Origin: Candidatus Nomurabacteria bacterium
Lineage (GTDB): Bacteria > Patescibacteriota > Minisyncoccia > Phycocordibacterales > UBA9973
Reading direction: 5' to 3'
NCBI GenBank assembly: GCA_023267375.1
Contig: JAHFNJ010000005.1
Coordinates: 1,285 to 65,284 of the forward strand
Length of the DNA stretch: 64,000 bases
Part shown: positions 1-64,000 of the stretch, in pieces
Position numbering within the stretch: position 1 is the stretch's first letter
Layout: each line of letters starts with the position of its first letter
Notes under the pieces: generated by a model
Told to the model about the DNA's origin: nothing
The model's database searches: none
Seen by the model: only the letters and a program-made list of their open reading frames with translations
Made by a program: the position numbers and the translations under genes

Positions 1-158
1 TTGGTGCCAAGTATGAAGCAAAGACTGAGCTTTCAAGTAAGAATCTTGCGGTGGCACTTGAGCCGGTGATGTTGGTAATAGTCTGGCTCGGTGTTGTCAT
101 GGTTGCGCTTGCTGTTATTTTGCCTATCTATAGTTTGATTGGAGGTGTGAATAAATAA
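1..158 (+). CDS. pilC: Type IV pilus assembly / T2SS platform protein PilC/GspF family, 3' end (partial, start outside window)
   Basis: Frame 3 translates to ...LAVALEPVMLVIVWLGVVMVALAVILPIYSLIGGVNK*, matching the conserved C-terminus of GspF/PilC inner-membrane platform proteins (LEP...G...LPI..L). Stop TAA at 156-158. It sits directly upstream of the pilin genes. Confidence 0.55.
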   Translation, partial: GAKYEAKTELSSKNLAVALEPVMLVIVWLGVVMVALAVILPIYSLIGGVNK

Positions 159-206
159 GAAGCAAGAGTGCTATACAATAAGTAATGCATAGAGGATTAT
201 ATTTGA

Positions 207-2507
207 ATGCTTCATGTCAATCGTCAAATAATAAAAGTGTGCAAGCAGCGGCTTTTTTCGTACACGAAAAGTGTTCGCGGTTTTACGCTTATTGAAGTAG
301 TTTTGGTGATTGCTGTGATAGCCATCATTTCAGTTGTTAGTATCCCGCTTTCGCAATCTATCATCGAGCAGAATAATCTCAACTCAGCTCTTGATGTTAT
401 TCGTACTGATTTAGTGAGTGCACGATCGTTCGCTACTTCAGGAAAAAATAATACCTCTTGGGGTGTTCATATTGAGGCAAATAACGTTACGCTTTTTTCT
501 GGTTCTTCATATGGAGAGAATCCTGATTTTGATCAAACGGAGGCAATTCCTCGGTCTATTACGATAGAGGGGACACTACTTTCCGGTCGCACTATTGATA
601 TTGTGTTTTTGGAATGGTCCGGGCTCCCTGTATTGGAATCTACTTCTGGAACAATCACGCTTACTACAGCTAGTGGTAAACAAAAAACACTTACAATCAA
701 TTCGCAGGGAGTGGTTTATTTGTCTCAAAATGTCTCAATTGTGGAAGTGTCGTGTCATGCGGCGTATTCGGGTGATTGGTCAAGCGGTAGTGCCAACAAT
801 GGAAATGGTATTTGGCGCGGGTGTCATGGATCAGGGGGAACTCCAGCGCAAGACGAAAATATCACGATTGATGATGGAGTTGCAGTATCGATTGACACCG
901 CTCTTTCAAAAGATTTTGGTGATATTACAATTCTGGGAACACTCACTAACAATAGCGGGTCAGGATTGGTTGCACGTTCATTAACAACTCAAAGTAGTGG
1001 TTCGTATACATCATTCGGGACGACCGTAACGCTTGGCGGGAACACGGGGACGCTGGTGACTGTCGATGATGGAAGTTCGATTGATTCAAGTACTCATTTT
1101 ATTATTACGAGCGATGCTGATATTCAGGTATTTGGCGGAACCAATATTGATTCCTTTTTTTCTGGGTTCTCAGGGTCAATTACTTTTTCTCCAACACTTT
1201 CTACTGCGAGGCAGTATGTCTTGGCTGATGGAGGACATTCTATTAGTAATGCGTTTAATATTCTCTCAACTTCTCATAGCGGAGGAGTATTAACACTTAC
1301 CATTGCTGGTAGTAACACTATCGATTCTTTGCATCTCACAAACAGTGGCGACGATGCGGTGCTCCTTCTTAGTGGGGCCAATACTATCAATACAACTACG
1401 TTACTTAATTCATCAGAAAATAAACGATTATCTCTAGGGACATGGGGTGAACAAATCTTGAATGATATTTCTCTGACTGCTGGGGCGCAGGATAGCACTA
1501 TCTTTTTTTCACCGGAGAGTTCGAATACTTACGGTTCGTTTTCAGCTACGGGGAGTGTCTCGTTGAATGCGCAGGTATCTTTTTTACCGAGTGCTGGTCT
1601 TACTCAGACATTTTCCGGTTTGATAAACTTTGGTGAAAATACTAATTTTGTAATAATTGCACCATTAGTTGATTTTTCGAATATTCCGTCACTCTCTTTC
1701 TATAATTTTACTATCCAAAATAATGGCTTTCCTGTCACGGCGACATTTCCATATGCAGTTACTACTGTTATTGCCAACAATTTTATAGTGACTGGTACAG
1801 CTGAAAATAGTATTACGCTCATTTCAAGTGATGATATTACACCGACGCAATTTCAGATTGCTGGTGATGCAAGTAAATTTACTGTTACGTATGCCGACAT
1901 AAAAGATGCTGGTTGCGCAGAGATAACGGGAACGGGAATTGGGACTGACGGGTTTATTACAACAGATACCTCTGTTGATTCTGGTAATAATGGTACCTGC
2001 TGGTTTAACCATGGTATCGATCAGTCTCAGACAACACTCGATGGTAACAACATTTCAATTGGGAAGACGAGCGGCAATGGTATTCATCGAATTGCACAAT
2101 CATTTATTCCGTCAGTCGGCACCGTCTCTGGTTTTTCTCTTTCAAAGTTTACTGGGGATACAAATGAAGGAGTAATTAGTGGTGACGTTATCGTTTCAAT
2201 AGAAGCAGATGATGGATCTGGGCACCCCGACCATACTCCTATTGTTTCTTATACGATTGCAAATCAAGATTGGATTGGTTTGTCGGAAGGTCCATTCTCG
2301 TTTTCCTTCGATACACCAGGATCCCTTACTGTTGGTAATACATACTATTTAGTTGTTGAGGCAACAAGTGCGGATAACTCAAATTATGCAAACATTGACA
2401 TCAATATAAGCGATCTTTATGCAAATGGCAGCCTCTCAATATTTGATGATGCTGGTCTTGTGCAAAACTATTCAGGATACGATCTGTATTTTGCAGTTTC
2501 TTATTAA
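207..2507 (+). CDS. Prepilin-type N-terminal domain protein with large (~700 aa) C-terminal region; minor pilin / pilus-tip adhesin candidate
   Basis: 766-aa ORF. N-terminus has a class III signal peptide: ...RGFTLIEVVLVIAVIAIISVV (G|FTLIE with Glu at +5). It is Ser/Thr/Gly-rich. Its C-terminal ~145 aa are homologous to the C-terminus of the next ORF. It contains a Cys motif YADIKDAGC...DSGNNGTCW shared with the 1897-aa protein. Confidence 0.6.
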   Translation: MLHVNRQIIKVCKQRLFSYTKSVRGFTLIEVVLVIAVIAIISVVSIPLSQSIIEQNNLNSALDVIRTDLVSARSFATSGKNNTSWGVHIEANNVTLFSGSSYGENPDFDQTEAIPRSITIEGTLLSGRTIDIVFLEWSGLPVLESTSGTITLTTASGKQKTLTINSQGVVYLSQNVSIVEVSCHAAYSGDWSSGSANNGNGIWRGCHGSGGTPAQDENITIDDGVAVSIDTALSKDFGDITILGTLTNNSGSGLVARSLTTQSSGSYTSFGTTVTLGGNTGTLVTVDDGSSIDSSTHFIITSDADIQVFGGTNIDSFFSGFSGSITFSPTLSTARQYVLADGGHSISNAFNILSTSHSGGVLTLTIAGSNTIDSLHLTNSGDDAVLLLSGANTINTTTLLNSSENKRLSLGTWGEQILNDISLTAGAQDSTIFFSPESSNTYGSFSATGSVSLNAQVSFLPSAGLTQTFSGLINFGENTNFVIIAPLVDFSNIPSLSFYNFTIQNNGFPVTATFPYAVTTVIANNFIVTGTAENSITLISSDDITPTQFQIAGDASKFTVTYADIKDAGCAEITGTGIGTDGFITTDTSVDSGNNGTCWFNHGIDQSQTTLDGNNISIGKTSGNGIHRIAQSFIPSVGTVSGFSLSKFTGDTNEGVISGDVIVSIEADDGSGHPDHTPIVSYTIANQDWIGLSEGPFSFSFDTPGSLTVGNTYYLVVEATSADNSNYANIDINISDLYANGSLSIFDDAGLVQNYSGYDLYFAVSY

Positions 2508-2542
2508 CGGTAAGAAGTAAAAATTTTTTTTCTAATGGTACA

Positions 2543-3508
2543 ATGAAGTACGTGGTTAAACAGCCTTATCACAATACTGCCGGTTTTACGTTAATTGAGC
2601 TCATGCTTGCCGTGGCGCTTTTAGGACTCGTGGCACTCGGTATTTTTTCGGGCGTTTTGTTTGGACAACAAAGTATTACCAATGCTGGTACGCGCAACCG
2701 TACCACAGCTGTTGCGAATGCTACACTTGATATCGTACGCGGGTTGCGCAGTCAGATTTTTGACACCAATACCATACTTGCTGATGGGACGTATGGACTA
2801 GAGAGAAGCACCGGGCGGTGGTTGCTCGATGTGAGCAATTACGGCACAGGGGATACAAACGATTCGACGGGGCTCTATCGGGAGATTGCCATTGATCGAT
2901 CCACCAACCCAGATCAAGCAAAAATAAAAATAACAGTCTGGTCATCAGGAGACAGCAATAGTAGTACCACCCAACCACTCTCTGTTTCCACTATTGTTTC
3001 AAATTGGGAGTCCTTTGTTGATCAACAGCAAGTCTCGCAAGATTCAGCGCTCTCGTTTGGAGAAGGTACTACGACCGGTTTTACGTATGGCATTGTGCAA
3101 TCGTTTGTACCAACGGTGAGTTCTATTTCGGGTGTACGTTTGTACAAAAAAGCAGACACAGGATCTTTTACTGCTGGCGTTCAAGTTTCAATATATGCTG
3201 ATGCTGGTGGAGTCCCAGATATTGGTAGCCTTGTCACGCAGCAGAGTGGGACTTCGTTGGAACTTACTGATTGGTGGGCAAGTCTCGATGTCGGCGTTTT
3301 TTCTGTCGATTTACCTGATGCTGGTTTGACTCCTGGGAATACATACTGGATCGCTGTGGAACCGACTGCTGTTGATATTTCTGGGTCGACGCATCCAAAT
3401 CTTGGTGTCTATTCATCTGGTGGATACGGGGATGTTGAAACGTATAATGCCGATGATGGATGGAGTGTTCCAACAGGGGAGAGTTTTTATTTTGAAACAC
3501 TGTATTAA
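2543..3508 (+). CDS. Prepilin-type N-terminal domain protein (minor pilin candidate) with C-terminal domain shared with upstream ORF
   Basis: 321 aa. N-terminus is ...TAGFTLIELMLAVALLGLVALGIF (prepilin cleavage/methylation motif). C-terminal ~145 aa align with the C-terminus of ORF 207-2507 (QSFVPTV..G..L....TG...G..V.I.AD.GG.P....G.TY...VE.T). Confidence 0.6.
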   Translation: MKYVVKQPYHNTAGFTLIELMLAVALLGLVALGIFSGVLFGQQSITNAGTRNRTTAVANATLDIVRGLRSQIFDTNTILADGTYGLERSTGRWLLDVSNYGTGDTNDSTGLYREIAIDRSTNPDQAKIKITVWSSGDSNSSTTQPLSVSTIVSNWESFVDQQQVSQDSALSFGEGTTTGFTYGIVQSFVPTVSSISGVRLYKKADTGSFTAGVQVSIYADAGGVPDIGSLVTQQSGTSLELTDWWASLDVGVFSVDLPDAGLTPGNTYWIAVEPTAVDISGSTHPNLGVYSSGGYGDVETYNADDGWSVPTGESFYFETLY

Positions 3509-3513
3509 AATAT

Positions 3514-4815
3514 ATGGATACTCAAGCAAATAATAATAAAAAATATTATCGCAAGATTTTAAAGAAGAGAATGAAGCCTAGCGCTACAGGCTTTACGCTC
3601 ATGGAAATCATGCTCTATATTGCTGGTCTCTCACTTATTGTGCTCGCCATTTCCGCTTTGTATGTTATTACGCAAAAAACGAGAATTAAAACGGAGGCGA
3701 TTACCGCAGTAGAAGATCAAGGAGTCTTTATTTCTGATTTTATTACACACAAAATCCATGACGCTGTTAGTTTGACAACGCCAGCTACTATTGGGGCAAG
3801 CGCGTCCTCGCTCCAATTTGTGACATCTACTGGTACCAGTGCCACTATTGGTGTCGACACTGATAGTGGCATTCCGTATTTCCAAAATAGTACGACGTTT
3901 AATTTGTCGGATGATAGGGTAAAGCTTTCCCCTCGCATATATGCTATCAGCGAGAGTTTATCGTTGCTAGAGTACGATAATGGATGGAAAAATAAATTCT
4001 CCATCGATTGCTGTGGACTTGTGCATATAGCTTCTGATAAATATGGAAACTTATATATCTCAATAGGGGACGAAAACAAAGTATTTAAATATAATGGAAA
4101 AACTGTAAGTGCTCTTGGAGATGCTAGTGACGGGTTAAATTATCCCATAGGGATGGCTGTCGATTTTTTCGGGAATCTCTATGTTGCGAATCGTGATAGC
4201 AGTTCAATAGTAAAGTATGATGGTGCTTCTTGGAGTGAATTTGCAAATGCGGGAGATAATATAAGTGTGCCCACGGGTGTGGCTATTGATTCTCAAAATA
4301 ATATATATGTAGCAAATATCAATAGTTCTGATAATACAATTCTAAAATATGATGGTATCTCCTGGACTAGTATTGCTTCGGTTTCGGATTTTGGCACAAC
4401 CCCACTTGATATTGCTGTTGATTTATTGGATAACGTATATGTGAGTATTCCTGGAGCGGGGGCAATTATGAAATATGATGGACTTTCATGGGTTGCTATC
4501 GGTTCCCCTAGCGATGGTCTAACATCACCTAGTAGTATTTCTATAGATGCATTTAATAATGTATATGTAAATAATCAAGAAGGCTATGGTTCCATTTTAA
4601 AATACGATGGCTTATCATGGGCCACGATAATACCCGAAAGTAGTGATACCCCTCTATCTTATGGGATTGGTGCGGTTGGTCCCATAACATTTACTCGTGA
4701 TTCGGCAGATACTATCTCATATCGTTTTACGCTTAGTTCCAATACGACCAATACTGGCAATGAATATCAATATTCAAAAACATTTACCGGTACCGCATCA
4801 CTTCGGGTAAACTAA
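3514..4815 (+). CDS. Prepilin-type N-terminal domain fused to NHL-repeat beta-propeller
   Basis: 433 aa. N-terminus is ...TGFTLMEIMLYIAGLSLIVLAISALYV (pilin-like). C-terminal half has 5-6 NHL-type repeats (NLYVANRDSSSIVKYDG; NIYVANINSSDNTILKYDG; NVYVSIPGAGAIMKYDG; NVYVNNQEGYGSILKYDG). The 3' half is AT-rich. Confidence 0.6.
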   Translation: MDTQANNNKKYYRKILKKRMKPSATGFTLMEIMLYIAGLSLIVLAISALYVITQKTRIKTEAITAVEDQGVFISDFITHKIHDAVSLTTPATIGASASSLQFVTSTGTSATIGVDTDSGIPYFQNSTTFNLSDDRVKLSPRIYAISESLSLLEYDNGWKNKFSIDCCGLVHIASDKYGNLYISIGDENKVFKYNGKTVSALGDASDGLNYPIGMAVDFFGNLYVANRDSSSIVKYDGASWSEFANAGDNISVPTGVAIDSQNNIYVANINSSDNTILKYDGISWTSIASVSDFGTTPLDIAVDLLDNVYVSIPGAGAIMKYDGLSWVAIGSPSDGLTSPSSISIDAFNNVYVNNQEGYGSILKYDGLSWATIIPESSDTPLSYGIGAVGPITFTRDSADTISYRFTLSSNTTNTGNEYQYSKTFTGTASLRVN

Positions 4816-4838
4816 ACAATCGTTATGTTATATACTGT

Positions 4839-5801
4839 ATGTATCGAATGAACATTACTACGTCAAATACTACTGGTGGATATATTGCCCTTATGACGGT
4901 TATTATTGTGGCGACAGTTATTTCTGCTATCAGTGTGTCGATGCTTGCAAAGGGGACAAGTAGTTCCCAAGAAAGTTTGTCCGCATTACAGTCACAGCAA
5001 TCTCTTGCCTATGCAAGTGGGTGTATCGAAGCAGTACTCCTTGATTTAAAAACTGGCTCTACAACAGCCAACCAATATTTCCCTTCAGCAGATTTGTATC
5101 CGCTCACTGGAGTAGATATTAATGCTTTAGTAACACAACCTGTGTTACTTGAAAATCCAAATGGTGATGATTGCACCTATGCACTCGATTTAACAAATTT
5201 CTCTCAATTGAATACGCTGGCAACTGGTTCGATTACGGCGACAGGTTTTTCTGGTCCCGTCTCGAGTCAGATCGTCGCGACATTTTCAGGTAATCTCGAA
5301 AGTACTGAACCGATGATTATTAGTAACCTGTCCATCACTACATGGCATGAAAAGCCATATTTAAGTTTAAGTGTTTCCGATTCAAACGATGTTTTTGCTG
5401 TTTGGGAAGAAGACTCAGGAGATGTTCGTTGTGATGATTTGTCGACTGTCTGCGCAAAAACCTACACGATCGCAAACAATGGCGACAGTACGTTGACCTA
5501 TGATGTCACTGCGGATAAAAGCTGGGTCGTATTAGGTGGTGATCCATCGACGGGGACGTTGGGTGGTGGGCAGACTGCCACGATTCAAGTTTCTATTTCA
5601 ACCGATACATTACCTGATACACTGGCAACATCACCAACGTATCCAACGACGCCGATTGCAACTGCGACAATACAATTTGGTTTTGTGAGTTATCAAAATG
5701 GTGCCGGCGCAACAACACGCACGGTCAATTTTATGGTGCCTTCCGGGGTGACTGTCGGGAAGGCTGGTGCTACCATAGAAGGACTAGTTGCTATAAGATA
5801 A
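4839..5801 (+). CDS. PilX-like minor pilin / pilus assembly protein
   Basis: 320 aa. N-terminus is ...GGYIALMTVIIVATVISAISVSMLAKGTSSSQESLSALQSQQSLAYASGCIEAVL, which resembles the PilX N-terminal domain architecture (short leader, hydrophobic helix, then conserved A/E/G-rich segment). The rest is Thr/Ser-rich. Confidence 0.45.
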   Translation: MYRMNITTSNTTGGYIALMTVIIVATVISAISVSMLAKGTSSSQESLSALQSQQSLAYASGCIEAVLLDLKTGSTTANQYFPSADLYPLTGVDINALVTQPVLLENPNGDDCTYALDLTNFSQLNTLATGSITATGFSGPVSSQIVATFSGNLESTEPMIISNLSITTWHEKPYLSLSVSDSNDVFAVWEEDSGDVRCDDLSTVCAKTYTIANNGDSTLTYDVTADKSWVVLGGDPSTGTLGGGQTATIQVSISTDTLPDTLATSPTYPTTPIATATIQFGFVSYQNGAGATTRTVNFMVPSGVTVGKAGATIEGLVAIR

Positions 5802-5804
5802 AAC

Positions 5805-8800
5805 ATGGCTGAAACATATACAATTAGAAATGGTGCGCTCAAGAAAGTGTTTTCTTTTTTTTCAAAGCGCAGCAAACTCTTTTTTACCATAGGGGTTTGT
5901 ATGTTTCTTTTTCTCGCCTCACCACACTCGGCATTTGCGGTGAATACTTGTGTTTCAAATGCAAGTGGTAACTGGAATACTGCAGCGACGTGGACTTCTT
6001 GTAGTAGCACTGTGCCACAAACAGGGGATTCAGTAAGAATTAGTAGCGGTCATTCAGTGGTAATGGATGTCGATACACCAGTACTTGGAAATGTGACAGT
6101 AAGAGGAACACTCAATACGTCAGATGGTGTAACGAGTCATACTCTCTCAGCTTCTCAGCTTTTTGTTGGAGAAAGTCTCGGAGGATATAACGGTACCTTT
6201 ATTGCTAACTCTTCTACTATCAATCTTTCAGGGACATCTGCTGTGTTGAGTATTCAAACAACTAGTAGTATTTTTACCTATGGCACTTCTACTGTAAATT
6301 TCACTGGTAACAGTGTTTCAGGTATGATTAATTTAGCATCTTCAGGTTCAGTTACCTTGTATAATGTAAACTCATCAGGAACCGGCACAAAGACAATAAG
6401 CTTAGCGAACGCTACCATCACAATTGCTAATGTCTTTACTATTTCTGCAGGCACTGTTGCGTTTTCAACAGCTGTGACCTCTGCGAACCTCATACTTTCA
6501 GGCACTACGGGTACACCACTTAATCTTACTGGTGGAAGTTTTACGGCCACAGGGAACAACACTACCGTTACGTATTCTGGAAATAATGCCGCGGGTAATA
6601 CCACTGTTGCCGCAGCTACATATGGCTCTTTGACTTTAAATAACAGCAGTGAGAGGTATCAACTTGGCGGAGATATTACTGTGGGTGGTACAACTATTAT
6701 ATCGGCCAGCACCGAGTTTACTTCGAGTGATGGGACAGATCATAACTTAACCACTGGCGGTCTTGTTATTTCCTCAAATGCGCTCTTCCTCATGAATAGT
6801 TCGACTATTACTATTACAGGTAATGCAAATACTGTTGCTAGTCAATTTACAAATTCTTCCAGTCGCCAAGACGCGATTGCTGCCGGAACCTCTACTATTA
6901 AGTTTACTGATACAAGTGTCTATTCTAAAACAATGAGCTCTGCTACTGCCACCTTTTATAATCTTTGGATAACTGGAACTGGAACTGGAACATATACTAT
7001 TACTGGGAGTGGTAGTAGCTCTTTTACTTTTAACGACATAAAAGATGATAATACTTCTGCGCATACGGTTAGTTTAAATTCAACCATATATGTAAACACC
7101 TTTAATGTTTCTGGGGCGGATAGTTCGCATAAAATTTCACTTACAAAGGCTGGTGGGGCAGGTGTTCTACATAAGACGAGTGGGTATGTAAGTATTGACT
7201 ATGTGAATATCGCGAACCTTACAGCTCAAGGTGGTGCTGCGTTTTATGCTGGTTCACACAGTACTGATAACGGAGGTAATTCTGGATGGATTTTTGGAGA
7301 TCCTTCATGCACAGCAACAACAAGCGGTGATTGGAATACGGGAGGGAATTGGACTGGTTGCTCGGGCGGTGGCGGTATTCCAGGAACATCAGATAACGTG
7401 ATAGTTCCTTCTGGAATAAATCTCACACTGAGCACGAACACAGCTACACTTGGAAATGTAAACGTGGCTGGCTCGATTGACACAACTGGCTCAAACTACG
7501 CAATCAATGCAGCGGGGCTTGTTATAAGTTCAACAGGTACAGTTATTGCAAATGGTTCAACTATTACACTCTCAGGTACGGGGGCGGCATTTTCTCTTTA
7601 TGGGGGGATATTTAGTGCCGGAACTTCAACAATTAATTACACAAACAGTTCAAGTGCTGCTAAAGCATTTACGGGTGGCAACGGAACATTTAATAATGTT
7701 ACTTTTACTACCGGTAGTACAGGAACATATACTATTACGGGTAACAATACATTCAACATTTTCTGGATTACTGGAACAGGGACAGGAACGTTTACATTTT
7801 CTAGTTCTTCCAATACTTTTACTGAACTAAAAGATGATAATACTTCTGCTCATTCCATCTTTGGAAATTCTTCTACGCAAACAGTGACAACTTTTTCTGT
7901 ATCGGGTGCCGATAGTTCGCATAAAATAAACTTTGGTTTAAACGTTTCAAAATCAAGTGGGGTTGTTGTTGCAAATTACCTGACTCTTACTGGTAGTGTT
8001 GCGAGCGGTGGGGCCTCGTGGTATGCCGTAAACAGTAATAATGGGGGCGGTGGAACATCAGGTTGGGTTTTTATTAGTGGTTGTGTAGCGATAACAACAG
8101 GAAATTGGAATACGGGAAGTAATTGGAGTGGTTGTACTGGTGGAGGAGGGGTTCCGGCGGCTGCGGACACTGTCACCATTGTATCTGGTGTAACAACTAC
8201 ACTTGATGTAGCGACTCCTGTTGTCACTGGCCTCACTGTTTCTGGCACGCTTGATACTAGTGTCACAAATTATGCACTCAATACAACGACACTCACCATT
8301 AGTTCCGGGGGAACGCTTACTGCTAATGGTTCAACCATTACACTTTCTGGAACTTCTGGAACGCTGTTTACAAACTCAGGTACTTTTACTGCAGGTACTT
8401 CGACGGTCGATTTCTCTGGAGCGAGTTCCGTAACTCTTAATTCTGGATCAATTACATTTTATAACCTCACTGTTTCTGGTGGCACTGTTGCAACAGTCAA
8501 AACACTCGGCGCCGCCACTACGCTTGCCTCTGGTGGTACGCTGACTGTTTCTGCGGGGACATTTGATCCAAGTACGTATCTTGTTACTGGTAATGGTTCA
8601 AACACTCTGGTTGTGGCTGGTGGAGCGGTTGCTCGAGTGAAAGCATCTACGTTTACAGGGAATTATTCATCGGGTTTCAGTAGCACTTCGTTTGCCGCCA
8701 ATTCCACTATTGATTACACCTTAAACGGTACGCAGACAGTTGATAGCACTATAAGTTATGTTAATTTGACGGTTTCAACGGGAGGAACAAAATCGTTGAA

Positions 8801-11498
8801 CGGATCGACTGTTGCCACGGGCACGACTACAATTAGTTCTGGGGCGACACTTACTACTACCGCGTCAAATTATGCGCTATCGACCGGGACGATTTCAATT
8901 GCTGGTACGCTCACTGCGAATGCCGCTACTATCTCGCTCTCGGGGACAGGTTCACTTTGGACAAAAACTGGAACGTTTACTCAAGGAACCTCAACAATAA
9001 AACTCACGGATGCATCTTCATCGAGTAAAACATTTGCAGGTGGTGGTGGAACGTTTTATAACTTCTGGATTTCTGGAACTGGTACTGGAGCATATACTAT
9101 TTCAGGTTCGAACACCTTTTCTACTTTTAAGGATGATAATACTTCAGCACACACCGTAAACTTTACTGCGAGTACAACACAAACAGTAACGACGTGGACT
9201 GTTTCTGGTGCAAGTAGTTCAAACAAGATTACAATGCAGAGTACTTCTTCTGGTAGTGCATGGAATTTGTCGAAATCAAGCGGAACAGTTACTTCAAATT
9301 ATTTGATTTTGCAAGATAGTCATGCTGCCGGTGGGGCAACCTGGAATGCAAACGGTAGTACAAATGTATCGGGGAACACCGGTTGGAATTTTGGCACGGT
9401 TTCTTGTACCTCAGTAGCTACTGGAGCTTGGAACACTTCTGCTACGTGGGATTGTAGTCATGTGCCTGCAACTGGTGAAACTGTTACCATCGCGGCTTCT
9501 CATGTTGTGACAATGGATGTTAATTCAGCGGTGCTCGGTTCTATTACTATTAGTGGAACCCTGACGACGAGTGCGAGTAATTACAGTTTGTCTGGAACAA
9601 CGATCACTATCGGTTCTAGTGGAACACTCACTGCCAACAGTTCAACCATTACGCTTTCTGGAACCTCTGGAACGTTGTTTACAAAAACAGGAACATTTAC
9701 AGCTGGGTCATCAACGGTGGTACTTTCAGGAAATGGATCTGCATCGGTAAATTCAGGTTCTATAATTTTCTACAATCTGACTTCTTCAGGGACAGGAACT
9801 AAAACAATTACAGGAACTACTGAAGTTGGTGGTGTGCTTACTGTTTCTGCTGGAGTATTCAGACTCAGTTCCGGTACGCTGGTACTTTCCGGAATTTCTG
9901 GGACACCAATTGTAAATTCAGGGACGATAAGTACTTTAAGCGCGACTACTGTTGTTTTTAGTGGTGATAATCCAGGGGGTAATACCACCATTCCTTCGTC
10001 AATCTCTTACTACAACCTCTCTTTTAATGGTACTGACACATACGATCTTTCAGGTGAAACAACCGTAAATGGGTCATTAGCAATTTCACAAGGAACTCTT
10101 TCTGCAGGGGCGCAGTATCTCAACGTTGCTAGAGATTGGATAAACTCCGTTGGAGTAGGTGGTTTTAGTGCTGGCACAGGGAGAGTTATCTTAAATACTG
10201 CTAATGACAGCACTATTACTGGCGCAACAACTTTTAATGATCTGACTATTTATTCTACTGGTGGTAAAAATGTATACTTTTCATATCAGGGTGGCGACAT
10301 TATCACTGTTGGTGGATCATTTGTTGTTACTGGATCTTCTGGGTCTCTTGTGTATCTCCGTTCAACGAGCTCGGGAAGTCAGTGGCATCTTTTGCCACAA
10401 GGTTCAGCGACGGTTGACTACGCCGACGTGATGGATGGTGGTTGTGAATCAGGAGCAATCACTATCACTGACAACCTTACAGATACTTCGATTGATTCGG
10501 GCAACAATGATTCATGCTGGTCATTCTTTGTGTCGCCTGCGGTGCGGTACATGCTTACGTCTGCAAATACTATGGATGTGTACGGCATCGGTGGTGGTTA
10601 TGGAGGATCGCCCGCGAGTCCGACTAAAATCCGTTCAGTTGCGCTTTCTGGTGGTTATACGCGCGTACAGCCAAAAAGTATTTTTGCTGAGGGGAGAACT
10701 GGTCGCATTTATGTGGCAACTAGTGATTCAAATGGGGAACTGCAAGTTTATGAAACAAATAATTATAACGGTTCAGGAAGTTCACCATCAAATCCGAAGT
10801 TGCTCACTACATACAATGCTTCTGTTTCTGGTACTGGAAATCGAGTTTGGGCGGATAGTGCCGGGAACGTGTTACTTGCCGTGTCGTCTGATACCACTGG
10901 CTCACTCATACTGCTTAACTCGAGCGGGGAAGCTGTTTCAAGTGCGAGTGCCCCAGCTACTATAAGTGATATCGCTGTGTATAAAGATACCGGTAGTACT
11001 GGATATGTGTATGTGGGTTCAGATGATACAACACTCCATATTTATTATTTTGATTCAGGTGGGGTGTATGACACAGGTAGCACTTTTGATATTGCGGTTG
11101 CTTCTCCGTATATAACTTCAGTAACAGCAGGCTCAGGCACAAAACTTGCGTACACTACTCTTGGTTCTGATCAGCTCTATTTAACAAATGATATTTCTCT
11201 CGATCCCGCGAATGCTAGTAATTCGTTGGTAACCGCTGAGAACTCTTCACTAGACACAGAGGTCCAAGGAGCTATCACTGCTTCAAGTTTGGGTGAGGTG
11301 CTCTTTGTTCCCGGTGCTGATGGGCTCTATCAGCCATATGTAAGTAATATTGCGGTGATTATTAATCCAGGAAACTACGCACCCTACACTCTCTCTGGGG
11401 GATTGACTGGTGTCTTTTATGATTCGACTGCAGTACATCTTTTTGGTTCTTCCGCTGTTGATGGGACGATACATTCGTTTGAACCGTATATACCGTAG
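5805..11498 (+). CDS. Giant (1897 aa) secreted repetitive surface protein; putative adhesin of the pilus locus
   Basis: Signal peptide ...FLFLASPHSAFA|VN. Four ~300-450 aa tandem modules each begin with a G(N/D/A)WNT..(N/T)W..C motif. Three internal sub-repeats of the form F(Y/N)(N/I)FWI(T/S)GTGTG...DDNTSAH...SGA(D/S)SS(H/N)KI were found. The unique C-terminal ~400 aa contains YADVMDGGCESGAITITDNLTDTSIDSGNNDSCW, shared with ORF 207-2507. Ser/Thr/Gly/Asn-rich. Confidence 0.7.
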   Translation: MAETYTIRNGALKKVFSFFSKRSKLFFTIGVCMFLFLASPHSAFAVNTCVSNASGNWNTAATWTSCSSTVPQTGDSVRISSGHSVVMDVDTPVLGNVTVRGTLNTSDGVTSHTLSASQLFVGESLGGYNGTFIANSSTINLSGTSAVLSIQTTSSIFTYGTSTVNFTGNSVSGMINLASSGSVTLYNVNSSGTGTKTISLANATITIANVFTISAGTVAFSTAVTSANLILSGTTGTPLNLTGGSFTATGNNTTVTYSGNNAAGNTTVAAATYGSLTLNNSSERYQLGGDITVGGTTIISASTEFTSSDGTDHNLTTGGLVISSNALFLMNSSTITITGNANTVASQFTNSSSRQDAIAAGTSTIKFTDTSVYSKTMSSATATFYNLWITGTGTGTYTITGSGSSSFTFNDIKDDNTSAHTVSLNSTIYVNTFNVSGADSSHKISLTKAGGAGVLHKTSGYVSIDYVNIANLTAQGGAAFYAGSHSTDNGGNSGWIFGDPSCTATTSGDWNTGGNWTGCSGGGGIPGTSDNVIVPSGINLTLSTNTATLGNVNVAGSIDTTGSNYAINAAGLVISSTGTVIANGSTITLSGTGAAFSLYGGIFSAGTSTINYTNSSSAAKAFTGGNGTFNNVTFTTGSTGTYTITGNNTFNIFWITGTGTGTFTFSSSSNTFTELKDDNTSAHSIFGNSSTQTVTTFSVSGADSSHKINFGLNVSKSSGVVVANYLTLTGSVASGGASWYAVNSNNGGGGTSGWVFISGCVAITTGNWNTGSNWSGCTGGGGVPAAADTVTIVSGVTTTLDVATPVVTGLTVSGTLDTSVTNYALNTTTLTISSGGTLTANGSTITLSGTSGTLFTNSGTFTAGTSTVDFSGASSVTLNSGSITFYNLTVSGGTVATVKTLGAATTLASGGTLTVSAGTFDPSTYLVTGNGSNTLVVAGGAVARVKASTFTGNYSSGFSSTSFAANSTIDYTLNGTQTVDSTISYVNLTVSTGGTKSLNGSTVATGTTTISSGATLTTTASNYALSTGTISIAGTLTANAATISLSGTGSLWTKTGTFTQGTSTIKLTDASSSSKTFAGGGGTFYNFWISGTGTGAYTISGSNTFSTFKDDNTSAHTVNFTASTTQTVTTWTVSGASSSNKITMQSTSSGSAWNLSKSSGTVTSNYLILQDSHAAGGATWNANGSTNVSGNTGWNFGTVSCTSVATGAWNTSATWDCSHVPATGETVTIAASHVVTMDVNSAVLGSITISGTLTTSASNYSLSGTTITIGSSGTLTANSSTITLSGTSGTLFTKTGTFTAGSSTVVLSGNGSASVNSGSIIFYNLTSSGTGTKTITGTTEVGGVLTVSAGVFRLSSGTLVLSGISGTPIVNSGTISTLSATTVVFSGDNPGGNTTIPSSISYYNLSFNGTDTYDLSGETTVNGSLAISQGTLSAGAQYLNVARDWINSVGVGGFSAGTGRVILNTANDSTITGATTFNDLTIYSTGGKNVYFSYQGGDIITVGGSFVVTGSSGSLVYLRSTSSGSQWHLLPQGSATVDYADVMDGGCESGAITITDNLTDTSIDSGNNDSCWSFFVSPAVRYMLTSANTMDVYGIGGGYGGSPASPTKIRSVALSGGYTRVQPKSIFAEGRTGRIYVATSDSNGELQVYETNNYNGSGSSPSNPKLLTTYNASVSGTGNRVWADSAGNVLLAVSSDTTGSLILLNSSGEAVSSASAPATISDIAVYKDTGSTGYVYVGSDDTTLHIYYFDSGGVYDTGSTFDIAVASPYITSVTAGSGTKLAYTTLGSDQLYLTNDISLDPANASNSLVTAENSSLDTEVQGAITASSLGEVLFVPGADGLYQPYVSNIAVIINPGNYAPYTLSGGLTGVFYDSTAVHLFGSSAVDGTIHSFEPYIP

Positions 11499-11527
11499 AT
11501 ATATCTATAATGTAAGGTTTGTTGTGG

Positions 11528-11536
11528 TGGTATAAT
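11528..11536 (+). promoter_or_regulatory. Extended -10 promoter element (TGgTATAAT) 8 nt upstream of the ATG of ORF 11545; possible leaderless transcript
   Basis: Sequence tggTATAAT at 11528-11536, with start codon at 11545. Confidence 0.35.
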
Positions 11537-11544
11537 AAAAATAC

Positions 11545-12078
11545 ATGCAGAGTAAACATAAGAAGATTATCGTAAGGGGTTCACTGCTCATCGTCTGTGT
11601 GGGAGTCTTTTTGTATGTCTATATTAGAAATACGGCAATTCGTGCTCCAGTATCGCCAATAGTTATACCAGAGGTAAGTCCTTTGCCAGAAAATGCTGAT
11701 AATCTCACCGGCGCAGATCTTGCTGCATACAACGAACGAATTGCATGGAAATCCTTATACGTGGGAAATCAAAAGCAGCTAAAAACAGCACAGCGTTTTT
11801 CATTGCCTGCTGGTTGGATTATCCGCGAGGATTATTTGTTTACTGTTTTGCCGCCAACGCTTGAATCAAAAATAAAAACCCATCGCGCTATTATTATGCG
11901 TCCACAAAAAACAATGAGTCGTGACGATGCTATTTTTACTGTAGTTAATACAAGTGATTCGTATTTGCAAAATCGTTGCCATAAAAGCACTACAAAGGTG
12001 AGTGTCTGCTATGGCGGGTCTAATCCCGAGACAAAGCAGGTGTTTGATTTACTCTTTTATCAATTCAAAGTACAATAA
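11545..12078 (+). CDS. Hypothetical membrane-anchored protein
   Basis: 177 aa. N-terminal TM helix (LLIVCVGVFLYVYI). No recognisable domain. Located between the giant protein and the major pilin genes. Confidence 0.5.
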   Translation: MQSKHKKIIVRGSLLIVCVGVFLYVYIRNTAIRAPVSPIVIPEVSPLPENADNLTGADLAAYNERIAWKSLYVGNQKQLKTAQRFSLPAGWIIREDYLFTVLPPTLESKIKTHRAIIMRPQKTMSRDDAIFTVVNTSDSYLQNRCHKSTTKVSVCYGGSNPETKQVFDLLFYQFKVQ

Positions 12079-12080
12079 TA

Positions 12081-12635
12081 GTGGGTATGAACAATAAGAA
12101 AATCAAAAGAGTTTTACATAAAGGTTTCACCCTTCTTGAAATCCTCCTTGTTGTTGCGGCAATTGCTATTTTGGCGGCAGTTGTTATTCGGGCGCTCAAT
12201 CCATCAAAACAGCTTGCTGATACGCGAAACTCGCAACGATCACTTGATTTGAATACCATTGTGAATGTTATCTATCAATACGAGATTGATAATAAAGGAG
12301 CTCTTCCTGATACTGATGCTAATGGGGGAGTCCTCATTCCGGTTGGCACCTATGATGCATCTGACCCAGACAATATCATCGATGACTCAGTAGAAATATG
12401 TCGATCGACAAGTACTGCAGATTGTGCAACAAATGGGCTCGTTGATTTATCTCCACTGCTTGAAAATAAAAAGTATATCGTTGCCATCCCAAACGATCCT
12501 TCCAACACCGATCCCGATGGCACCGGGTATTTCATTGTACAAGATTCAGAAAGTAACCGTATTACAGTGATAGCTCCAAACACAGAGCTTGAGCCAACAA
12601 CGTCGCTTCTAGTGCCACTCAACGCTTCTTTGTAA
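12081..12635 (+). CDS. pilA: Type IV major pilin (PilA-like), paralog 1
   Basis: 184 aa. Begins ...KGFTLLEILLVVAAIAILAAVVIRALNPSKQLADTRNSQRSLDLNTIVNVIYQYEIDNKGALP, a classic class III signal with G|FTLLE and a conserved N-terminal alpha-helix. C-terminal globular part is divergent. Confidence 0.8.
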   Translation: MGMNNKKIKRVLHKGFTLLEILLVVAAIAILAAVVIRALNPSKQLADTRNSQRSLDLNTIVNVIYQYEIDNKGALPDTDANGGVLIPVGTYDASDPDNIIDDSVEICRSTSTADCATNGLVDLSPLLENKKYIVAIPNDPSNTDPDGTGYFIVQDSESNRITVIAPNTELEPTTSLLVPLNASL

Positions 12636-12735
12636 AAGGAAATTTTCACTGTGGATAACTAAACTTCGTTAGTATTTCGATGTGCAGTATACTGTCTATA
12701 TTAGTAATTAGGTTTTTTTGTTCCATTTTTAATAT

Positions 12736-13347
12736 ATGAAAAAGAAATTAGGTTTATCATTTCGAAATAACAAAGGCTTCACTCTCCTTGAAATCCTCCT
12801 TGTTGTTGCGGCGATCGCTATTTTGGCGGGTATTGTTATTTTGGCGATAAATCCAGGTAAACAACTCGGCGATACTCGTGATGCGCAACGTAGAGTTGAT
12901 GTAAATACAATCTTGAATGCAATTTATCAATATGCTATCGATAATGGAGGCGCTTTCCCAGGAGATCTTGATGGTAGCAACAACTGTATCAGTGGCAATA
13001 CGTGTGTATCTGGTGCAATTGCGATTCCAGAAGGTACCGCGCCAACTCTTCCACTTGTTATAGATCCATCGGATCTTTCTGTTGATTCAGGCGATGTCGG
13101 TGCTGCTGTTGAGATTTTGAAGTACGACGGTACTTGTGATGCTTCTGGTACTGGATTGGTTGATATTTGTACTGATCTAACAGAAGATGGTGTGTATCTC
13201 GCTGGTATTCCTAATGACCCTTCGCTTAACACTACTGTTGATCCTCATGGTACTGGATACTGGATTTACAAGACCAGCAGTGGCCGTATTACCGTGATTG
13301 CTCCGTTTGCCGAACAAGCAGCGAGTGGTATTAGTGTGACGCGTTAA
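12736..13347 (+). CDS. pilA: Type IV major pilin (PilA-like), paralog 2
   Basis: 203 aa. Begins ...KGFTLLEILLVVAAIAILAGIVILAINPGKQLGDTRDAQRRVDVNTILNAIYQYAIDNGGAFP. The N-terminal ~75 aa and the underlying DNA (about 12123-12180 vs 12775-12832) are near-identical to paralog 1; the C-terminus is divergent. Confidence 0.8.
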   Translation: MKKKLGLSFRNNKGFTLLEILLVVAAIAILAGIVILAINPGKQLGDTRDAQRRVDVNTILNAIYQYAIDNGGAFPGDLDGSNNCISGNTCVSGAIAIPEGTAPTLPLVIDPSDLSVDSGDVGAAVEILKYDGTCDASGTGLVDICTDLTEDGVYLAGIPNDPSLNTTVDPHGTGYWIYKTSSGRITVIAPFAEQAASGISVTR

Positions 13348-13361
13348 TTACACCTAACAGA

Positions 13362-15641
13362 ATGAAGGAGACACTTGGCACAATTTTTGCCAAATTCGGC
13401 GGCGCACAGAATAAATTGCACCGCCGAATTTATTTGGGAGGCACGCTCATTGCTTTCTCAGTTTTTGTTTTTGCCTTAGTCCTTACGTTTATCGCTTGGC
13501 GATATAATGTGCAAGTATTTAATCTTCAGTCGCAGTTGCGGTTTGATACAGTAAATCACAACGTTGTTGCCGATCTACAGAATAAAGCAAACAGAGATAT
13601 GGATGTCTTGCTTGCAACACAAGGTTTCTTTTCTGCCGCAGCAAGTATCAACCAAAAATCATTTCATGATTTTGTCGGAACACTTGATATTACTTCTCGC
13701 TACCCATCACTCTATGCACTCAACTACATAAAACGTGTTCCTGAAAGTTCGAAAAATATATTCCTCCAGTCGGTTCGTAATGATTCTTCTGTCAACAAAA
13801 AAGGATCACCGAATTTTACGATCACACCTACTACTACTTTTTCAACGTATGATATTTTAACCTACAGCCATGCGCGTGATATACCATTTCCTGCAATAGG
13901 AACAAATGTGAGTGCTGACGCTTCTTTTAAAGCTGCAATCGAACAAGCTCGTGATGAAGCAAAACCCATTGTTTTCAATACGCTCATGTCTACCTCTGAT
14001 GGCACACAGGTGTTTGCCGTGCTTGTACCGATTTATACAAAAACACCGACCCCTGAGACAGTAGCTCTTCGTCGCGCAGCATTTCGTGGCGTTATAGAAG
14101 GGGTATTTGAGTTAAAGTCATTTTTCAATGAAGCATTTCCTAATAAATTTGCATACCAAGGTGTCAACTTTGATGTGTACTATGGCGAGAATCTAATAAA
14201 AGATAATGTACTCTATAGCAATACCGTAAGTCCGGTTCCTGAGAATGAAAATCCTGAGATGCTCCTTGTTAATACAAGCAAGGTGATTGTCGCGAACACA
14301 CCACTCACTGTTACCTTCAGTGCAACACGCCAGGCGGTGGTTGGAGGGGTAACTGCTAAAATTCCACGAATCATTGGTTTGGGTGGTATTTTGGCGAGTC
14401 TATCACTCTTTGTCTTGGTATTGTCGTTTACAACCTCGCGACGTCGTGCTACTGAGCTTGCAAACATGATGACCTCGAGCATCAAGGAAAAAAATGAGCA
14501 GCTCGAAGCAAGTACCGCACTGTTGCAGCACGAGACGCATAAAATTAATGCCATCTTTTCTTCGATGGCAGAGAGTTTGATTGCCATCGATGATCAAGGT
14601 CGTGTGAAGTTGCTGAATCAAGCTGCCTCGGTTACATTGGGAATCGCAGAAGGTGATGCGCATGATAAAAAGATTGAAGAAATATTGCCCCTCTTTAGAA
14701 ACAAAGTACCTATTACTGAAAAGGAATCACCAGTCTATTATGCAATTCGCGAGAAGAGTATTGCTCGAACATTACTTCGTGATGATATGTATACTATGGG
14801 TCGCGATGGGAATACTTTCCCGATTGTGCTTTCTGCAACGTCGCTGTTAAATAAGGCTGATACAGGAGGTGTGTCTGGTATTATTATGTTTCGTGATGTA
14901 ACTGTAGAAAAATCAATTGACCAATCAAAGACAGAATTCGTGTCGCTAGCATCGCACCAGCTCCGCACGCCACTCACCGCTATTGGTTGGTATACCGAAA
15001 TGCTTATGTCAAACGACGTAGGTAAGACAACAAAAAAACAGCGTGAGTATCTTTCCGAAATTTCAACAAGTACCAAACGTATGGTTGACCTTATGAACGC
15101 GCTCCTTAACGTATCACGTATTGATTTGGGCACTTTTGCTATTGAGCCTGAAATGGTTGATGTTACCGAAATCGCAGAGAGTGTCATTAAAGAACAAGAG
15201 CCAACCATTGCGCTTAAGAAAATGAAAGTGACGCATGCATACGATAAGGGAATTCCAAAGATGTCGATGGATCCGCGTCTGACCCGTATTGTGTTCCAGA
15301 ACTTGCTTTCGAACGCCATAAAATATACTCCAGAGAAAGGATCTATCCATATGGCCGTTGAGAAACAGAAAGATAAAATACGCATTTCAGTTTCCGACAA
15401 TGGCTATGGTATTCCAAAATCAAATCAGGTAAAGATTTTCACAAAGCTCTATCGTGCTGATAATATTCTTATTAAAGATACCGACGGCACAGGGCTTGGC
15501 CTCTATATCGTGAAAGAAATTGTGGAACAATCAGGTGGTTCTATTTCGTTCACTTCAGAAGAAAATAAGGGGACAACATTTTATGTCATCTTTCCCAAAG
15601 AGGGGATGAAACCCAAAAAGGGCACAAAAGGGTTATCGTAA
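13362..15641 (+). CDS. Sensor histidine kinase with large periplasmic sensor domain, PAS, HisKA and HATPase_c domains
   Basis: 759 aa. Two TM segments flank a ~290-aa extracytoplasmic domain. H-box is FVSLASHQLRTPLTAIGWYTEML. ATP-binding G-boxes are DNGYGIP...GTGLGLYIVKEIVEQSGG. No adjacent response regulator. Confidence 0.8.
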   Translation: MKETLGTIFAKFGGAQNKLHRRIYLGGTLIAFSVFVFALVLTFIAWRYNVQVFNLQSQLRFDTVNHNVVADLQNKANRDMDVLLATQGFFSAAASINQKSFHDFVGTLDITSRYPSLYALNYIKRVPESSKNIFLQSVRNDSSVNKKGSPNFTITPTTTFSTYDILTYSHARDIPFPAIGTNVSADASFKAAIEQARDEAKPIVFNTLMSTSDGTQVFAVLVPIYTKTPTPETVALRRAAFRGVIEGVFELKSFFNEAFPNKFAYQGVNFDVYYGENLIKDNVLYSNTVSPVPENENPEMLLVNTSKVIVANTPLTVTFSATRQAVVGGVTAKIPRIIGLGGILASLSLFVLVLSFTTSRRRATELANMMTSSIKEKNEQLEASTALLQHETHKINAIFSSMAESLIAIDDQGRVKLLNQAASVTLGIAEGDAHDKKIEEILPLFRNKVPITEKESPVYYAIREKSIARTLLRDDMYTMGRDGNTFPIVLSATSLLNKADTGGVSGIIMFRDVTVEKSIDQSKTEFVSLASHQLRTPLTAIGWYTEMLMSNDVGKTTKKQREYLSEISTSTKRMVDLMNALLNVSRIDLGTFAIEPEMVDVTEIAESVIKEQEPTIALKKMKVTHAYDKGIPKMSMDPRLTRIVFQNLLSNAIKYTPEKGSIHMAVEKQKDKIRISVSDNGYGIPKSNQVKIFTKLYRADNILIKDTDGTGLGLYIVKEIVEQSGGSISFTSEENKGTTFYVIFPKEGMKPKKGTKGLS

Positions 15642-15685
15642 ATAAGCTTTCAAAAACAACCCTTTTTTGCTAAAATGGGCTCCAT

Positions 15686-16396
15686 ATGAAAGACGCACAT
15701 ATCCCAGGCCACCCGCACCCACTCTCAGCTACAATTGAAGAAGCAGTAGCTATTTTTGCTAAAATGGGCTTTTCGGTTGCGCTTGGCCCTGAACTTGAGG
15801 ACGAGTATCACAATTTTGATGCGCTCAATATCCCCAAAGAGCACCCAGCTCGGGATATGCAGGACACCTTTTGGATAAAAAATAAACCAGGGTATGTCAT
15901 GCGGACGCACACTTCCAATGTGCAGATTCGCTTTATGGAGCAATTGGTGAAAGCGGGCAAAACACCGCCGTTTGCGATCATCGTGCCGGGCAAAGTGTTC
16001 CGCAACGAAGCAACTGATGCGACACACGAAATGCAGTTTTCTCAAATTGAAGGATTGGCTATCGGTAAGGACATTACGATGGCGCACTTAAAAGGGACAC
16101 TCCTTGCATTTTTCAAACATTTTTTTGGCGACGATAGCGAGATTCGTTTTCGTCCTTCATTTTTCCCATTTGTGGAACCAGGCGTTGAGGTTGATGTTAA
16201 AACTGGTGGTCGCTGGGTGGAACTTTTGGGTGCTGGCATGGTGCATCCAAAAGTGCTTGAAAACTGCGGTATTGATCCGAAGGTGTACCAAGGCTTTGCC
16301 TTTGGTATGGGCGCTGATCGTTTGCTTATGATGAAAAAGGGTATTCCTGATGTCCGCTACTCTTACCAGGGTGATTTACGGTTTAATCAGTTTTAA
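15686..16396 (+). CDS. pheS: Phenylalanine--tRNA ligase alpha subunit, catalytic core only (N-terminally truncated form, 236 aa)
   Basis: ...ALNIPKEHPARDMQDTFWI...FRNEATDATHEMQFSQIEGL...GRWVELLGAGMVHP...GFAFGMGADRLLMM are the class II motifs of PheS. It begins at a position equivalent to about residue 95 of E. coli PheS. The stop codon directly abuts the pheT ATG. Confidence 0.8.
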   Translation: MKDAHIPGHPHPLSATIEEAVAIFAKMGFSVALGPELEDEYHNFDALNIPKEHPARDMQDTFWIKNKPGYVMRTHTSNVQIRFMEQLVKAGKTPPFAIIVPGKVFRNEATDATHEMQFSQIEGLAIGKDITMAHLKGTLLAFFKHFFGDDSEIRFRPSFFPFVEPGVEVDVKTGGRWVELLGAGMVHPKVLENCGIDPKVYQGFAFGMGADRLLMMKKGIPDVRYSYQGDLRFNQF

Positions 16397-16397
16397 T

Positions 16398-18209
16398 ATG
16401 AAAATTTCCTATAATTGGCTCCAAGAATATTTTGATGAGAAGTTGCCCGCACCAGAACATGTTGGTGCGATGATAACAATGCACTCGTTTGAGGTTGATT
16501 CTCTTGAAACGGTCGGCACTGACACCGTTTTTGATTTTAAAATCTTACCTGATCGTGCACATGATTGCATGAGTCACTATGGCATAGCCGCCGAGATCGG
16601 TATGCTCTTTGATCTCTATCCCAAAGAATTGGCGATTGACGCAAAAACGACGAAAGATTTCTCCTCTCACAATTTAGTGACAGTGACGCTCGATGATGAA
16701 AGCCGCTGCCGTCGTGCAACAAAGCGGGTTATCAAGAATATAAAAGTAGGGGAATCGCCGTTGTGGCTCAAGGAACGCTTGGCGGCTATTGGACAGCGCA
16801 GCATCAACAATGTTGTAGATATCGCAAACTTTGTGATGTTTGAGACGGGACAGCCAGTGCACACCTTTGATTTTGATAAGGTTGCTGGCGATACGAAACA
16901 CATTACTATTCGCGCAGCAAAACCGGGCGAGACACTGAAAGCGCTTGATGGAAAAGACTATACACTTGATGAAACCATGCTCGTTATTGCTGACGAAAAA
17001 GAAGCACTCGATATTGCTGGTATTAAAGGAGGAATGGCGTCGGGTATCGATGAGAAGACTACTACTGTCATGCTTTCTGTCTGTAGTTTTGAACCGACCA
17101 TGATTCGAAAAACACGGACGAAGCTTGGCTTGAAAACTGATGCATCGGATCGTTTTGAGAAAGGGCTTTCACCTGATCTTGTAAAAACAGCACTGCTTCG
17201 CCTTTCCTTTTTACTGCAGCGTGTTGCTGGCGGAGAATTGTCGGAAGATTTTGTGGATGTCTATCCGCAGCCAGTAGAAATGCGGCACATCATCCTTTCT
17301 CTCGAGTACGTTAATTCTCTTCTAGGAATTACCCTTTCTGAGGAGGGGATTGAGGGCATGTTTCGTAAGCTTGGTTTTGGTACGGAAAAAATCGATCACA
17401 GTATCTACCGTGTCGCCGTGCCTACAAATCGTCTTGATATGAATTTGCCATGCGATGTTGCCGAAGAAATTATTCGCATTATGGGCTATGATCGGCTGAC
17501 CCCAATAGACAATCCGCACTTCGCTGAAAATTCGATCACGAATACGTTGTTTTTAGAAACAACTGCTGCGCGTAAAAAATTGTTGAATGAGGGTTATTCA
17601 GAAATCTGTACTTCAAGTTTCTCTGCAAAAGGGGAAGTGGAAGTGCTTGCAAGCGCGTCGAACAAAAAATATTTACGCGCAAATCTTACTGACGGTCTCA
17701 AGGAAAGTATCGCTCTCAATCAGACCAACCTTGCCCTTTTGGGAGTGGACACTGTGAAAGTATTTGAAATCGGTGCTGTCTTCACTAAAGATGGTGAAGC
17801 ATTGCATGTGGCTTATGGTGATAAGAAAAAGGTGACCGAAGTTGCTTTTGAAACATTTATGAAAGATGTTGATGTCTCAGCAATTGATACAAGTACTTCA
17901 ATGCTCTCTAGAACATCTCGATTTAAACCATGGTCGCTCTATCCGTTTATCGTCCGTGATATTGCGCTCTGGGTTCCCGAACAGGTGCAAAGTGATGAAA
18001 TAAAAACAGTGCTCGAAGAAAATGCAACCGAACTGCTGGTGCAAGAACCGCGATTATTCGATGAATTCTCAAAAGATGGTAAGAAGTCATACGCCTTTCG
18101 GCTCGTTTTTCAATCATTTGAACGTACGTTAACCGATGATGAGGTGAATAAAATCATGGAGGGTATTACTGGTGAGATTAAAAAACACCCAGATTGGACA
18201 ATTCGCTAG
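16398..18209 (+). CDS. pheT: Phenylalanine--tRNA ligase beta subunit (compact form)
   Basis: Starts MKISYNWLQEYF (canonical PheT N-terminus) and contains B3/4 and B5 domains plus a C-terminal FDX-ACB-like region. The 604-aa form is shorter than the usual ~800 aa. The track ORF start at 16350 overlaps pheS; the ATG at 16398 immediately follows the pheS stop. Confidence 0.8.
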   Translation: MKISYNWLQEYFDEKLPAPEHVGAMITMHSFEVDSLETVGTDTVFDFKILPDRAHDCMSHYGIAAEIGMLFDLYPKELAIDAKTTKDFSSHNLVTVTLDDESRCRRATKRVIKNIKVGESPLWLKERLAAIGQRSINNVVDIANFVMFETGQPVHTFDFDKVAGDTKHITIRAAKPGETLKALDGKDYTLDETMLVIADEKEALDIAGIKGGMASGIDEKTTTVMLSVCSFEPTMIRKTRTKLGLKTDASDRFEKGLSPDLVKTALLRLSFLLQRVAGGELSEDFVDVYPQPVEMRHIILSLEYVNSLLGITLSEEGIEGMFRKLGFGTEKIDHSIYRVAVPTNRLDMNLPCDVAEEIIRIMGYDRLTPIDNPHFAENSITNTLFLETTAARKKLLNEGYSEICTSSFSAKGEVEVLASASNKKYLRANLTDGLKESIALNQTNLALLGVDTVKVFEIGAVFTKDGEALHVAYGDKKKVTEVAFETFMKDVDVSAIDTSTSMLSRTSRFKPWSLYPFIVRDIALWVPEQVQSDEIKTVLEENATELLVQEPRLFDEFSKDGKKSYAFRLVFQSFERTLTDDEVNKIMEGITGEIKKHPDWTIR

Positions 18210-18242
18210 AATATCCTTGTTTTTCAAGGTAAAAAAGAGATA

Positions 18243-18270
18243 AAAAAGCTTCCTATCTGGAAGCTTTTTT
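18243..18270 (+). terminator. Rho-independent terminator after pheT
   Basis: aaaaaaGCTTCCtatcTGGAAGCtttttt: 6-7 bp GC-containing stem followed by a T-run. Confidence 0.6.
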
Positions 18271-18278
18271 GGTATACT
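18270..18278 (+). promoter_or_regulatory. Extended -10 element (TGgTATACT) upstream of gyrB
   Basis: tggTATACT immediately after the terminator T-run, about 85 nt upstream of the gyrB ATG. Confidence 0.35.
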
Positions 18279-18362
18279 AGAGGGGTAAAAAAGACGAGTA
18301 TTTCAAGCATTTTCCACCAATAGCGGATTCGCCGTTGGCGGACATTTTTAAAATAAATCACT

Positions 18363-20432
18363 ATGGCAAAAGAATCTGAAAAAGCAAAAAAGTATGGTGC
18401 AGAGTCTATTTCTGTCCTTGAAGGATTGGAGCCGGTACGTCGCCGTCCGGGCATGTATATCGGTACGACTGGTATCGATGGTCTCCATCACTTGGTTTGG
18501 GAAATTTTCGACAACTCACGCGACGAAGCGATGGGTGGTTTTTGTACGCACATTGAAGTAGCGCTCCTTCCAAACAATCGCATTCGTGTCGCCGACAACG
18601 GCCGCGGTATTCCTGTCGACGTGCACCCAAAAACAAAAGTATCCGCATTAGAAACTGTCATGACGACGCTTCACGCCGGCGGTAAATTCGGTGGTGATGA
18701 TTCTGGCTACAAGGTATCTGGCGGTTTGCACGGGGTAGGCGCATCTGTGGTGAACGCACTTTCTACGTATACAAAAGCAGAAGTGCATCGCGATGGCGGA
18801 AAGTATATGCAGGAGTATGCGCAGGGAAAGAAAAAAGGCGCTGTTAAAAAAGTGGGCTCATCAAAAGCGCATGGCACCATCATTTCATTTGAACCAGATC
18901 CAGAAATTTTCAAAGAGGGAACTGCGTTTGATTACAATACGATTGTGAATCACTTGCGCCAACAGGCATACCTCGTGCGTGGTTTGCGTATCAGTATTAT
19001 TGATGCGCGTCTGTATGAAGGAAAGATCGACGACGATGTGATCTATCTCGCAGAAATCGGATTCGAAATGCCTTCAACAACATTTTATTTTGAAGGCGGA
19101 CTCGTGTCTCTCGTAAAATACTACACGCGTATGCAGAAAGCGCTCCACGACAATATTTTCTATGTGGAGAAAGAGCAAGACGGTGTGGGCGTAGAAATCG
19201 CCCTCCAGTATGTAGATGACATGAGCGATAAGATCGTTCCATTTGCGAACAACATCTACAACCCAGAAGGTGGTACACACGTGACTGGTTTCAAAACTGC
19301 GCTTACTCGTTTATTGAATACCTACAGCAAGAAAAATAATATTTTGAAAGAAGCGGAAGGAGGATTTACTGGTGAAGATGTCCTTGAGGGTCTCGTGGCG
19401 GTTATTTCAGTAAAGCTTCGTGAAATTCAATTCGAAGGCCAAACGAAAGCGAAGTTGGGCTCAATGGAAGCACAAGGAGCTGTGGCTACGGTATTTGGAG
19501 AAGCTTTTGCGAACTTCCTTGAAGAGAATCCTGATAACGCTAAAGCTATCATCAATAAGGCAATTTTGGCGCTTAAAGCTCGTAAGGCGGCAAAAGCGGC
19601 AAAGGATTCAGTGCTCCGTAAGGGGGCGCTTGAAGGTATGACTCTTCCAGGTAAACTCTCCGATTGTCAGAGTAAAGATGCAAGTGAATCAGAAATCTTC
19701 ATCGTAGAGGGAGATTCGGCAGGCGGTACGGCAAAAATGGGACGTGACCGAAAGACACAGGCAGTGTTGCCACTCCGCGGTAAAATCTTAAACGTTGAAC
19801 GTGCACGTCTTGATCGCATGCTCGGTTCTGAACAAATCAAGAACTTGGTTATCGCAATGGGTACTTCGATCGGCGACACTTTCGATCTTTCAAAGATGCG
19901 CTATCACAAGATCATTATCGCGACAGATGCGGACGTCGACGGTGCGCACATTCGTACGCTTTTGTTGACGCTCTTGTACCGTTACTTCCGTCCAATCCTC
20001 GACGCTGGATTTATTTATATTGCGCAGCCACCGCTTTTCAAGATAAAAAAAGGAAAGGAAATTCACTATGCATACAGCGACGAAGAGCGTAACGCTATTG
20101 CTGGAGATATGCCTGATATCGAAGAGATGATTAAGAAAGCTGAGGACGAGGATGCTGAAGGGGGAGGCGAGGAATCAGAAGAAGCTGAAGAAGAAAAAAC
20201 AAAGAAAGGTTCTACAAAAGTGCACATCCAGCGTTACAAAGGTCTCGGAGAAATGAATGCTGAAGAACTCTGGGAAACGACTATGGATCCAGCTCGCCGT
20301 GTACTTAAACAAGTAAATATCGAAGACGCAGAGCTTGCAAACGAAGTCTTTGACACGCTCATGGGTTCTGATGTCGGTCCTCGTAAATCGTTCATCCAAT
20401 CGCACGCAAAGACTGCAGAGATTGATATCTAG
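18363..20432 (+). CDS. gyrB: DNA gyrase subunit B
   Basis: 689 aa. Motifs: ...GLEPVRRRPGMYIGTTG..., EGDSAGG, PLRGKILNVE, IIATDADVDGAHIRTLLLT. The ATPase, transducer, toprim and C-terminal domains are all present. Confidence 0.85.
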   Translation: MAKESEKAKKYGAESISVLEGLEPVRRRPGMYIGTTGIDGLHHLVWEIFDNSRDEAMGGFCTHIEVALLPNNRIRVADNGRGIPVDVHPKTKVSALETVMTTLHAGGKFGGDDSGYKVSGGLHGVGASVVNALSTYTKAEVHRDGGKYMQEYAQGKKKGAVKKVGSSKAHGTIISFEPDPEIFKEGTAFDYNTIVNHLRQQAYLVRGLRISIIDARLYEGKIDDDVIYLAEIGFEMPSTTFYFEGGLVSLVKYYTRMQKALHDNIFYVEKEQDGVGVEIALQYVDDMSDKIVPFANNIYNPEGGTHVTGFKTALTRLLNTYSKKNNILKEAEGGFTGEDVLEGLVAVISVKLREIQFEGQTKAKLGSMEAQGAVATVFGEAFANFLEENPDNAKAIINKAILALKARKAAKAAKDSVLRKGALEGMTLPGKLSDCQSKDASESEIFIVEGDSAGGTAKMGRDRKTQAVLPLRGKILNVERARLDRMLGSEQIKNLVIAMGTSIGDTFDLSKMRYHKIIIATDADVDGAHIRTLLLTLLYRYFRPILDAGFIYIAQPPLFKIKKGKEIHYAYSDEERNAIAGDMPDIEEMIKKAEDEDAEGGGEESEEAEEEKTKKGSTKVHIQRYKGLGEMNAEELWETTMDPARRVLKQVNIEDAELANEVFDTLMGSDVGPRKSFIQSHAKTAEIDI

Positions 20433-20446
20433 TGTAGTAAATTTTT

Positions 20447-21187
20447 ATGGATGAGACTCCTATAAAAAAGACAAACTGGAAACTAATATCTATTACAATA
20501 ATATTAGTTGTTATACAAGCAGCACTAGTTTTTTATGGATTTCTTCTTGTTATTTTTAATGGTCTCGATACTTATAGTCCAGAACTCGTTTTTCAGGGGG
20601 CAATTTTTTTACTTATTGCCACAGCCCTACCTATACCATTTGTACGTTCTGCTAAAAAATCAGGATCGCTTTCTATTCTTAGTTTAAACTTGTTTATTAG
20701 CGGAGCAACTGCTTTATTTTTGATAGGATTACTTCTCTCCTCTATTCTAGGTAGTATACAACACCATAAAGAACAAAAAGACTTTCAAAATAAAACTGCT
20801 ATCTATGCAGATGCTGCAAAAATTCAATATGAAAAAATACTAACTGAAACAAATGAAGTAAAAATTATAGGGTGGATGAATAACAATTCAGGAACTAATC
20901 TTTTGCAGACTGACAAGGGTTTCGAAGTCCACTTCAATGATATGTCATATGTACCTGAAGTAGTTGACTATATAAATAAAAACGTAATTGGGCGTACTGT
21001 TGATGTTGTTGTTCCTAGTTTTGTCTCTGAAAGTACAATATTTTTTGTTGATTCTAACGGCGGAGCTACGGATTCCACGATTAATTCAATACCTGTATGC
21101 GGATGTGATCTTAATGTTGATGGTAAAACTCTGACCCCTATTTTATCAAATATGCTACAGCAGCTTTTTAAGGAAGGAAAGTATTAA
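20447..21187 (+). CDS. Hypothetical membrane protein (3-4 TM) with extracytoplasmic C-terminal domain
   Basis: 246 aa. Hydrophobic N-terminal half. Markedly AT-rich (~30% GC) relative to the flanking gyrB and rdgB genes. Confidence 0.5.
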   Translation: MDETPIKKTNWKLISITIILVVIQAALVFYGFLLVIFNGLDTYSPELVFQGAIFLLIATALPIPFVRSAKKSGSLSILSLNLFISGATALFLIGLLLSSILGSIQHHKEQKDFQNKTAIYADAAKIQYEKILTETNEVKIIGWMNNNSGTNLLQTDKGFEVHFNDMSYVPEVVDYINKNVIGRTVDVVVPSFVSESTIFFVDSNGGATDSTINSIPVCGCDLNVDGKTLTPILSNMLQQLFKEGKY

Positions 21188-21732
21188 TGAAATCAAAACT
21201 CATCATTGTTACCGGCAATCCGCTCAAATTTCGAGAGCTCTCAGCCGCACTTGGTGAGTTTTTTGATTGTGAACAGCGGGTGCTTGAAGACAACTATGAA
21301 ATACAGGGAGCTCCAGAAGAAATTCTTCAACACAAACTCTTGCGCGCCTATGAGACTTTTAAACAACCGGTTTTGGTAGATGATACCTCGCTCCATTTTG
21401 AAATACTCGGAGGTTTTCCTGGTCCGTACATTCGAGATTTTTTTCGAGCACTCAAGCCATGGCAGATGGGGGAACGGTTTGCAGGGAGCCGTATTGAAGC
21501 AGTCTGTCGACTAGGAATTTGCAAAGGGGAGAATAATATAACTATCGGCGAAGGTCGCGTGCAAGGGGTGGTGGTGAAGCCTGAAACAAAAGATGATAAC
21601 GCACGAGAGTTTGATTTATTTTTTCTTCCTGATGGCGTAGAAAAAGTGATGCTCGAATATTCTCCCGAAGAGAAAAATGCTTTCTCTCACCGTGGGAATG
21701 CCATACGAGATTTGATAAGCAAATTACAATAA
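21187..21732 (+). CDS. rdgB: Non-canonical purine NTP pyrophosphatase (RdgB/Ham1 family ITPase)
   Basis: 181 aa. Motifs: KLIIVTGNPLKFRELSA..., VLVDDTSLHFEILGGFPGPYIRDF, FSHRGNAIRDL. These are typical Ham1/RdgB motifs. Confidence 0.75.
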   Translation: MKSKLIIVTGNPLKFRELSAALGEFFDCEQRVLEDNYEIQGAPEEILQHKLLRAYETFKQPVLVDDTSLHFEILGGFPGPYIRDFFRALKPWQMGERFAGSRIEAVCRLGICKGENNITIGEGRVQGVVVKPETKDDNAREFDLFFLPDGVEKVMLEYSPEEKNAFSHRGNAIRDLISKLQ

Positions 21733-21733
21733 C

Positions 21734-21759
21734 AAAAATCCCGCATATGCGGGATTTTT
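21734..21759. terminator. Bidirectional rho-independent terminator between rdgB (+) and thrS (-)
   Basis: Perfect palindrome aaaaaTCCCGCAtatGCGGGAttttt, flanked by A-run and T-run. Confidence 0.65.
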
Positions 21760-21760
21760 G

Positions 21761-23515
21761 TTATTTTCTTTCTTTAATTTCAGCAGAGACTGTTTGTATA
21801 AATTCTTCCGTTCCCATTTCCACTTTTGTCCCGTCACGTTTTTCAATCGTCAGATTACCGGACTCGATTTCTTTATCGCCCAGAACGATGGTGTAGGGAG
21901 TTTTCATTGCCTTTGCTGCATGAATGCGCTTCCCGAGGCTATCATTTGAAGAAATAATTTCGACGCGGATGTTTGCAGTTTTTAATTTTTTTGCAATCTC
22001 TTTGGCGCCCTCATCATGATTTTCGCGTACGGGAACAATCGCAACTTGAATGGGAGCAAGCCAAGTAGGGAAGTTTCCAGCGTAGTGTTCAAGGAGAATT
22101 CCCATGAATCTATCGGGAGATCCAATAAGTGCACGGTGAATCATTACCGGTGTTTTTCGGAGTCCGTCGCTATCAGTGAACTCAAGTTCAAATCTTTTTG
22201 GTTGATTGAAATCAAGCTGAATGGTAGATATCTGCCATTCACGTCCTAGTGCGTCGACTGCCATGATGTCTATCTTTGGTCCATAAAACGCAGCTTCACC
22301 CTCTGCGTCTTTATGAGGAATTTTTTTTTCTTCTAGAAGTTTCTTCATGATTGTTTGAGATTTTTCCCATACAGCATCTTCTCCTAGATATTTTTCTTTT
22401 TTGTTCGGGTCACGCAGTGAAAGTCGCATCCAGTATTCTACGTTATAGACAGCGAGCGCTTTTTCAATTGCCTCAAGTACGTGTTCAATCTCGCTTTCGA
22501 TTTGATCCTCTCGGCAGAAAATATGTCCATCATCTTGCGAAAATGCTCGTAGGCGCGTAAGCCCAGACATTTCCCCTGGACGCTCATCGCGGTAGAGGAC
22601 TGCAAAATCAGAATAACGGATGGGAAGGTCGCGATAACTTCTTGGTTTTGATGCGTAGATCTGGGTGTGCTGTGGGCAGTTCATCGGCTTTAAGAACATT
22701 TCATCGGAAACGTATTGTGATGTTACTGAAAGCATATCTTCTTTATATTTGTCGTAATGACCAGATATTTTGAATAGTTCTCCCTTGTTTATATTTGGTG
22801 TGTGTACTTCTCCGAAACCAAGCGCATCATTTAATTCGCGAGAGAATTTTATTATTTCTTCGCGTACAATATTTCCTTTTGGCGTAAACAATGGCATTCC
22901 AACACCGACTAAATCAGAAAAAGTGAAAAGATCCATTTCTCGTCCAAGTTTTCTGTGATCTCGTTTTTTTGCTTCTTCTTGCTGGAGAATGTATGCATCG
23001 AGTTCTTCTTTGGTAGGGAACGCTAGGCCGTAGATGCGGGTGAGCATCGGATTTTTTTCATCGCCGCGCCAGTAGGCGCCGGCCACACGATCTAGTTTGA
23101 ATGAGTCGGGTGAAATTTCTTTGGCTGGATTTTCAGCGTGTCCGCCGCGACACAGATCAGTAAATCCTCCGCAGGTATAGAGAGTGATTGTTTCGCCACG
23201 ATCAGCGATTTCATTGATGAGTTCTATTTTGTATTGATTGCCACTAAAGAGTGCGAGGGCTTCATCCTTTGACACTTCCTTGTGGGTAAATTCGGTCCAC
23301 TTCGGGAGGCTTTTCTTCATGTATTTCTCGATTTTCGCCAAATCAGCGTCGCTGATCTTTTCAGTGCCGAAATCAATATCGTAGTAGAAGCCATTATCTA
23401 CAGCAGGACCCAATGTAAGGTGGGCGTTTGGGTACTGGTCTTTGACAACTTGTGCCAAAAGGTGCGCCAATGTATGGCGGACATGGGCTAGTTTTTCATC
23501 GTTCATACCGGTCAT
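21761..23515 (-). CDS. thrS: Threonine--tRNA ligase (lacks N-terminal TGS domain)
   Basis: 584 aa. Begins in the editing-domain His motif (HVRHTLAHLLAQ...CGGFTDLCRGGH), followed by the class II catalytic core and the C-terminal anticodon-binding domain (...VAIVPVRENHDEGAKEIAKKLK...). Confidence 0.85.
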   Translation of the reverse strand: MTGMNDEKLAHVRHTLAHLLAQVVKDQYPNAHLTLGPAVDNGFYYDIDFGTEKISDADLAKIEKYMKKSLPKWTEFTHKEVSKDEALALFSGNQYKIELINEIADRGETITLYTCGGFTDLCRGGHAENPAKEISPDSFKLDRVAGAYWRGDEKNPMLTRIYGLAFPTKEELDAYILQQEEAKKRDHRKLGREMDLFTFSDLVGVGMPLFTPKGNIVREEIIKFSRELNDALGFGEVHTPNINKGELFKISGHYDKYKEDMLSVTSQYVSDEMFLKPMNCPQHTQIYASKPRSYRDLPIRYSDFAVLYRDERPGEMSGLTRLRAFSQDDGHIFCREDQIESEIEHVLEAIEKALAVYNVEYWMRLSLRDPNKKEKYLGEDAVWEKSQTIMKKLLEEKKIPHKDAEGEAAFYGPKIDIMAVDALGREWQISTIQLDFNQPKRFELEFTDSDGLRKTPVMIHRALIGSPDRFMGILLEHYAGNFPTWLAPIQVAIVPVRENHDEGAKEIAKKLKTANIRVEIISSNDSLGKRIHAAKAMKTPYTIVLGDKEIESGNLTIEKRDGTKVEMGTEEFIQTVSAEIKERK

Positions 23516-23570
23516 AGTAGCATATCTCTACAGTGAAAAAAAGTTCCGTTTGTTGCAGAAAACCTTATTT

Positions 23571-23580
23571 TTGCTATACT
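23571..23580 (+). promoter_or_regulatory. Putative promoter -10 (TGcTATACT) for the tRNA-fMet transcript
   Basis: ttgcag-N16-TATACT with an extended TG. It lies 20 nt upstream of the tRNA start. Confidence 0.35.
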
Positions 23581-23600
23581 GCGTGGACGAGTTTTTACAT

Positions 23601-23672
23601 CGCGGGGAGGAGCAACGGTTGCTCGTCGGGCTCATAACCCGAAGGTAGTTGGTTCAATTCCAGCCCCCGCAA
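23601..23672 (+). tRNA. tRNA-fMet (initiator, anticodon CAU)
   Basis: Manual fold: CGCGGGG/AG/GAGC-AACGGTT-GCTC/G/TCGGG-CTCATAA-CCCGA/AGGTA/GTTGG-TTCAATT-CCAGC/CCCCGCA/A. It has the C1:A72 mismatch and three G:C pairs closing the anticodon stem, both hallmarks of the bacterial initiator. It is near-identical to E. coli tRNA-fMet. CCA is not encoded. Confidence 0.85.
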
Positions 23673-23678
23673 CAATTC

Positions 23679-23810
23679 AACAAACCGGTAGGTTTGTGAA
23701 TTTTGCGAGGGGAGTAAGCAAATTGATTTGCTTACGTCTGGAATTGAAAGACTTTTCGTTGCCGAGCTTTGCTCGGTCGAAAAGTACCTGGCTACGTGGT
23801 AGCCAATGAA
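23679..23810 (+). mobile_element. 132-bp insert flanked by a 17-bp direct repeat of the tRNA-fMet 3' end; putative small non-autonomous integrative element or remnant
   Basis: agcccccgcaacaattc occurs at 23662-23678 (tRNA 3' end) and again at 23811-27. The insert contains hairpins caaaccGGTAggtttg, gtaagcaaatTGAtttgcttac, ccgagcTTTgctcgg and ggctacGTGgtagcc. It is homologous to the insert at 59306-59412. Confidence 0.35.
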
Positions 23811-23868
23811 AGCCCCCGCAACAATTCGGCACGTGACATGCCCACTATGTCTATTTGCTGAATAATAT

Positions 23869-23942
23869 GTCGGCGTAGCTCAGGTAGTTAGAGCATGGCA
23901 CTCATAAAGCCAAGGTCGGAGGTGCAAGTCCTCCCGCCGACA
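23869..23942 (+). tRNA. tRNA with anticodon CAU (elongator Met or Ile2-lysidine)
   Basis: Manual fold: GTCGGCG/TA/GCTC-AGGTAGTTA-GAGC/A/TGGCA-CTCATAA-AGCCA/AGGTC/GGAGG-TGCAAGT-CCTCC/CGCCGAC/A. The acceptor stem is perfect. There is one A.A mismatch at the base of the anticodon stem. Confidence 0.7.
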
Positions 23943-24135
23943 CCCGTTTAGGCGGAACAAGCAAATTTATTTGCTTGTGTGAGGACTTGCAAGGCGCAGC
24001 TATACTTTGCCAGTAGGCAAAGTAGCGAGCCGGGGTCGAGAAATTTTGCGAGTGACGGCGAGCAAAATATTCGTGACCAAGTCCTAGAAATTAGAAAATT
24101 TTTCTAATTTGTGGTAGTTTAGAGAAGTTATATTT

Positions 24136-24209
24136 GCGGGCGTAGCTCAGCTGGTTAGAGCGCTCCCCTGTCACGGGAGAGGTCGTGGGTTCAAATCCCA
24201 TCGCTCGCG
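24136..24209 (+). tRNA. tRNA-Asp (anticodon GUC)
   Basis: Manual fold: GCGGGCG/TA/GCTC-AGCTGGTTA-GAGC/G/CTCCC-CTGTCAC-GGGAG/AGGTC/GTGGG-TTCAAAT-CCCAT/CGCTCGC/G. There is one G-U pair in the acceptor stem. Confidence 0.85.
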
Positions 24210-24214
24210 CAATT

Positions 24215-24241
24215 AAAAAATCCCCTTTATGGGGATTTTTT
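24215..24241 (+). terminator. Rho-independent terminator after tRNA-Asp
   Basis: aaaaaaTCCCCtttatGGGGAtttttt: stem AAATCCCC/GGGGATTT followed by a T-run. Confidence 0.7.
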
Positions 24242-24389
24242 AATGCGAGCGAAGCAAGACAACTGCTTGTCTTGCGTTGGGATTTGAACAGCGGAGCTAT
24301 GTTTTACAAGCTTGCAAAACAAGCGAGCTGGTGCCCAGACCGAGCCGAGTGGCGACGAGGCGAGAGTCGCGGGAAAATCCCATCGCTTA

Positions 24390-24433
24390 CACACATAAGA
24401 AAATTCCCATAAAAAGGAATTTTCTTATGTGTG
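24390..24433 (+). promoter_or_regulatory. Perfect 18-bp stem hairpin 35 nt upstream of the AsnB-like gene start
   Basis: CACACATAAGAAAATTCC-cataaaaa-GGAATTTTCTTATGTGTG: 18/18 complementary pairs with an 8-nt loop. No clean T-run follows, so it is more likely a regulatory or protein-binding structure than a terminator. Confidence 0.4.
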
Positions 24434-24468
24434 GTCGAAAATATTTTTTATCTGCTATAATTCTCAAC

Positions 24469-27400
24469 ATGTGTGGCATTACTGCAGTTTTCAATTCTAG
24501 TAACTCAGAATTAAAAGCCAATAAATCTCTAGAAAAAATCCAACATAGAGGAGGTAGTACTTTTGAGCTGGAAACATTTCCAAACGCAACTATCGGCGCT
24601 AATCGTTTGCCTATAGTTGGAAGACTCTCTGGAAAGCAACCTCTCCATAATGAAGACAAGACTATTTTTGCAGTTCAGAATGGTGAAATTTTTAATCATA
24701 AAGAATTACGTGCTGAACTTGAAAAACTGAATCATGTTTTTTCATCTGAATCAGATACAGAGGTTCTCGTGCATGCGTACGAAGAATGGGGATCTGAAAT
24801 GGTATATAAGCTGGATTCGGAGATGTATGCATTTATTGTATACAACACAAAAACTAAAGATATCTTCGCCGCTCGTGATCCACTTGGAGTAAAACCTTTT
24901 TATTACACAAAAACTAAAGATGGAGAAATATTATTTGCTTCAGAGTTGAAGCAGCTAGTGCAATTTGAAAACGTAACTACAGTGAATGAATTTCCACAAG
25001 GTAGCTATTACTTCAATGGAAAATTCACTAAATACTTTAAAATAGAAGATCCAAAAACGAAGCTTTCCGAAACTTCCGCTATTCGTTTGCTTGAAAAAAA
25101 TATTGTTGAGGCAGTGAGAAAACGAGTAGATACAGATTTACCTATCGGTGTCTTTTTAAGTGGAGGAGTTGACAGCTCTCTTGTTATGGAAATCGCGACG
25201 CGTTTTCATCCGGATGTCACTGCTATTATTTTAGGAAATACCGGTTCTTCGGATTATGAATTTGCTCTACGTCTCTGTAAGGACCGTGGATACAAATATC
25301 AGATAGTATCTCCAAATATCGACTATAAACAAGAGCTTGATGAGGTACTCTATTACCTGGAAACATATGAGCCATTGGTGATTCGGCAAGGATTTGCCAA
25401 CTGGATTTGTTCTCGTGAAGCACAGAAGCTCGGCTTGAGCATTGTTCTTGTTGGCGAAGGAGCTGATGAATTGTTTGCTGGATACAATGAGTTTTCTGCT
25501 CTGTCAGATAATAATATAAATAAGGGGTGTAAAATGCTTACTGAAAATCTTGGCAAAGGCCATCTCAAGCGAGTTGATCGTGGGGCGATGCGTTTTACCG
25601 TAGAAGTAAGATCTCCCTTGTTAGATACCAAAGTCATTGATACCGCGTTTAAAATCAAAGGAGATTTAAAAATTAAAAAAGAAAATCATCGTGTTACTAC
25701 AAAATATATTCTTCGCAAGGTGGCTGAAAACTTTCTACCAGACTACATTGCATGGCGCTATAAGATGCCTTTTGCTAATGGAGCCGGAATGAATGTGGGT
25801 TATAACTATAAATCTGGCGATGGTGCGCTTGGAGAAATAACTAAATCATACAAGACTACAATTGATTCAAAAACCGCAAAAGAATTTAAACTCGAAACCC
25901 CAGAAGAGAATTATTACTTCCAAAAGTTTAAGGAATTTGGCTACGCAAAGCTTGCCGAAGCAAAGGACCGAATAATAGTAAAAGACATTCTACAAACCCT
26001 CAATACCTCAAAAAAGCAGAGGATTGTTGTGGCAGAGTTCGGAAAGTTAGCTCTTTATTTTCCTGTATATTTAGCTGCACAAAAGAAAATTTTTGATATG
26101 CATGAGTTGGAGGTTGATTTCATTGCAACTGGTGGCGACGATAAAACATACGCGACCCTGTTGAACAATTCAGGACAAATAGGTCTTTCTGACCCTCTAT
26201 TCGCAATGTTTGAAGACGGAATAAACATGAATGGATACGGTGAAATAATTGGAGAGTTGGTTCACTCAACTCCAATTGTTGCAGTAACACTTAACCCAAA
26301 GATTACTATCAATTCACTTCAGGATTTTTCTCAATATAAGGTTGGATCTTTTCAAAAATACTCCACGACAAACACCGTAGCTTCGTATCTTTTGAAAAAC
26401 CAAAACATTTCTGCCTATGACTTTAAAGAGTTTCCAAGCAAGCTAGTTGATAGAGAGATCGATATCGCCGTAGTACTGCTTGAACAAGCACTTAATATCG
26501 AAGCATTAGGTGGCAGAATCGTACACGATTTTAGAAACGATATGTCTCAATACCTATTTTCTGGTTTTACAATTGCTTCGACGTTACCTAAAAATGTAAG
26601 GGGTAAACTTCCTAGTTTCACTTCAGCTATTAAAGAAGCTTTGAAGTACATCAAATTCAATCAAGCAGATGCTGTTGCTGAATTTAGAGCATTGTTCCCA
26701 GAGTTGATAAACCCAGAAAAAGTATTACTTGAATACCAAAAGTTTTGGGTCCAGAGTCTTAAAATCAACAGAGAAGACTATCTCAAGTCGCACACTACGT
26801 GGAAAAGCTTGTACCCAAACATACTTAAGAATCATGACCTCCCTTACTACCGAAGTTATTCAGACGCAGATAAAATCCTAGATACGATAAATGCCCGGGC
26901 AATTCGTAGAGAATATCCATATCGTGAAGATAAGCTTATTGAACTAATAAATAAAAAAATCAGCACAAAAGAACCACTTACTTTTTTTGGTTTTTGGGGT
27001 GCAGGACCAAAAAAAGATACGGATGATCGCGATAAACGAACCTTGGACTATCTCGCTCAGTACATCTCGAACTTAAACAAAGTATATAAAAATGGAGTTT
27101 CTGTGACTTTTATATTAGCGGACAAGCATGCTGAAAATAACGAGTACGACAAATCAAATATTGGCCCATACATTCAACAAGTAAAACAAGAGATGGCAAA
27201 TCGTGGGTTTAAAACGGTTTTACTGTCCGATATCTGGAAAAAATATGACCTTACCCGCGATAAAGTTGTTTCCACACTTAATTCCAAGCCAAAAGGATGG
27301 TGGCAGAAGATTTCCATTGCAAAAAAACTAGAAGAGAAATCCAATGAATATTTCAATGGAGCTGACAAGTTACTTGGTGCACAGCGCTATTATGTATTAA

Positions 27401-27561
27401 GAGATCTAGAAAAAAGAATACTAAAACAAGAGTATCCGGACTCAATATTCTTTGTATATGGAGACAGTTTTGCCCAGCAAATCTATCCGGATATGCCTAC
27501 TCTGTATTTCTTTACTGAAAAGATCTATTACGGCAATTGTCCTTGGTTTAATCTTGATTAG
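24469..27561 (+). CDS. Asparagine synthetase-like class II glutamine amidotransferase fused to a ~500-aa C-terminal extension (NMT1/THI5-like periplasmic-binding-fold segment plus unknown domain)
   Basis: 1030 aa from the MCGITAVFN start (Ntn Cys2 nucleophile). The PP-loop is VFLSGGVDSSLVM and the AsnB C-domain is ...GEGADELFAGY.... Residues ~560-800 (...IVVAEFGKLALYFPVYLAAQKKIFDMHELEVDFIATGGDDKTYATLLNNSGQIGLSDP...) resemble SsuA/NMT1-type binding domains. The last ~200 aa are unassigned. AT-rich (~35% GC). The track start at 24277 is an upstream extension through the hairpin. Confidence 0.7.
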   Translation: MCGITAVFNSSNSELKANKSLEKIQHRGGSTFELETFPNATIGANRLPIVGRLSGKQPLHNEDKTIFAVQNGEIFNHKELRAELEKLNHVFSSESDTEVLVHAYEEWGSEMVYKLDSEMYAFIVYNTKTKDIFAARDPLGVKPFYYTKTKDGEILFASELKQLVQFENVTTVNEFPQGSYYFNGKFTKYFKIEDPKTKLSETSAIRLLEKNIVEAVRKRVDTDLPIGVFLSGGVDSSLVMEIATRFHPDVTAIILGNTGSSDYEFALRLCKDRGYKYQIVSPNIDYKQELDEVLYYLETYEPLVIRQGFANWICSREAQKLGLSIVLVGEGADELFAGYNEFSALSDNNINKGCKMLTENLGKGHLKRVDRGAMRFTVEVRSPLLDTKVIDTAFKIKGDLKIKKENHRVTTKYILRKVAENFLPDYIAWRYKMPFANGAGMNVGYNYKSGDGALGEITKSYKTTIDSKTAKEFKLETPEENYYFQKFKEFGYAKLAEAKDRIIVKDILQTLNTSKKQRIVVAEFGKLALYFPVYLAAQKKIFDMHELEVDFIATGGDDKTYATLLNNSGQIGLSDPLFAMFEDGINMNGYGEIIGELVHSTPIVAVTLNPKITINSLQDFSQYKVGSFQKYSTTNTVASYLLKNQNISAYDFKEFPSKLVDREIDIAVVLLEQALNIEALGGRIVHDFRNDMSQYLFSGFTIASTLPKNVRGKLPSFTSAIKEALKYIKFNQADAVAEFRALFPELINPEKVLLEYQKFWVQSLKINREDYLKSHTTWKSLYPNILKNHDLPYYRSYSDADKILDTINARAIRREYPYREDKLIELINKKISTKEPLTFFGFWGAGPKKDTDDRDKRTLDYLAQYISNLNKVYKNGVSVTFILADKHAENNEYDKSNIGPYIQQVKQEMANRGFKTVLLSDIWKKYDLTRDKVVSTLNSKPKGWWQKISIAKKLEEKSNEYFNGADKLLGAQRYYVLRDLEKRILKQEYPDSIFFVYGDSFAQQIYPDMPTLYFFTEKIYYGNCPWFNLD

Positions 27562-27629
27562 CTAAACTTGGGGGTATAGATATCTCGGGTGTTTTTTTGT
27601 TTGCATTTCATATATACATATGCTAATAT

Positions 27630-27920
27630 GTGCATATGTCTGATTTATGTAAAGAAATAGCCAAGATGGGCAAGGGGATAGGGAACGAGAACCGTTTCCG
27701 TGTCCTTGAAGCAATTATGAAAAAACCGCAAACAGTAGGGGAGATTGCGGTGAAGGTAAAACTCCCGCAGCCCGCTGTCTCGCAACATCTTAAAATACTC
27801 AAATCCGCAAATTTAGTCGAAGATGTGCGGTGTGGAAAAACAGTAGTGTATACAGTAAACGTCGCTTACATGGCTTCACTTCTGAGAAAATTAACAATTG
27901 GATTACCTAATAAAAAATAA
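27630..27920 (+). CDS. ArsR/SmtB-family winged-helix transcriptional regulator
   Basis: 96 aa. ...ENRFRVLEAIMKKPQTVGEIAVKVKLPQPAVSQHLKILKSANLVEDVRCGKTVVYTVN matches the ArsR HTH signature. Confidence 0.6.
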   Translation: MHMSDLCKEIAKMGKGIGNENRFRVLEAIMKKPQTVGEIAVKVKLPQPAVSQHLKILKSANLVEDVRCGKTVVYTVNVAYMASLLRKLTIGLPNKK

Positions 27921-27921
27921 T

Positions 27922-28539
27922 ATGAATTACACTACATTAGCAAACAAAGAAACAGTACAAAAAGTTGCCGATGCGCTTGCGCTCAGGAACGTAGAGGCTA
28001 TTGTTGTAGAAAATGGTGTAGCGGCAGTTGCGAAACTCAAAGAGCTTATTCCCGCTGGAACTTCTGTCATGAATGGATCCTCAGTAACACTTGAACAGAT
28101 CGGCTTCGTCGATTATTTAAAAGGAGATCAGCATGGTTGGAACAATTTACACAAAGCTATTGTGGAAGAAAAAGATCCTGCCAAACAAGCGGCGTTAAGA
28201 AAACAAGCTTTGCTGTCTGATTATTATCTAGGTAGCGTGCATGCTCTTGCTGAAACAGGCGAATTTGTCATTGCTTCAAACACTGGTAGCCAGTTGCCGC
28301 ATATTGTTTTCAGTTCTGCCAATCTTATTTTTGTGGTGAGTACGAAGAAAATTGTTCCAACACTCTCCGATGCTATGCAGCGACTCATGGAACACGTTGT
28401 TCCACTAGAAGATAAGCATATGCAAGAAAAATACGGTGTTGGCACGGCCGTTAATAAGATTGTTACTTTCAACAACGAGAATCCCATGATGGGAAGGAAG
28501 GTGCGAATGATATTGGTAAACGAGGATTTTGGCTTTTAG
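27922..28539 (+). CDS. LUD-domain protein (YkgG/LutC family)
   Basis: 205 aa from the ATG at 27922, which immediately follows the ArsR stop. ...AETGEFVIASNTGSQLPHIVFSSANLIFVVSTKKIVPTLSDAMQRL... matches the LUD/DUF162 core (ETG..V......G..R.LP..HI.V....KIV). Confidence 0.55.
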   Translation: MNYTTLANKETVQKVADALALRNVEAIVVENGVAAVAKLKELIPAGTSVMNGSSVTLEQIGFVDYLKGDQHGWNNLHKAIVEEKDPAKQAALRKQALLSDYYLGSVHALAETGEFVIASNTGSQLPHIVFSSANLIFVVSTKKIVPTLSDAMQRLMEHVVPLEDKHMQEKYGVGTAVNKIVTFNNENPMMGRKVRMILVNEDFGF

Positions 28540-28575
28540 CTGAGTCCAAGCAGTGTTTTATTATTTCGCGTCCTG

Positions 28576-28606
28576 AAAAAGAACCCTAGAAATGGGGTTC
28601 TTTTTC
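28576..28606 (+). terminator. Rho-independent terminator after the LUD gene
   Basis: aaaaAGAACCCtagaaatgGGGTTCTtttttc: 8-bp stem, 8-nt loop, T-run. Confidence 0.55.
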
Positions 28607-28616
28607 TGTGTACTGA

Positions 28617-29315
28617 TTGGACCGAGGAACTGGTATAATAGATTGTATGAAAAATAATAATTCAAAGTATTCTACTGTGCGAGGATTTGCGCCAGTAATG
28701 ATTATTCTGGCAGTTGTAGTTGCTGGCAGTATTGTCTATGCAGTAGTATCGCGTGATGTTCTTAAAAGTTTTTTTGAAAAAGGGGACAAGCCGACTTCAG
28801 CACAGTTCAGTACTACGATTGATTCATCAGTGAATCGAAATGACGATCGAAACCTTCTTGGACTCAAAGAGTATAATCCTACGAAGCAGTATCAATCGGG
28901 CGATACTGTTGTTGTCTCACAACCTGTATATCAGGCAAAAATTCTCACTGAAGATCAAAAAGAATTCAAGCTTGATAGCAAGCAAGATGTTACATTTAGA
29001 TGGACGCCGCTGGTGCCCAAACCAAAAGAACCAGTAACCTATCGCTTGAAAGTATGGCAACTCATGCAGGGGCAAACTGGTATACAAGCCATGAAAACAA
29101 ACCAGCCAATCGTTACTAAAGATGTCGATGCTAGTACTGAAGCAACTATCAGCAATATATACACCGGTCCCTGCAAGCCCCCATATCTCTGTGATTTTGT
29201 CTGGAGTGTTGAAGTGCTAACAAAAAATAATGCTGATACGGGAACGAGTGGAGGATCAGCAACCGGCGTGATAGATGCATCTATTTCTTCTGACGGTACT
29301 GCTACAACTAGATAA
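28617..29315 (+). CDS. Hypothetical membrane-anchored secreted protein
   Basis: 232 aa. N-terminal TM anchor (FAPVMIILAVVVAGSIVYAVV). It is pilin-like but lacks the Glu at +5. The rest is hydrophilic. Start may be the ATG at 28644. Confidence 0.45.
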   Translation: MDRGTGIIDCMKNNNSKYSTVRGFAPVMIILAVVVAGSIVYAVVSRDVLKSFFEKGDKPTSAQFSTTIDSSVNRNDDRNLLGLKEYNPTKQYQSGDTVVVSQPVYQAKILTEDQKEFKLDSKQDVTFRWTPLVPKPKEPVTYRLKVWQLMQGQTGIQAMKTNQPIVTKDVDASTEATISNIYTGPCKPPYLCDFVWSVEVLTKNNADTGTSGGSATGVIDASISSDGTATTR

Positions 29316-29359
29316 TACAATTACTAACGTATTGAGTAGGGAATTGGTATAATAAAAAC

Positions 29360-32300
29360 ATGAAAAATAAAACTACGCTTTTGGTTCTCGGCGGAATTAT
29401 AGTTATTGCAGTCATTCTTTCGACTGACCACACATTTGAAAAAACATTGCGTGGCTTAGGTCTTACCGCAGGGAGTGGTGATGCATCACCAGTTCCTTAT
29501 GTCCCAATCAAGCCTACTGTCGTTAATTTTCTAGAAATTACACAGCAAACCGTAAAGGATAATAAAAAAAATATAAAAGCAGATACTCACCCCCCGATGA
29601 TTGTCAGCGTGTTTCCTACTCCCAATGACACACTTTCTGGTATCACCGCTCTGAAGGTTCAGGCTAACGACAATGTTGGTGTCGCAAGTGTGGAATATTT
29701 TGTAGATGGAAAGTCTGTAGGGAAAAGTACTACGCCACCTTTCATTTATATGTGGGATACAACGAAAGTAACCACGGGTTCCTATACATTAGTTGCTAAA
29801 GCTCTTGATCTAAATGGAAACACCACGACATCCCGAGGCATTTCTTTTGCTGTTGATAATAGCGATCCCTTTAATAAGCAGAAGAACAAGAAAAAAGGTG
29901 GGTATCCTCAATTTACGTCATCTGATTTTGCTGGTCAAGAAGGAACATCTGTCTGTGATTGCAATATTGCGGTAGGCCCGAAAGACATCGTGGCTGTGAA
30001 CAACTATAGTATTAGTACGTATGATAAAAATGGTGTGCCGACTACATCAAGCATTAGCCTAGAGAAATTTTTTGATCCAACGAATACCTACATTCCAGGG
30101 GCATTGTTTCAGATGGGTAGTGCGCGAGCCTACTTCGACGACAAGAGTCAGAAGTTTTTTGTTACCTCTATATCAACTTCAAGGACGAGAGCTGACTACA
30201 CATTTCTTGCTGTATCGCAAACAAGTGATCCCACCGGTAACTGGTGGGTCTATCCTTTCTCTCATCCGTGGGATACAGGCAATAATGGGTTTTATAAAGT
30301 TTCCTATCCTCAATTGGGGGTGAATGCAACAATGGTTGTGATAACTGAGAAAGAAGCTGCCGGTGGTGTCCAGTTATTTATAATCGATAAAGCTACTCTT
30401 ATCACTGGAAGTCCGGCCGTATATTCTCTACACAATCGAAACATCAATGAATCTCCTTGGCCACCCCTTACCGATGAATTGCAACTTGCCCCCGTGCGAG
30501 AATACGATGATAATGGTGTACCTTTACCAATGTATCTTGTTGCTCGTTCAGGTAAAGGGGTTGTTATCTATTCTATTAAAGGACCTGCAGCTACTGCTAC
30601 TTTTACAGTAGTAGGTAATGTAATTGGGCCAAAAAGTACGGTACCAGTAGTTATGCCTCCTGCACCTGAGCCACAAGCTGGTGGAATTGATTATGTGCTA
30701 CTCACCAATGGATATTCAGATGTAAGTCCAACCAACAATTTTGTAAATGATCCAGTTCTTCGGAATAATTCTCTTTACTATACATACAATATAAATCCTA
30801 CAACTGGTGGAGGCACAGGTCCCTCTCGTATATCAGTATATTGGGCGCAAATTGATATGTCAGCAGTTCCTTCTGGCGGAGCTCCTATTTTTGTTCAAGA
30901 CGGTCTTGCTGCAGATGATCCGACAGGGAATATGAACTATCTTTTCCCCGCCCTTTCTGTAAATGAGTGTAACGATGTAGGAATTGGATTTTCTGGTTCA
31001 TCATCCACTACTTTTCCAAGCACGTACTACACAAGCAGAGCTTCGGGTGACCCGCTTGGATATATGTCCGCACCAACGTTAGGGCATGCTGGTTTATCTA
31101 CGTTCTCTTCTTCTACTATGTGGCCTTTTTCAGATTGGGGACGTTACAGTGGAACCCATGTTGATTCTAGTGATAACTCATTTTGGACATTCCAACCTTT
31201 TTCTCCATCTCCTGATGTAGGAAAATCAATAAGTTCACGTTGGGCAGGTTGGATAAATAATTTTTCAGTGCCGTCAGTACTAGGTGTTCCAACCTTTACT
31301 ACTAGATATATCAACTGGCCAGTCAATTCAGTAAATCCTGCAAGTACGACTGGACTCAATAGTCCTACTAACGTACTTGTTGATGCAGCGAACCAACGGA
31401 TCTTTGTGTCTGACACAAACAACAATCGCGTGGTTGTTTTTAAACAATCATGTGGTAAATATATGGTGCAGTATTCTCTTGGTCAACCAACACTTACTTC
31501 AAACTATGAAAACTGGGACGGAGTAACTGCGCAAAGCAACGTAGCTGCTTCTCAGTACGGACTATCATATCCAGGAGGGCTTGCATATGATGCTGTTCGA
31601 AAAATTCTTTTCGTTGCGGACTCCAACAACCGTGTAGTGACATTTAATGTTGACCCTGCAACCATGACTACTGGTGAGCCCGCTTCGTATGTACTCTTTG
31701 GTCAACCGAACTTTACTGCAGTGCAAGTGAATGCAGGGAATCTTAACCCTACTGCCAATTCTCTCTGGGATCCTCGCGGGCTTTTGTATGATGATGCAAA
31801 CAAAATGCTCTATATTGTTGATCGTAACAATAGTCGTGTTCTCGGAGTAGGTGTCACAACACTTTCTAACGATATGTCTGCTACCTCTATACTCGGTCAA
31901 CCAGTATTCACTTCAAATGTTCCAACAGTAACTCCTACTGGTTTGTGGGGTCCAGAGTTTGCTGTTATCGATAAAACGGGTCACTTCCTGTACATCTCTG
32001 ATACTGGTTCAAGTCGAGTGCTCGCGTACCCACTCACTGCTGGCAATCAGCTCATGACGCCAATAGGTCAAGCTGCTTCGGTTGTTCTTGGTCAGACAAG
32101 TTTTACAACACAGATGCCAAATGGTGGACCAACGGGAACATGGACGTTGCCGCCGACACAATCAAGTTTATATATCCCGTATGGACTTGCGTTTGATCAA
32201 ACAAAAAAACTCCTCTACGTCGCTGATCCGGGTAACAACTGGGACAGCTATACTGCATCAAACAATCGCATTATGGTATTTAATATGTCGAGTGGTCCTT

Positions 32301-32539
32301 CTACGAATATGTTGGCTTCGTACGAGCTGGGGCAGTCAAGCTTTACTGCTTCAGGTATTGATGGTGGTCTTGGAGGACCAAATGCGAAAGGTTTACATGC
32401 ACCGTTTGGAATTGACTTCGATCCTGCAACTGGGAAACTCTTTGTTGCAGAACAAGATAACAACATCATCAAGATCTTTGATGTGACAACTCTCTCTAAC
32501 TATATGTCTGCTGTGGATGAGATTGGACAGCCGCATTAG
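29360..32539 (+). CDS. Large secreted protein with Ig-like (Big) domain and C-terminal NHL-repeat beta-propeller
   Basis: 1059 aa. Signal anchor is LLVLGGIIVIAVILS. The Big-like domain is ...VSVFPTPNDTLSGITALKVQANDNVGVASVEYFVDGKSVG...YTLVAKALDLNGN. There are six or more NHL repeats (RIFVSDTNNNRVVVF; ILFVADSNNRVVTF; MLYIVDRNNSRVLGV; FLYISDTGSSRVLAY; LLYVADPGNN; KLFVAEQDNNIIKIF). Confidence 0.65.
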   Translation: MKNKTTLLVLGGIIVIAVILSTDHTFEKTLRGLGLTAGSGDASPVPYVPIKPTVVNFLEITQQTVKDNKKNIKADTHPPMIVSVFPTPNDTLSGITALKVQANDNVGVASVEYFVDGKSVGKSTTPPFIYMWDTTKVTTGSYTLVAKALDLNGNTTTSRGISFAVDNSDPFNKQKNKKKGGYPQFTSSDFAGQEGTSVCDCNIAVGPKDIVAVNNYSISTYDKNGVPTTSSISLEKFFDPTNTYIPGALFQMGSARAYFDDKSQKFFVTSISTSRTRADYTFLAVSQTSDPTGNWWVYPFSHPWDTGNNGFYKVSYPQLGVNATMVVITEKEAAGGVQLFIIDKATLITGSPAVYSLHNRNINESPWPPLTDELQLAPVREYDDNGVPLPMYLVARSGKGVVIYSIKGPAATATFTVVGNVIGPKSTVPVVMPPAPEPQAGGIDYVLLTNGYSDVSPTNNFVNDPVLRNNSLYYTYNINPTTGGGTGPSRISVYWAQIDMSAVPSGGAPIFVQDGLAADDPTGNMNYLFPALSVNECNDVGIGFSGSSSTTFPSTYYTSRASGDPLGYMSAPTLGHAGLSTFSSSTMWPFSDWGRYSGTHVDSSDNSFWTFQPFSPSPDVGKSISSRWAGWINNFSVPSVLGVPTFTTRYINWPVNSVNPASTTGLNSPTNVLVDAANQRIFVSDTNNNRVVVFKQSCGKYMVQYSLGQPTLTSNYENWDGVTAQSNVAASQYGLSYPGGLAYDAVRKILFVADSNNRVVTFNVDPATMTTGEPASYVLFGQPNFTAVQVNAGNLNPTANSLWDPRGLLYDDANKMLYIVDRNNSRVLGVGVTTLSNDMSATSILGQPVFTSNVPTVTPTGLWGPEFAVIDKTGHFLYISDTGSSRVLAYPLTAGNQLMTPIGQAASVVLGQTSFTTQMPNGGPTGTWTLPPTQSSLYIPYGLAFDQTKKLLYVADPGNNWDSYTASNNRIMVFNMSSGPSTNMLASYELGQSSFTASGIDGGLGGPNAKGLHAPFGIDFDPATGKLFVAEQDNNIIKIFDVTTLSNYMSAVDEIGQPH

Positions 32540-32555
32540 TACTGCGATAAGCCGA

Positions 32556-32596
32556 AAGAAAAAAGCCTCGGTGCAAAATGCACCGAGGTCTTTTTT
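32556..32596. terminator. Bidirectional rho-independent terminator between convergent genes
   Basis: aaaaaaGCCTCGGTGCAaaaTGCACCGAGGtctttttt: perfect 10-bp stem (CCTCGGTGCA/TGCACCGAGG), 3-nt loop, with A-run and T-run on either side. Confidence 0.75.
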
Positions 32597-32612
32597 ATTG
32601 AGCACTGAATAT

Positions 32613-34172
32613 TTATTTTTTTATCAGTGTTTTTGAAACTGTTTTTCCTCGGGTGCGTACCTGTATGTGGTACACACCAGAAGACAATGAACTTATGGGG
32701 AGTACAATCGATTGAGTACTGAGAGTTTCTTTTTGAAGCACTGGTTGCCCAAAAGAATTAAAGATTTCGATCGTTCCTGTAAGTGGAGCATTAGATTCAA
32801 CAGTAACGTACTGTTCTGCCGGAAATATTTTTATTTCAGAATGTTCTGACTCAAAAATGTCCGTCGGAAGTTCTGCTCCCAAAAATACTAGCCATGCACT
32901 TGATCCAGTGTGGTTCGAATTGATGTCTCCATCAGTTGACCAGGTGGTTCCACCGATAATAAGATCGTCAGTTGTTGTTTCCACAACTCCCCGCGCTTCA
33001 TCATCGGCTGTTCCGCCAAGAGACTTTTGCCACATGAGCGACCCCATGTTGTCTACGCTGACGATCCAGTAGTCATAACCGCCATGATTGAGAGTTGTAT
33101 TGCCGTTCCAGGAATTGCTTTTTCCGGCAACAATAAAGTCACCATTTTTTCTCTCAATTACTGAATAGGCAACATCAGTGCCACTACCCCCCAGACATTT
33201 CTGCCACTGTAGATTTCCATCGGCTTCAATTTTGATTACCCAATAATCCGTGTTGCCATGGTTACCGGTGACATCGCTGTCATTTGAAGCTGTAGATCCG
33301 ACAATAAGGTAGCCACCATCACTCGTCTCCGTCATAGAGTTGGCTTCTTCGTTCCCCGAACCGCCGTAGCATCGCTGCCACAGGATAACGCCATTGAAAT
33401 CAATCTTGATAATCCAGAAATCTGAACCTCCATTATTGTCGGTGACATCACCATCAGTTGAAGTGGTAGAGCCAGCGATGATATAACCACCGTCTGTGGT
33501 GGTGGCAATACAATTGCCAAGATCATCACCTGTACCGCCATAACATTTGCTGGTAATGGGGGACATGGTGTATGTCCTTTTTATGAAGAAAACATCTTTG
33601 CTGGCGACCTCGTGATTTTTTGGAACATCAAAGCTGTTGCTTGAAGTTGTCCATCCGACAGCAGTATAACTTTCGTCGCTCGCATTTTGAACAATGTCTT
33701 TAAAAACATCGTAAACGGATCCGCCGATTGTTTTTACCCCGGCATTCGTACCAAAGAGTGTGGTGCCGCTCATAAGTCCATTCACTGGACCGTTCTTTTC
33801 CCAGATATCTCCGGTATAAGCGATCGAGCCTGTGCTGCCAATTGCCTTACAGCCGACAAATGAATTAGCTTCATGGCGATACGGAATGACAGAAAACAGT
33901 GTGTCGTTCCCATTTCCACCAATAGCGAGATGCCATGTTTCATTACCCAGACTATCTGTCAGGATGTAATAAAAATCAGTGCCTGCCCCGTGATATTGCG
34001 TAGAGTAGGTTATTCCTCCGATGACAAAAGTGCCACCAGGATTTTGTTTGATGGAGAAGCACATCGTACTGTCTCCATACAAGCGTCCCCACTTTACATG
34101 AGGAACTTGTTGGGCAAAAACTTCGCCATCGAAGGCGAGGAATGTGAAGAGAATTACTAGTATTTTTTTCAT
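32613..34172 (-). CDS. Secreted SBBP (beta-propeller repeat) protein with T9SS-type C-terminal sorting domain
   Basis: Signal peptide is MKKILVILFTFLAFDGEVFA (track start 34205 adds 11 aa). Repeated units are CYGG(T/S)G(D/N)(D/E)...DGGYIIAGST.S.DGDVT.N.GG.D(F/Y)W(I/V)IKID. The C-terminal ~75 aa, ...IFPAEQYVTVESNAPLTGTIEIFNSFGQPVLQKETLSTQSIVLPISSLSSGVYHIQVRTRGKTVSKTLIKK, fits the Por/T9SS sorting-tail pattern. Confidence 0.6.
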   Translation of the reverse strand: MKKILVILFTFLAFDGEVFAQQVPHVKWGRLYGDSTMCFSIKQNPGGTFVIGGITYSTQYHGAGTDFYYILTDSLGNETWHLAIGGNGNDTLFSVIPYRHEANSFVGCKAIGSTGSIAYTGDIWEKNGPVNGLMSGTTLFGTNAGVKTIGGSVYDVFKDIVQNASDESYTAVGWTTSSNSFDVPKNHEVASKDVFFIKRTYTMSPITSKCYGGTGDDLGNCIATTTDGGYIIAGSTTSTDGDVTDNNGGSDFWIIKIDFNGVILWQRCYGGSGNEEANSMTETSDGGYLIVGSTASNDSDVTGNHGNTDYWVIKIEADGNLQWQKCLGGSGTDVAYSVIERKNGDFIVAGKSNSWNGNTTLNHGGYDYWIVSVDNMGSLMWQKSLGGTADDEARGVVETTTDDLIIGGTTWSTDGDINSNHTGSSAWLVFLGAELPTDIFESEHSEIKIFPAEQYVTVESNAPLTGTIEIFNSFGQPVLQKETLSTQSIVLPISSLSSGVYHIQVRTRGKTVSKTLIKK

Positions 34173-34287
34173 GGTTACAAAGAATTTTGATTGGTTAGTT
34201 TGCAACTATAATACTACATTTATATGACTATGTCAATATTCTGTTATTGTTCACTATACTTTGCAACCTCCTTAATCTAGTGAGAAC

Positions 34288-34296
34288 TGATATAAT
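34288..34296 (+). promoter_or_regulatory. Extended -10 element (TGaTATAAT) 7 nt upstream of ATG 34304; possible leaderless transcript
   Basis: tgaTATAAT at 34288-34296. The element overlaps the alternative ATG at 34295, which favours the MKNKKQ start at 34304. Confidence 0.35.
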
Positions 34297-34303
34297 GGAA
34301 TGT

Positions 34304-35203
34304 ATGAAAAATAAAAAACAAGTCATATCAATCGCAGCTATTTTCCTGTTATTAGTGTTTATTGCATCTGCTTTGAGTAAAAATAATGATAGTAATCAGT
34401 TGGGAGCAGCAGCACTTAAGCCGGGAATCGCTAATGGGATATATGTCGTGAATGCGGAAAGTAGTACATTGCTCCGGTCGCTCGATGAGGGAAAAACATG
34501 GAAAGAGGTAGCGAACAGCAGTTCGTTGTATAGACCGTATGGCGTTGCTGTTTCAACCTCAGGAGTTATCTATGTAACTGATGCAGGTAATTTGAAAGTT
34601 CTCAAATCAATAGATGGTGGTACTACCTGGACTGATACGACGAACAATATGCAGACAATGGGTCCATTCGCTGTTGCAACTTCTGGGAAAAACATTGTGT
34701 ACGTTACTGACGGCATCGGCAACAGGATTTTTAAATCAGTTGATGCCGGAGCTTCGTGGGTGGATATAACCAATAATGCCGTCCTTAATCATCCATTTGG
34801 GATAGCTGTCGGTCCAGCAGGGGCCGTATATGTGACGAACTACAGCGTTAATACTATTTTTAAATCAACAAACGGGGGCGCTAGCTGGACAGAAATTACC
34901 AATGGCGGAGCATTCAATATCCCTGGCGGAGTAGCTGTCGGGCCAAATGGAACAGTGTACGTTACGAATACAGGAAACAATACTGTCTTAAAATCAACGA
35001 ACGGCGGAACGACATGGACTGATACAACGAATGGAGGAGCATTCTATGTGCCACTTGCAATCGCTACTGCTGGTCCTGGGGTGGTGTATGTTTCAAACTA
35101 CGATGGCAATAAGATATTAAAATCTACAAACAGTGGAGGAACTTGGATTGATATATCCAACGGTGGCGCCTTCAGTCTTCCCGCGGGAATTGGTATCCGT
35201 TGA
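34304..35203 (+). CDS. Secreted beta-propeller protein with BNR/Asp-box (S-x-D/N-x-G-x-T-W) and YVTN-like repeats
   Basis: Signal peptide is MKNKKQVISIAAIFLLLVFIASALS. Five repeats of ...(V/I)YVT(D/N)...(I/V)(L/F)KS.(D/N)GG.(T/S)W.(D/E)(I/T)(T/S)N... (SIDGGTTW, SVDAGASW, STNGGASW, STNGGTTW, STNSGGTW). Confidence 0.6.
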   Translation: MKNKKQVISIAAIFLLLVFIASALSKNNDSNQLGAAALKPGIANGIYVVNAESSTLLRSLDEGKTWKEVANSSSLYRPYGVAVSTSGVIYVTDAGNLKVLKSIDGGTTWTDTTNNMQTMGPFAVATSGKNIVYVTDGIGNRIFKSVDAGASWVDITNNAVLNHPFGIAVGPAGAVYVTNYSVNTIFKSTNGGASWTEITNGGAFNIPGGVAVGPNGTVYVTNTGNNTVLKSTNGGTTWTDTTNGGAFYVPLAIATAGPGVVYVSNYDGNKILKSTNSGGTWIDISNGGAFSLPAGIGIR

Positions 35204-35217
35204 GACTCTCAACGTAA

Positions 35218-36762
35218 ATGGTACAATGGTTTTGTATGGAAAATCATGAAGATTTTATAAAACCAAAGCAGGAAGAAAGTTCAGCAAAGAAAGGCATTAA
35301 GCGTTTTTTCAAGAAGGCGCTTTTTGCGACGACTGGGGTAATGATGGCGACTTCGCCGATGGTCTCTGCCAATCCGGAAAAAGGTGAAAATACAGATCAT
35401 GCGAAAAATAAAATAGAAGTGACTTCAGTAACAAGTCCTGAGAAGTTAAAAGAGGCAACAACAATAAACTTTTCCCAGTATTTCGAAACTGACAAGGCTG
35501 AAATTTCACCCGAAAATGCAGAGAAAATTGAGAAAGATTTCGACGAATTCCTTTCAAAGATAAATGCAGAAAATAGTAAACAGCTCCTTGCTTCTTCGTT
35601 TGTGTTGTATGGATCGAGCGATGAACGTCCGACAACGAAATGGGAGAATAATCTAGCGCTTACCAAGGCGAGGCTTTCTGTTGCAGAGCAGATTCTTTCT
35701 CGTGACCTAAAGAAGTATGATTTTTCTAAGCAGGGACTTTCGGTAGCGCAAATTGAGGCGCTCAAAAATCACCCATTTACTTTTAAAGTCGCGAACGAGG
35801 GACAGAAAGAATTTCCAAATGTTGAGGAAGGGACAACTCCATGGACTGCTATTACAAATCCAACTACTGGGAAACCGTATACAGAAGCAGAGAAATCACA
35901 AGCTCTTCAAGAAGCTCGCCAGGTAAAATTTTATGCAGAAATAATCGCTAGTGCTGAGAAAGGAATTGTGGGAAGCGAATCTGATATTTATGATATTCTC
36001 ACACATAAATTTGCTCCGTATTCAAAAGTAGCAGTTCTTGTCGACAACAGTCCTTCGATGATTAATTCTAAAAATTTACTTGCACGGGCGCTCACACGTA
36101 CCAAGGAAAAGCTTCCGCCGTTTATGGTTGGTACTTTTTCAAATACGGTTGATCGGTTAGTAAAAACTAATGATCCTGGTCAAGTACTCAGTAAACAAGT
36201 CATCGGGCAGGGTAGCGGTAATGAGCGTGTGCTCAAATCAATGATTGATGCGTTTGATCTAGGAGCTGGGAATACAAATCTTTCTGAAAAAGAAGTGATG
36301 ATCTTCGTTACCGATGAAGCGGTTCAGGATGCATCGAAAGTGAATTTCGAAGAACTGCAAAAACGGGCGCAGGAGAATAACTGTGATCTCTACATCATTC
36401 TTATTTCTAAAGATGCTAATAAAACAGTGATGCTTCCATTGAGTGAAATAGAAGCATCATATGACAGAGCTTTCGAGCAGGAAATGAGTGTTCTTGAAGA
36501 GCAAATTGCGAAACTCGAAACAAAAATAAAAAATACAAGTGAGAAAATTACTGAGATGCAGAATGAGGATGCTGTCGGAGGTGGAGACATCACTGTCGCT
36601 GAAACCCGTAAGCATATTCTGCAGAAACATCAGGTAATACTGCGCAAGGTTTCAAACGACCTTCAAGAATTGAAAGAGAAAAGAGATTCGATGACGAAGA
36701 AAGATTTTACCGTCACTCGATACAAGGTTGGGGATGAAACGCTCGCAATGAGCGCTATATAA
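35218..36762 (+). CDS. Secreted von Willebrand factor A (vWA)-domain protein with C-terminal coiled coil
   Basis: 514 aa. Hydrophobic signal-like segment is ALFATTGVMMATSPMVSA. MIDAS-type motif is VAVLVDNSPSM...MIFVTDEAVQD. The K/E-rich C-terminal heptad region is ...EEQIAKLETKIKNTSEKITEMQNED.... The true start may be an internal Met. Confidence 0.55.
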   Translation: MVQWFCMENHEDFIKPKQEESSAKKGIKRFFKKALFATTGVMMATSPMVSANPEKGENTDHAKNKIEVTSVTSPEKLKEATTINFSQYFETDKAEISPENAEKIEKDFDEFLSKINAENSKQLLASSFVLYGSSDERPTTKWENNLALTKARLSVAEQILSRDLKKYDFSKQGLSVAQIEALKNHPFTFKVANEGQKEFPNVEEGTTPWTAITNPTTGKPYTEAEKSQALQEARQVKFYAEIIASAEKGIVGSESDIYDILTHKFAPYSKVAVLVDNSPSMINSKNLLARALTRTKEKLPPFMVGTFSNTVDRLVKTNDPGQVLSKQVIGQGSGNERVLKSMIDAFDLGAGNTNLSEKEVMIFVTDEAVQDASKVNFEELQKRAQENNCDLYIILISKDANKTVMLPLSEIEASYDRAFEQEMSVLEEQIAKLETKIKNTSEKITEMQNEDAVGGGDITVAETRKHILQKHQVILRKVSNDLQELKEKRDSMTKKDFTVTRYKVGDETLAMSAI

Positions 36763-36859
36763 CTTTTTTATAAAATGCATTTATACAACCTAAAAAGGCC
36801 TCATTCTAAGGGGTTTTTGGCTGGTTGTTGTTCGTTCGTTTTAATGACATAATCTTGGT

Positions 36860-37969
36860 ATGGAAAACAACAGTGGCGGTGGATTTGAACGGTATATCTA
36901 TGGATACAAACGTGCAAAACAGGAAGCCGGAAAGGTGGGAGAAGAGACGAAAGGGATAGAAGTAAAAGAGTTTGGCCCGATTGATACAGAGATCAATGGC
37001 TATTTTTTTGAACTCCAGTCGCGTCTTGAGAAAAAAGCAGAAAAAGAAGGTGGGCGATTCAATTACAATACCTACGCCGAAACACTCTGGAAGGAGGTGC
37101 TCGATGGTGGCCAGTCACCAGAACGATTGCAAACTTTCAATAACTTATTGGTCCGAGAGCTACATAAGATAGATATGACTGAACATGTCTACGAACACGT
37201 ACAGCAAAGTTTGATTGATCTCGTAGAACAGTACTCTGATAAGGTAAAAAATATTGCACTCTGGTCAACGGGGGATACTTCGACAACGGGGTATCAGGCG
37301 GGTAAAATCCATAGTGCAGAAATTATTAAGAATTATCTTGCCGCGGTACGGGAATTAAAGAAACCCAAAATTCAGAAAGGTCAAGATAATAAAAAAGAAA
37401 AAACAGCGGATCAGAAATATCTTGATGAAAAAACTGCATACATGGTAGACGATAATAAATTCTCGCGACTCGTGAGTTTTATGGAAGGTAAAATTCCAAG
37501 CGAAGGTGATGAAAAAGTGAAAATAGTTATCATTGAAGATTCCCGAGGCAATTTTGCTAAGGCAGAAAAAGCGCTAACAGCACAGCTTGGAGAAAAAATG
37601 AAAAATGTAGAAATAATTCCAATCTGGGCTGCGTATAGTCGGGAGGGGATACAGGCACAAGAAAAAGCACAAAAGGATGCAAATCCAGATGAAGCGATCG
37701 AAAGACTTCATGATGAAAAAGAGAAGCTCAATACAATTCACAGTTTCAAAGAACTAAAAGGCGAAAAATTTCAGGAGATACTCTCGGATGCGTATGTCTT
37801 TGTCGATTTTGATGGGGTCATCGGTAACAATGTCACCATGCGCCAGAGCCAAGCACGGGCAATTTATGATTCGTTGATGACTACTGTTGTTGATGAGAAT
37901 CATACAGAAGAAAAAATAAAACAAGAAATGATCGAACGGATTAGGAGTATGAAAGAGTCTTCAAAATAA
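36860..37969 (+). CDS. Hypothetical K/E-rich cytoplasmic protein
   Basis: 369 aa. No confident domain. Contains a DxDG-like segment (YVFVDFDGVIGNN) near the C-terminus. Charged and low-complexity. Confidence 0.45.
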   Translation: MENNSGGGFERYIYGYKRAKQEAGKVGEETKGIEVKEFGPIDTEINGYFFELQSRLEKKAEKEGGRFNYNTYAETLWKEVLDGGQSPERLQTFNNLLVRELHKIDMTEHVYEHVQQSLIDLVEQYSDKVKNIALWSTGDTSTTGYQAGKIHSAEIIKNYLAAVRELKKPKIQKGQDNKKEKTADQKYLDEKTAYMVDDNKFSRLVSFMEGKIPSEGDEKVKIVIIEDSRGNFAKAEKALTAQLGEKMKNVEIIPIWAAYSREGIQAQEKAQKDANPDEAIERLHDEKEKLNTIHSFKELKGEKFQEILSDAYVFVDFDGVIGNNVTMRQSQARAIYDSLMTTVVDENHTEEKIKQEMIERIRSMKESSK

Positions 37970-38026
37970 TCTATGCATTTTCCCGAAAAAAATGAACACC
38001 TACCAAGTAGTAACAAAAATCGTCCT

Positions 38027-38686
38027 ATGACTCAACCAGAATTTCACACAAGTGCTTCACCCGAAAAAGAAGCAACAGCATATCTTGCAGAAACGTTGAA
38101 GCATGAGCTTGTGGGTGGTAAAAAAGTGCTCTGGCTACTCTCTGGTGGCTCTGCAGTTCTTGTTGCACAAAAAACAGCAGAAGCATTGCAGGGCATCGAT
38201 ATGAGCAACCTTACTGTTACTTTAATCGATGAGCGGTATGGCGATGTTGGGCACACTGATTCCAATTGGACAAAGCTTCAGAATGCGGGATTTTTTTTAC
38301 CGGGAGCAATGCTACACCCTGTACTTACCGGAGAGAGTAAAGAGACGACCTCGAAACAGTTTGCCGTATTCCTTGAGAATGCCCTCAGGGAAAATGAGTA
38401 TAAAATAGGTCTTTTTGGTATTGGAATAGATGGGCATACTGCCGGAATATTGCCGCACAGTCCGGCTGTGGCAGATACCCGTTTAGTGGTAGGATATACG
38501 ACGGAAACACACGAACGTATTACGACTACACCCGCACTCATCAGAGAACTTGATGAAGCAGTCGTGTACGCAGCTGGTGATGAAAAAAAACAAACACTTG
38601 AAATGTTGAAAGGAGACTATTCGATTGACGAACAACCGGCGCAGGCATTAAAACAAGCAAAAAAATTTATTATTTTTAACGATTAA
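38027..38686 (+). CDS. pgl: 6-phosphogluconolactonase (NagB/RpiA/DevB superfamily)
   Basis: ...KVLWLLSGGSAVLVAQKTAEAL...VTLIDERYGDVGHTDSNW...GLFGIGIDGHTAGILPHSP... matches the Pgl/DevB signature. The track start at 37973 adds 18 aa. Confidence 0.65.
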   Translation: MTQPEFHTSASPEKEATAYLAETLKHELVGGKKVLWLLSGGSAVLVAQKTAEALQGIDMSNLTVTLIDERYGDVGHTDSNWTKLQNAGFFLPGAMLHPVLTGESKETTSKQFAVFLENALRENEYKIGLFGIGIDGHTAGILPHSPAVADTRLVVGYTTETHERITTTPALIRELDEAVVYAAGDEKKQTLEMLKGDYSIDEQPAQALKQAKKFIIFND

Positions 38687-38700
38687 GGGAAAATCATTTT

Positions 38701-39609
38701 ATGAAAATAGCAATTTCTGGTTTGGGGAAAATGGGCATGCAGATTGTTCGCAAGCTGACTGAAGATGGACATGAAGTCATTGCGCACGATATTAATGCAA
38801 GTGCTATCGATGAAGCAAATACATATAACGCAATTCCTGCTGCTACACCAAAAGAAGTTGTCGGCGCGTTCAAAGAAGGGGAACAGTTTGTTGTTTGGAT
38901 TATGGTTCCTTCAGGCGTGGTTGATGATACGCTCGCAAACTGGCTCGAGATTATGCCAAAAGGAAGTATTATTATCGATGGCGGTAATTCAGATTTCCGT
39001 TTGACCAAAGAGCGCTCAAAGAAAGTGAGCAGTGCTGGTTCGTATCTTATTGACTGCGGTACGAGTGGTGGTGTGTGGGGATACAAAAACGGATTTGCCA
39101 TGATGGTTGGAGGTGATGAAGCATCTTTTAAAAAAGTGGAGCCGGTGTTACAAACGCTCGCAAAACCTGAAGGCGCATACCATTATTTCGGCGAAAGTGG
39201 CGCAGGTCACTTTGTGAAAATGACACACAATGCGATCGAGTACGGCATGATGCAGAGCTTGGCGGAAGGGTATCAGTTATTGAAAGATGGTCCGTATAAA
39301 ACTATTGACCTCGGTGCTGCGGGCGAAGTGTGGCAACACCACAGCGTGATTACGTCATGGCTCAATGAACTCTGTCGTGATGCGCTCAAAGCGAATCCAG
39401 AACTTTCCGGTATCGATGGCTTTGTTGCCGAATCTGGCGAAGCACGCTGGGCGCTTGAAGTTGCAAAAGAATTTGCGGTGCCGACGCCGTCGATCCAAGC
39501 ATCGTTTAATGTTCGCTTGGCTTCACAGAAAGGAGTTACCAACTTTGCTACGAAACTATTAGCCGCGATGCGTAATGCATTCGGTGGGCACCAGATTAAT
39601 AAGTCGTAA
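38701..39609 (+). CDS. gnd: 6-phosphogluconate dehydrogenase, decarboxylating, short YqeC-type
   Basis: 302 aa. MKIAISGLGKMGMQIVRKL (Rossmann GxGxxG) followed by the 6PGDH C-terminal domain (...HFVKMTHNAIEYGMMQSLAEGY...). Confidence 0.75.
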   Translation: MKIAISGLGKMGMQIVRKLTEDGHEVIAHDINASAIDEANTYNAIPAATPKEVVGAFKEGEQFVVWIMVPSGVVDDTLANWLEIMPKGSIIIDGGNSDFRLTKERSKKVSSAGSYLIDCGTSGGVWGYKNGFAMMVGGDEASFKKVEPVLQTLAKPEGAYHYFGESGAGHFVKMTHNAIEYGMMQSLAEGYQLLKDGPYKTIDLGAAGEVWQHHSVITSWLNELCRDALKANPELSGIDGFVAESGEARWALEVAKEFAVPTPSIQASFNVRLASQKGVTNFATKLLAAMRNAFGGHQINKS

Positions 39610-39620
39610 TTTATTTATTG

Positions 39621-39812
39621 GGAATCTACCTCAAAAATAATCATGATTATCAGTAATAAAAAAGAATCATTTCGCTACTACGGTCGCCAAAATCAGGCTA
39701 CGAACCGTCGAAACCTTAGTTGCAGTACGATGAGTACTGTTCCTGCGGTTTCTCGGATTCTCGCTTCTGATTTTGGCGACCTCGCGACGCGATTATTTTT
39801 GAGGTAGATTCC
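39621..39812. repeat. 192-bp nested inverted-repeat element (MITE-like or structured RNA) between gnd and zwf
   Basis: Outer 22-bp perfect inverted repeat: GGAATCTACCTCAAAAATAATC (39621-42) paired with GATTATTTTTGAGGTAGATTCC (39791-812). Inner 14-bp inverted repeat: GTCGCCAAAATCAG (39683-96) paired with CTGATTTTGGCGAC (39767-80). The outer right arm ends 10 nt before the zwf ATG. Confidence 0.5.
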
Positions 39813-39822
39813 TTTCTACGCT

Positions 39823-41166
39823 ATGGACACCGAAACACCAGTTATTCTCGTTATTGTAGGTATCACCGGAGACTTGGCGAAGCGTATGATCTTGCCGGCA
39901 ATTGGAAGAATCGCTGCAGCAGGTACGTTGCCGCATCATTTTCATATTTTAGGTGTGACGCGACAAAAGAATGTGTCTATCGACCACTTGCTCGCCAGAG
40001 TTGAGAATAAAGAATTTGTTACCGAGCACCTGCAAATTTTCCAGATGGATTTGGATAGTCCGAAAGAATACCATCGCTTAAAAACAGAGCTTGAAAAAAT
40101 AGAAAAGAAATTTGGTCGTGGAGCACAGCGACTCTTCTATCTTTCTGTCCCACCGCATGTTTCTGAAACGATTATTAAATATCATGGTGCATCTGGTTTG
40201 GCGAAAGTGGAAAAAACAAAACTGTTGCTTGAGAAGCCCTTTGGTATTGATATGGCGACTGCGACTGATCTTGTCGGGGAAATTGAAAAATATTTTTCGA
40301 ATGAGCAGGTATACCGTATTGATCATTATGTGGCGAAGGGAATGGCTCAGAATATAATCGTCTTCCGCGAGGAGAATTCACTGTTCCGTCGGACGTGGAA
40401 TAAAGAGTTTATTGAGCGCATAGAAATTATTGCGAGTGAATCAATTGGGATTGAAGGCCGTATTGGTTTTTATGAACAAGCTGGTGCGTTGCGTGATTAC
40501 GTACAAAACCACCTCTTACAACTAGCCGCACTTACTCTTATGGAAATTCCACCGTCGGGCTCTATGATGGAAGATGTTTCCGTGCGACGACTGGCAGCGC
40601 TTAAGGATCTTTATTTCCCGACAGATGCACCTCTTCAAAAGTACGTGAGGCGCGGGCAGTACCGAGGTTACACACAAGAAGTAGATAATCCAAAAAGTAC
40701 TGTGGAAACATTTACTGCGGTAACACTTTTTTCAAAAAACAGTCGATGGAAGGGGGTTCCTATTGTTCTGGTTGCTGGAAAAATGCTTGAGAAAAAAATG
40801 ACTGAAGTCCGTATCTTTTACAAAAAAGATCAGGAGACAGAATCAAATGAGCTCGTGCTTCGGTTGTATCCCGACGAGGGGGTGCTTATTCGAGTGTGGG
40901 CGAAGCGGCCAGGCTATCAGAAGGACGTAGAAAAACATATACTACGATTTACCTACGCAGATCACTATAAAGTCTTGCCTGAGGCGTACGAGCAGGTGCT
41001 GCTTGACTCCATTCGCTCCGATCAAAGTCGCTTTACCTCAAGTGCCGAGGTGCTTGAATCGTGGCGCATCCTTGCTCCTGTGCAGGAAGCATGGAAAAGG
41101 GGGAGCGACGATTTGTTTCTCTACGAACCAGGAGCCAGTGTCGCGGAGATTCTTACGCAAGAATAA
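39823..41166 (+). CDS. zwf: Glucose-6-phosphate 1-dehydrogenase
   Basis: 447 aa. ...VIVGITGDLAKRMILPAI..., EKPFGIDMATA and RIDHYVAKGMAQNIIVFR are the Zwf signature motifs. Confidence 0.85.
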   Translation: MDTETPVILVIVGITGDLAKRMILPAIGRIAAAGTLPHHFHILGVTRQKNVSIDHLLARVENKEFVTEHLQIFQMDLDSPKEYHRLKTELEKIEKKFGRGAQRLFYLSVPPHVSETIIKYHGASGLAKVEKTKLLLEKPFGIDMATATDLVGEIEKYFSNEQVYRIDHYVAKGMAQNIIVFREENSLFRRTWNKEFIERIEIIASESIGIEGRIGFYEQAGALRDYVQNHLLQLAALTLMEIPPSGSMMEDVSVRRLAALKDLYFPTDAPLQKYVRRGQYRGYTQEVDNPKSTVETFTAVTLFSKNSRWKGVPIVLVAGKMLEKKMTEVRIFYKKDQETESNELVLRLYPDEGVLIRVWAKRPGYQKDVEKHILRFTYADHYKVLPEAYEQVLLDSIRSDQSRFTSSAEVLESWRILAPVQEAWKRGSDDLFLYEPGASVAEILTQE

Positions 41167-41200
41167 TCTAATCGGTGCTATTTCGTACAACGGCTCACGC

Positions 41201-41860
41201 ATGGTATATACTTATCCAATGAAACGTTTTTTCGTTTTTTTACTAAAGACCTGTGGCATCATTCTGGGCGCCGTTGTCATTGTTAATGTGAGTATCGTCT
41301 TGGGATCTGCGCCTTACATATATGAGACTGTTGAGGAGGCGCCAGAAGCAGATCTTGTCTTGGTGCTTGGCGCGGCCGTGTATTCAAACGGTAATTTAAC
41401 TCCGCTGTTTAAAGATCGGGTTGATACCGCGATTGCTTTGTACAACGCAAAGAAAGTCAAAGATATTTTGGTTTCAGGAGATAATGGGACTCTGGAGCAC
41501 AACGAGGTAAATCCTGCTCGGGTATATCTCTTAAAACAGGGCATTCCCGATAAGGACATTTTTTTGGATCATGCCGGCTTTGATACATATAGTACGCTCT
41601 ATCGTGCTCGTGATGTGTTTGGGGTGAAGTCTGTCCTCATCACTACGCAGTCCTTTCATCTGTCGCGTGCGTTATTTATAGCTCGCATGTTAGGCTTACA
41701 TGCCTATGGTGTTGCCGCCGATAATCATGTTCCGCTTCTCAAAAATTATGTTCGGGAATTATTTGCCGATGAGAAGGCCGTGTTTGACGTGATTGTGCAC
41801 CGCGTGCCAAAATACTTAGGAGAACCGATTCCGATAACACCCGAAGGTCAACCACATTAA
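41201..41860 (+). CDS. DUF218 (SanA/YdcF/ElyC-like) membrane-anchored protein
   Basis: Start is MVYTYPMKRFF. N-terminal TM helix. ...DLVLVLGAAVYSNGNLTPLFKDRVDTAIALYNAKKVKDILVSGDNG...GFDTYSTLYRAR...ITTQSFHLSRALFIA matches the DUF218 pattern. The track start at 41003 overlaps the zwf 3' end. Confidence 0.6.
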   Translation: MVYTYPMKRFFVFLLKTCGIILGAVVIVNVSIVLGSAPYIYETVEEAPEADLVLVLGAAVYSNGNLTPLFKDRVDTAIALYNAKKVKDILVSGDNGTLEHNEVNPARVYLLKQGIPDKDIFLDHAGFDTYSTLYRARDVFGVKSVLITTQSFHLSRALFIARMLGLHAYGVAADNHVPLLKNYVRELFADEKAVFDVIVHRVPKYLGEPIPITPEGQPH

Positions 41861-41863
41861 TAT

Positions 41864-42958
41864 ATGAAATTTTCAATCACGCACATTCGAAATTGGTATG
41901 CTCGCAATGAGCGCAGGGTCTCTTCGGTGTCTCTGTTTGGTGGTTTCGTTTTTAATGCGCTTACGCTAAAGCGTGTCGATTTTTTTTGGGAAAATTTTTG
42001 GGTTGTCATCCATCTGCTTGTTGTTGCTCTCTGTATCATCCTCATTAATCGCAATGAAAATAATCCGCAAGCAGAAAAAGATCCGGGGCGGTTTCATTTT
42101 TGGCTGATCACTATCGTACAGTTTTTTTTCGGGGGCCTATTATCCACGTATATTGTTTTTTATTTTCGCTCAACGACATTTTCAGTCACATGGCCGTTCC
42201 TTTTTCTCTTAGCTATTGCCTTTCTTGCGAATGAATCACTCCGCAAGCATTCAACGCGTCTTACGTTTCAGATAAGCCTCTTCTTCCTCTCGGTGCTATC
42301 CTTTGCTATTTTTATCGTGCCAGTATTTTTTCACAAAATTGGAGATGGAGTATTTATCGTCAGCGGAATTGCAAGCCTGGTCATCCTCATGTTTTTTCTC
42401 TACGGTCTTCGTTCTTTTGCTCGTGAACGATTTAAAAAAAATAAACGATGGCTCGCTTTTTCTATTGTTACAATTTTTACACTTGTAAACGTGCTCTACT
42501 TTAGTAATCTCATTCCACCGATACCGCTTTCACTTAAAGACGGAGCTATTTACCACGAAGTTGTAAAAGATGGGAATGGTAATTATCTTGTGCGGGATGA
42601 GGTGAGGGGGTGGCTCGATTATTTTAAAATACACCAAAGCATCCATGTACTTCCCGGTGATGTCTTGTATGCATACAGCGCTATATTTTCTCCGGCGTTA
42701 TTCAATACTGATATTATTCACGAATGGCAACTCTATGATGAGTCGTCACAATCATGGATCACCACAAATCAAGTGATTCTTTCTGCGCTTGGCGGGCGAG
42801 AAGGAGGGTTTCGTACGTATTCAAAAAAAAGTGGAATAACTCCCGGTAAATGGCGGGTGAACGTTGAAACACGAAAAGGGCAAGTGATTGGCCGTTTGCA
42901 GTTTAATGTTGCTGTGGTTGGGGAAGAGCCCGTTTTAATACAAAAAATAAAAGAGTAG
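41864..42958 (+). CDS. Hypothetical polytopic membrane protein with soluble C-terminal domain
   Basis: 364 aa. About 6 predicted TM helices in the N-terminal 220 aa. The C-terminal ~140-aa hydrophilic domain is unassigned. Confidence 0.5.
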   Translation: MKFSITHIRNWYARNERRVSSVSLFGGFVFNALTLKRVDFFWENFWVVIHLLVVALCIILINRNENNPQAEKDPGRFHFWLITIVQFFFGGLLSTYIVFYFRSTTFSVTWPFLFLLAIAFLANESLRKHSTRLTFQISLFFLSVLSFAIFIVPVFFHKIGDGVFIVSGIASLVILMFFLYGLRSFARERFKKNKRWLAFSIVTIFTLVNVLYFSNLIPPIPLSLKDGAIYHEVVKDGNGNYLVRDEVRGWLDYFKIHQSIHVLPGDVLYAYSAIFSPALFNTDIIHEWQLYDESSQSWITTNQVILSALGGREGGFRTYSKKSGITPGKWRVNVETRKGQVIGRLQFNVAVVGEEPVLIQKIKE

Positions 42959-43053
42959 ATACCGATGCACTGAATTAAAATACACCACGATTTCATATTT
43001 TTTCAATGTCATATAAGTTTACTAACTTCACAAAATACTAGTATACTAGAGCA

Positions 43054-46035
43054 ATGATTTCACGAATCTATGTCGCTCAAAAAGCGATAGATAGCCGTGC
43101 CAAAGTGTTGCAAAATTCCTGGAATAAATTGGGTCTTTCTGGTCGCGTGACGGGTGTGACATTGCTTGATTCGTACACCATCCACGCTTCGCTTACATCT
43201 TCGCATCTCAAAAAAGCAGCTTCTGCGCTTTGTAATCCCTCACTTGAAATTGCGACTATCAGCAAGTTGCCGAAAGTTGCCTCGTATACGTATGTCATTG
43301 AAATCGGCTTTATGCCAGGGGTAACAGACAATGTTGCTAAGACGGCAGAAGAGGCGATCGCGGACACGCTCCATCGACCCTTTAAAAAGGGTGAAGCAAT
43401 TTATACCTCAAAAGTTTTTTTTGTTTCAGGAACACTTTCCAAAAAAGATGCTGAACTAATCGCCGGATCACTCCACAATCCGCTTATTGAGCGTGCTGCT
43501 ATCTTTTCAAAAAATGAAATTGCCAAGAAGGGAACATTGCCACTTGTGGTACCAGAAGTGGTACTACCAAAACGTACGCCAGTCATCCCTGTATCGCTCG
43601 CCTTGCCGGACGAAGAACTCATTCGTATCGGTAAAGAGGGTATCTTTGATGCTGAAATCGGTACGCGTCGCGGTCCGCTTGCGCTTGATCTTGCTTCAAT
43701 GCGTGTTATTAAAGACTATTTCAAAAAACTGAAACGCAATCCGACCGACATTGAGCTTGAATCGCTTGCGCAGACGTGGAGCGAGCACTGCAAGCACACT
43801 ATTTTTGCGAACTCGATCGACGACATCAAAGATGGTTTGTATAAAACCTATATCAAAGGCGCGACGAATATTATCCGTCAGAAAAAAGGAACAGATGATT
43901 TTTGTCTCTCTGTTTTCTCTGACAATGCTGGCGGTATTATGTTTGATAATGATTATTTGGTAACGCATAAAGTTGAAACGCACAACAGTCCTTCAGCGCT
44001 TGATCCGTTTGGTGGGGCCATCACTGGTATCGTCGGTGTGAATCGCGATACGATCGGTTTCGGTCTGGGAGCTAAACCTGTCGCAAACTGCTACGGCTTT
44101 TGTTTCGGTGATCCGTTCGATACGCGTCCGCTCTATCGCGATAAAAATCGCACACAAAAAATGCTTTCACCCCGCCGCATTATGGATGGGGTAATCAAGG
44201 GTGTGAATGTCGGCGGCAACTGCTCAGGCATTCCAACCTTAAACGGTTTCGTGCGATTCGATGACCGTTTCCGCGGCAAGCCACTCGTCTTTGTGGGAAC
44301 AGTAGGACTCATGCCGCGCGAGAAAAAAGGAAAACGGCTTGATGAAAAAGAAGCGAAGGCTGGCGACTACATCGTGGTGGTTGGTGGACGTGTGGGTGCC
44401 GACGGTATTCATGGGGCGACATTCTCTTCAGTGGTGATGGATACATCGTCGCCAGCAACTGCAGTGCAGATCGGGGATCCCATTACCCAGAAAAAATTAT
44501 CTGACGCGATTGTGAAAGAAGCGCGTGATCTTGGACTGTACTCAAGCATTACCGACAACGGTGCTGGCGGTATTTCTTGTTCAGTCGCAGAAATGGCAAA
44601 GGAGTGCGGCGGGGCGAAAGTACATCTCGAAAAAGTGCCGCTGAAGTATCCTGGCCTTCAGCCATGGCAGATTTGGATCTCTGAATCGCAGGAACGCATG
44701 ACACTTTCGGTGCCGAAGAAAAAGTGGAAGGCATTTCAATCGCTTATGAAAAAGCGCGGTGTTGAAGCGACTATTATCGGTGAATTCACGAGCTCAGGAA
44801 ACATGGTAGTGAACTGGAAAGGTAAGAAGATTATGGATTTGCCGCTTGAATTTTTGCACAATGGTTTGCCAAAACACCAACTTCAATCTGAGCAAGTTGT
44901 TCACACATACAAAACACCAGCACTTCCGAAAGGTGGCGATCGTACAAAGATACTTGAAGAATTGGTGGCGGTAGGGAATATCGGTAGTTTTGATTGGATT
45001 TCTACACAATACGATCACGAGGTACAGGCTGGATCAGTGGTGAAGCCACTTTCCGGTCGGGGTCGTATCAACACTGATGCACAGGTATTTCGTCCACTGC
45101 TTTCATCAAAAAAAGGTGTCGTTCTTTCGTCGGCGCTCTATCCTTCATATTCTGATCTCGACACCTACGCTATGGCAGCAGCAGCAATTGATACAGCAAT
45201 CAGAAATGCGGTAGCAGTTGGCGGATCGCTCGATATGCTCGCTATCCTCGATAACACCTGTTGGTGCTCCTCGTATGATAAAAATCGCCTAGCAGAACTC
45301 GTGGATGCCATCCGTGCTTGCTACGATGTGGCCGTGGGTTTTGAAACGCCGTTTATTTCCGGAAAGGACAGCATGTTTAATGATTTCAAAGGCTACGATG
45401 GGAAAGGGAATCCAGTAAAAATTTCTATTCCGCCAACATTACTCATTTCAGCTATTGGAGTAATGTCTGATCTCCACAAAGCTGTTACGCCAGAATTTAA
45501 AAATGCTGGTGATTCTATTTACTTACTCGGTGAGACAAAAGATGAACTTGGTGCATCTGAATATTTCAAACTCCTTGCGAAAAAACAGAAGTCTGAAGCA
45601 CTTGGGAAAAATGTGCCGAAAGTTGATATTGAGAAAAACAAAAAGACGTATCGTGCACTTGAAAAGGCAATTGGGCTTGGCTTGGTTGCATCGTCGCTCT
45701 CAGTGACTTCTGGTGGGCTTGCTGCAGCGCTTGGAAAAGCGGTTGTTGGGGGTATGCTTGGTGCAACTATCTCACTCAAGAATCTTCCTGGTGAAAAACT
45801 GTCTGTGGATCAAGCGCTTTTTTCTGAAAGCCAAGGACGTATTTTGGTTTCAGTTGCGCCGCAAGATATTACCGATTTTGAAGAAATCATGAAAGAAGTA
45901 CCACATGCAGAAATCGGTATTGTTTCAGCTGGGCGTGCACTCGTTGTGAATGATGCAAAAAATAAAGTAGTCGTTAAGACAACCGTTGATAAATTGAATA
46001 AGGCGTACCGAATGTTATCAACAAAAGTCGCATAA
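43054..46035 (+). CDS. purL: Phosphoribosylformylglycinamidine synthase subunit PurL with N-terminal PurS-like/N-domain extension
   Basis: 993 aa. Two AIRS/AIRS_C repeats (...GGAITGIVGVNRDT..., ...DNGAGGISCSVAEMA...). The ~220-aa N-terminal region resembles the N-domain of large-type FGAM synthase. Confidence 0.85.
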   Translation: MISRIYVAQKAIDSRAKVLQNSWNKLGLSGRVTGVTLLDSYTIHASLTSSHLKKAASALCNPSLEIATISKLPKVASYTYVIEIGFMPGVTDNVAKTAEEAIADTLHRPFKKGEAIYTSKVFFVSGTLSKKDAELIAGSLHNPLIERAAIFSKNEIAKKGTLPLVVPEVVLPKRTPVIPVSLALPDEELIRIGKEGIFDAEIGTRRGPLALDLASMRVIKDYFKKLKRNPTDIELESLAQTWSEHCKHTIFANSIDDIKDGLYKTYIKGATNIIRQKKGTDDFCLSVFSDNAGGIMFDNDYLVTHKVETHNSPSALDPFGGAITGIVGVNRDTIGFGLGAKPVANCYGFCFGDPFDTRPLYRDKNRTQKMLSPRRIMDGVIKGVNVGGNCSGIPTLNGFVRFDDRFRGKPLVFVGTVGLMPREKKGKRLDEKEAKAGDYIVVVGGRVGADGIHGATFSSVVMDTSSPATAVQIGDPITQKKLSDAIVKEARDLGLYSSITDNGAGGISCSVAEMAKECGGAKVHLEKVPLKYPGLQPWQIWISESQERMTLSVPKKKWKAFQSLMKKRGVEATIIGEFTSSGNMVVNWKGKKIMDLPLEFLHNGLPKHQLQSEQVVHTYKTPALPKGGDRTKILEELVAVGNIGSFDWISTQYDHEVQAGSVVKPLSGRGRINTDAQVFRPLLSSKKGVVLSSALYPSYSDLDTYAMAAAAIDTAIRNAVAVGGSLDMLAILDNTCWCSSYDKNRLAELVDAIRACYDVAVGFETPFISGKDSMFNDFKGYDGKGNPVKISIPPTLLISAIGVMSDLHKAVTPEFKNAGDSIYLLGETKDELGASEYFKLLAKKQKSEALGKNVPKVDIEKNKKTYRALEKAIGLGLVASSLSVTSGGLAAALGKAVVGGMLGATISLKNLPGEKLSVDQALFSESQGRILVSVAPQDITDFEEIMKEVPHAEIGIVSAGRALVVNDAKNKVVVKTTVDKLNKAYRMLSTKVA

Positions 46036-46037
46036 GT

Positions 46038-47765
46038 ATGGAAACTCGCAACTGTCAAAACTGCAAAAAAGATTTTACGATCGATCCAGAAGATTTTTCT
46101 TTTTATGAGAAGATAAAAGTCCCACCACCAACATTTTGTCCTGAGTGTAGAAATATACGTAGGACTATTTGGAGAAACGAAAGAACTCTCTATAAGAATG
46201 AGTGCAATCTTTGTAAAAAAGGCATTGTTTCAATTTATTCCCCAGATAAACCATACAAGATTTATTGTGATAAATGTTTTCACGGAGATGGATGGGATCC
46301 TTTTGAACACGGTGTCGATGTAGATTTTACAAAACCATTCTTACAGCAATTTATGGAGTTGCAATTGAAAGCCCCCCGTCTCTATTCTCTTGTTTTCCAG
46401 AATCACAACAGCGAATATGTAAACGGTGCCGCATTCAATAAAAACTGTTACTTGATCTTCGTAAGCGATTACAACGAGGACTCGATGTACTCATATTCTC
46501 TGGTAAAATCGAAGAATACGCTCGACTGTCTCAATTCTTCTGAGTGTGAACTGTGCTATGGGGATATCTCATGTAATAAATGCTATCGCGTTATTTTTTC
46601 AGAGGATTGTCAAAATTCACAAGAATTGATGTTCTGCAAGAATTGCGTCAATTGTAGCGATTGTATCCTTTGTGTGAATCAAAGGAATAAGAAATACTGT
46701 ATAGAAAATATACAGTATACAAAAGAAGAGTATCTGAAAAAGAAGGAAGAATTATATACCGCAAGCAGCAAGAGTTTAGATTTACTGAAGAAGAGATTCA
46801 ATGAATTTAAGAAAGGTTCCATCAATAAATATATTAATGGATTCCAAAACCAGGACGTTTTGGGAAATTTTGTAAATAATTCCAAGAACTCAAAATTTAT
46901 TTTTAACTCTGAAAATGTTGAAGATTCAAAGTATATAAATCATGGCAATAAGATAAAATCTGTTTATGATGCGTACGTTGTAGTCGATGGAACTACTGAT
47001 AGCTATGAAATAGTTTCCGCGATTGCTTTAAATAATGTTATTTCTGGGTATTCTATATGGCATGATTACAATGTTTTCTATTCTGATACTTGCGAGAATT
47101 CAAATAATCTATTCGGTTGCGTCGATTTGAAAAATAAATCCTACTGCATACTCAATAAACAATACACAAAAGAAGAATATGAAAATCTTGTTCCTAAAAT
47201 CATCAAACATATGGAAGAGATGCCTTATACAGATAGATTGGGAAGAACGTATAAATATGGTGAATTTTTTCCAGCAGAATTAACCCCATTTTGCTATAAC
47301 GAAACAATTGCCCAGGAATATTTCCCATTAACTAAAGAACAAGCTTTAGAACAGGGATATGAATGGAAAGATAAAGAAGAAAGAAGTTATAAAATCGATA
47401 TCGCATTAGAACATATTCCAGATGTTATTGAGGAAGTAAAAGATGATATTACCAATAAAATAATAGAATGTGGTCATAAAGGAAATTGTAATCATCAATG
47501 TACAGAAGCATTCAAGATAATTGCTGATGAGCTTAAATTTTATAAAAGAATGAATCTTCCTATACCGCAACTCTGTCCTAACTGCAGACATTACGAACGA
47601 TTGTTACAACGCAATCCTCTGAAACTTTGGCATCGTTCTTGTATGTGTTCCCAAGACAATCATGATCACTCAGGAAATTGTCAAAACGAGTTTGAAACTT
47701 CGTATGCCCCAGATAGACCTGAAAAAGTATATTGTGAAAGTTGTTACCAAAAAGAAGTATTGTAA
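46038..47765 (+). CDS. Cys-rich multi-zinc-ribbon protein of unknown function inserted in the pur operon
   Basis: 575 aa, about 45 Cys. Related N- and C-terminal modules: F.ID.EDF.FY.KI..P.P..CP.CR..R.......L......C.........Y.PD.P..I.YC..C. Internal repeats of CxxC...YC(I/L)(E/L)N.QYTKEEY were found. About 30% GC against ~48% for the flanking purL and purQ. The ATG lies 3 nt after the purL stop. Confidence 0.55.
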   Translation: METRNCQNCKKDFTIDPEDFSFYEKIKVPPPTFCPECRNIRRTIWRNERTLYKNECNLCKKGIVSIYSPDKPYKIYCDKCFHGDGWDPFEHGVDVDFTKPFLQQFMELQLKAPRLYSLVFQNHNSEYVNGAAFNKNCYLIFVSDYNEDSMYSYSLVKSKNTLDCLNSSECELCYGDISCNKCYRVIFSEDCQNSQELMFCKNCVNCSDCILCVNQRNKKYCIENIQYTKEEYLKKKEELYTASSKSLDLLKKRFNEFKKGSINKYINGFQNQDVLGNFVNNSKNSKFIFNSENVEDSKYINHGNKIKSVYDAYVVVDGTTDSYEIVSAIALNNVISGYSIWHDYNVFYSDTCENSNNLFGCVDLKNKSYCILNKQYTKEEYENLVPKIIKHMEEMPYTDRLGRTYKYGEFFPAELTPFCYNETIAQEYFPLTKEQALEQGYEWKDKEERSYKIDIALEHIPDVIEEVKDDITNKIIECGHKGNCNHQCTEAFKIIADELKFYKRMNLPIPQLCPNCRHYERLLQRNPLKLWHRSCMCSQDNHDHSGNCQNEFETSYAPDRPEKVYCESCYQKEVL

Positions 47766-47814
47766 AAATGACCGACAACTAATTTCAATGAAAAAAATAA
47801 CCAAAAAAATAAAT

Positions 47815-48591
47815 ATGAAACCAAAAGCGTTGATTCTTTCCGGTTACGGACTCAACTGTGAGGAAGAAGCAAAATTTGCTTTTGAGATGGCCGGCGGGGA
47901 AGGAGATATTATACACATCAACGATTTGATTGTGAAGCCAGCGATGCTTTTGAAATACCAGATTTTGGTTTTTCCTGGTGGTTTTTCATACGGTGATGAT
48001 ACAGGATCCGGTAAAGCGTATGCGAATAAATTGCGGAATCACTTGAAAAAGGAACTCGATGTATTTATCAAGCGCGACACACTTACGATTGGTATTTGTA
48101 ATGGTTTTCAGATTATTACAAGCTTGGGCCTTGTGCCTGGCGCATTAACGCACAACGAAAGCGCGCAGTACATTGATCGCTGGGTTGATTTGAAAGCAGA
48201 AGGAGATAGCCCATGGCTTACCGGGATTGAGAAAATATCGGTGCCAATTGCTCACGGCGAAGGACGTTATATTATCGACGAAAAAGAATATAAGAAAATG
48301 AAAGCAAATGGTCAGATTGCATTTACCTATACCAAAGGGGATATGTGTGCGTACCAAAACTTACCATCAAATCCAAACGGAGCGATGTATGATATTGCTG
48401 GGGTGCTGTCATACGATGGCCGCGTGTTAGGTATGATGCCGCATCCAGAACGTGCCCTCTTTTTCCATCATTTACCAGACTGGACCGAAAAACGTGAACA
48501 ACTACGCCGTAAAGGTATTACTGAAATCCCTGAAGAAGGTCCAGGGCTTGCGCTTTTTAAGAACGCTGTAAACTACTTTAAGAATAAATAG
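47815..48591 (+). CDS. purQ: Phosphoribosylformylglycinamidine synthase glutamine amidotransferase subunit PurQ
   Basis: Starts MKPKALILSGYGLNCEEE. ...GICNGFQII... is the catalytic Cys and ...MMPHPER... is the His. The track start at 47662 is an upstream extension overlapping the previous gene. Confidence 0.8.
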   Translation: MKPKALILSGYGLNCEEEAKFAFEMAGGEGDIIHINDLIVKPAMLLKYQILVFPGGFSYGDDTGSGKAYANKLRNHLKKELDVFIKRDTLTIGICNGFQIITSLGLVPGALTHNESAQYIDRWVDLKAEGDSPWLTGIEKISVPIAHGEGRYIIDEKEYKKMKANGQIAFTYTKGDMCAYQNLPSNPNGAMYDIAGVLSYDGRVLGMMPHPERALFFHHLPDWTEKREQLRRKGITEIPEEGPGLALFKNAVNYFKNK

Positions 48592-48635
48592 AGCTAGAAT
48601 ATTTTCTTGCTTCATGCTCATAAAAAACCAAAAGT

Positions 48636-49181
48636 ATGAAAAAGTCGTCTCTTACGATGGATAATGAATGGTATGTCATCACCGGGGCTCCGTGTTCAGG
48701 TAAGACAACTGTTTTAAATGGGCTTGTTGCTCGTGGCTACAATGTCGTGCCAGAAATTGCTCGAGCTTACATTGACGAGTCACTAGCAAAAGGTGTTTCG
48801 GTTGAAGAATTGCGTAAAGATGAAGTTTCATTTCAAAAAGAAATTTTGCACAGAAAAATTGAAGAAGAGAAAAAACTTTTACCGCACACAATAGTATTTT
48901 TTGATCGTGGTATTCCAGATACCTGGGCATATCTGGTATTCCATGGCATCAAAGATAAAGCACTTTTACAGAAGTCTCTTCTCGGAAAGTATCAAAAAGT
49001 ATTTATCCTTGATCCCTGTCCATTCAAGAAGGATTATGCTCGGATAGAAACAGAAGCTGACCAGAAAGAACTCCATCGGCTCATTGTCGAAGGGTACGAC
49101 AAAACAGGCATCCCGATCGTGCACGTGCCAATTCTTGAGACGAAAGAAGCGCGTGTTGATTTTATATTGAAACACCTATAA
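48636..49181 (+). CDS. P-loop NTPase, AAA_28 / nicotinamide-riboside-kinase-like family
   Basis: 181 aa. Walker A is ITGAPCSGKTT. ...VVPEIARAYIDE...VFFDRGIPDTWAY... resembles the NadR-C/NRK-type small kinase fold. Confidence 0.55.
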   Translation: MKKSSLTMDNEWYVITGAPCSGKTTVLNGLVARGYNVVPEIARAYIDESLAKGVSVEELRKDEVSFQKEILHRKIEEEKKLLPHTIVFFDRGIPDTWAYLVFHGIKDKALLQKSLLGKYQKVFILDPCPFKKDYARIETEADQKELHRLIVEGYDKTGIPIVHVPILETKEARVDFILKHL

Positions 49182-49190
49182 AATGCTTGT

Positions 49191-50657
49191 ATGAAACGTG
49201 AAAATTCCGCGGAATCCTTTTCTTTTTCTTCTGAAACGGAACCAATAGACGATACGCTTCGTGAAAAATGCGGTATTTTCGGCATATACGGAACAGGCGA
49301 TACTGCCGCTCACACTCTCTTCTATGGGCTCTTTGCATTGCAGCATAGAGGACAAGAAGGTTCAGGTATGTGTGTTTCAGATGGTGAGGAACTCCACTCG
49401 CACAAAGGTATAGGGCTCGTCTCTCAGATCTACAACGAAGAGCATATGCAAAAACTTGTCGGAAGTATCGGCATTGGACACAACCGCTATTCGACATCGC
49501 GCGGAGGGCAAGCACTTCTCGAAGATGTGCAGCCATTCGTTTCAAAAACAATGAGAAGCTCACTCGCACACAATGGTAACTTGCCGTCAGTTGAAGCGCT
49601 TCGAACATTTTTAAAATCAAAAAATATTGAAACTGCAGGAGCAAATGATTCACGACTCATGCATCTAGCGATTGAAGCATATCTTGATGAAGGATTTACC
49701 TTGCCAGACGCTGTAGAAAAAGCATTCCCGCTTTTTACTGGAGCGTTTTCTGTTTTGGTTATGGACAAAGAAGCAATCGTTGCGGTACGCGATAGTTTTG
49801 GCATGCGACCATTTTCCATGGGAATGATCGGAGATGATACCTATATTTTTGCGTCTGAAACGTGTGCTATCGATACTGTCGGCGGAAAGGCGCTTCGTGA
49901 TGTTAATCCTGGAGAAATGATTGTGGTAAAAGCAGGGAAGATGCAAAGCAAGCAAGTGGCGAATCCGACGCCAAAATTCGACATTTTTGAACTCGTGTAT
50001 TTTGCTCGCCCTGATTCAGTGCTTTTGGGAGAGACTGTGTATCGCGTGCGTTCAAATTTTGGCAGAGAGCTTGCCAAGGAAACAAAAATCGAAGCCGACA
50101 TTGTGATCCCTGTTCCAGAGACCGCTATTCCTTCAGCCGTCAGTTTTTCTCGTGCATCGGGTATTCCGCTTGAAATGGCACTGACGAAAAATCGTTACAT
50201 TCACCGCACATTCATTCAGCCAGACCAGCGTACGCGTGAACTTGGCGTGAAGCTCAAATTGAATGCACTCCGGGAAATTATTGATGGTAAGCGCGTGATC
50301 GTGATGGATGATTCTATCGTTCGTGGTACAACGTCGCGTGAAATTGTAAAACTTCTTTTTGCTTCTGGCGCCACTGAGGTGCATTTTCTGGTGGCTTCAC
50401 CACCGGTACGTTTTCCTGATTTTTATGGCATCGATACGCCGAAGCAAGAAGACCTGATCGCGTCGCGCATGAGTGTGGCTGATGTGGCAACATTTTTAGG
50501 TGTGACATCACTGCACTATCTTTCTGTCGATGGTATGGTACGTGCGACAGGTGTTTCTCGTGATCTTCTCTCGCTCTCTGCTTTTACTGGCGAATATCCA
50601 ATCCCACTTTTGGAACGTGAAAAAGAAGTAAATCATAATGTGTTTATCGGCGAGTAG
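49191..50657 (+). CDS. purF: Amidophosphoribosyltransferase
   Basis: ...EKCGIFGIYG (Ntn Cys after propeptide processing). PRTase motif is ...VIVMDDSIVRGTTS.... About 470-aa mature protein. Confidence 0.85.
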   Translation: MKRENSAESFSFSSETEPIDDTLREKCGIFGIYGTGDTAAHTLFYGLFALQHRGQEGSGMCVSDGEELHSHKGIGLVSQIYNEEHMQKLVGSIGIGHNRYSTSRGGQALLEDVQPFVSKTMRSSLAHNGNLPSVEALRTFLKSKNIETAGANDSRLMHLAIEAYLDEGFTLPDAVEKAFPLFTGAFSVLVMDKEAIVAVRDSFGMRPFSMGMIGDDTYIFASETCAIDTVGGKALRDVNPGEMIVVKAGKMQSKQVANPTPKFDIFELVYFARPDSVLLGETVYRVRSNFGRELAKETKIEADIVIPVPETAIPSAVSFSRASGIPLEMALTKNRYIHRTFIQPDQRTRELGVKLKLNALREIIDGKRVIVMDDSIVRGTTSREIVKLLFASGATEVHFLVASPPVRFPDFYGIDTPKQEDLIASRMSVADVATFLGVTSLHYLSVDGMVRATGVSRDLLSLSAFTGEYPIPLLEREKEVNHNVFIGE

Positions 50658-50663
50658 CCTTTT

Positions 50664-51383
50664 ATGAGAATCGCGCTTCTTACTTCTGGTGGTGGGACAA
50701 CGATGGCAGCGATTATTTCAGCATGCAAAGAGGGTGTGTTACAAAATGTAATACCTGCACTTGTGATCGCAAGCAAGGAGGATGCAGGAAGTATTGCAAA
50801 GGCGCGTACTCTCGGTATTTCAGAAAAAGATATTCTGGTTATTAATCCAAAATCATTTGAAACCCGTGAAGCATTTGGAGAAAAAATTATCGCCGAGTGC
50901 AAGGCGCGCGGTGTGGAATTTATCGGCCAATATGGTTGGATGGTGAAAACCCCAGAAAATGTTATTGCAGCATTTCCAAATATGGTAGTGAACCAGCATC
51001 CTGGTCCACTCGATACCGGACGGATCGATTTTGGTGGTCCGGGTATGTATGGCATGCGTGTGCATCAAACGCGGCTTTGTTTTGTGCAAAAGACGAACCG
51101 CGAATTTTGGACAGAAGCAACCTCGCATCGAGTGGTTGGAGAATATGACAAAGGTGCAATTGTCGGACGTGAACGAGTGCCGATTTTATCAGACGACACC
51201 ACTGAAACGCTTCAATCTCGGGTACTTCCAGTTGAACACGCTGTGCAGATTAAAACATTGCAAGATTTTGCGAATGGTACAGTACAAGAATATCATCGCG
51301 AAGAACCACTTATTCTCCCTGGCGAAGAGGTGCTGTTTGAAGAGTGTAAAGAGAATGCTATAAAATTATACCCACATGGATAA
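50664..51383 (+). CDS. purN: Phosphoribosylglycinamide formyltransferase (formyl_trans_N family)
   Basis: MRIALLTSGGGTTMAAII...NVIPALVIASKEDAGSIAKA...NQHPGPLD: PurN-like fold. The longer C-terminus is atypical for PurN. Confidence 0.7.
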   Translation: MRIALLTSGGGTTMAAIISACKEGVLQNVIPALVIASKEDAGSIAKARTLGISEKDILVINPKSFETREAFGEKIIAECKARGVEFIGQYGWMVKTPENVIAAFPNMVVNQHPGPLDTGRIDFGGPGMYGMRVHQTRLCFVQKTNREFWTEATSHRVVGEYDKGAIVGRERVPILSDDTTETLQSRVLPVEHAVQIKTLQDFANGTVQEYHREEPLILPGEEVLFEECKENAIKLYPHG

Positions 51384-52653
51384 CAAACAAACTATTTTAA
51401 TAATCGGTGGTGGCGGACGCGAACATGCCGTTGGCTGGAAAGTGGCACAATCGCCACGTGCAGGGAAACTATACTTTGCTCCTGGAAATGCTGGCACGGC
51501 AAAATTGGGCGAGAATATCTCAATCAAGGCAACTGATATCGACGGACTTTTAGATTTTGTAAAAAAAGAAAAAATCGATCTAACACTTGCTCTTCCCGAT
51601 GATCCGCTGGCTCTCGGTGTTGTAGATGCGTTTCAAAAAGAAGGGTTACGAATTTTTGGCCCAACAAAAGCCGCAGCGCAGCTTGAATCATCAAAAGCAT
51701 TTTCGAAGCATTTTATGCAGAAGCATAATTTGCCGACCGCACAATTCGAAACATTCACTGATTTTGAAAAAGCTGATGAGTATCTCAAGAATCACTCCTT
51801 GCCGGTTGTGGTGAAGGCAAGTGGTCTGGCCCTTGGAAAGGGGGTGGTAATCGCACAAACATACGAAGAAGCTCATGAAGCACTCGAGAACATGATGATT
51901 AAGAAAGTATTCGGGGAAGGTGGAACAGAAGTTGTGATTGAAGAATTTTTAACCGGACCGGAAATTTCAATTCATGCTTTTTCGGATGGGAAAAATTACT
52001 CTCTATTCCCGTCGGCTCAAGACCATAAGCGAATCGGAGAAGGGAATACAGGACTCAACACTGGCGGTATGGGTACCATTTCACCACTGCCATTTGTTGA
52101 CAGCGCACTTATGGAAAAAATCGAAAAGGAAATTGTGGCACCAACATTGGCCGCGATGGCTAGCGAAGGAATGTCGTTTCAAGGAGTACTCTACCCAGGA
52201 CTCATGCTTACGAAAGATGGTCCGAAAATTTTGGAATACAATGCACGTTTTGGCGATCCGGAAACAGAAACATATATGCGACTACTCGATACAGATTTGC
52301 TTGATATTGTGGATGCGACGATTGATGGTACGCTCGGTACGTTTGATGTAAAGTGGAAGCCTCTTTCTGCCTGCACGATTATTTTGGCTTCAGGTGGGTA
52401 TCCTGAAAAGTATGAAAAAGAAAAACCAATTTCAGGAATTGAAGAGGCCGAAAAAAATACGGACATTATCGTTTTTCACGCTGGAACAACCCTAAAAGAA
52501 GGAGTACTTGTGACAAATGGCGGACGAGTCCTTGGTGTAAGTGCTACCGGTGTCACTCTCAAAGAAGCACTTCAAACAGCTTATGAAGCTATCCCAAAAA
52601 TATCCTTTGAAGGTATCTATTATCGAAAGGATATTGGCGATAAATATATTTGA
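51376..52653 (+). CDS. purD: Phosphoribosylamine--glycine ligase
   Basis: ILIIGGGGREHAVGWKVAQSP..., an ATP-grasp core, and the C-terminal ...GGRVLGVSATG.... Confidence 0.85.
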   Translation: MDNKQTILIIGGGGREHAVGWKVAQSPRAGKLYFAPGNAGTAKLGENISIKATDIDGLLDFVKKEKIDLTLALPDDPLALGVVDAFQKEGLRIFGPTKAAAQLESSKAFSKHFMQKHNLPTAQFETFTDFEKADEYLKNHSLPVVVKASGLALGKGVVIAQTYEEAHEALENMMIKKVFGEGGTEVVIEEFLTGPEISIHAFSDGKNYSLFPSAQDHKRIGEGNTGLNTGGMGTISPLPFVDSALMEKIEKEIVAPTLAAMASEGMSFQGVLYPGLMLTKDGPKILEYNARFGDPETETYMRLLDTDLLDIVDATIDGTLGTFDVKWKPLSACTIILASGGYPEKYEKEKPISGIEEAEKNTDIIVFHAGTTLKEGVLVTNGGRVLGVSATGVTLKEALQTAYEAIPKISFEGIYYRKDIGDKYI

Positions 52654-52740
52654 TTTGTATATCAAAGCTTGCTTGGAGTCTGGTTGACTTCATTTTGCGA
52701 GTTGCTATGCTTAAATGGAATAACGTAAAAATAAGCAACA

Positions 52741-52911
52741 ATGAGTAAACAACAGCACCCTGATGACCATGAGGAAGGAGATGTTCTTCCACCCATAGAT
52801 CCGCTCAAAAAGCAGGAACCGTCGGATGCTATATCCGAACGTTTGGGAAATAATGAACCAGGAGGTCCTGGTTCGGGCTATGATACTGCAGAAGATAGAA
52901 AAGGAAAGTAA
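52741..52911 (+). CDS. Possible small acidic protein (56 aa); weak call
   Basis: ATG..TAA ORF MSKQQHPDDHEEGDVLPPIDPLKKQEPSDAISERLGNNEPGGPGSGYDTAEDRKGK, sitting in the purD-purK gap. No Shine-Dalgarno sequence. It is followed by a hairpin plus T-run at about 52935-52975. Confidence 0.2.
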   Translation: MSKQQHPDDHEEGDVLPPIDPLKKQEPSDAISERLGNNEPGGPGSGYDTAEDRKGK

Positions 52912-53156
52912 AATTGGTTAGGTTAGAAAGGAGAGAAAGAGGCGTTCCGCACATTGTGGGGCGCCTCTGATTTTTTATCTTGTCCTTACCTCTTCCTGAT
53001 GTTACAGTACTCCTATGAAATCCTGTAGTAGAACTTCAAATGATTGCTTTGTTTTTACAGACTATTGGGATGGACAGCCTTATTTATTATCAGTGTAATT
53101 AATACTTTAAAACGTTATTTTTCGCAATTAAAAACGATTTGAAGTTTCACTACGGG

Positions 53157-54281
53157 ATGAAAACCATTGGTATTGTTGGCGGAGGACAGCTTGGCAAAAT
53201 GCTCGCTGATGCAGCTAAAAAGCTTGGTTTTAAAACCATTGTTCTCGACCCGACACCAAATGCGCCCGCTTCACTTTCGGCCGATAAACAGATTGTTGGT
53301 AGCTTTAAAGACAAGCAGAAAATTTTGGAACTTGCAGATGAAGTCGATGTGATTACTTTTGAAATTGAATCCGCGAATGCAGAAGCACTTGATGAATTGG
53401 AAAAGAAGGGAAAGGAAGTACACCCATCCCCAAAAACACTTTCAATCATCAAAGATAAATTTGAACAGAAAAATTTCCTGCGCGAGCACGATATCGCAGT
53501 TGCAGATTTTGCCTTGATTGAAAATGAAGATGACTGTTTAAAACAAGGTAAACTATTCGGCTACCCATTTTTACTCAAGGCACGTTTTGATGCCTACGAT
53601 GGTCGTGGCAATTTTGTGATAAAAAGTGAGGGTGATATTACTCCAGCATTTGAAAAGCTTAAATCAAGCCCGCTCTACGCTGAAAAGTTTGTGCCATTTG
53701 TAAAAGAATTGGCTGTTGTTTCCGTGAGGGGGAAGGACGGCAAAATAGTTTCATTCCCGACTGTTGAGACGGTGCATAAAAACAATATTTGTCATATCGT
53801 ACGTTCTCCAGCTCCGGTCTCTGAAGAAATACGCTCTCGCGCAGAAACACTTGCACGCAGCGTACTTTCTGCGCTTGAAGGGGTTGGTGTCTTTGCTATC
53901 GAAATGTTTTTAACAGCCGATGGTGAAGTGTTGGTGAATGAAATTGCTCCACGCGTACACAATTCAGGACACCACACAATTGAAGCCTTTACTGCTTCGC
54001 AGTTCGAGCAGCATATCCGCGCTATTGCTGGCATGCCACTCGTTGATCCATCACCCAATGCAGAAGTCTCAGTTATGATCAATATTTTGGGTGAACAGAG
54101 CGGTCCCGCGATTCCAAAAGGTGTTATGGAAGCAGAAAATCTTGGCGATACTACTGTACATATTTATGGTAAAATGGAAACTCGTCCAGAGCGTAAAATG
54201 GGACACATTACTACGTTGGCTAAGACGCTTTCCGAAGCTGAAGAAAAAGCGGTGAAAGCGCGCAAACATATTTCAATATAA
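53157..54281 (+). CDS. purK: N5-carboxyaminoimidazole ribonucleotide synthase
   Basis: [25 protein letters not shown]... followed by an ATP-grasp domain. The stop overlaps the purE start. Confidence 0.8.
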
Positions 54282-54802
54282 TGAAAAAAAATATTCAAGT
54301 TGGGATAATTATGGGTTCCGATTCAGATTTGCCAGTCATGCAGGACGCAGCGGCAATACTCGATGATTTTGGGGTGAGTTATGAAATCACTGTTGTTTCA
54401 GCGCACCGTACGCCTGATGTGCTGGTGAGCTATTCAACAAAAGCAGCTAGTCGCGGGCTCAAGATTATTATCGCAGGTGCAGGCGGGGCAGCTCACCTGC
54501 CTGGTATGGTAGCTTCTATGACGGTGCTTCCAGTTATCGGCGTGCCGGTCAAAACAAAAACAATGGATGGTCTTGATTCACTCCTTTCAATTGCTCAGAT
54601 GCCGCCTGGTGTGCCAGTAGCGAGTGTTGCTGTGAATGGTGCAAAAAATGCCGGCCTTTTGGCGGTGCAGATGTTAGGAATGACTGACAAAAATCTCCAG
54701 AAGAAAATGGCTGCGTACAAAAAGAAAATGAATGTTGAAGTAAAAGGAAAAGCAGAGAAGCTTATCAAGAAAGGATACAAAAAATATTTAGCTGAAAAAT
54801 AA
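54281..54802 (+). CDS. purE: N5-carboxyaminoimidazole ribonucleotide mutase
   Basis: ...[40 protein letters not shown]...[17 protein letters not shown]: canonical PurE motifs. Confidence 0.85.
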
Positions 54803-54805
54803 TCT

Positions 54806-55846
54806 ATGTCGGATTTATACACACAAGCAGGAGTAAATATTGAAGCAGGGAATGAAGTCGTGCGACGCATTAAGGCAGACGTGGCAGCAACGCATACGAG
54901 TGCAGTGCTCACGGGTATTGGCAGCTTTGGTGCGCTCTATGATCTGGGTGATATCATCAAAAACTACAAACACCCGGTTTTGGTGCAGAGTATCGATGGC
55001 GTCGGTACGAAGCTCTCTGTTGCTCGCATGATGAACAAATATGATACCGTTGGTGCAGACATTGTGAATCATTGCTGCGATGATCTTTTAGCTATGGGTG
55101 CCCGTCCACTGACCTTTCTCGATTATGTAGCCCACGATAAGCTTGATCCAGCTGTGATGGCCGCAATGGTGGCTGGGATGGCAAAAGCCTGCCGAGAGGC
55201 TGGGGTAGCGCTTACTGGAGGAGAAACAGCTGAAATGCCAGGTGTGTATATGAAAGGCGAGCATGACATTGCTGGTTCAATTACTGGGGTTGTTGAAAAA
55301 GAAAAAATTATTACCGGTGAACGAATCGAGGAAGGTGATCTTATTTTTGGCTTTGCCTCAAGTGGTTTGCATACGAATGGTTTTTCTTTGGCACGTAAAT
55401 TACTTTTTGATGTCGCAGGACATACCGTCGAAACAAATGTGCCAGAACTTGGGATGATAGTGGGGGAAGCACTTTTGAAAACGCATGTGAACTATTGTCC
55501 GCCGGTGCTTTCGATGCTCGATGCTGGCGCTGATATTCGTGGTATTGCGCATATTACCGGTGGTGGATTTTTAGAAAACATTCCGCGCGTTTTACCAAAA
55601 AATCTCGATGCTGAAATTACAAAAGGAACCTGGCCAATGCTGCCAATTTTCCCGTATATGCAAAAAATCGGCACTGTTGCCGAAGAAGAAATGTACCGCG
55701 TATTCAATATGAGTATTGGTTTGGTGGTTGTGGTGCCAGGAACCGAAAAAGAAAAAATACAATCCATGATACAAAAATATTCTGATTACAAAATGTTTGA
55801 GATTGGGAAAATTATAAACGGGGAAGGGAAGGTTGTTCTTAAATAA
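54806..55846 (+). CDS. purM: Phosphoribosylformylglycinamidine cyclo-ligase (AIR synthetase)
   Basis: MSDLYTQAGVNIEAGNEVV...DGVGTKL...AHITGGGF: PurM signature. Confidence 0.85.
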   Translation: MSDLYTQAGVNIEAGNEVVRRIKADVAATHTSAVLTGIGSFGALYDLGDIIKNYKHPVLVQSIDGVGTKLSVARMMNKYDTVGADIVNHCCDDLLAMGARPLTFLDYVAHDKLDPAVMAAMVAGMAKACREAGVALTGGETAEMPGVYMKGEHDIAGSITGVVEKEKIITGERIEEGDLIFGFASSGLHTNGFSLARKLLFDVAGHTVETNVPELGMIVGEALLKTHVNYCPPVLSMLDAGADIRGIAHITGGGFLENIPRVLPKNLDAEITKGTWPMLPIFPYMQKIGTVAEEEMYRVFNMSIGLVVVVPGTEKEKIQSMIQKYSDYKMFEIGKIINGEGKVVLK

Positions 55847-55849
55847 TAT

Positions 55850-56809
55850 ATGGAAATTGAAACTATTAAAGCGCATTTGAACGACGTCATAAAAGAAACT
55901 GATTTTCCGTCGCTTGGCGAGAAGAAGATCGGCAAAGTGCGCGACATTTATATTGCGCCGGATAAAATTACGCTCGTTGCTACAGACCGTCACTCCTCAT
56001 TTGATCGCATCATCGCCCATATTCCATTTAAGGGCGAAGTATTAAATCAGATCAGCGCGTTTTGGTTTGAGCAAACGAAGGACATTATTCAAAATCATGT
56101 TATTTCAGTGCCTGACCCAAACGTACTGATTGCCAAAAAGTGTACACCACTACCCATCGAAGCTGTGATGCGCGGATATATTACTGGCGTGACCTCGACG
56201 TCACTGTGGACGCACTACAAAGATGGCAAGCGCGACTTTGGCAATTTTGTCTTGCCGGAAGGTCTCAAGAAAAATCAAAAACTTCCACAGCCGGTTTTTA
56301 CGCCTTCCACCAAATCCGACGAACATGATCGCACGCTTTCACCGCAGGAAATTGTGGCCGAGGGAATTCTCTCGGCTGAAATGGTGGCTGAAGTTGAACG
56401 CGTAGCGACAGCACTCTTTTTACGAGGACAAGAAATTGCTGCTAAACACGGCCTTATTTTAGTCGACACAAAATATGAGTTTGGTTTAGATAGCGACGGC
56501 AAGCTCACGCTTATCGATGAAATCCACACACCGGATTCATCACGTTATTGGAAAGCGGGAAGTTATGACGAGCGATTTAGCAAAGGTGAAGAACCAGAAT
56601 ATTTTGATAAAGAATTTTTACGTCTCTGGTTTAAAGAAAACTGCGATCCGTACAAAGATGCAGTATTGCCAGAAGCTCCGGCGGACCTTGTGGCGGAACT
56701 CTCTAGACGCTATATTGAGATTTACGAGACGATTACTGGCAAGCCATTTACTCACGATTTCAACCTGCCGTTACTCGAACGGATTAAGAAAAATCTTTCA
56801 ATCATCTAA
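55850..56809 (+). CDS. purC: Phosphoribosylaminoimidazole-succinocarboxamide synthase (long form)
   Basis: ...GKVRDIYIAPDKITLVATDRHSSFDRI...LILVDTKYEFG...: SAICAR synthetase motifs. 319 aa. Confidence 0.85.
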   Translation: MEIETIKAHLNDVIKETDFPSLGEKKIGKVRDIYIAPDKITLVATDRHSSFDRIIAHIPFKGEVLNQISAFWFEQTKDIIQNHVISVPDPNVLIAKKCTPLPIEAVMRGYITGVTSTSLWTHYKDGKRDFGNFVLPEGLKKNQKLPQPVFTPSTKSDEHDRTLSPQEIVAEGILSAEMVAEVERVATALFLRGQEIAAKHGLILVDTKYEFGLDSDGKLTLIDEIHTPDSSRYWKAGSYDERFSKGEEPEYFDKEFLRLWFKENCDPYKDAVLPEAPADLVAELSRRYIEIYETITGKPFTHDFNLPLLERIKKNLSII

Positions 56810-56811
56810 CT

Positions 56812-58182
56812 ATGAATACAAATGCTATAGACCCACTGGATGGACGATATTCCGAGAGAATACAGGCCCTTGTGCCATATTTTTCAGAGCCGGCACTCAT
56901 GAAGTATCGCGTCATGATGGAGTGTGAATATTTGATCACCCTTTCTTCATCTGGTAAGACTGGTTTGCGGAAGTTTACACCGGCGGAAATAAAAACACTT
57001 CGCGGTCTGTATGAAAAATGGAGTGATGAGTCTTACACAAAAATAAAAGAATTTGAGGCAACAACAAACCACGATGTAAAATCGGTAGAATATTTCATAA
57101 AAGAGAAAATGAAAAATACCTCACTCAAAAATGCGATTGAGTGGGTGCACTTTGCGACGACCTCCGAAGATACGAACAATATCGCTTATGCGCTTATGAT
57201 TCGTGATTCACTCGAGAATGTGATGATTCCAAAACTAAAAGAAATCGTCGGGGTGCTTGATGTAATGGCAAAAAAATATAAAGCATTGCCGATGCTTGCC
57301 CGTACGCACGGACAGAGTGCTTCGCCGACAACTTTTGGTAAAGAGATGAAGGTGTTTATTGCCCGTCTCCAAAAACGTCTTGATGGTCTAATGAATATTA
57401 AGATTCAGGCAAAACTAAACGGTGCGACAGGCAATTGGAATGCGCATATGGCGGCATATCCTAAGGTAAACTGGCCAGATTTCAGTAAGAAATTTATTGA
57501 AAGTTTCAACACTGGCCATACGCAAAAACTCGAGGCAAATCTTATTACAACGCAAATAGAATGTCATGACAGTTATGTAGCGGTGTTTGATGCGGTCCGT
57601 CAGATCAACAGTGTTCTTCTCGATTTCAACCAGGATATGTGGCGCTACATTTCTGATGGTTGGGTGACACAGAAACCAAAGGCCGGAGAAGTTGGCTCAT
57701 CGACCATGCCTCACAAAGTAAATCCGATTGATTTTGAAAATAGTGAAGGGAACTTAGGTATTGCAAACGCACTCTTTGAATTTTTTGCGCGCAAGCTTCC
57801 TGTTTCGCGACTACAGCGCGACCTTTCTGATTCCACGGTGGAGCGTGCCTTTGGAACGGCATTCGGTCACTCCTATCTTGCGTATGTGATGCTTGAAAAG
57901 GGATTAGGGAAAATCACTGTCAACGAGCAACGTATCCAGCAAGATCTCCTTGCTCATCCAGAGGTGATTGCTGAAGCAATTCAGACCATTCTCCGTCGTG
58001 AGAGCTACCCAGTGCCCTACGAAGCCCTCAAAGAGTTGACGCGTGGCAAAGAACTCGTGATGGCAGATTTTGCAGCGTTTATTGATGGGCTCAAAGTATC
58101 AGCGCAAGTTAAGACAGAGCTTAAGAAAATCACTCCGCTTTCATACACGGGCCTCGCAGAGAAGTTGGCGGGAGATAAGTAA
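56812..58182 (+). CDS. purB: Adenylosuccinate lyase
   Basis: 456 aa. Fumarate-lyase signature ...GSSTMPHKVNPIDFENSEG... and ...HFATTSEDTNN.... Confidence 0.85.
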   Translation: MNTNAIDPLDGRYSERIQALVPYFSEPALMKYRVMMECEYLITLSSSGKTGLRKFTPAEIKTLRGLYEKWSDESYTKIKEFEATTNHDVKSVEYFIKEKMKNTSLKNAIEWVHFATTSEDTNNIAYALMIRDSLENVMIPKLKEIVGVLDVMAKKYKALPMLARTHGQSASPTTFGKEMKVFIARLQKRLDGLMNIKIQAKLNGATGNWNAHMAAYPKVNWPDFSKKFIESFNTGHTQKLEANLITTQIECHDSYVAVFDAVRQINSVLLDFNQDMWRYISDGWVTQKPKAGEVGSSTMPHKVNPIDFENSEGNLGIANALFEFFARKLPVSRLQRDLSDSTVERAFGTAFGHSYLAYVMLEKGLGKITVNEQRIQQDLLAHPEVIAEAIQTILRRESYPVPYEALKELTRGKELVMADFAAFIDGLKVSAQVKTELKKITPLSYTGLAEKLAGDK

Positions 58183-58189
58183 TTTCACT

Positions 58190-58957
58190 ATGCGTATCAA
58201 TTTTTTTGAGGAGTATCCAACAGCGGAAAATCTACTCAAAGCAAAAATGGTCGACTTTCCATCGACGATTTTTTTAGCAGCTCATTCTCTGCAAGAATTT
58301 AAAGAAGTTCGAGAAAAATTAAAAGCAGTAAACCCGCTTGTCGAAGTTGCCTACTGGCCTATCTTGCCCAAAACGTACTGGCTATCGCCATTTATGGATA
58401 CTGTCGATCTTGTGCATTTTATTGATGAAATGAAAAATGCCGGTGAGTCAATTACTGTCTTGGCAGACCTTGAGCTCCCGCTGGCAAAACTTGCGTATCT
58501 ATATGTTAAAAACTGTTTTGCGTTTTCAGAAAATAAAAAATTGCTACAATCTTTTTTTGCGAATGCACCAGAATGGGGGATAAAAATCATCGCTGCCGAA
58601 TATCCGCCACCATCTGATTTTTGGGCAAAACTATTCCGTAAACTGGGTGTTTCGTATGACGTGAACGAGTATCACCATACGTCGTGCGTGATGTATTACA
58701 CGAGCATGATTCCTCAGGCGATACTTCCTAGAACGCGTGAGATGATTCAAAAACTACAGAAAGAGAATGGAGCGCTCGAGCTTGGGTTGGGTACGATCGC
58801 TACGGGGATGCTTGAAAATGAGCCGCTTTTGCCCGCGGAAGAATTGGATCGAGATTTAGCTTTTATGAAAGAAAATAATTTCACTACAGCCACCATTTTT
58901 CGACTCGGAGGTCTCACTGAAGAGTATTATCGAGTCATTCGAAAATACACGAATTGA
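58190..58957 (+). CDS. Hypothetical protein
   Basis: 255 aa from the MRINFFEEYP start; the track start at 58070 overlaps the purB 3' end. No recognisable domain. Confidence 0.45.
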   Translation: MRINFFEEYPTAENLLKAKMVDFPSTIFLAAHSLQEFKEVREKLKAVNPLVEVAYWPILPKTYWLSPFMDTVDLVHFIDEMKNAGESITVLADLELPLAKLAYLYVKNCFAFSENKKLLQSFFANAPEWGIKIIAAEYPPPSDFWAKLFRKLGVSYDVNEYHHTSCVMYYTSMIPQAILPRTREMIQKLQKENGALELGLGTIATGMLENEPLLPAEELDRDLAFMKENNFTTATIFRLGGLTEEYYRVIRKYTN

Positions 58958-59012
58958 AAACATCGGTAATTTGTAGTACCATCAGTGCTGTTGTTTTTTA
59001 GTTTGCTGATAA

Positions 59013-59085
59013 GCCGTTGTAGCTCAGTTGGTAGAGCACGTCATTGGTAATGACGAGGTCTCCGGTTCAATCCCGGACAACGGCT
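59013..59085 (+). tRNA. tRNA-Thr (anticodon GGU)
   Basis: Manual fold: GCCGTTG/TA/GCTC-AGTTGGTA-GAGC/A/CGTCA-TTGGTAA-TGACG/AGGTC/TCCGG-TTCAATC-CCGGA/CAACGGC/T. All stems are perfect. Confidence 0.85.
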
Positions 59086-59231
59086 CTAGAGAACCTGTTC
59101 TTTTGAATAGAATAATGATATGGACGTTTGTTTCGGATTCAACCACACTATTCAAATACAATCCGTTTCAAATTAATTTGTCCAGCTTTCCATCTTTTCA
59201 ACCCCGTAAGGTTGTACCGGAAAGCCTTTTT

Positions 59232-59304
59232 GCCACCTTAGCTCAGTTGGTAGAGCACGTCTTTCGTAAAGACGGGGTCCGCAGTTCGATCCTGCGAGGT
59301 GGCT
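59232..59304 (+). tRNA. tRNA-Thr (anticodon CGU)
   Basis: Manual fold: GCCACCT/TA/GCTC-AGTTGGTA-GAGC/A/CGTCT-TTCGTAA-AGACG/GGGTC/CGCAG-TTCGATC-CTGCG/AGGTGGC/T. Confidence 0.85.
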
Positions 59305-59305
59305 C

Positions 59306-59412
59306 ACGAAGTGAGGTAGCTCAGTTCGCAACCTGCGTTGCGAACGGCAGGATCGAAAGACTTTTCCGTACAAGCGAAGCGAGGTGGAAAAGTACCTGGC
59401 TATGTAATAGCC
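59306..59412 (+). mobile_element. 107-bp insert flanked by an 18-bp direct repeat of the tRNA-Thr(CGU) 3' end; homolog of the element after tRNA-fMet
   Basis: gatcctgcgaggtggctc occurs at 59288-59305 (inside the tRNA) and again at 59413-59430. The insert shares gaaagactttTC...GAAAAGTACCTGGCTAyGTrrTAGCC with the 23679-23810 insert, including a covarying hairpin (ggctatGTAatagcc vs ggctacGTGgtagcc). It also contains a tRNA-like fragment, GGTAGCTCAGTT...GGATCGAAAG. Confidence 0.35.
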
Positions 59413-59448
59413 GATCCTGCGAGGTGGCTCCAAATATCCACATTTTCT

Positions 59449-59475
59449 TGATATTTTTCGAGAATCTGCTATAGT
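59449..59475 (+). promoter_or_regulatory. Putative sigma70-type promoter for rpmF (TTGATA-N16-TATAGT with TGc extended -10)
   Basis: ttgata tttttcgagaatctgc TATAGT. The -10 ends 9 nt before the rpmF ATG at 59485, a leaderless-like arrangement. Confidence 0.4.
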
Positions 59476-59484
59476 ATCCACATT

Positions 59485-59712
59485 ATGGTAGTACGAATGC
59501 GACACACACGGGCTCACACGGCAAACCGCCGTTCCCACCACGCTTTAAAAGCAGCGTCTTTTTCAGTATGTTCAAATTGTAAGGCTAAGGTTGTTCCTCA
59601 CACTGTTTGCAAGGCGTGTGGTTTCTACAAGGGCCGAAACGTTATCGACTTGGTTAAGAAAGTTGAAAAGAAACAGAAGAAAGCTAAGGCAAAGGCAGCA
59701 GAAGCAAAGTAG
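59485..59712 (+). CDS. rpmF: 50S ribosomal protein L32
   Basis: 75 aa. MVVRMRHTRAHTANRRSHHALK... matches the L32 N-terminal signature, followed by a Lys/Ala-rich tail. Confidence 0.8.
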   Translation: MVVRMRHTRAHTANRRSHHALKAASFSVCSNCKAKVVPHTVCKACGFYKGRNVIDLVKKVEKKQKKAKAKAAEAK

Positions 59713-59776
59713 TATCTGGGCTTGTTTCTTGAGGTTTAACATATACTAAAATGGTGCGCGGGTTAGTGAGTTCTTT

Positions 59777-60673
59777 ATGGCAAATAGACATTTATCACGA
59801 TCAATTGTGCTCCAAATCCTCTTTGAGTGGGATTTTAATGGGGGGCATACTGAAAATGTAAAAGAAATAACTGGACGAATCATTGAAGAATTCGGCCCTG
59901 GTTTAAACGACAGCGCCTTTGTGAATGGCCTTGTTGATCTTGTCATTACAAAACAGAAAATAATCGATGAAATCATCGAGAAAGCTGCGCCTGATTGGCC
60001 GATCGCAAAAATCTCCATCGTTGATCGCAATATCCTCCGCATGGGACTTACGGAGCTTCTTTTTGGCGACCGTGAGCAAGTGCCGCCGAAGGTAGCCATT
60101 AATGAGGCTATTGAGCTCGCTAAGACCTTTGGAGGTGAGAACTCAAGTAAGTTCGTCAACGGTGTACTCGGTGCGGTATACAAGGAAATTGGCGAACCAG
60201 GCAAAGAACAAGTAAGTAAGAAGAAAAAGGAAGATGTCGTGATTGACCCATCAAAACTACCTGTTGAAAAGAAGGGTGGTGCGGTTGTGTATGCGAGGCA
60301 TGATGGTACAATTTACTTCGCATTAGTGCATGACGTTTTCGGTTATTGGACGCTCTCAAAGGGCGGTATCGAAGCCGGAGAAGATGAAAAGCAGGCGACC
60401 ATCCGTGAAATCAAGGAGGAAATCGGACTTGATATCACCATTGTTGAAAAGCTCGGCGAGAACGAGTATATTGCTTCACATCCGGTGCAGGGCAAGATTC
60501 GAAAGCAGGTGTCCTATTTCTTGGGCGAATCTGAGTACAAGCCAGTTGTGCTTGAAGAATCTGGTGGACTCGATGATGCCAAATGGTTTTCAATGGCGGA
60601 AGTTGCAAACCTGAAGATGTATGATGATATTTTTCCGCTGATCGGCAAGTCGGTTGAACTATTAACAAAGTAA
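59777..60673 (+). CDS. nusB: NusB antitermination factor fused to a C-terminal NUDIX hydrolase domain
   Basis: The N-terminal ~150 aa are NusB-like (...SRSIVLQILFEWDF...VDRNILRMGLTELLF...AINEAIELAKTFGGENSSKFVNGVLGAV). The C-terminal ~140 aa carry a NUDIX box, GGIEAGEDEKQATIREIKEEIGL (G-x5-E-x7-REUxEExGU). Confidence 0.7.
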   Translation: MANRHLSRSIVLQILFEWDFNGGHTENVKEITGRIIEEFGPGLNDSAFVNGLVDLVITKQKIIDEIIEKAAPDWPIAKISIVDRNILRMGLTELLFGDREQVPPKVAINEAIELAKTFGGENSSKFVNGVLGAVYKEIGEPGKEQVSKKKKEDVVIDPSKLPVEKKGGAVVYARHDGTIYFALVHDVFGYWTLSKGGIEAGEDEKQATIREIKEEIGLDITIVEKLGENEYIASHPVQGKIRKQVSYFLGESEYKPVVLEESGGLDDAKWFSMAEVANLKMYDDIFPLIGKSVELLTK

Positions 60674-60675
60674 CT

Positions 60676-60745
60676 AGGTTCTAGGTTCTAGTTGCTAGGT
60701 TCTAGTGGAATGCACTAGCCCCTAACAACTAGCCCCTAGCCACTA
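60676..60745. repeat. Tandem CTAG-containing heptamer repeats (about 10 units) in the nusB-rnc intergenic region
   Basis: ctaggtt ctaggtt ctagttg ctaggtt ctagtgg aatgca ctagccc ctaacaa ctagccc ctagcca ctatggc: 7-nt periodicity with a CTAG core. Confidence 0.6.
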
Positions 60746-61446
60746 TGGCTATGGTTGATTTCGGAGAGTTTGAGAAAAAAACAAAAATTGTTTTCAATGA
60801 TAAAAAATTACTAACGCAGGCATTTGTGCATCGTTCGTATATAAACGAAAATCCAAACTTGGGTCTCTCGCACAATGAGCGACTCGAGTTTTTGGGTGAT
60901 GCCGTGCTTGAACTTGTGGTGACTGATTATCTCTATAAAAAATATGGAACACAGACCGAAGGGGAACTCACCTCATATCGTGCAGCCCTCGTGAACGCAG
61001 TTATTATCGGTGAAATTGCAGCAGGACTCATGATGAATGATTACCTGCTTCTTTCTCGTGGTGAGGCAAAAGATAATGGTAAAGCACGTCAGTATATTCT
61101 CGCCAATACCTACGAAGCATTTGTAGGCGCAGTGTATCTTGATCAGGGCTATGCAGTTGCAGAAAAATTTATCGCCGAAACACTCTTCCCTCGTGTAGAG
61201 AAAATCGTTTCCCAGAAACTGTGGCGTGATGCAAAAAGTTTGGTACAGGAAAAAGCACAGGAGTATGTAAACGTCACACCATCATACAAAGTACTCTCTG
61301 AAGCTGGCCCTGATCATGACAAGCATTTTACGGTTGGTATATACTTTGGTAACAACGTGATTGCGGAAGGAAAAGGAAAATCAAAACAAGAAGCTGAACA
61401 GAAAGCCGCTCAAGAAGCATTAAAGGTGAAGAAGTGGGAAGATTAA
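60745..61446 (+). CDS. rnc: Ribonuclease III
   Basis: 233 aa. ...HNERLEFLGDAVLELVV... is the RNase III catalytic signature. A C-terminal dsRBD is present (...GKGKSKQEAEQKAAQEAL). Confidence 0.85.
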   Translation: MAMVDFGEFEKKTKIVFNDKKLLTQAFVHRSYINENPNLGLSHNERLEFLGDAVLELVVTDYLYKKYGTQTEGELTSYRAALVNAVIIGEIAAGLMMNDYLLLSRGEAKDNGKARQYILANTYEAFVGAVYLDQGYAVAEKFIAETLFPRVEKIVSQKLWRDAKSLVQEKAQEYVNVTPSYKVLSEAGPDHDKHFTVGIYFGNNVIAEGKGKSKQEAEQKAAQEALKVKKWED

Positions 61447-61453
61447 TCATTAT

Positions 61454-63724
61454 ATGAATTTACTCGCACTCAAGCGTATTGAGATGAATGGATTCAAGTC
61501 ATTCGGTAAAAAGACCGGACTTGATTTCACCACTCCCATCACTTCGATTGTGGGTCCGAACGGTTCTGGAAAATCAAACATCGTTGAATCGATGCGCTTT
61601 GTGCTGGGCGAGCAGTCGATGAAATCAATGCGCGGTAAAGCGGGGAGCGATCTCATCTTCAAGGGCTCGAAAGGCGTCAGTTCGCCATCTCGCGCCTCTG
61701 TCGCTATTACATTTGATAACCGTCAGAAGATTTTCTCTTTTTCAAATTCGGACAAGAATATTCCGCTCGACTACGATGAAGTCACCATTTCTCGTGAAGT
61801 GTATAGCGATGGTGCAAACAAGTATCTCATCAATGGCAGTGAAGTGCGTTTGAAAGATGTTGTAGAGCTGCTTTCGTCAGTGCATATCGGTGCGTCGGGT
61901 CACCATATCATTTCTCAAGGTGAAGCCGATCGTATTCTTTCGTCGTCGGCAAAAGATCGCCGCGCAATGGTGGAAGATGCATTGGGTCTTAAGGTATATC
62001 AATACAAAATAAAAGAGAGTGAACGGAAGCTTGAGAAAACGGAAATCAATATGAAAGAAGTGGTAGCGCTTCGCCGTGAACTTGCACCGCATATAAACTT
62101 TTTGAAAAAACAGGTAGAGAAGATTGAGAAAGCAAATGATATGCGTGGAGAACTTAAAGTGCTCTATCGTGATTATTTCGCTCGTGAGTCTGGATACATT
62201 CGCATGAAAGAAAAGATGCTCGCGGATGAAAAGAATGAGATTCATCACTCAATCAAAGAGTGCGATGCGCAGATTGCAAAATATAAGAACAATGCGCTTC
62301 ACGAAGGAAAAAGCGTGCATACTGAGCATGTGCTCTCACTCGAGAAAGAACTGATAGCACTTCGCAGTAAGAAGGAAGAAATAACCCGCGGTATCGGCAA
62401 GCTTGAAGGTGCACTTGAAATGCTTAAAGTGGAAGAAGAGGCTGGTGAGGAAGCGGCTGAGGGATCAGTACCATTTTCACGCATCAACACGTTGATTGGC
62501 GAAGCGTTAGCGGACATTGAACTTGCGCTCGAAGCAGGAGATATTGAAAATACCAAAAGCGCGCTACAGCTCGTAAAAAATCGCCTGAAAGAATTTTTAC
62601 AGACTACCGCAATTGCCAAAGAAGAAAAAAATACAGAACTCAAAGAGAAAAAAATAGCGGAACTTGAACACAGCAAGAAAATGCTTGCAGAAGAACTCTC
62701 TGGCGTAACTACAAAAGAAAAAACACTGCTTGAAGAAGTGGCAGGTCTTCGTCAGCGTGCCGATGCTGAACGTGCCGCATTTCGTGAAGATGAACGTTTA
62801 TACTACGAGCTTTCTGCAAAGAAAAATGAATTGATCGGTCAAGAAAATGTCCTTAAGATGCAGGAAGAAGCGCTTGCAAAAGTGGTTTCTGAATTTGGCG
62901 AGGAACTTCGCGAAGCGCGTATTTTAGTTGGGGCTGAAGTTACCACGTATGAAGAACTTGTTGGTGAAGCGAGCGACCGCGAGGCCCAAGAAGCGCTCCA
63001 TAAGCGTATTGAACGCATCAAGATAAAACTCGAAGATATCGGCGGGGGTGGTGCAGACACGCTCAAAGAATATGAAGAGACAACCGCACGCGATGCATTT
63101 CTTGCGCGTGAACTCGATGACCTTACCATTTCGATTGAATCGCTCCGTACGCTTATTCGTGAATTGAAAGACAGGCTTGATACCGAGTTCAAAGAGGGAA
63201 TTGAAAAAATAAACCAAGAGTTTCAGAAGTTTTTTGCGCTGATGTTTGGCGGAGGTTCTGCTTTTCTTTCGGTGATTACTGAACACAAACGTGTACGCAA
63301 AAATATTCCAGCTGATGAAGAGCTTGATGAAGACGTTGTACCCGAAGACGAAGGCGAACTCGACTTTGAGCGGGGGATTGAAATCAATGTGTCACTGCCA
63401 CAGAAAAAAGTCCGCGACCTTCATATGCTCTCCGGTGGTGAACGTTCACTCACTTCAATCGCACTTCTTTTTGCCATGTCACAGGTAAATCCACCGCCAT
63501 TTTTAGTGCTCGACGAAACTGATGCTGCGCTCGACGAAGCAAACAGTCGTAAGTATGGCGACATGCTCGAAAATCTTTCTAGGTACTCTCAGCTTATTGT
63601 GGTAACCCATAATCGCGAGACGATGTCTCGCGCCCAAGTGCTCTACGGCATTACAATCGGATCTGATGGTGCCTCAAAACTTCTCTCGATAAAGTTTGAT
63701 GAAGCAGTGCAGATTGCAAAATAG
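61454..63724 (+). CDS. smc: SMC-family ATPase, miniaturised (756 aa), no recognisable hinge motif
   Basis: The N-terminus MNLLALKRIEMNGFKSFGKKTGLDFTTPITSIVGPNGSGKSNIVESMRFVLGEQSMKSMRG is the SMC head signature. The C-terminus has LSGGERSLTSIALLFAM (signature motif) and FLVLDETDAALD (Walker B). About 450 aa of coiled coil lie between them, with no G-rich hinge consensus. It occupies the canonical position downstream of rnc. Confidence 0.7.
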   Translation: MNLLALKRIEMNGFKSFGKKTGLDFTTPITSIVGPNGSGKSNIVESMRFVLGEQSMKSMRGKAGSDLIFKGSKGVSSPSRASVAITFDNRQKIFSFSNSDKNIPLDYDEVTISREVYSDGANKYLINGSEVRLKDVVELLSSVHIGASGHHIISQGEADRILSSSAKDRRAMVEDALGLKVYQYKIKESERKLEKTEINMKEVVALRRELAPHINFLKKQVEKIEKANDMRGELKVLYRDYFARESGYIRMKEKMLADEKNEIHHSIKECDAQIAKYKNNALHEGKSVHTEHVLSLEKELIALRSKKEEITRGIGKLEGALEMLKVEEEAGEEAAEGSVPFSRINTLIGEALADIELALEAGDIENTKSALQLVKNRLKEFLQTTAIAKEEKNTELKEKKIAELEHSKKMLAEELSGVTTKEKTLLEEVAGLRQRADAERAAFREDERLYYELSAKKNELIGQENVLKMQEEALAKVVSEFGEELREARILVGAEVTTYEELVGEASDREAQEALHKRIERIKIKLEDIGGGGADTLKEYEETTARDAFLARELDDLTISIESLRTLIRELKDRLDTEFKEGIEKINQEFQKFFALMFGGGSAFLSVITEHKRVRKNIPADEELDEDVVPEDEGELDFERGIEINVSLPQKKVRDLHMLSGGERSLTSIALLFAMSQVNPPPFLVLDETDAALDEANSRKYGDMLENLSRYSQLIVVTHNRETMSRAQVLYGITIGSDGASKLLSIKFDEAVQIAK

Positions 63725-63727
63725 TAT

Positions 63728-63756
63728 TTGACACACTTAAAAATTACCCCTAGAAT
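63728..63756 (+). promoter_or_regulatory. Near-consensus sigma70 promoter (TTGACA-N17-TAGAAT) upstream of the last ORF
   Basis: TTGACA at 63728-33, a 17-nt spacer, then TAGAAT at 63751-56. An AGGAG Shine-Dalgarno sequence lies at about 63800. Confidence 0.45.
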
Positions 63757-63819
63757 CCTTTATGTTAAAGTTCTTTAACAGCGGCGCTCCGCCGGTCAGG
63801 AGATAATACTGATAGAGCC

Positions 63820-64000
63820 ATGCCAAAAAAATCGCATGTTATCGGTGATATTCCGAAGGATAGGGATCCTTTTGGTTTATCCTTAGACCTGCTTCTCAAG
63901 GTAAGAAGCGGGCATTATTCTTGGGTCAACTTGGCCCTTATGTTACAACGTAAGAACCCTTTCGATCCTCTGCTTATTGCGCAGGAAGAATGGAAAATGT
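63820..64000 (+). CDS. Hypothetical protein, 5' part only (runs off window end)
   Basis: ATG at 63820. Open to the window end: MPKKSHVIGDIPKDRDPFGLSLDLLLKVRSGHYSWVNLALMLQRKNPFDPLLIAQEEWKM.... No confident family assignment. Confidence 0.3.
   Translation, partial: MPKKSHVIGDIPKDRDPFGLSLDLLLKVRSGHYSWVNLALMLQRKNPFDPLLIAQEEWKM

Follow-up and report, generated by a model that had tools for sequence, protein, structure and literature searches.

The window analysed here, a stretch of 64,000 nucleotides (64 kb), comes from a Paceibacterota (CPR) bacterium. Both ARAGORN and Rfam call a plus-strand tRNA gene with a CAU anticodon at 23601-23672/3 (Rfam tRNA, 54.1 bits), which bears the hallmarks of tRNA-fMet: a C1-A72 mismatch in the Rfam alignment and, read off the sequence, an anticodon stem with three G-C pairs. 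An earlier note on this DNA had pointed to an exact 17-bp repeat of the 3' end of this gene, and we found the repeat as described: AGCCCCCGCAACAATTC stands at 23662-23678 and again at 23811-23827, and occurs exactly twice in the 64 kb. The copies start 149 bp apart, with 132 bp in between; 0.01 matches with up to two mismatches would be expected by chance, and two matches appeared in 0 of 100 shuffles. The repeated sequence begins with the final 3 nt of the T-stem 3' strand, takes in all 7 nt of the acceptor 3' strand and the discriminator A73, and runs 6 nt into the trailer; this direct repeat of the 3' part of the tRNA is present on both sides of the insert (17/17 exact). A longer, imperfect repeat of 24 nt (21/24 identical) runs from the T-loop on (CAATTCCAGC... 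versus CAATGAAAGC...).

The 132-bp insert had been described as packed with hairpins, and all four were recovered, at 23681-23696, 23714-23735, 23762-23776 (within 23750-23787) and 23790-23804; a 157-nt insert sequence folds at -65.6 kcal/mol (z = -6.6 against shuffles). Three things had been overlooked. First, one segment of the insert is complementary to the T-arm of its own tRNA (CTGGAATTGAA). Second, another is complementary to the acceptor 3' strand and trailer of that tRNA (GAATTTTGCGAGGGG). Third, the next two tRNAs and a tRNA-Thr(CGU) at 59232 bear the same kind of module. The repeat seen earlier is the 3' arm of such a module, whose parts at tRNA-fMet are as follows.

23601-23672, plus strand: initiator tRNA(CAU), intact (ARAGORN, Rfam); CCA not encoded; discriminator A73 at 23672, followed by CA
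23662-23678, plus strand: first repeat copy (DR1), from the end of the T-stem 3' strand through the acceptor 3' strand and A73 to 6 nt into the trailer
23681-23696, plus strand: spacer hairpin CAAACC-GGTA-GGTTTG at the boundary of tRNA and module
23698-23712, plus strand: 5' arm, part 1, GAATTTTGCGAGGGG, the antisense of CCCCCGCAACAATTC, which comprises acceptor 3' strand, A73 and trailer; a single A is bulged in the MFE fold
23714-23735, plus strand: hairpin 1 (GTAAGCAAAT-TG-ATTTGCTTAC), which cuts the antisense arm in two; all 9 pairs covary across the family
23738-23748, plus strand: second part of the 5' arm (anti-T), CTGGAATTGAA, exactly complementary to TTCAATTCCAG (23653-23663), the T-loop and T-stem 3' strand
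23746-23750, plus strand: junction GAAAG, just before hairpin 2
23750-23787, plus strand: hairpin 2 of the three-way junction, with conserved outer stem GACUUUUC/GAAAAGUAC and variable inner hairpin
23790-23804, plus strand: hairpin 3, GGCTAC-GTG-GTAGCC (triloop)
23805-23827, plus strand: 3' arm (DR2), copy of tRNA positions 57-73 and trailer; the exact 17-mer is 23811-23827

In this 3' arm three nucleotides, T60-C61-C62, are altered to GAA. The window holds two modules of this kind, which we call type 1 (fMet and Thr-CGU), and two with a second core, type 2 (Met and Asp).

23869-24135, plus strand: elongator tRNA-Met (23869-23942) and type 2 module, with hairpin 1 at 23957-23978, anti-T arm GAGGACTTGCA at 23981-23991, a larger core and a partial T copy CAAGTCCT at 24078-24085
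24136-24400, plus strand: tRNA-Asp (24136-24209), terminator-like hairpin (24212-24244) and type 2 module, with 5' arm GCGAGCG at 24245-24251, hairpin 1 at 24254-24275, anti-T arm GCGTTGGGATTTGAAC at 24274-24289, core, and 3' arm AAATCCCATCGCT at 24375-24387
59232-59429, plus strand: tRNA-Thr(CGU) (59232-59304) and type 1 module, with hairpin 1 at 59324-59345, anti-T arm GCAGGATCGAA at 59347-59357, hairpin 2 at 59359-59396, hairpin 3 at 59398-59412, and 3' arm GATCCTGCGAGGTGGCT at 59413-59429, an exact copy of tRNA positions 57-73

With the profile HMM, no module copy was found away from tRNAs within the 64-kb window.

A family of modules 3' of tRNA and tmRNA genes

The fMet insert and the downstream 17-mer together are one member of a large CPR/Patescibacteria family that lies 3' of tRNA and tmRNA genes. 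Its elements are about 110-190 nt long, and the search for other copies that the earlier note had proposed gave more than 100 in metagenome contigs. A metagenome scan yielded at least 120 loci, about 110 of which have the common architecture among the matches listed, and a profile HMM recovered at least 125 copies in these metagenome loci. A tRNA gene lies less than 400 nt upstream on the same strand for 87 of 126 pattern matches among the matches listed, with at least 31 anticodons represented, and some modules sit behind tmRNA genes. The module is thus no one-off integration scar at tRNA-fMet. At a coarse level, the same tRNA species is found with and without a module, and the refuting outcome named in the earlier note did not arise.

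Type 1 was defined by GAAAGACUUUUC...GAAAAGUACCUGG with a triloop hairpin, by hairpin 1, and by antisense and sense arms matching the upstream tRNA. Every one of these features is present in the fMet module; its arms match tRNA-fMet, all of its parts were located, and it matches the family profile (nhmmer E = 3.6e-21, 75 bits). The core kept in all copies consists of hairpin 1 and the three-way junction formed by GAAAGACUUUUC...GAAAAGUACCUGG and the triloop hairpin. Both arms follow the sequence of the neighbouring tRNA. Positions 54-76 and the beginning of the trailer are complemented by the 5' arm, into which hairpin 1 is set at a constant place, the 65/66 junction, while positions 57-73 recur as a direct copy in the 3' arm. 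The boundaries of the repeat are fixed, starting 19 nt before the ARAGORN-called 3' end of the tRNA (T-loop 56/57) and ending at most 2 nt from the tRNA end (N73 to +2 across the family). In control regions upstream, an antisense match was found in 0 of 150 and a repeat match in 2 of 150. The topology is that of an insertion in the T-loop at 56/57 that brings its own replacement of 57-73 and leaves the tRNA intact, and the repeat, which the earlier note had read as integration into a tRNA 3' end, has the geometry of an insertion into the stretch from T-loop to 3' end that leaves the gene intact.

The spacer between tRNA and module is variable: it may be absent, a terminator hairpin, or 0.65-1.6 kb of genes. 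The slot held by the spacer hairpin at tRNA-fMet is often a terminator-like hairpin with a T-run in other members (48 of 86 modules among the matches listed). In three loci (L145, L151 and L198) a tRNA and its cognate module are separated by 0.65-1.6 kb, and the ORFs in these spacers share no common protein and are unrelated between loci, one encoding an NYN domain and one having no Pfam match. Modules also occur in tandem (L102/L131, L130, L121 and L167), and in L167 the duplicated unit of 237 nt takes in part of the tmRNA gene. Between L103 and L192, sequence identity jumps at the tRNA. Occupancy is patchy: one and the same anticodon is found with a type 1 module, a type 2 module or none (91, 9 and 63 tRNA genes, respectively), and about 60% of the tRNAs in module-bearing contigs are occupied. 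Modules behind the same tRNA in different contigs are more alike than random pairs (0.57 versus 0.47).

Rfam searches at E up to 10 matched only three tRNAs in 23000-24800 and nothing in 23674-23827, where ARAGORN called no gene either. The covariance models of the tRNA/tmRNA-like clan CL00001 likewise matched only the three tRNAs, and none of them in 23674-23827. In related loci, Rfam matches were confined to tRNA and tmRNA (20 loci at gathering thresholds, 6 loci at E up to 0.01). A description of the module was found neither in Rfam nor in the literature searched (full text, conserved sequence strings included), and within these sources it is a previously undescribed element.

Arms, core and alternative folds

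We compared the antisense arm with the tRNA upstream of it. Among the matches listed, the T-stem is complemented at 5/5 positions in 46 of 70 modules, the T-loop 57-60 at 4/4 in 59 of 70, and the acceptor at 7/7 in 35 of 70 and at least 5/7 in 58 of 70. At G-U pairs or mismatches of the tRNA stems, the arm is the complement of the 3' strand and not a copy of the 5' strand (20 versus 3). Its pairing continues 4 nt into the genomic trailer and not into CCA; in 32-38 of 44 modules among the matches listed, the arm is complementary to the genomic N73-CA-N-N trailer. Overall, 95.6% of its positions pair with the real tRNA (92.7% Watson-Crick and 2.9% G-U), which equals the pairing within the core hairpins and exceeds that between the antisense arm and the 3' arm.

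The 3' arm is often degenerate or interrupted (in one form by a 14-nt insertion), and its mismatches are uncompensated. Where it departs from the tRNA, the antisense arm stays complementary to the tRNA (27 versus 0 in the T region, 16 versus 4 in the acceptor). Thus, the arms act as two copies of tRNA sequence and not as a coevolving helix. In orthologous modules, tRNA, antisense arm and 3' arm show three-way covariation.

Arms of this sort could also arise during replication, with template switching or quasipalindrome correction and slippage making and matching them; the arms would then be functionless and the core an unrelated spacer. Indeed, as inverted and direct repeats the arms are short and lie no more than about 150 bp from the tRNA, each follows the tRNA independently with no mutual compensation, and tandem duplications do occur, as with the L167 unit. 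Yet such a process leaves unexplained why a conserved, covarying core of common origin lies behind more than 30 tRNAs, why the repeat boundaries are fixed at 56/57 and N73, and why hairpin 1 keeps its place at the 65/66 junction, and we regard it as very unlikely.

The earlier note had also suspected a structured RNA and had suggested a covariance analysis across copies. In an alignment of 101 sequences the core stems covary, which marks a conserved RNA structure: 91.8% of the cells at paired positions can pair (77.2% in shuffles), and the covariation score is 0.415, as against 0.144 in shuffles, 0 of 500 of which reach 0.415, and 0.07-0.10 in slid controls. In hairpin 2, covariation is seen at the pair adjoining the outer stem (CG 50, GC 24, UA 21), and in hairpin 3 at two pairs (columns 176-184, UA 73 and GC 20; columns 178-182, UA 47, UG 28 and CG 23). 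Among related modules, 188 stem changes keep the structure and 37 break a pair. A module gene on the minus strand is ruled out, because U-G pairs become C-A mismatches there; the 28 U-G pairs at columns 178-182 fit the tRNA-sense strand only.

Two mutually exclusive folds are predicted for the module. All 27 of the 27 perfect-repeat transcripts, and the copy in the window as well, have the strand-swapped fold as their predicted MFE structure, and alternative pairing is therefore probably a built-in property.

The main rival to the insertion element preferred below, which we consider somewhat doubtful, is that the module is a host RNA acting in cis within the tRNA transcription unit, whether native or domesticated, as a tRNA-specific 3'-trailer device for processing or quality control. 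The antisense arm would clamp the 3' part of the precursor (54-76 and trailer), and the 3' arm would be a decoy copy. In one form, the transcript would consist of the tRNA and a tRNA-like minihelix, separable by RNase P- or RNase Z-type activities; the other form would be strand-swapped. Read-through transcripts would be processed, or tRNA output controlled or its quality checked, with the junction binding a protein. The module lies among co-oriented fMet, Met and Asp genes spaced too tightly for obvious internal promoters, and because of this packing it is probably transcribed and in need of removal. The strand-specific G-U pairs and strong covariation of the core, the near-complete pairing of the antisense arm with the real tRNA, the likeness and three-way covariation of orthologous modules, and the predicted swapped fold in all 27 perfect-repeat transcripts all fit a host RNA, and so does the N73-CA motif, which follows the 3' arm in 33 of 56 modules among the matches listed, as it does after tRNAs. 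However, about 40% of the tRNAs in module-bearing contigs are bare, often of species that carry a module elsewhere; a terminator-like spacer with a T-run precedes the module in the 48 of 86 cases noted above; and the 3' arm is often degenerate or interrupted, its mismatches uncompensated. A processing signal would moreover have no need of tRNA-specific arms, and a constant core behind more than 30 tRNAs still demands a mechanism of spreading.

Known elements and the origin of the modules

tRNA and tmRNA genes are the usual integration targets of islands and prophages, and a tyrosine-integrase island or prophage in the tRNA 3' end could have decayed to a 132-bp stub. Like the module, such elements target the stretch from T-loop to 3' end, bring a replacement copy and leave a repeat at the tRNA end, and the direct repeat seen here, whose identity ceases near the end of the tRNA, matches them, as do the few loci with a gap of 0.65-1.6 kb between tRNA and module. 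The module differs from them in its size of 110-190 nt, its covarying RNA core, its antisense arm and the lack of an integrase, and to our knowledge att sites have no arms antisense to the tRNA. The earlier note was right that the insert is too small for an integrase, being below autonomous size with no integrase or ORF belonging to it, but the 'classic attL/attR' signature that it saw does not hold up, since hairpin 3 (...GCC) and not a T-stem/T-loop half-site lies left of the downstream repeat. Nor does its suggestion of a decayed island stub: because more than 100 independent copies share one covarying core, of about 110 nt and with compensatory changes, the modules are not independent deletion remnants. 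Genomic islands that use the tmRNA gene have been described (PMC11915505). The single ORF in the 132-bp insert is spurious (51 aa, antisense), the genes beside the insert are ThrRS and an asnB-like gene with no recombinase, the spacer ORFs of L151 and L198 have no recombinase domain, and no recombinase, reverse transcriptase or nuclease is consistently near modules among the spacer genes examined. In 2.9 million viral contigs (IMG/VR) we found no module, only chance or coding matches, and a phage or plasmid attP origin was rejected on these scans. We therefore consider an integrase scar very unlikely.

Comparison of flanks bore on the same question. No tRNAs lie beside ThrRS in 80 GTDB loci or in five closer relatives (ThrRS 76-80% identical), and ThrRS-tRNA synteny is not conserved among relatives. 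An exact-protein search returned only the identical contig L081, and BLAST of flanks among the metagenome loci gave only partners that are identical or module-bearing.

Several other classes of element were rejected. A MITE or cut-and-paste transposon would have constant termini, whereas the inverted and direct repeats seen here reproduce the target tRNA and change with each copy. Known self-cleaving ribozymes (hammerhead, twister, pistol, hatchet, HDV-like) have no Rfam match at E up to 10, and the junction is without the CUGAUGA box of a hammerhead. An IS110-type bridge RNA is at odds with the lack of a recombinase or nuclease gene nearby and with arms that, being fully complementary, pair with each other into helices and do not lie in loops.

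The primer-binding site of a retrovirus or LTR retrotransposon is a stretch of about 18-22 nt that complements one particular tRNA from its 3' end into the T-loop, and Tf1 and other self-priming elements have a sense and an antisense copy that pair into a helix within a single RNA. The module differs in that it complements the gene or precursor (N73-CA and trailer) and not mature CCA, in that its complement is split by hairpin 1, and in the lack of a reverse transcriptase ORF nearby; a retroelement primer-binding site was rejected on these grounds. The same extension over the genomic trailer speaks against arms made by reverse transcription of mature tRNA.

Group I introns are common in Patescibacteria tRNA genes, where they lie at position 35/36 (PMC13011429), and occur at T-loop sites in tmRNA genes (PMC11915505). 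Like the module, they are structured RNAs that reside in tRNA-like genes of this phylum, enter at the T-loop and pair with exon sequence in the manner of a guide, and the predicted swapped fold would be nested in the T-loop in an intron-like way. However, a complete tRNA stands ahead of the module, the core of about 75 nt is far below group I size, and the downstream copy is often defective and not a functional 3' exon. The group I model (RF00028) has no match at E up to 10 in 23000-24800 and none in 26 related loci, and the tRNA is uninterrupted. Splicing of a T-loop intron, with the downstream copy as the real 3' exon, was likewise rejected as the main route, the copy being often mutated or carrying the 14-nt insertion; in the window, the T60-C61-C62 change breaks the T-stem.

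Plant mitochondrial t-elements are tRNA-like processing elements. The mascRNA of MALAT1 is another, in a longer transcript (PMC8457004). Both resemble the module in having an acceptor/T-arm-like minihelix 3' of another RNA, and on the predicted fold cleavage of the module by tRNA-end enzymes would be possible. Neither is adapted to a tRNA beside it, and both have an ordinary T-loop and no antisense arm; the acceptor-like helix of the module, unlike theirs, extends over N73 and the trailer. Leader attenuators and T-box antiterminators share its 1-2-3 pairing, in which segments 1 (tRNA 54-76) and 3 (the 3' arm) are alike and both pair with segment 2. The module differs from these switches in having no expression platform, no common regulated gene, no T-box or leader motif and no Rfam match.

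A possible insertion element or programmable device

Of the readings considered, we prefer, at a probability of roughly 40%, that the module is a non-autonomous, RNA-structured insertion element that enters at T-loop 56/57 and brings a replacement tRNA 3' end. Such an element would spread by insertion from tRNA gene to tRNA gene, relying on machinery acting in trans, and would require transcription; the old or duplicated tRNA 3' end would remain as the downstream repeat. The arms would serve in targeting, by homology to the tRNA gene or its precursor, and may fold together into an acceptor/T-arm-like minihelix with the conserved junction in place of the T-loop. The core would be recognised by the trans-acting machinery, or act through the RNA's own chemistry. 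The fixed boundaries, arms that match the module's own tRNA, the pattern of gain and loss, and selection on the core at the RNA level all favour this reading. In addition, a core that is constant across more than 30 targets requires a process of copying and retargeting.

Against insertion stand the lack of a consistent enzyme nearby, the absence of modules from the viral contigs and the absence of an orthologous filled/empty pair among the loci compared. We know of no mechanism that writes sense and antisense copies of a target into an element, and mutation alone would be hard-pressed to retarget one to more than 30 tRNAs. The similarity of orthologs (0.57 versus 0.47), their three-way covariation and the compensatory stem changes fit residence in the host under selection at least as well.

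A more novel reading, which we judge unlikely, is a programmable RNA device, in which a constant structured core with two exchangeable arms takes 20 nt at the 3' end of whichever tRNA-like gene it meets as its address. Such a device could act in one of two ways. First, it may be an RNA-guided, possibly ribozyme-assisted element that inserts itself, entering at T-loop 56/57 and supplying a spare tRNA 3' end. Second, it may form a new layer of tRNA biogenesis in CPR, in which each gene has its own antisense clamp and decoy, and a strand swap decides the passage from precursor to tRNA.

CPR/Patescibacteria make up a large part of bacterial diversity and have minimal genomes, and in the CPR contigs examined many tRNA and tmRNA genes are followed by 110-190 nt of additional RNA, conserved, folded and individually matched to the gene ahead of it. 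The family accounts for 'tRNA 3'-end duplications' that island finders would misread as att sites. If the module is a mobile element, it would represent a new mode of targeting tRNA genes, with a constant core and target-specific sense and antisense arms, and a natural case of address-encoded insertion that spares an essential gene. If it is instead a host device, tRNA mimics encoded in cis would exert control or processing that is specific to each tRNA. In both cases, the modules constitute a well-defined RNA family of hundreds of sequences with a clear consensus and covariation.

Modules behind tRNA genes in the window

The initiator tRNA gene (tRNA-fMet) was called as a tRNA(CAU) at 23601-23672 by both ARAGORN and Rfam, and it carries the initiator hallmarks of a C1-A72 mismatch and a GGG/CCC anticodon stem; CCA is absent from the encoded gene. 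An earlier note had described an exact 17-bp repeat of the 3' end of this tRNA, separated by 132 bp packed with hairpins, and both observations were confirmed: the window contains two exact copies of the 17-mer AGCCCCCGCAACAATTC (23662-78 and 23811-27) and no more, where 0.01 matches would be expected by chance even with two mismatches tolerated, and all four of the listed hairpins lie between the copies. The 17-mer runs from the last bases of the T-stem through the acceptor 3' strand and A73 to the sixth base of the trailer, and an imperfect longer repeat (D5, 21/24 identical) begins in the T-loop. The fold of the insert region has z = -6.6 relative to shuffles.

Repeat analysis of 23400-24400 revealed the same set of parts, here termed a module, 3' of each of three consecutive tRNAs.

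Parts shared by the fMet, Met and Asp tRNAs
Long hairpin: related between the tRNAs (direct repeat D1), 3' of each tRNA
Antisense stretch: complementary to the tRNA's own T-loop and T-stem (inverted repeats I6, I7, I3), 3' of each tRNA
Copy: the tRNA's own T-loop and 3' end (direct repeats D5, D6; inverted repeat I8), farther downstream

Type 2 modules in the window (tRNA-matched arms and hairpin 1 as in the smaller type 1 module, with a larger core)
23869-24135: elongator Met (tRNA plus module)
24136-24400: Asp (tRNA plus module)

The arrangement at fMet recurs at tRNA-Thr(CGU) (59232), where the core is nearly identical to that of fMet (GAAAGACTTTTC...GAAAAGTACCTGGCTAYGTRRTAGCC). A tRNA-Thr(GGU) 146 nt upstream has no detectable module (window 59013-59231); thus, occupied and unoccupied tRNAs adjoin in one genome. 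Directly 3' of the tRNA-Asp module, just upstream of an asnB-like ORF, lies a perfect 20-bp hairpin (ACACATAAGAAAATTCC...GGAATTTTCTTATGTGT, 24389-24436) with no T-run behind it. ORF 24277/24470-27561, which lies beyond the tRNA cluster on the downstream side, has a product of unusual length (~1044 aa), with a glutamine amidotransferase and asparagine synthase part at the N-terminus and a large C-terminal extension that has only a faint NMT1-like match. The closest matches of the ThrRS adjoining the fMet locus come from Candidatus Paceibacterota and other Patescibacteria (identity 67% in GTDB species genomes, 80% in a larger protein collection), and the window sequence is matched by an identical ENA contig.

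Family distribution and structure of the type 1 module

A metagenome scan with the pattern GACTTTTC-N15-35-GAAAAGTACCTGG retrieved at least 120 loci, and the full architecture is present in about 110 of the 120 listed, about ten being chance matches. As the pattern comprises an exact 21 bases, conservation at those bases is ascertained, not measured. A profile HMM found 125 copies within the retrieved loci; in the window, it found two type 1 copies and weak matches to two type 2 copies, in their hairpin 1 and anti-T segments, and no orphan copies away from tRNAs. A same-strand tRNA lies <400 nt upstream in 87 of the 126 pattern hits listed, representing 31 anticodons. Several hits outside those 87 sit 3' of tmRNA genes (type 1 modules at L099, L117, L124, L125, L166, L196 and L203), and here the arms match the T-arm and acceptor 3' end of the tmRNA, the 5' arm TGGAGATG complementing the tmRNA 3' end CATCTCCA. 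Type 2 modules are present in at least 11 metagenome loci, which were not chosen for type 2.

Order of parts in the type 1 consensus, built from 101 copies
Spacer: empty, a hairpin, or a hairpin plus T-run (48/86)
5' arm part 1: (U)UG + N + 7 nt, then A
Hairpin 1: 9-bp stem, loop mostly CUGC; then GU
5' arm part 2: 5 nt + AAUCGAA-like sequence
Junction: (C)GAAAG
Hairpin 2: outer stem ACUUUUC/GAAAAGU, variable interior; then ACC
Hairpin 3: GGCUAU-GUA-AUAGCC
3' arm: last part

The structure scored comprised hairpins 1-3 and the helix of the anti-T arm with the 3' arm. On this structure, 91.8% of cells are paired versus 77.2% in shuffles, and the covariation score is 0.415, compared with 0.144 when shuffled (reached in 0/500) and 0.07-0.10 with partners slid. 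Each of the nine hairpin 1 pairs shows double changes; the lack of variation in the outer stem of hairpin 2 reflects solely the search pattern, which demanded those bases. Pair 178-182 is UA in 47 copies, UG in 28 and CG in 23. Since U-G would be a C-A mismatch on the opposite strand, selection on the structure acts in the tRNA-sense RNA. Between related modules, most stem differences preserve the structure, 123 being compensatory and 65 via G-U, versus 37 that break a pair. Such compensatory evolution argues for long residence under host selection, in line with a possible host function in the processing, quality control or regulation of precursors.

Arms matched to the neighbouring tRNA

We compared the arms with the adjacent tRNA in 70 non-redundant modules where that tRNA could be parsed. 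In 46/70, the anti-T stem complements the T-stem 3' strand exactly, and in 19 more it does so at 4/5 positions; T-loop positions 57-60 are complemented 4/4 in 59/70, and 5' arm part 1 complements the acceptor 3' strand at 7/7 positions in 35/70 and at 5/7 or more in 58/70. Where the tRNA itself has a G-U pair or mismatch, the 5' arm complements the 3' strand instead of repeating the 5' strand (9:3 in the T-stem, 11:0 in the acceptor stem). Complementarity extends across N73 and four trailer bases in 32-38 of 44 modules. Across L088-L207, 125/154 tRNA genes end in N73-CA, instead of CCA or unrelated sequence, whether a module is present or absent, and CA follows the discriminator in the window at 23673-74, 24210-11 and 59305-06; N73-CA may act as a signal for 3' processing or represent an incomplete CCA. 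The 5' arm therefore matches the tRNA as gene or precursor rather than in its mature form.

The 3' arm is identical to tRNA 57-73 at 17/17 positions in 31 of the 70 modules, at 15-16 in 22, at 12-14 in 12 and at fewer in 5. Typically, the start of the repeat lies 19 nt before the tRNA end called by ARAGORN, and its stop no more than 2 nt from that end. In about a quarter of type 1 modules, the 3' arm has a 14-nt mini-hairpin, AAGCGUACUCGCGG, inserted after position 59; this hairpin, with a covarying stem (GCG/CGC, GUG/CAC, AUG/CAU) and a UACU loop, defines a sub-class (e.g. L088, L141, L168, L185 and L207). In control regions upstream of tRNAs, the antisense match was found in 0/150 and the repeat match in 2/150.

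The antisense arm pairs better with the real tRNA (92.7% Watson-Crick plus 2.9% G-U) than with the 3' arm (87% plus 4%). Where the 3' arm and tRNA differ, the antisense arm keeps complementing the tRNA (27:0 in the T region, 16:4 in the acceptor), indicating that the arms behave as two independent copies of tRNA sequence rather than as a mutually compensated helix. Among same-anticodon modules sharing variable-stem ancestry, tRNA differences at positions 57-72 are mirrored in the antisense arm in 12/21 cases and in the 3' arm in 14/21, with clean three-way covariation in several of the 21; similarity across contigs is 0.57 for same-tRNA modules versus 0.47 for random pairs. Both the three-way covariation and the resemblance of orthologous modules again favor long host residence under selection.

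Folds were predicted with a thermodynamic nearest-neighbour model, which ignores tRNA tertiary structure and co-transcriptional order. In the module alone, 5' arm part 1 is predicted to form an acceptor-like helix with the 3' arm, followed by hairpin 1, and the anti-T to form a T-like helix with the 3' arm, in which the hairpin 2/3 junction replaces the T-loop; the fMet copy lacks the T-like helix because T60-C61-C62 of its 3' arm is changed to GAA. For a transcript of tRNA plus module, the minimum-energy fold is a swapped form, in which the downstream copy serves as partner of the tRNA's 5' acceptor strand, tRNA 54-76 pairs with the antisense arm, and the module nests intron-like in the T-loop at 56/57. 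This form reaches -108.1 kcal/mol (z = -8.8) for the window fMet copy and is favoured over two separate domains in 27/27 perfect-repeat transcripts, by 1.4-13 kcal/mol. The modelled folds show that, by design, either repeat copy could stand in for the other. Because the downstream one is often defective, a functional tRNA must use the upstream one.

Gain, loss and origin of the module

Of the tRNA genes in module-bearing contigs that are followed by 250 nt or more of sequence, 91 have a type 1 module, 9 a type 2 module and 63 none, and one anticodon can occur in all three states. Tandem copies are found at L102/L131, L130 and L121, and L167 has a duplicated 237-nt unit including part of the tmRNA gene. 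At the tRNA-Lys(UUU) locus, L103 and L192 are ~78% identical left of the tRNA versus ~100% from there onwards, across the tRNA, the module and no less than 400 nt of downstream sequence. The jump falls exactly at the tRNA gene and marks a boundary of recombination or transfer. In L145, L151 and L198, a gap of 0.65-1.6 kb separates the module from its cognate tRNA upstream and is filled by unrelated ORFs, one of which carries an NYN domain. A conserved motif without an Rfam match, GGTTCTAAC-N17/18-CACA, stands at the right end of these gaps and may be a separate element inserting between tRNA and module.

Positions of the GGTTCTAAC-N17/18-CACA motif
L145: ~690-720
L151: ~1940-1970, - strand
L198: ~4885-4915
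Also in L098, L120, L130 and L202

Outside the family, 15-16-nt copies of a tRNA's own 3' part lie within 260 nt downstream at L054:6345 (tRNA-Leu, Peribacteria MAG) and L072:8446 (tRNA-Ser, Bacteroidota MAG), and these may be ordinary att-type duplications.

The module resembles several known systems: tRNA/tmRNA-gene islands in its repeat geometry, T-loop introns in its nested fold, tRNA-like processing elements in its minihelix, primer-binding sites in its antisense arm and attenuators in its three-segment pairing. For each of these systems, the module lacks at least one of the defining features tested, Rfam 15 holds no matching family, IMG/VR yielded no copy, and the papers searched do not describe the module. 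On these grounds we rate it as an element of a new kind, for which any mechanism is a proposal only. A classical integrase scar and a pure replication by-product both leave the conserved core unexplained and are very improbable readings.

More than 30 different tRNA-like genes are followed by a constant core that shares one origin, while the arms are rewritten for each gene. This requires a copy-and-fit process: some process would copy the constant core to new tRNA genes and refit the arms for each. Modules occupy tRNA genes patchily, their spacer slot varies, their boundaries (56/57 and N73) are fixed, and their arms drift independently. These features fit our best explanation, at a probability of about 0.4: an insertion element carrying a replacement tRNA 3' end, whose propagation would depend on the RNA structure of the module. 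A host function is a serious rival, if a somewhat doubtful one, in view of the signs of host selection and because the window module, from its position, is probably transcribed and would have to be removed before the tRNAs downstream could form. The insertion-element and host-function readings are not exclusive, and a domesticated element would fit both.

Follow-up and report, generated by a model that had tools for sequence, protein, structure and literature searches.

A tRNA-matched structured module after tRNA-Asp, very probably a copy of a modular family 3′ of tRNA and tmRNA genes in Patescibacteria

Tyrosine-integrase islands have their att sites in tRNA and tmRNA genes, with the crossover located in the T loop. 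A duplicated block that starts in the T loop, together with a tRNA or tmRNA gene as target, is a hallmark of known integration sites. Single-strand integration of a folded hairpin site yields an order in which a target copy (X1) is followed by an inverted arm, a core and a direct copy (X2). Structured RNAs are also found in this neighborhood, and HDV-like theta ribozymes in phages adjoin tRNA genes (PMC10879173).

The segment that follows tRNA-Asp in the window (the whole 64-kb stretch of Candidatus Nomurabacteria DNA analyzed here) has features of each of these systems. It is very probably a copy of a modular family that folds as a single strand and lies 3′ of tRNA and tmRNA genes, on the tRNA strand, in Patescibacteria (CPR).

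The tRNA-Asp repeat and its gene surroundings

The tRNA-Asp (GTC) gene is located at 24136-24210 of the plus strand (ARAGORN; 69.9 bits with the Rfam tRNA model). An earlier note on this DNA reported an exact 13-nt repeat of its 3′ part, and this repeat is real: AAATCCCATCGCT occurs twice in the 64 kb, at 24193-24205 inside tRNA-Asp and at 24375-24387, 182 bp apart. By our own arithmetic, the chance of a second exact copy is about 0.002 (128 kb, both strands). Other near matches to AAATCCCATCGCT, at 11875 and 40066, carry two mismatches each, which is the level of shuffled sequence, and the T-arm/acceptor 21-mer of tRNA-Asp has no second match in the 64 kb even with three mismatches. The alignment had been extended 5′ of the 13-mer (gtcgtggg versus gtcgcggg), but this extension is no duplication: AGTCGCGGGA is the 3′ end of a conserved core and is also present in modules after Phe, Arg, Ser and Val tRNAs. 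The true copy of tRNA-Asp begins at T-loop position 57.

Both hairpins described between the repeats exist, gcaagacaaCTGCttgtcttgc at 24254-24275 (hpA) and gcttgCAAAAcaagc within the core. What had been overlooked is an inverted copy of 16 nt at 24274-24289, 94% complementary to 24189-24204, which is the key to the architecture of the module; an inverted near match to AAATCCCATCGCT at 24273-24285 is likewise part of it. Partial 3′ duplicates downstream of tRNA genes do recur in the window, although they number four (after fMet, Met, Asp and Thr-CGT) and not three as first counted. We conclude with high confidence that what had been called a “degenerate copy” of tRNA-Asp supplies one strand of the closing stem in a modular element linked to tRNA and tmRNA genes, and is no scar of a gene island.

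The repeats had been taken as traces of an integration hotspot, with the AsnB-fusion, ArsR and LUD genes as an islet beginning at the Asp site. In its conventional form, with attL/attR scars of integrase islands and this islet as the latest arrival, such a reading is highly improbable. The geometry is indeed that of tRNA and tmRNA att sites: the targets are the same, the direct repeat begins in the T loop, covers the 3′ end and may extend past it by a few nucleotides, and the gene is left intact. It is as a boundary of the islet that the site fails. The distal att copy expected at about 28.6 kb is absent there and elsewhere in the window, no third copy of the repeat occurs in the window, and repeats 182 bp apart bound no kilobase-scale insert. 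Unlike att sites, a module measures 90-180 bp, carries neither integrase nor cargo, and holds an inverted copy of the block. Its right-hand copy is preceded by an RNA-like conserved core and not by the left half of a recombinase core site, and its body recurs at nearly every isotype with the arms re-matched. The 169 bp between the Asp repeats are conserved structured sequence common to modules at unrelated tRNAs elsewhere, and other metagenomes show the same architecture at over 100 tRNA loci that represent 17 isotypes. In one of the two leading models, discussed below, the 169-bp segment itself would be a tiny inserted element.

A slight dip in GC content at 24-28 kb (0.37-0.39 versus about 0.43) would also suit an islet and is the only positive sign of one; integrase islands do occur at tRNA genes of relatives, among them one (L197) beside an orthologue of the AsnB fusion. 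That genuine island looks quite different from the tRNA modules of the window; its tRNA-Thr(CGT) is split at the anticodon loop, and two integrase genes adjoin it. The gene surroundings in the window are housekeeping in nature (GyrB, PheRS, ThrRS, pentose-phosphate and purine synthesis), and of the 42 window ORFs that reach 110 aa, the 38 longest have no Pfam match to Phage_integrase, transposase, reverse transcriptase or resolvase families. A further point against the island reading is that the AsnB-NMT1 fusion is a widespread full-length gene of CPR and DPANN, with 5848 homologues at E≤1e-30 that are full length and 45-75% identical across these groups. Gene order around ThrRS and the AsnB fusion is not shared with the closest relatives (ThrRS 67% identical, in Paceibacterota MAGs; AsnB fusion 73-75%), and no tRNA is conserved beside ThrRS in 80 GTDB genomes. 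An exact-protein look-up matched only the genome of this DNA itself. The neighbors of the AsnB fusion vary with each relative, being nrd genes and SecA in L193 and Fic and HAD genes in L196. With neighbors that differ in every relative examined, synteny neither shows nor excludes an AsnB islet.

Architecture, folding and distribution of the modules

All module features of the window lie on the plus strand. At the Asp locus, X1 (24193-24209) is the 3′ part of tRNA-Asp from T-loop position 57 and the template for both module arms. Between the tRNA and the module stands T1 (24212-24244), a terminator-like hairpin of 14 perfect base pairs (100% complementary) with A and T tracts, which is also the tip of a long palindrome made by X1 and the left arm. 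The first part of this arm, GCGAGCG (24245-24251), is antisense to the acceptor 3′ strand of tRNA-Asp, and the second part, X′ plus GAA (TGGGATTTGAA, 24278-24288), is antisense to the 3′ strand of the T stem and the T loop. The two parts are separated by hpA (24254-24275), a conserved 9-bp hairpin with a CUGC loop that is placed exactly at the acceptor/T-stem junction of the antisense arm. There follows a type-2 core (24289-24374), a three-way junction with two hairpins, P2 (CAGC..GCUG) and P3 (CCC.GAC..GUC.GGG). X2 (24375-24387) repeats tRNA-Asp in the sense direction, from T-loop position 57 into the 3′ strand of the acceptor stem; it pairs with X′ to form helix P1 and closes the junction. 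An AT-rich hairpin of 18 perfect base pairs (24390-24433) lies 3′ of the module and 5′ of the AsnB-fusion start (ATG 24469).

Modules follow four of the five window tRNAs, namely fMet (23601), Met (23868), Asp and Thr-CGT (59232), while Thr-GGT is without one. Within 130-180 nt, each of the four has an inverted T-loop/T-stem copy (matches at 11/11, 11/11, 15/16 and 12/12 positions for fMet, Met, Asp and Thr-CGT, respectively), a conserved hairpin and a direct copy of the 3′ end. The module after tRNA-fMet (23601-23673) is of type 1, spans 23703-23827 and scores 85.8 bits with the type-1 model R1; it consists of acc5′ (23703-23712), hpA (23714-23735), X′ plus GAA (23738-23748), core (23749-23804) and X2 (23805-23827). 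After tRNA-Met (23868-23945), a type-2 module at 23951-24087 (29.7 bits with R1) comprises hpA (23958-23977), X′ (23981-23992), core (23993-24078) and an X2 with the T part only (24079-24087). The type-1 module after tRNA-Thr(CGT) (59232-59305) extends from 59303 to 59430 and reaches 97.9 bits with R1; its hpA (59325-59344), X′ plus GAA (59346-59357) and core (59358-59412) precede an X2 (59413-59430) that is identical to the tRNA 3′ end at 18/18 positions. The fMet and Thr modules, 35 kb apart, have a long identical core: GAAAGACTTTTC ... GAAAAGTACCTGGCTAYGTRRTAGCC.

R1 misses the Asp module, whose core type differs. When the latter was aligned with six metagenome modules (after tRNAs for Phe, Arg, Arg, Ser, Val and Ser), 36-37 columns were invariant, including GAACAGCGGA, GAGCUGGUGCCCAGAC and AGUCGMGGG, and 25 of the 35 predicted pairs had a compensatory change. 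The type-2 covariance model R2 gives 130.1 bits for the Asp module and 63.5 bits for the Met module, and also matches two GTDB CPR MAGs.

A metagenome scan with the core motif AAAGTACCTGGCTANNNNNTAGCC (19 specified bases) returned 110 stretches. Where enough upstream sequence is available, about 85% of the motif matches have the end of a same-strand tRNA 64-250 nt upstream. The isotypes number 17 (Met, Trp, His, Glu, Arg, Gly, Leu, Lys, Ser, Pro, Thr, Phe, Ile, Cys, Val, Ala and Asp), and one module follows a tmRNA gene, its arms matching the T arm of that gene. Conversely, 101 of 142 distinct tRNAs have a model match 0-330 nt downstream, a share that is biased upward, as is the conservation of the motif, by seeding the sample on one exact core motif; 135 of 190 model matches lie within 330 nt downstream of a called same-strand tRNA. 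R1 finds 119 copies in 0.62 Mb of module loci and none in 1.38 Mb of other genomes or in the 1.2 Mb of GTDB loci L001-L080. The Roizmanbacteria loci L029 and L033 carry no modules. In viral collections the core motif has no match, R1 (0 in 0.70 Mb of viral contigs) and R2 none, and 14- and 16-mers only chance-level matches, which indicates that the element is not phage-borne.

The order of a unit is constant: a left arm in two parts, L1 and L2 (X′), with hpA between them, then GAA, a three-way-junction core and X2. L1 is the Watson-Crick antisense of the acceptor 3′ strand and discriminator of the neighboring tRNA, and a trailer hairpin stands between the tRNA and L1. L2 is antisense to the 3′ strand of the T stem and the T loop, and is separated from hpA by the dinucleotide GU. 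X2, the sense copy from T-loop position 57 onward, forms the closing helix P1 with X′. At least three core types exist, and all are three-way junctions closed by P1 that share the hpA-GU-X′-GAA series; GAA makes up the three nucleotides after X′ in 76 of 80 modules. Units occur singly or in arrays of two or three, often of mixed core types (L090, L098, L083, L103 and L105), and the arrays are mosaics that include partial units. Of the orthologous tRNA-Glu loci L103 and L136, one has exactly one 125-nt unit more than the other.

The arms of a module match its own neighbor. Across 87 modules, the nine nucleotides before GAA pair with their own tRNA at 7.83 of 9 positions, versus 5.17 ± 0.12 for permuted partners. 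The acceptor-antisense segment is found at a fixed 33 nt upstream of X′ and matches at 7 or all 8 of its positions in 39 of 80 modules, with permuted partners giving a mean of 4.97 ± 0.08 of 8. The origin of the left arm can be read from 27 positions at which the tRNA stem has a G·U or a mismatch. In 26 of them the arm base is Watson-Crick complementary to the 3′ strand, and in one it repeats the tRNA 5′ strand, which makes the arm a templated antisense and not a duplicated half of the tRNA. G3·U70 of tmRNA and tRNA-Ala becomes A-U in the modules, and the initiator C1×A72 becomes U-A; mimicry of the aminoacylation type is unlikely. Where X1 and X2 differ, X′ agrees with X1 32 times and with X2 seven times. 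X2 is fully intact (13/13) in only 38 of 80 modules, and its decay in many others fits a displaced relic. A terminator-like hairpin separates tRNA and module in 26 of 69 cases and follows the module in only nine of 69. Added helices are found only at loops or junctions, hpA at position 65/66 and hpD at 59/60.

Folding of the modules is supported by covariation. In 53 type-1 sequences, 95% of the cells in the four-helix structure are paired and the covariation score is 0.44, compared with 81% and 0.16 for shuffles; 20 pairs have double changes, and slid controls drop to 36-49% paired. Among 110 distinct model-aligned sequences, 28 of 32 pairs have double changes, although such model-fitted alignments lean towards the model; hpA has compensatory changes at all nine pairs. 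On the tRNA strand, G·U exceeds A·C by 31:4 in hpA, 25:1 in hpC and 65:23 in P1. This places the reading of the fold on the tRNA strand, either as RNA or as that DNA strand, and the strand-specific signal fits folded single-stranded DNA as well as RNA.

Insertion of a folded strand or a switch on the tRNA precursor

On balance we lean towards the view that Patescibacteria have genome-wide “tRNA-templated” structured modules that represent either a new mobile element without protein genes or a new cis-acting RNA switch. We favor the former and tentatively regard the module as a small, non-autonomous, structure-dependent insertion or duplication element of a “hairpin att” kind, with the switch as a close rival. 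In the folded single strand, the stem formed by the left arm and X would be a double-stranded replica of the segment of the tRNA gene from T arm to 3′ end. An exchange at T-loop position 56|57 would then generate the observed order X1 ... inverted arm - core - X2. This may proceed by single-strand recombination, as for CTXphi attP and integron attC, or by strand-switching synthesis that pivots on the terminator palindrome. X1, often with its own T1, would serve as a functional replacement 3′ end that keeps the tRNA intact, and X2 would be the displaced or duplicated old 3′ end, free to decay. Local templated correction between the inverted copies could keep the left arm matched to the tRNA. 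We infer such an exchange, with an enzyme that would carry it out, from the antisense arms copied from the 3′ strand, the tracking of X1 by X′, the decay of X2, the placement of the terminator, the gain and loss of units, their order and their targets. The modules themselves may be selfish or useful.

The closest parallels to this route are CTXphi attP(+), used by XerCD, and integron attC. In both, a single strand folds into two inverted arms that imitate a duplex target, and integration leaves a target copy followed by an inverted arm, a loop and a direct arm. As in the modules, structure is conserved above arm sequence, pairing is strand-specific and tandem arrays occur. Unlike these sites, the modules have neither Xer/dif-like nor GTTRRRY cores, and no linkage to IntI or Xer was found. 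Their arms are 9-20 nt long and tRNA-specific, their loop is a highly conserved three-way junction in place of a variable spacer, and they carry no gene, in contrast to integron units.

Several observations weigh against insertion. The modules have no linked recombinase, HUH or Y1 transposase or reverse transcriptase, and Pfam scans of 38 of the 42 window ORFs found none. They carry no cargo, and neither a free form nor an empty site was seen. In front of X2 lies the core and not a T5′-TTC half site. The sequence contains no integron-like GTTRRRY/RYYYAAC or dif-like cores, the module junctions being ..AATCGAA|AG and TAGCC|GATT. It is a further difficulty that an element adapted to one tRNA would have to colonize another without producing a chimeric, dead tRNA. 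Furthermore, the nucleotides of the core junction are strongly conserved across many environments. Conserved junctions, the placement of the helices and the high density in streamlined genomes make the modules look more like selected RNA than junk.

These last features favor a cis-acting RNA switch or quality-control element on the tRNA precursor, which as a model is possible but somewhat doubtful. Read-through from the tRNA promoter would produce a transcript in which the left arm pairs either with the 3′ half of the tRNA, unfolding its T arm and acceptor stem, or with X2. Closure of P1 around a ligand- or protein-binding junction would couple maturation or decay of the tRNA or tmRNA to the state of the core, and different core types in series would integrate different signals. 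The modules do have riboswitch-like traits, with a conserved junction closed by P1 and an X′ strand that has X1 as an alternative partner. At three of the four window loci, the unconstrained minimum-energy RNAfold structure lies 10-14 kcal/mol below tRNA and module folded apart; there the partner of X1 is the left arm, and that of the tRNA 5′ strands is X2. A switch would also account for the conserved multi-helix junctions with invariant unpaired nucleotides, the covarying stems, the excess of G·U over A·C on the transcribed strand and the extra helices confined to loops and junctions. It would likewise suit the invariable location of the modules on the tRNA strand, their density in small genomes and an X′ that tracks the tRNA sequence. 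Like a toehold, the trailer hairpin directly continues the acceptor pairing.

The position of the modules bears on this likeness, as they lie downstream of the tRNA and often past a terminator-like hairpin. In 38% of cases such a hairpin, with its T run, separates tRNA from module, no promoter-like motif is found 5′ of the module, and the tRNA is transcribed and folded before the switch exists. A switch is also at odds with the frequent degeneracy of X2, with units gained or lost between orthologous loci, with arrays that are mosaics of whole and partial units, and with the absence of a module at some tRNAs, such as Thr-GGT in the window. Finally, G·U would be just as good in an RNA helix, and yet the left arm keeps strictly to Watson-Crick pairing with the 3′ strand.

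Either option would be without precedent if true. The mobile element would integrate as a folded single strand that imitates the T-arm duplex of any tRNA or tmRNA gene and would re-template its arms; the switch would set the 3′ half of the tRNA in competition with a decoy copy and so gate the maturation of nearly every tRNA. In a large branch of bacteria, almost all tRNA genes, and the tmRNA gene, would then be shadowed by a conserved structured element with arms rewritten to match the tRNA. This would amount to a way for DNA that encodes no enzyme to home to essential RNA genes, or to an added control of tRNA supply where classical regulators are few.

Shadow tRNAs, repeats and other structured RNAs

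In a third reading, the modules would be “shadow tRNAs”, independent genes for small tRNA-like RNAs with the core as functional payload. RNase P and RNase Z would excise them, CCA would be added, and they would be recognized, perhaps even aminoacylated, like the cognate tRNA because acceptor and T stems are shared. Their parts do follow tRNA order, with an acceptor-5′-like strand, one hairpin in place of D and anticodon arms, a T stem, and an acceptor 3′ strand with discriminator. In this arrangement hpA is located exactly where tRNA nucleotides 8-48 would emerge, and copies without an upstream tRNA exist (L118, L036). We nevertheless consider shadow tRNAs improbable. In the modules the junction takes the place of the T loop (the elbow), and the stem exceeds a tRNA minihelix by 4 bp. 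Erased, too, are identity elements based on non-Watson-Crick pairs; no CCA is encoded, and about half of the modules have an X2 whose acceptor 3′ part is absent or degenerate.

Among tRNA-like RNAs, the tRNA-like domain of tmRNA, viral tRNA-like structures (TLS), mascRNA and the bacterial Y RNA YrlA resemble the modules in having acceptor- and T-stem-like helices in tRNA order with a foreign domain grafted on. Unlike them, the modules have a junction in place of the T loop and have lost identity pairs such as G3·U70; their stems are perfectly Watson-Crick to the 3′ strand of the neighbor, and each copy is private to one tRNA gene. Theta ribozymes, ROOL and GOLLD are, like the modules, structured non-coding RNAs beside tRNA genes, but they carry no sequence matched to the adjacent tRNA, whereas the modules do. 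The modules are moreover absent from the viral contigs searched and have no Rfam match at E≤10. With Rfam 15 at gathering thresholds, only tRNAs were found in the window, and nothing credible at E≤10 over 23550-24470 and 58980-59500. A literature search that included literal core sequences found no description of the module, and the tRNA-matched family is apparently undescribed. Its three or more core types are candidates for new classes of ribozyme, aptamer or protein-binding RNA.

A number of known RNAs and elements were compared by eye and rejected. Among ribozymes, the hammerhead was dismissed, with junction strands of 5/3/0 nt and no CUGANGA, as were the hairpin, twister and pistol classes. 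A group I P1/P10 arrangement has no U·G at the would-be splice site and too small a core; an archaeal bulge-helix-bulge intron does not fit a 56|57 junction that is enclosed in a continuous helix. The lower stem of an H/ACA pocket is absent. Box C/D and TIGR units do not fit modules that are without CCA/UG boxes and without a Tas gene (compared with PMC12045711). A primer-binding site of the retrovirus type would have a complement to CCA, and none is present. IS110 bridge RNA and IS200/IS605 ends were set aside, there being no recombinase and the guides being paired and not in loops.

Among repeats, REP/BIME, ERIC, Correia-type elements and MITEs are likewise short non-coding hairpin units with many copies per genome, which form mosaics or tandem arrays, are gained and lost between relatives and cause assemblies to break. 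In contrast to these, the modules are tied to one gene class and strand, directly 3′ of tRNA or tmRNA, and their cores are conserved across many lineages with RNA-like covariation. Unlike REP/BIME or MITEs, they take their arms from the neighbor, have no fixed terminal repeats and do not disperse independently of it.

If real, such modules would have practical consequences as well. They mimic att scars and pseudo-tRNAs and can thus mislead the prediction of islands in CPR genomes, and they break metagenome assemblies. L134, considered as a tRNA interrupted by a module, proved to be a scrambled locus in which X′ and X2 derive from different tRNAs. The “orphan” copies at L086 and L177 are 100% identical up to the edge of hpA, and some orphan and chimeric copies may be assembly switches at the repeat.

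Modules beyond canonical tRNA genes

The structured modules that follow tRNA genes, each built around a three-way-junction core, are also found 3′ of a tmRNA gene. In L108 (3849-4420), a metagenomic stretch compared with the window, the tmRNA gene (Rfam, 132.8 bits) is succeeded by a terminator hairpin and then by at least two modules, which match the T arm of the upstream tmRNA. The G3·U70 pair of the tmRNA acceptor is replaced by A-U in the L108 module. A scrambled locus in L134 (9843-10170) holds two tRNA-Pro-like sequences called by neither ARAGORN nor Rfam, one of them with the T loop AGCATTA. Here, the module takes X′, the antisense T-arm copy, from one tRNA and X2, the sense copy, from another. 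Several “orphan” modules, found without a called tRNA, are preceded at a distance of 60-100 nt by the recurrent motif AGGTTCTAA(C/T) (L088, L104 and L177); Rfam returned no match at these motif regions. A LOOT RNA is present at L184 2011-2130 (Rfam, 75 bits), on a contig that also bears modules.

Outside Paceibacterota, one tRNA-Ser and one tRNA-Leu are likewise followed by an inverted and a direct copy of their own 3′ end, in a Bacteroidota MAG (L072, 8446-8650) and a Peribacteria MAG (L054, 9319-9560), and the core of the latter resembles type 2. The module family may be wider than the sampled lineages; alternatively, L072 could be a contaminant of its bin. Contigs frequently end inside or beside a module (many loci, e.g. 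L097, L110, L131, L158, L160 and L176), and L086 and L177 are 100% identical as far as the edge of the hpA hairpin and divergent beyond it. Modules behave as repeats that break assemblies.

Antisense reading and a module-less tRNA

Read on the minus strand (hpC followed by GGTACTTTTC), the type-1 core scores as a terminator-like hairpin with a T run, at 23788-23806 and 59398-59412 of the window. Such a core could keep antisense transcripts from running into the tRNA genes.

The sole tRNA of the window to lack a module is tRNA-Thr(GGT) (59013-59086; region after the gene, 59087-59231). Its trailer contains a weak inverted T-loop-like stretch, tcggattcaacc, at 59133-59144 and aatccg at 59160-59165; these pieces may be the remnant of a decayed module.

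AsnB fusion and metabolic genes

The gene at 24469-27561 joins an asparagine-synthase (GATase + Asn_synthase) domain to an NMT1/THI5-like periplasmic-binding-type domain in a protein of ~1030 aa. This architecture is conserved at full length in CPR bacteria and in DPANN archaea (Micrarchaeota, Nanoarchaeota), and its annotation is inconsistent between sources. The closest orthologue (75% identity) is found on the contig of a relative, L197, whose positions 1-7600 are a classical integrative island. There, a 5′ copy of tRNA-Thr(CGT), truncated in the anticodon loop, precedes an intact tRNA-Thr. An integrase gene follows, then CTD10, DUF2326 and Abi_C genes, and last another integrase gene, immediately 5′ of the AsnB fusion.

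Local GC minima of the window are 0.338 (46001-48000) and 0.373 (26001-28000), against ~0.43. The ORF at 46038-47765 (575 aa) has no match in Pfam. A near-complete purine biosynthesis cluster spans 43054-58182 (FGAM synthase, PurF-like, PurN, PurD, PurK, PurE, PurM, PurC and PurB), accompanied by oxidative pentose-phosphate genes at 38-41 kb. Together, this gene set is a metabolic capacity unusual in a patescibacterium.

Follow-up and report, generated by a model that had tools for sequence, protein, structure and literature searches.

A single open reading frame from Candidatus Nomurabacteria encodes an asparagine-synthetase-type enzyme joined to a binding-protein-like module and a remote relative of isonitrile synthases

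A gene located in a 64,000-nucleotide stretch of DNA from Candidatus Nomurabacteria (GCA_023267375.1 JAHFNJ010000005.1:1285-65284; hereafter, the window) encodes a real three-part enzyme of 1030 residues in one uninterrupted open reading frame. According to the ORF listing and the translation, the frame (24469-27561) runs on the plus strand, as do all the modules and motifs of the protein described below, from an MCGI start to a TAG codon at 27559-27561 with no internal stops. The product consists of an AsnB-type module (residues 1-515), a module resembling periplasmic binding proteins (PBP; residues 520-789) and a C-terminal domain, here termed C-dom (residues 790-1030), which appears to be remotely related to isonitrile synthases. 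This layout is common to 14 independent full-length fusions of 1026-1038 aa, found in CPR bacteria and DPANN archaea, so that the fusion is no frameshift artefact; the undetected frameshift considered in an earlier note on this DNA is ruled out by the open frame and by these full-length homologs of like architecture. We favor, with a probability of roughly 45%, a reading in which the protein would be a trifunctional enzyme of the cytoplasm, taking a single small substrate that resembles an amino acid through successive steps to an N-modified carboxamide.

An alternative upstream ATG at 24427, of the kind used by gene callers elsewhere, would give a protein of 1044 aa; judging from the sequences, 24469 is the likelier start because all of the other full-length fusions (13/13) begin with M/V-CGI. 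Across the 14 fusions 185 residues are invariant, 49 of them in the glutaminase domain, 77 in the synthetase domain, 36 in the PBP-like module and 23 in C-dom, which indicates that selection acts on all three modules.

The N-terminal part had been described as a complete AsnB-type enzyme, and this was borne out. Its class-II (Ntn) glutaminase domain (residues 1-200; 24469-25068) is matched in Pfam by GATase_7 at residues 45-164 (E 8.8e-38) and also by GATase_6. It retains the glutaminase nucleophile of the MCGI start, Cys2 (codon at 24472-24474), along with R46, N71-G72-E73 and D96, which align with R49, N74-G75-E76 and D98 of E. coli AsnB and are invariant in the 14 fusions. The asparagine-synthetase domain, a PP-loop ATP pyrophosphatase (residues 201-515; 25069-26013), matches Asn_synthase in Pfam (E 3.9e-48) and contains the SGGVDSS PP-loop (residues 231-237; 25159-25179), the GEGADELFAGY segment (residues 329-339; 25453-25485) and Lys432 (25762-25764), which aligns with K449 of the E. 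coli enzyme; equivalents of E348, D351 and R325 are present as well. The protein passes TIGR01536 (321.8 against a cutoff of 267.1) and has in common with E. coli AsnB (1ct9) and human ASNS the N-terminal Cys, the glutaminase residues, the SGGxDSS PP-loop and the two-domain layout. Unlike AsnB, it carries about 515 additional C-terminal residues that make up two further domains, it stays below the cutoff of the asnB equivalog PRK09431 (360.2 against 499), and the positions equivalent to T322/T323, K376 and D384 of E. coli AsnB, which we take to be implicated in handling aspartate, are occupied by L/V, L and H in the 1ct9 alignment. This alignment (E 4.9e-54) covers only query residues 20-442, and the NCBIfam asnB model extends to residue 491, in agreement with the earlier claim that some 500 C-terminal residues have no counterpart in AsnB. 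The view of these residues as one extension did not stand: the first half is PBP-like, as had been proposed, but the last 240 aa form a separate domain.

With TIGR01536 passed and all catalytic residues kept, the protein could be a housekeeping asparagine synthetase whose PBP-like and isonitrile-synthase-like domains serve as ligand sensors, regulators or moonlighting additions and adjust Asn synthesis to metabolite levels in an organism with a small genome. The AsnB module is the most conserved one among the fusions (49-65% identity, vs. 29-53% for C-dom), the gene is solitary in the window, with no biosynthetic neighbors, and in one AsnB+NMT1 relative a Peptidase_S51 gene follows after a gap of 8 nt; a gene of this family, which includes the Asp-specific dipeptidase E and cyanophycinase, would fit aspartate supply. 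The PRK09431 score already argues against such a role.

The second module (residues 520-789; 26026-26835) has the fold of NMT1/THI5/SsuA-type periplasmic binding proteins, so that the PBP-like segment noticed earlier could be confirmed. PF09084 (NMT1/THI5) matches residues 532-732 above its cutoff (24.5-28.2 bits vs. 20.5, E 2.1e-6), and a Foldseek search with the AF2 model gave Thi5 (4h6d, 2.3e-13) as the best match, followed by SsuA (6.5e-11), ThiY (3.1e-10) and TauA; the type-II binding-protein fold is what the module shares with Thi5/NMT1 and SsuA/TauA/ThiY (PF09084, COG0715-type). Unlike SsuA, TauA and ThiY, it sits in a cytoplasmic enzyme, without a signal peptide or transporter genes, none of which adjoin the gene in the ORF listing or among the seven flanking proteins analyzed with Pfam. 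Unlike Thi5, its signature consists of an invariant GGDDxT (26131-26148) and of G-L-S/A-D-P, with an invariant DP at 26191-26196, rather than the Lys/His pair that we take to be the Thi5 signature. The module is expected to be cytoplasmic because it is internal to the enzyme, and a role as receptor of an ABC transporter was rejected on account of this location and of the lack of adjacent transporter genes; ligand binding is plausible. In relatives, the module pairs with either of its neighbors alone (AsnB+NMT1 or NMT1+C-dom), and the AF2 model of the PBP-like and C-dom didomain (pLDDT 87.8, pTM 0.83) is consistent with a fixed arrangement of the two.

The last 256 aa gave no match in Pfam or NCBIfam, and C-dom (26836-27558) did not match PF05141 even at E <= 10. 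It is tied to isonitrile synthases by three independent findings: the ranking of structural matches, the PF05141 matches found in relatives and a match between the family profile and PIsnA. When the AF2 model of the domain (pLDDT 84.4, pTM 0.83) was compared with the PDB using Foldseek, the seven best matches were PIsnA/PvcA chains (E 6.6e-8 to 1.0e-6, TMq 0.57-0.68), headed by PIsnA 9dhm (6.6e-8) and PvcA 3e59 (1.7e-7), with 3e59_C appearing again at rank 9. PF05141 matched 12 of 39 standalone members of the C-dom family (best E 6.4e-8), mostly under the gathering score (16.7-20.7 bits in three sampled matching members, vs. 26.4). The profile of the family, searched against PDB sequences, had PIsnA as its best match (E 0.0074), with D-x-H and a Tyr in common: D885-x-H887 and Y901 align with S-D-G-H and a Tyr of PIsnA, and N891 with a non-conserved PIsnA position. 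One family member has been named 'L-tyrosine isonitrile synthase' by JGI. These data point, at the level of remote homology, to C-dom being a divergent and distant relative of the isonitrile synthases IsnA/PvcA/Dit1, with a TyrRS-like Rossmann fold.

A strand-loop-helix and the D-x-H...Y segment are shared with IsnA, PvcA, PIsnA and yeast Dit1 (PF05141), the best structural match at E 6.6e-8 and TMq 0.64-0.68, but C-dom is about 70 residues shorter than IsnA/PvcA (~240 vs. ~310 aa; TMt ~0.54), lacks a Pfam match and has invariants of its own, namely WG, N891, Y974, E981 and the C-terminal PWF. The motifs of the domain are GFWGAGPK (26989-27012), D885-x-H887-xxx-N891 (27121-27141), Y901, Y974...E981 (27388-27411) and the terminal PWF (27541-27549), and H887, N891, Y901, Y974, E981 and W1026 are invariant in 125 diverse members. 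Such invariant polar residues are as expected for a catalytic domain and, taken with the occurrence of C-dom alone or behind acyl-AMP ligases described below, suggest catalysis over a sensor dedicated to AsnB.

The fold search also returned TyrRS (2cyb, E 1.8e-6) close behind the isonitrile synthases, and a cyclodipeptide synthase (CDPS; 4q24, E 3.3e-4). These matches would fit a domain acting like class-I aminoacyl-tRNA synthetases (aaRS) or CDPS, which would ligate an amino acid or aminoacyl-tRNA, instead of performing isonitrile-type chemistry, the acceptor lying in the envelope or being a carboxylate that the fused module, AsnB or ANL, has activated. The proximity of three standalone members (L012, L021, L022) to aaRS genes and the Dlt-like contexts of ANL fusions, with carrier proteins and MBOAT, point the same way. 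We nevertheless find aaRS- or CDPS-like ligation improbable: inspection by eye found no HIGH- or KMSKS-like motif in C-dom, its post-strand-1 loop GFWGxGxK/R, also by eye, resembles what we take to be the PvcA loop, xxFPxKSxN, and there are no obvious equivalents of the Ser, Tyr and Glu that we assume to be catalytic in CDPS. The sequence signals favor PF05141 and not the aaRS or CDPS families, and the intact glutaminase implies that the nucleophile in the AsnB module is presumably ammonia, not a bound amino acid.

The C-dom family comprises at least 557 cluster representatives. The survey of domain architectures showed the domain on its own, behind AsnB and behind acyl-AMP/CoA ligases: among 158 relatives, 87 were standalone, 36 were ANL+C-dom, 19 AsnB(+/-NMT1)+C-dom, 10 NMT1+C-dom and 2 C-dom+PxpB-like. 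Its frequent occurrence alone (87/158) or behind unrelated acyl-AMP ligases (36/158) is hard to reconcile with an appendage of asparagine synthesis, and NMT1+C-dom proteins exist without AsnB, as in P0002, whose gene begins 225 nt from the contig end, with no AsnB-coding ORF in that interval. Neighbor typing in about 45 related loci, done with 13 protein families and leaving most neighboring ORFs untyped, revealed a B12-binding radical SAM gene directly 3' of the triple fusion in L007, L010/L043, L036 and L038, as well as beside C-dom alone (L035) and beside AsnB+NMT1 alone (L006, L029); there is no such partner gene in the window. An Fe/2OG dioxygenase of the IsnB/PvcB type, the known partner of isonitrile synthases but a group outside those 13 families, was not noticed beside any of these loci. 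An operon link of this kind would be unexpected for Asn synthesis, and we regard the housekeeping role as unlikely, though not negligible. The ANL+C-dom genes adjoin PP-binding carrier proteins and MBOAT or LPLAT acyltransferases, which suggests that the products may end in the cell envelope. The neighbors of standalone members are mixed (glycolysis genes, creatininase-family genes, PxpBC, aaRS genes), so that the C-dom family may lack a single chemistry.

In the ICS-NRPS proteins of fungi, the isocyanide synthase (ICS) domain is N-terminal and is accompanied by carrier and other NRPS-type domains. These proteins resemble ANL+C-dom and AsnB+C-dom in that an ICS-type domain is covalently joined with a carboxylate-adenylating module, and differ in being exclusively fungal, whereas the present proteins are prokaryotic and their adenylating partner is of the AsnB type, with a glutaminase domain. 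In a published survey, fungal ICS domains were fused with AMP-binding NRPS-like modules (PF00501; A. fumigatus CrmA), bacterial ICS proteins were found mainly in Proteobacteria, Cyanobacteria and Actinobacteria, and the bacterial architectures were ICS and ICS-dioxygenase, ICS-NRPS being fungal only (PMC5974471). The AsnB-, ANL- and NMT1-fused forms of CPR and DPANN organisms fall outside these three architectures.

The repeated fusion of C-dom behind two unrelated activators, AsnB and acyl-AMP ligases, suggests that a carboxylate on its substrate or product has to be activated. In the trifunctional enzyme that we favor, the AsnB-type module would hydrolyze glutamine at Cys2 and adenylate a carboxylate at the PP-loop site to form a carboxamide, a step that would follow from the established mechanism of the AsnB family and the intact catalytic residues. 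From its remote homology, we propose that C-dom would bind the amino-acid moiety and modify its amine, using a carbonyl compound or a sugar phosphate as co-substrate, the outcome being an isonitrile- or formamide-type N-functionalization; isonitrile synthases make their isonitrile from an amino acid and ribulose 5-phosphate. Isocyanide groups geminal to amides are known from hazimycin (PMC13647977). For the Thi5/SsuA-like module, packed against C-dom, we propose that it serves as a structural hub and binds either the substrate or a co-substrate of anionic nature. The product expected from these steps is an N-modified amino-acid carboxamide, which would be processed further by the B12-radical SAM enzyme in the many relatives where its gene lies immediately downstream.

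AsnB-family enzymes do also work in peptide and natural-product maturation, and the earlier note had drawn an analogy with lasso-peptide cyclases and beta-lactam synthetase, with the PBP-like module delivering a specific acceptor, which in such a pathway would be a precursor peptide. B12-radical SAM enzymes, whose genes neighbor several homologs of the triple fusion, are common in RiPP clusters. The analogy was not supported by comparison with the corresponding families, since the protein scores far below the cutoffs for the lasso cyclase NF033535 (128.6 vs. 525) and the macrolactam cyclase NF033561 (28.1 vs. 300), and CarA is a weak PDB match next to AsnB (2.1e-13 vs. 4.9e-54). Neither the flanks of the window gene nor the typed neighbors in related loci showed a leader-peptidase or PqqD-like gene, and there was no conserved small precursor-peptide ORF, the upstream ORFs of ten related loci being mutually without homology. 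A maturation enzyme of this type is therefore hardly credible.

The surroundings of the gene had been read as a horizontally acquired mini-island, and several of the features on which that reading was built are present. The leader contains a perfect hairpin of 18 bp (18/18) with an 8-nt loop (24390-24433, plus strand), whose 3' arm holds the ATG at 24427; the 260-nt leader folds with -103.5 kcal/mol (z = -9.4) and matches no Rfam family. Downstream of the gene, Pfam recognized an ArsR regulator (HTH_5, 5.4e-14) and a LUD-domain gene (1.4e-27). Upstream, a tRNA-Met, tRNA-Met, tRNA-Asp array spans 23601-24210, and tRNA-Asp (24136-24210) together with an A/T-flanked GGGG/CCCC hairpin (24212-24244) bounds the upstream transcription unit (24136-24244, plus strand). 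At about 24365-24388, 182 nt downstream of tRNA-Asp, the 3' part of this tRNA recurs as a fragment, which would be compatible with recent integration of the gene, ArsR and LUD at tRNA-Asp, as would the low GC content of the gene (0.371, the third most AT-rich of 38 window ORFs). The presence of the family in both CPR bacteria and DPANN archaea does imply horizontal transfer at some time. The AT-richness, however, is mild (-1.8 SD from 0.427 +/- 0.031), and ArsR and LUD have a normal GC content (0.41). The supposed att-like site was not upheld: the fragment is found upstream only, with no second copy or other repeat flanking the gene, and tRNA-Met1 is likewise trailed by a tRNA 3'-end fragment, which makes such fragments a trait of the tRNA array, where a 40-nt spacer module is repeated after all three tRNAs, and not an att pair. 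Neither the ORFs of 20000-32000 nor the seven flanking proteins searched with Pfam yielded an integrase or transposase, and homologs elsewhere have other neighbors. As in the window, some 5 kb separate gyrB from the closest genomic homolog (62% identical, GCA_041447055.1), a placement suggestive of inheritance within the lineage, and a recently acquired mini-island is very improbable.

With their minimal genomes, CPR bacteria and DPANN archaea are generally held to produce few small molecules, so that a conserved enzyme of three modules and 1030 residues, often accompanied by a B12-radical SAM partner, is unlikely to be idle in them; it points to chemistry that serves their lifestyle, for instance in modifying the envelope, binding metals or interacting with a host. 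A broader and rather unlikely view, which we put forward as speculation, is that the three-module protein and the B12-radical SAM enzyme whose gene follows it in many relatives would form the core of an undescribed pathway for an N-functionalized amino-acid amide (isonitrile- or formamide-type), common to CPR and DPANN organisms, probably through horizontal transfer. If this were true, it would be the first conserved specialized-metabolite or envelope-modifier pathway of these ultra-small symbionts, and within the isonitrile-synthase superfamily C-dom would establish a functionally new branch, partnered with carboxylate activators. Besides that possibility, C-dom represents an unannotated family, repeatedly fused with carboxylate-activating enzymes, that current domain libraries do not recognize, and its members are consequently annotated as 'asparagine synthase', 'ABC substrate-binding protein' or 'AMP-binding protein'. 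Once one member is characterized, the whole C-dom family would gain a function, and the known architectures of the isocyanide-synthase superfamily would widen past ICS, ICS-dioxygenase and the fungal ICS-NRPS.

According to the ORF list and the translation, the gene at 24469-27561 (forward strand) reads without a break from its ATG at 24469 (MCGI...) to its TAG stop at 27559-27561 and encodes 1030 aa. Pfam placed in the protein a GATase_7/6 match (residues 40-164), an Asn_synthase match (E 3.9e-48) and an NMT1/THI5-like match (PF09084, residues 532-732); the latter was retained when the middle segment was scanned alone (E 2.1e-6, 28.2 bits vs a cutoff of 20.5), and the last 256 aa gave no Pfam match. 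With NCBIfam, the fusion protein obtained 321.8 bits for asn_synth_AEB (TIGR01536, cutoff 267.1), 360 bits for the asnB equivalog PRK09431 (cutoff 499) and 128.6 for the lasso-cyclase model (cutoff 525). Since the ORF, Pfam and NCBIfam results agree with it, the description in the earlier note, of an AsnB-like amidotransferase with a long extension that includes a periplasmic-binding-protein-like segment, was correct. A frameshift or fusion artefact was ruled out by the frame without interruption and by 14 independent full-length homologues.

Among solved structures, the AsnB module (residues 1-515) is closest to E. coli AsnB (1ct9, E 4.9e-54), with human ASNS next and CarA a far weaker match. 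The alignment with 1ct9 keeps the glutaminase Arg, Asn-Gly-Glu and Asp, the PP-loop SGGVDSS, the GEGxDExFxGY segment (E348, D351) and the equivalents of R325 and K449, all of them invariant across the 14 full-length fusions. What is established for the family predicts that this module hydrolyses glutamine and turns an adenylated carboxylate into an amide. The equivalents of T322/T323, K376 and D384 of the E. coli enzyme, which we take to be positions implicated in aspartate handling, are L/V, L and H in the window protein. For the remainder, an AlphaFold2 model of residues 516-1030 was built from 11 sequences (mean pLDDT 87.8, pTM 0.83). In it the middle module (residues 520-789) finds its best PDB fold match in the HMP-P synthase Thi5 (4h6d, E 2.3e-13), other best matches being AF1704, SsuA, the formylaminopyrimidine-binding ThiY, TauA and MqnD, so that the module is predicted to have a type-II periplasmic-binding-protein fold, here as part of a cytoplasmic enzyme. 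The signature conserved best in this module, ...TGGDDxTY...IG(L/I)(S/A)DP..., is present too in P0010, a secreted paralogue.

The main new result of the analysis is the C-terminal domain (residues 790-1030), for which neither Pfam nor NCBIfam gave any match in the window protein. Its AlphaFold2 model, derived from six input sequences only, was confident (pLDDT 84.4, pTM 0.83) and has an alpha/beta fold with five strands. The top seven PDB chains in a Foldseek search were the isonitrile synthases PIsnA (9dhm, 9dh4) and PvcA (3e59), with E values of 6.6e-8 to 1.0e-6 and TMq up to 0.68; many tyrosyl-tRNA synthetases came next (from 1.8e-6), and a cyclodipeptide synthase was also among the matches (3.3e-4). 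At the sequence level, a 6-sequence profile produced chance-level matches only among solved structures, and establishing the link by sequence required a 39-sequence profile, whose best PDB match was PIsnA (E 0.0074), with "laDsH..aelNg...Y" aligned to "CSDGHvfGDL...Y". Twelve of the 39 standalone family members matched PF05141 (DIT1_PvcA; best E 6.4e-8), scores in three sampled members lying under the gathering cutoff, and one member has been named "L-tyrosine isonitrile synthase" by JGI. A profile search over 1.84 billion representatives gave a family of at least 557 members at E <= 1e-3 (375 at E <= 1e-10); a word-indexed search with the family profile returned only 5 proteins. Among 125 diverse members, W843, G844, D885, H887, N891, Y901, Y974, E981, P1007, P1010, P1025, W1026 and F1027 (window numbering) are at least 86% conserved, and H887, N891, Y974 and W1026 are so in 100%. 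Judged from these sequences, the conservation pattern is that of an enzyme, and the conserved signature differs from that of canonical isonitrile synthases.

Typing of 158 relatives by local phmmer revealed the C-terminal domain alone in 87, behind an acyl-AMP/CoA ligase (ANL) in 36, with AsnB in 11, with AsnB and NMT1 in 8, with NMT1 in 10 and with a PxpB/KipI-like protein in 2, the other 4 being AsnB-NMT1 proteins that lack it. As these counts indicate, the three modules of the window protein occur in all pairings, NMT1 with either neighbour. The C-terminal domain is found repeatedly behind two unrelated ATP-dependent carboxylate-activating enzymes, AsnB and ANL; the ANL parts are generic and acyl-CoA-synthetase-like.

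Scans of species-representative genomes and metagenomes yielded 44 related loci. Full triple fusions came from an uncultured bacterium (L007), from MAGs of Micrarchaeota, Pacearchaeota and Woesearchaeota (L008-L010), from a contig assigned to Gammaproteobacteria by binning (L014) and from several metagenomic contigs; standalone domains were present in Saccharibacteria, Paceibacterota, WWE3, Roizmanbacteria and Woesearchaeota. The 14 full-length fusions have 185 invariant residues in common over all modules and form two groups, with around 45-49% identity between them. The L014 copy (CAZUKA010000002.1, labelled uncultured Gammaproteobacteria) is 69% identical to that of Pacearchaeota (L009) and falls in the DPANN clade instead of the bacterial one, so that either the contig was binned wrongly or the gene crossed between domains recently. 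In four more divergent homologues (P0017, P0026, P0031, P0032), W replaces an otherwise invariant G (MCWI, SGWVDSS, WEWADELF). The code in which UGA is Gly (code 25) is of Gracilibacteria/Absconditabacteria type; we read these four as probably coming from such genomes, with UGA translated as Trp in the source database. In several other homologues the gene is broken into two or three ORFs that overlap, the breaks falling off the domain boundaries (P0007+P0005, L032/L001, L039, L017, L050), as in the GCA_041447055.1 contig, where the ORFs of P0007 and P0005 overlap by 8 nt; these look like frameshifts (pseudogenisation) or assembly or sequencing errors in those records. No match was obtained in 72,556 plasmids by tblastn with the window domain or with a proteobacterial-type member, nor in PADLOC (anti-phage defence) with the fusion protein, its C-terminal domain or the radical SAM partner described below.

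The window gene is preceded by gyrB, a Ham1-family gene, thrS and three tRNAs and followed by ArsR, a LUD-domain gene and a large NHL/Big_7 protein, and neither the ORF list nor Pfam analysis of the flanking proteins gave biosynthetic neighbours. In relatives, the recurrent partner is a radical SAM protein of 576-641 aa with a B12-binding domain. Its gene comes immediately after the triple fusion in L007 (8736-10586), L010/L043 (8758-10488 in L010), L036 (6692-8548) and L038 (6736-8652), with gaps of 4-15 nt except for L036, where the genes overlap, and downstream of a standalone C-terminal domain in L035 (3256-5181); all these operonic arrangements are in CPR/DPANN contigs. Related genes flank AsnB-NMT1 genes devoid of the domain in L006 and L029, and one AsnB-NMT1 gene is followed by a Peptidase_S51 gene. 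The radical SAM proteins matched no NCBIfam equivalog and no PDB relative, and the partner is absent from the 64-kb window by tblastn. The ANL fusions of L027 and L028 lie beside PP-binding carrier proteins, together with two MBOATs in the former and a lipid-A-type acyltransferase in the latter, and in L024 PxpB and PxpC homologues follow the C-terminal domain. A recurrent two-gene pair was also observed in WWE3 and Roizmanbacteria (L018, L019, L020, L021, L052, L053 and duplicates), where the standalone domain is immediately followed by a gene of the creatininase family (PF02633), which takes in cyclic-amide and formamide hydrolases.

In a Saccharibacteria contig (L011, 5671-11717) the gene order is gap-pgk-C-terminal domain-eno-gpmI, the slot between pgk and eno being usually that of tpiA, and in a Woesearchaeota contig (L015, 6828-8696) the domain directly follows eno. 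These neighbours may mean that the family uses a co-substrate from glycolysis or a sugar phosphate. That the domain itself could be a missing glycolytic enzyme seems unlikely, as this agrees poorly with the AsnB and ANL fusions; iPGM is present in the Saccharibacteria cluster.

The interpretation offered in the earlier note was supported in part, not as a whole. It had compared the protein with peptide-maturation enzymes and proposed looking for a nearby precursor-peptide ORF; the ORFs upstream of ten fusion loci are mutually unrelated, and therefore a conserved upstream partner or precursor peptide was rejected. Nor did the data support a recent mini-island here, the earlier note having suggested a horizontally acquired one. 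The GC content of the gene (0.371 vs 0.427 +/- 0.031) is the third lowest of 38 window ORFs and is equal across the three modules; that of the ArsR and LUD genes is 0.41. The tRNA-Asp 3' fragment (24365-24388) is upstream of the gene and not flanking it, a downstream fragment of the tRNA 3' end exists also at the first tRNA-Met, the ORFs and flanking proteins that were examined near the gene included no integrase, and a 62% identical homologue in GCA_041447055.1 is likewise at around 5 kb from gyrB. The family has probably spread horizontally in the distant past. Two ORFs, at 20447-21187 (GC 0.328; 246 aa, with gyrB on one side and the Ham1-family gene on the other, and no Pfam match) and 46038-47765 (GC 0.332), are more AT-rich than the fusion (window mean 0.427) and are stronger candidates than it for DNA that is foreign or evolves fast.

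The 260-nt leader between tRNA-Asp and the start codon is highly structured (-103.5 kcal/mol, z = -9.4 vs shuffled controls), with a hairpin resembling a terminator behind the tRNA, a further hairpin and a perfect 18-bp hairpin (24390-24433) 36 nt upstream of the 24469 start. The 3' arm of the latter holds a second in-frame start at 24427, ATG-TGT-GG (MCGRKYFLSAIILN-MCGI..., 24427-24480), which likewise encodes M-C-G and is used by gene callers in other assemblies (1044 aa). The hairpin and this alternative ATG might act in translational control or attenuation, or mark a start of propeptide type; no Rfam riboswitch or T-box family scored above chance in the leader. The tRNA-Met, -Met, -Asp array (23601-24402) is itself a repeated unit, each tRNA being followed by the same spacer module of around 40 nt with a hairpin (direct repeat D1: 23711-23750, 23954-23993, 24251-24290). 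The modules of the first tRNA-Met and of tRNA-Asp carry a segment complementary to the T-arm/3' end of their own tRNA (for Asp, 24274-24289 vs 24189-24204, 94%; that of Met read by eye from direct repeats D1/D8), and behind it part of the tRNA 3' end is repeated directly (23804-23827 for Met, 24375-24402 for Asp). Processing signals, decayed tRNA copies and recombination scars are candidate explanations.

The analysis shows that the three modules are intact and co-conserved, together with their folds, nearest relatives and fusion and operon partners. Isonitrile synthases condense an amino-acid amine with a keto-sugar phosphate, and the C-terminal domain would carry out amine-directed chemistry related to theirs, with the periplasmic-binding-protein-like domain binding the substrate or else an anionic co-substrate. 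An N-modified amino-acid carboxamide would result, which the radical SAM enzyme, where present, might process further. This logic is plausible because isocyanide groups are geminal to amides in hazimycin (PMC13647977) and because, in fungi, isocyanide synthases occur as fusions with AMP-binding NRPS-like modules (PMC5974471). The specific chemistry, deduced from homology, is tentative and rather doubtful, its main weaknesses being the remote homology, the heterogeneous neighbourhoods and the fact that no IsnB-type partner came to notice among neighbours typed for other families. No description of the AsnB-PBP-C-terminal domain architecture was found in the literature on PIsnA, AsnB with isonitrile synthase or the hazimycin cluster, the architecture is absent from a published survey of isocyanide-synthase architectures (PMC5974471), and both it and the domain subfamily are absent from Pfam and NCBIfam. 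What is new here is this architecture and the C-terminal domain subfamily, the constituent domains being of known kinds. The probability that the protein works in several steps on small molecules, and is not a housekeeping AsnB with appendages, is put at roughly 0.6.
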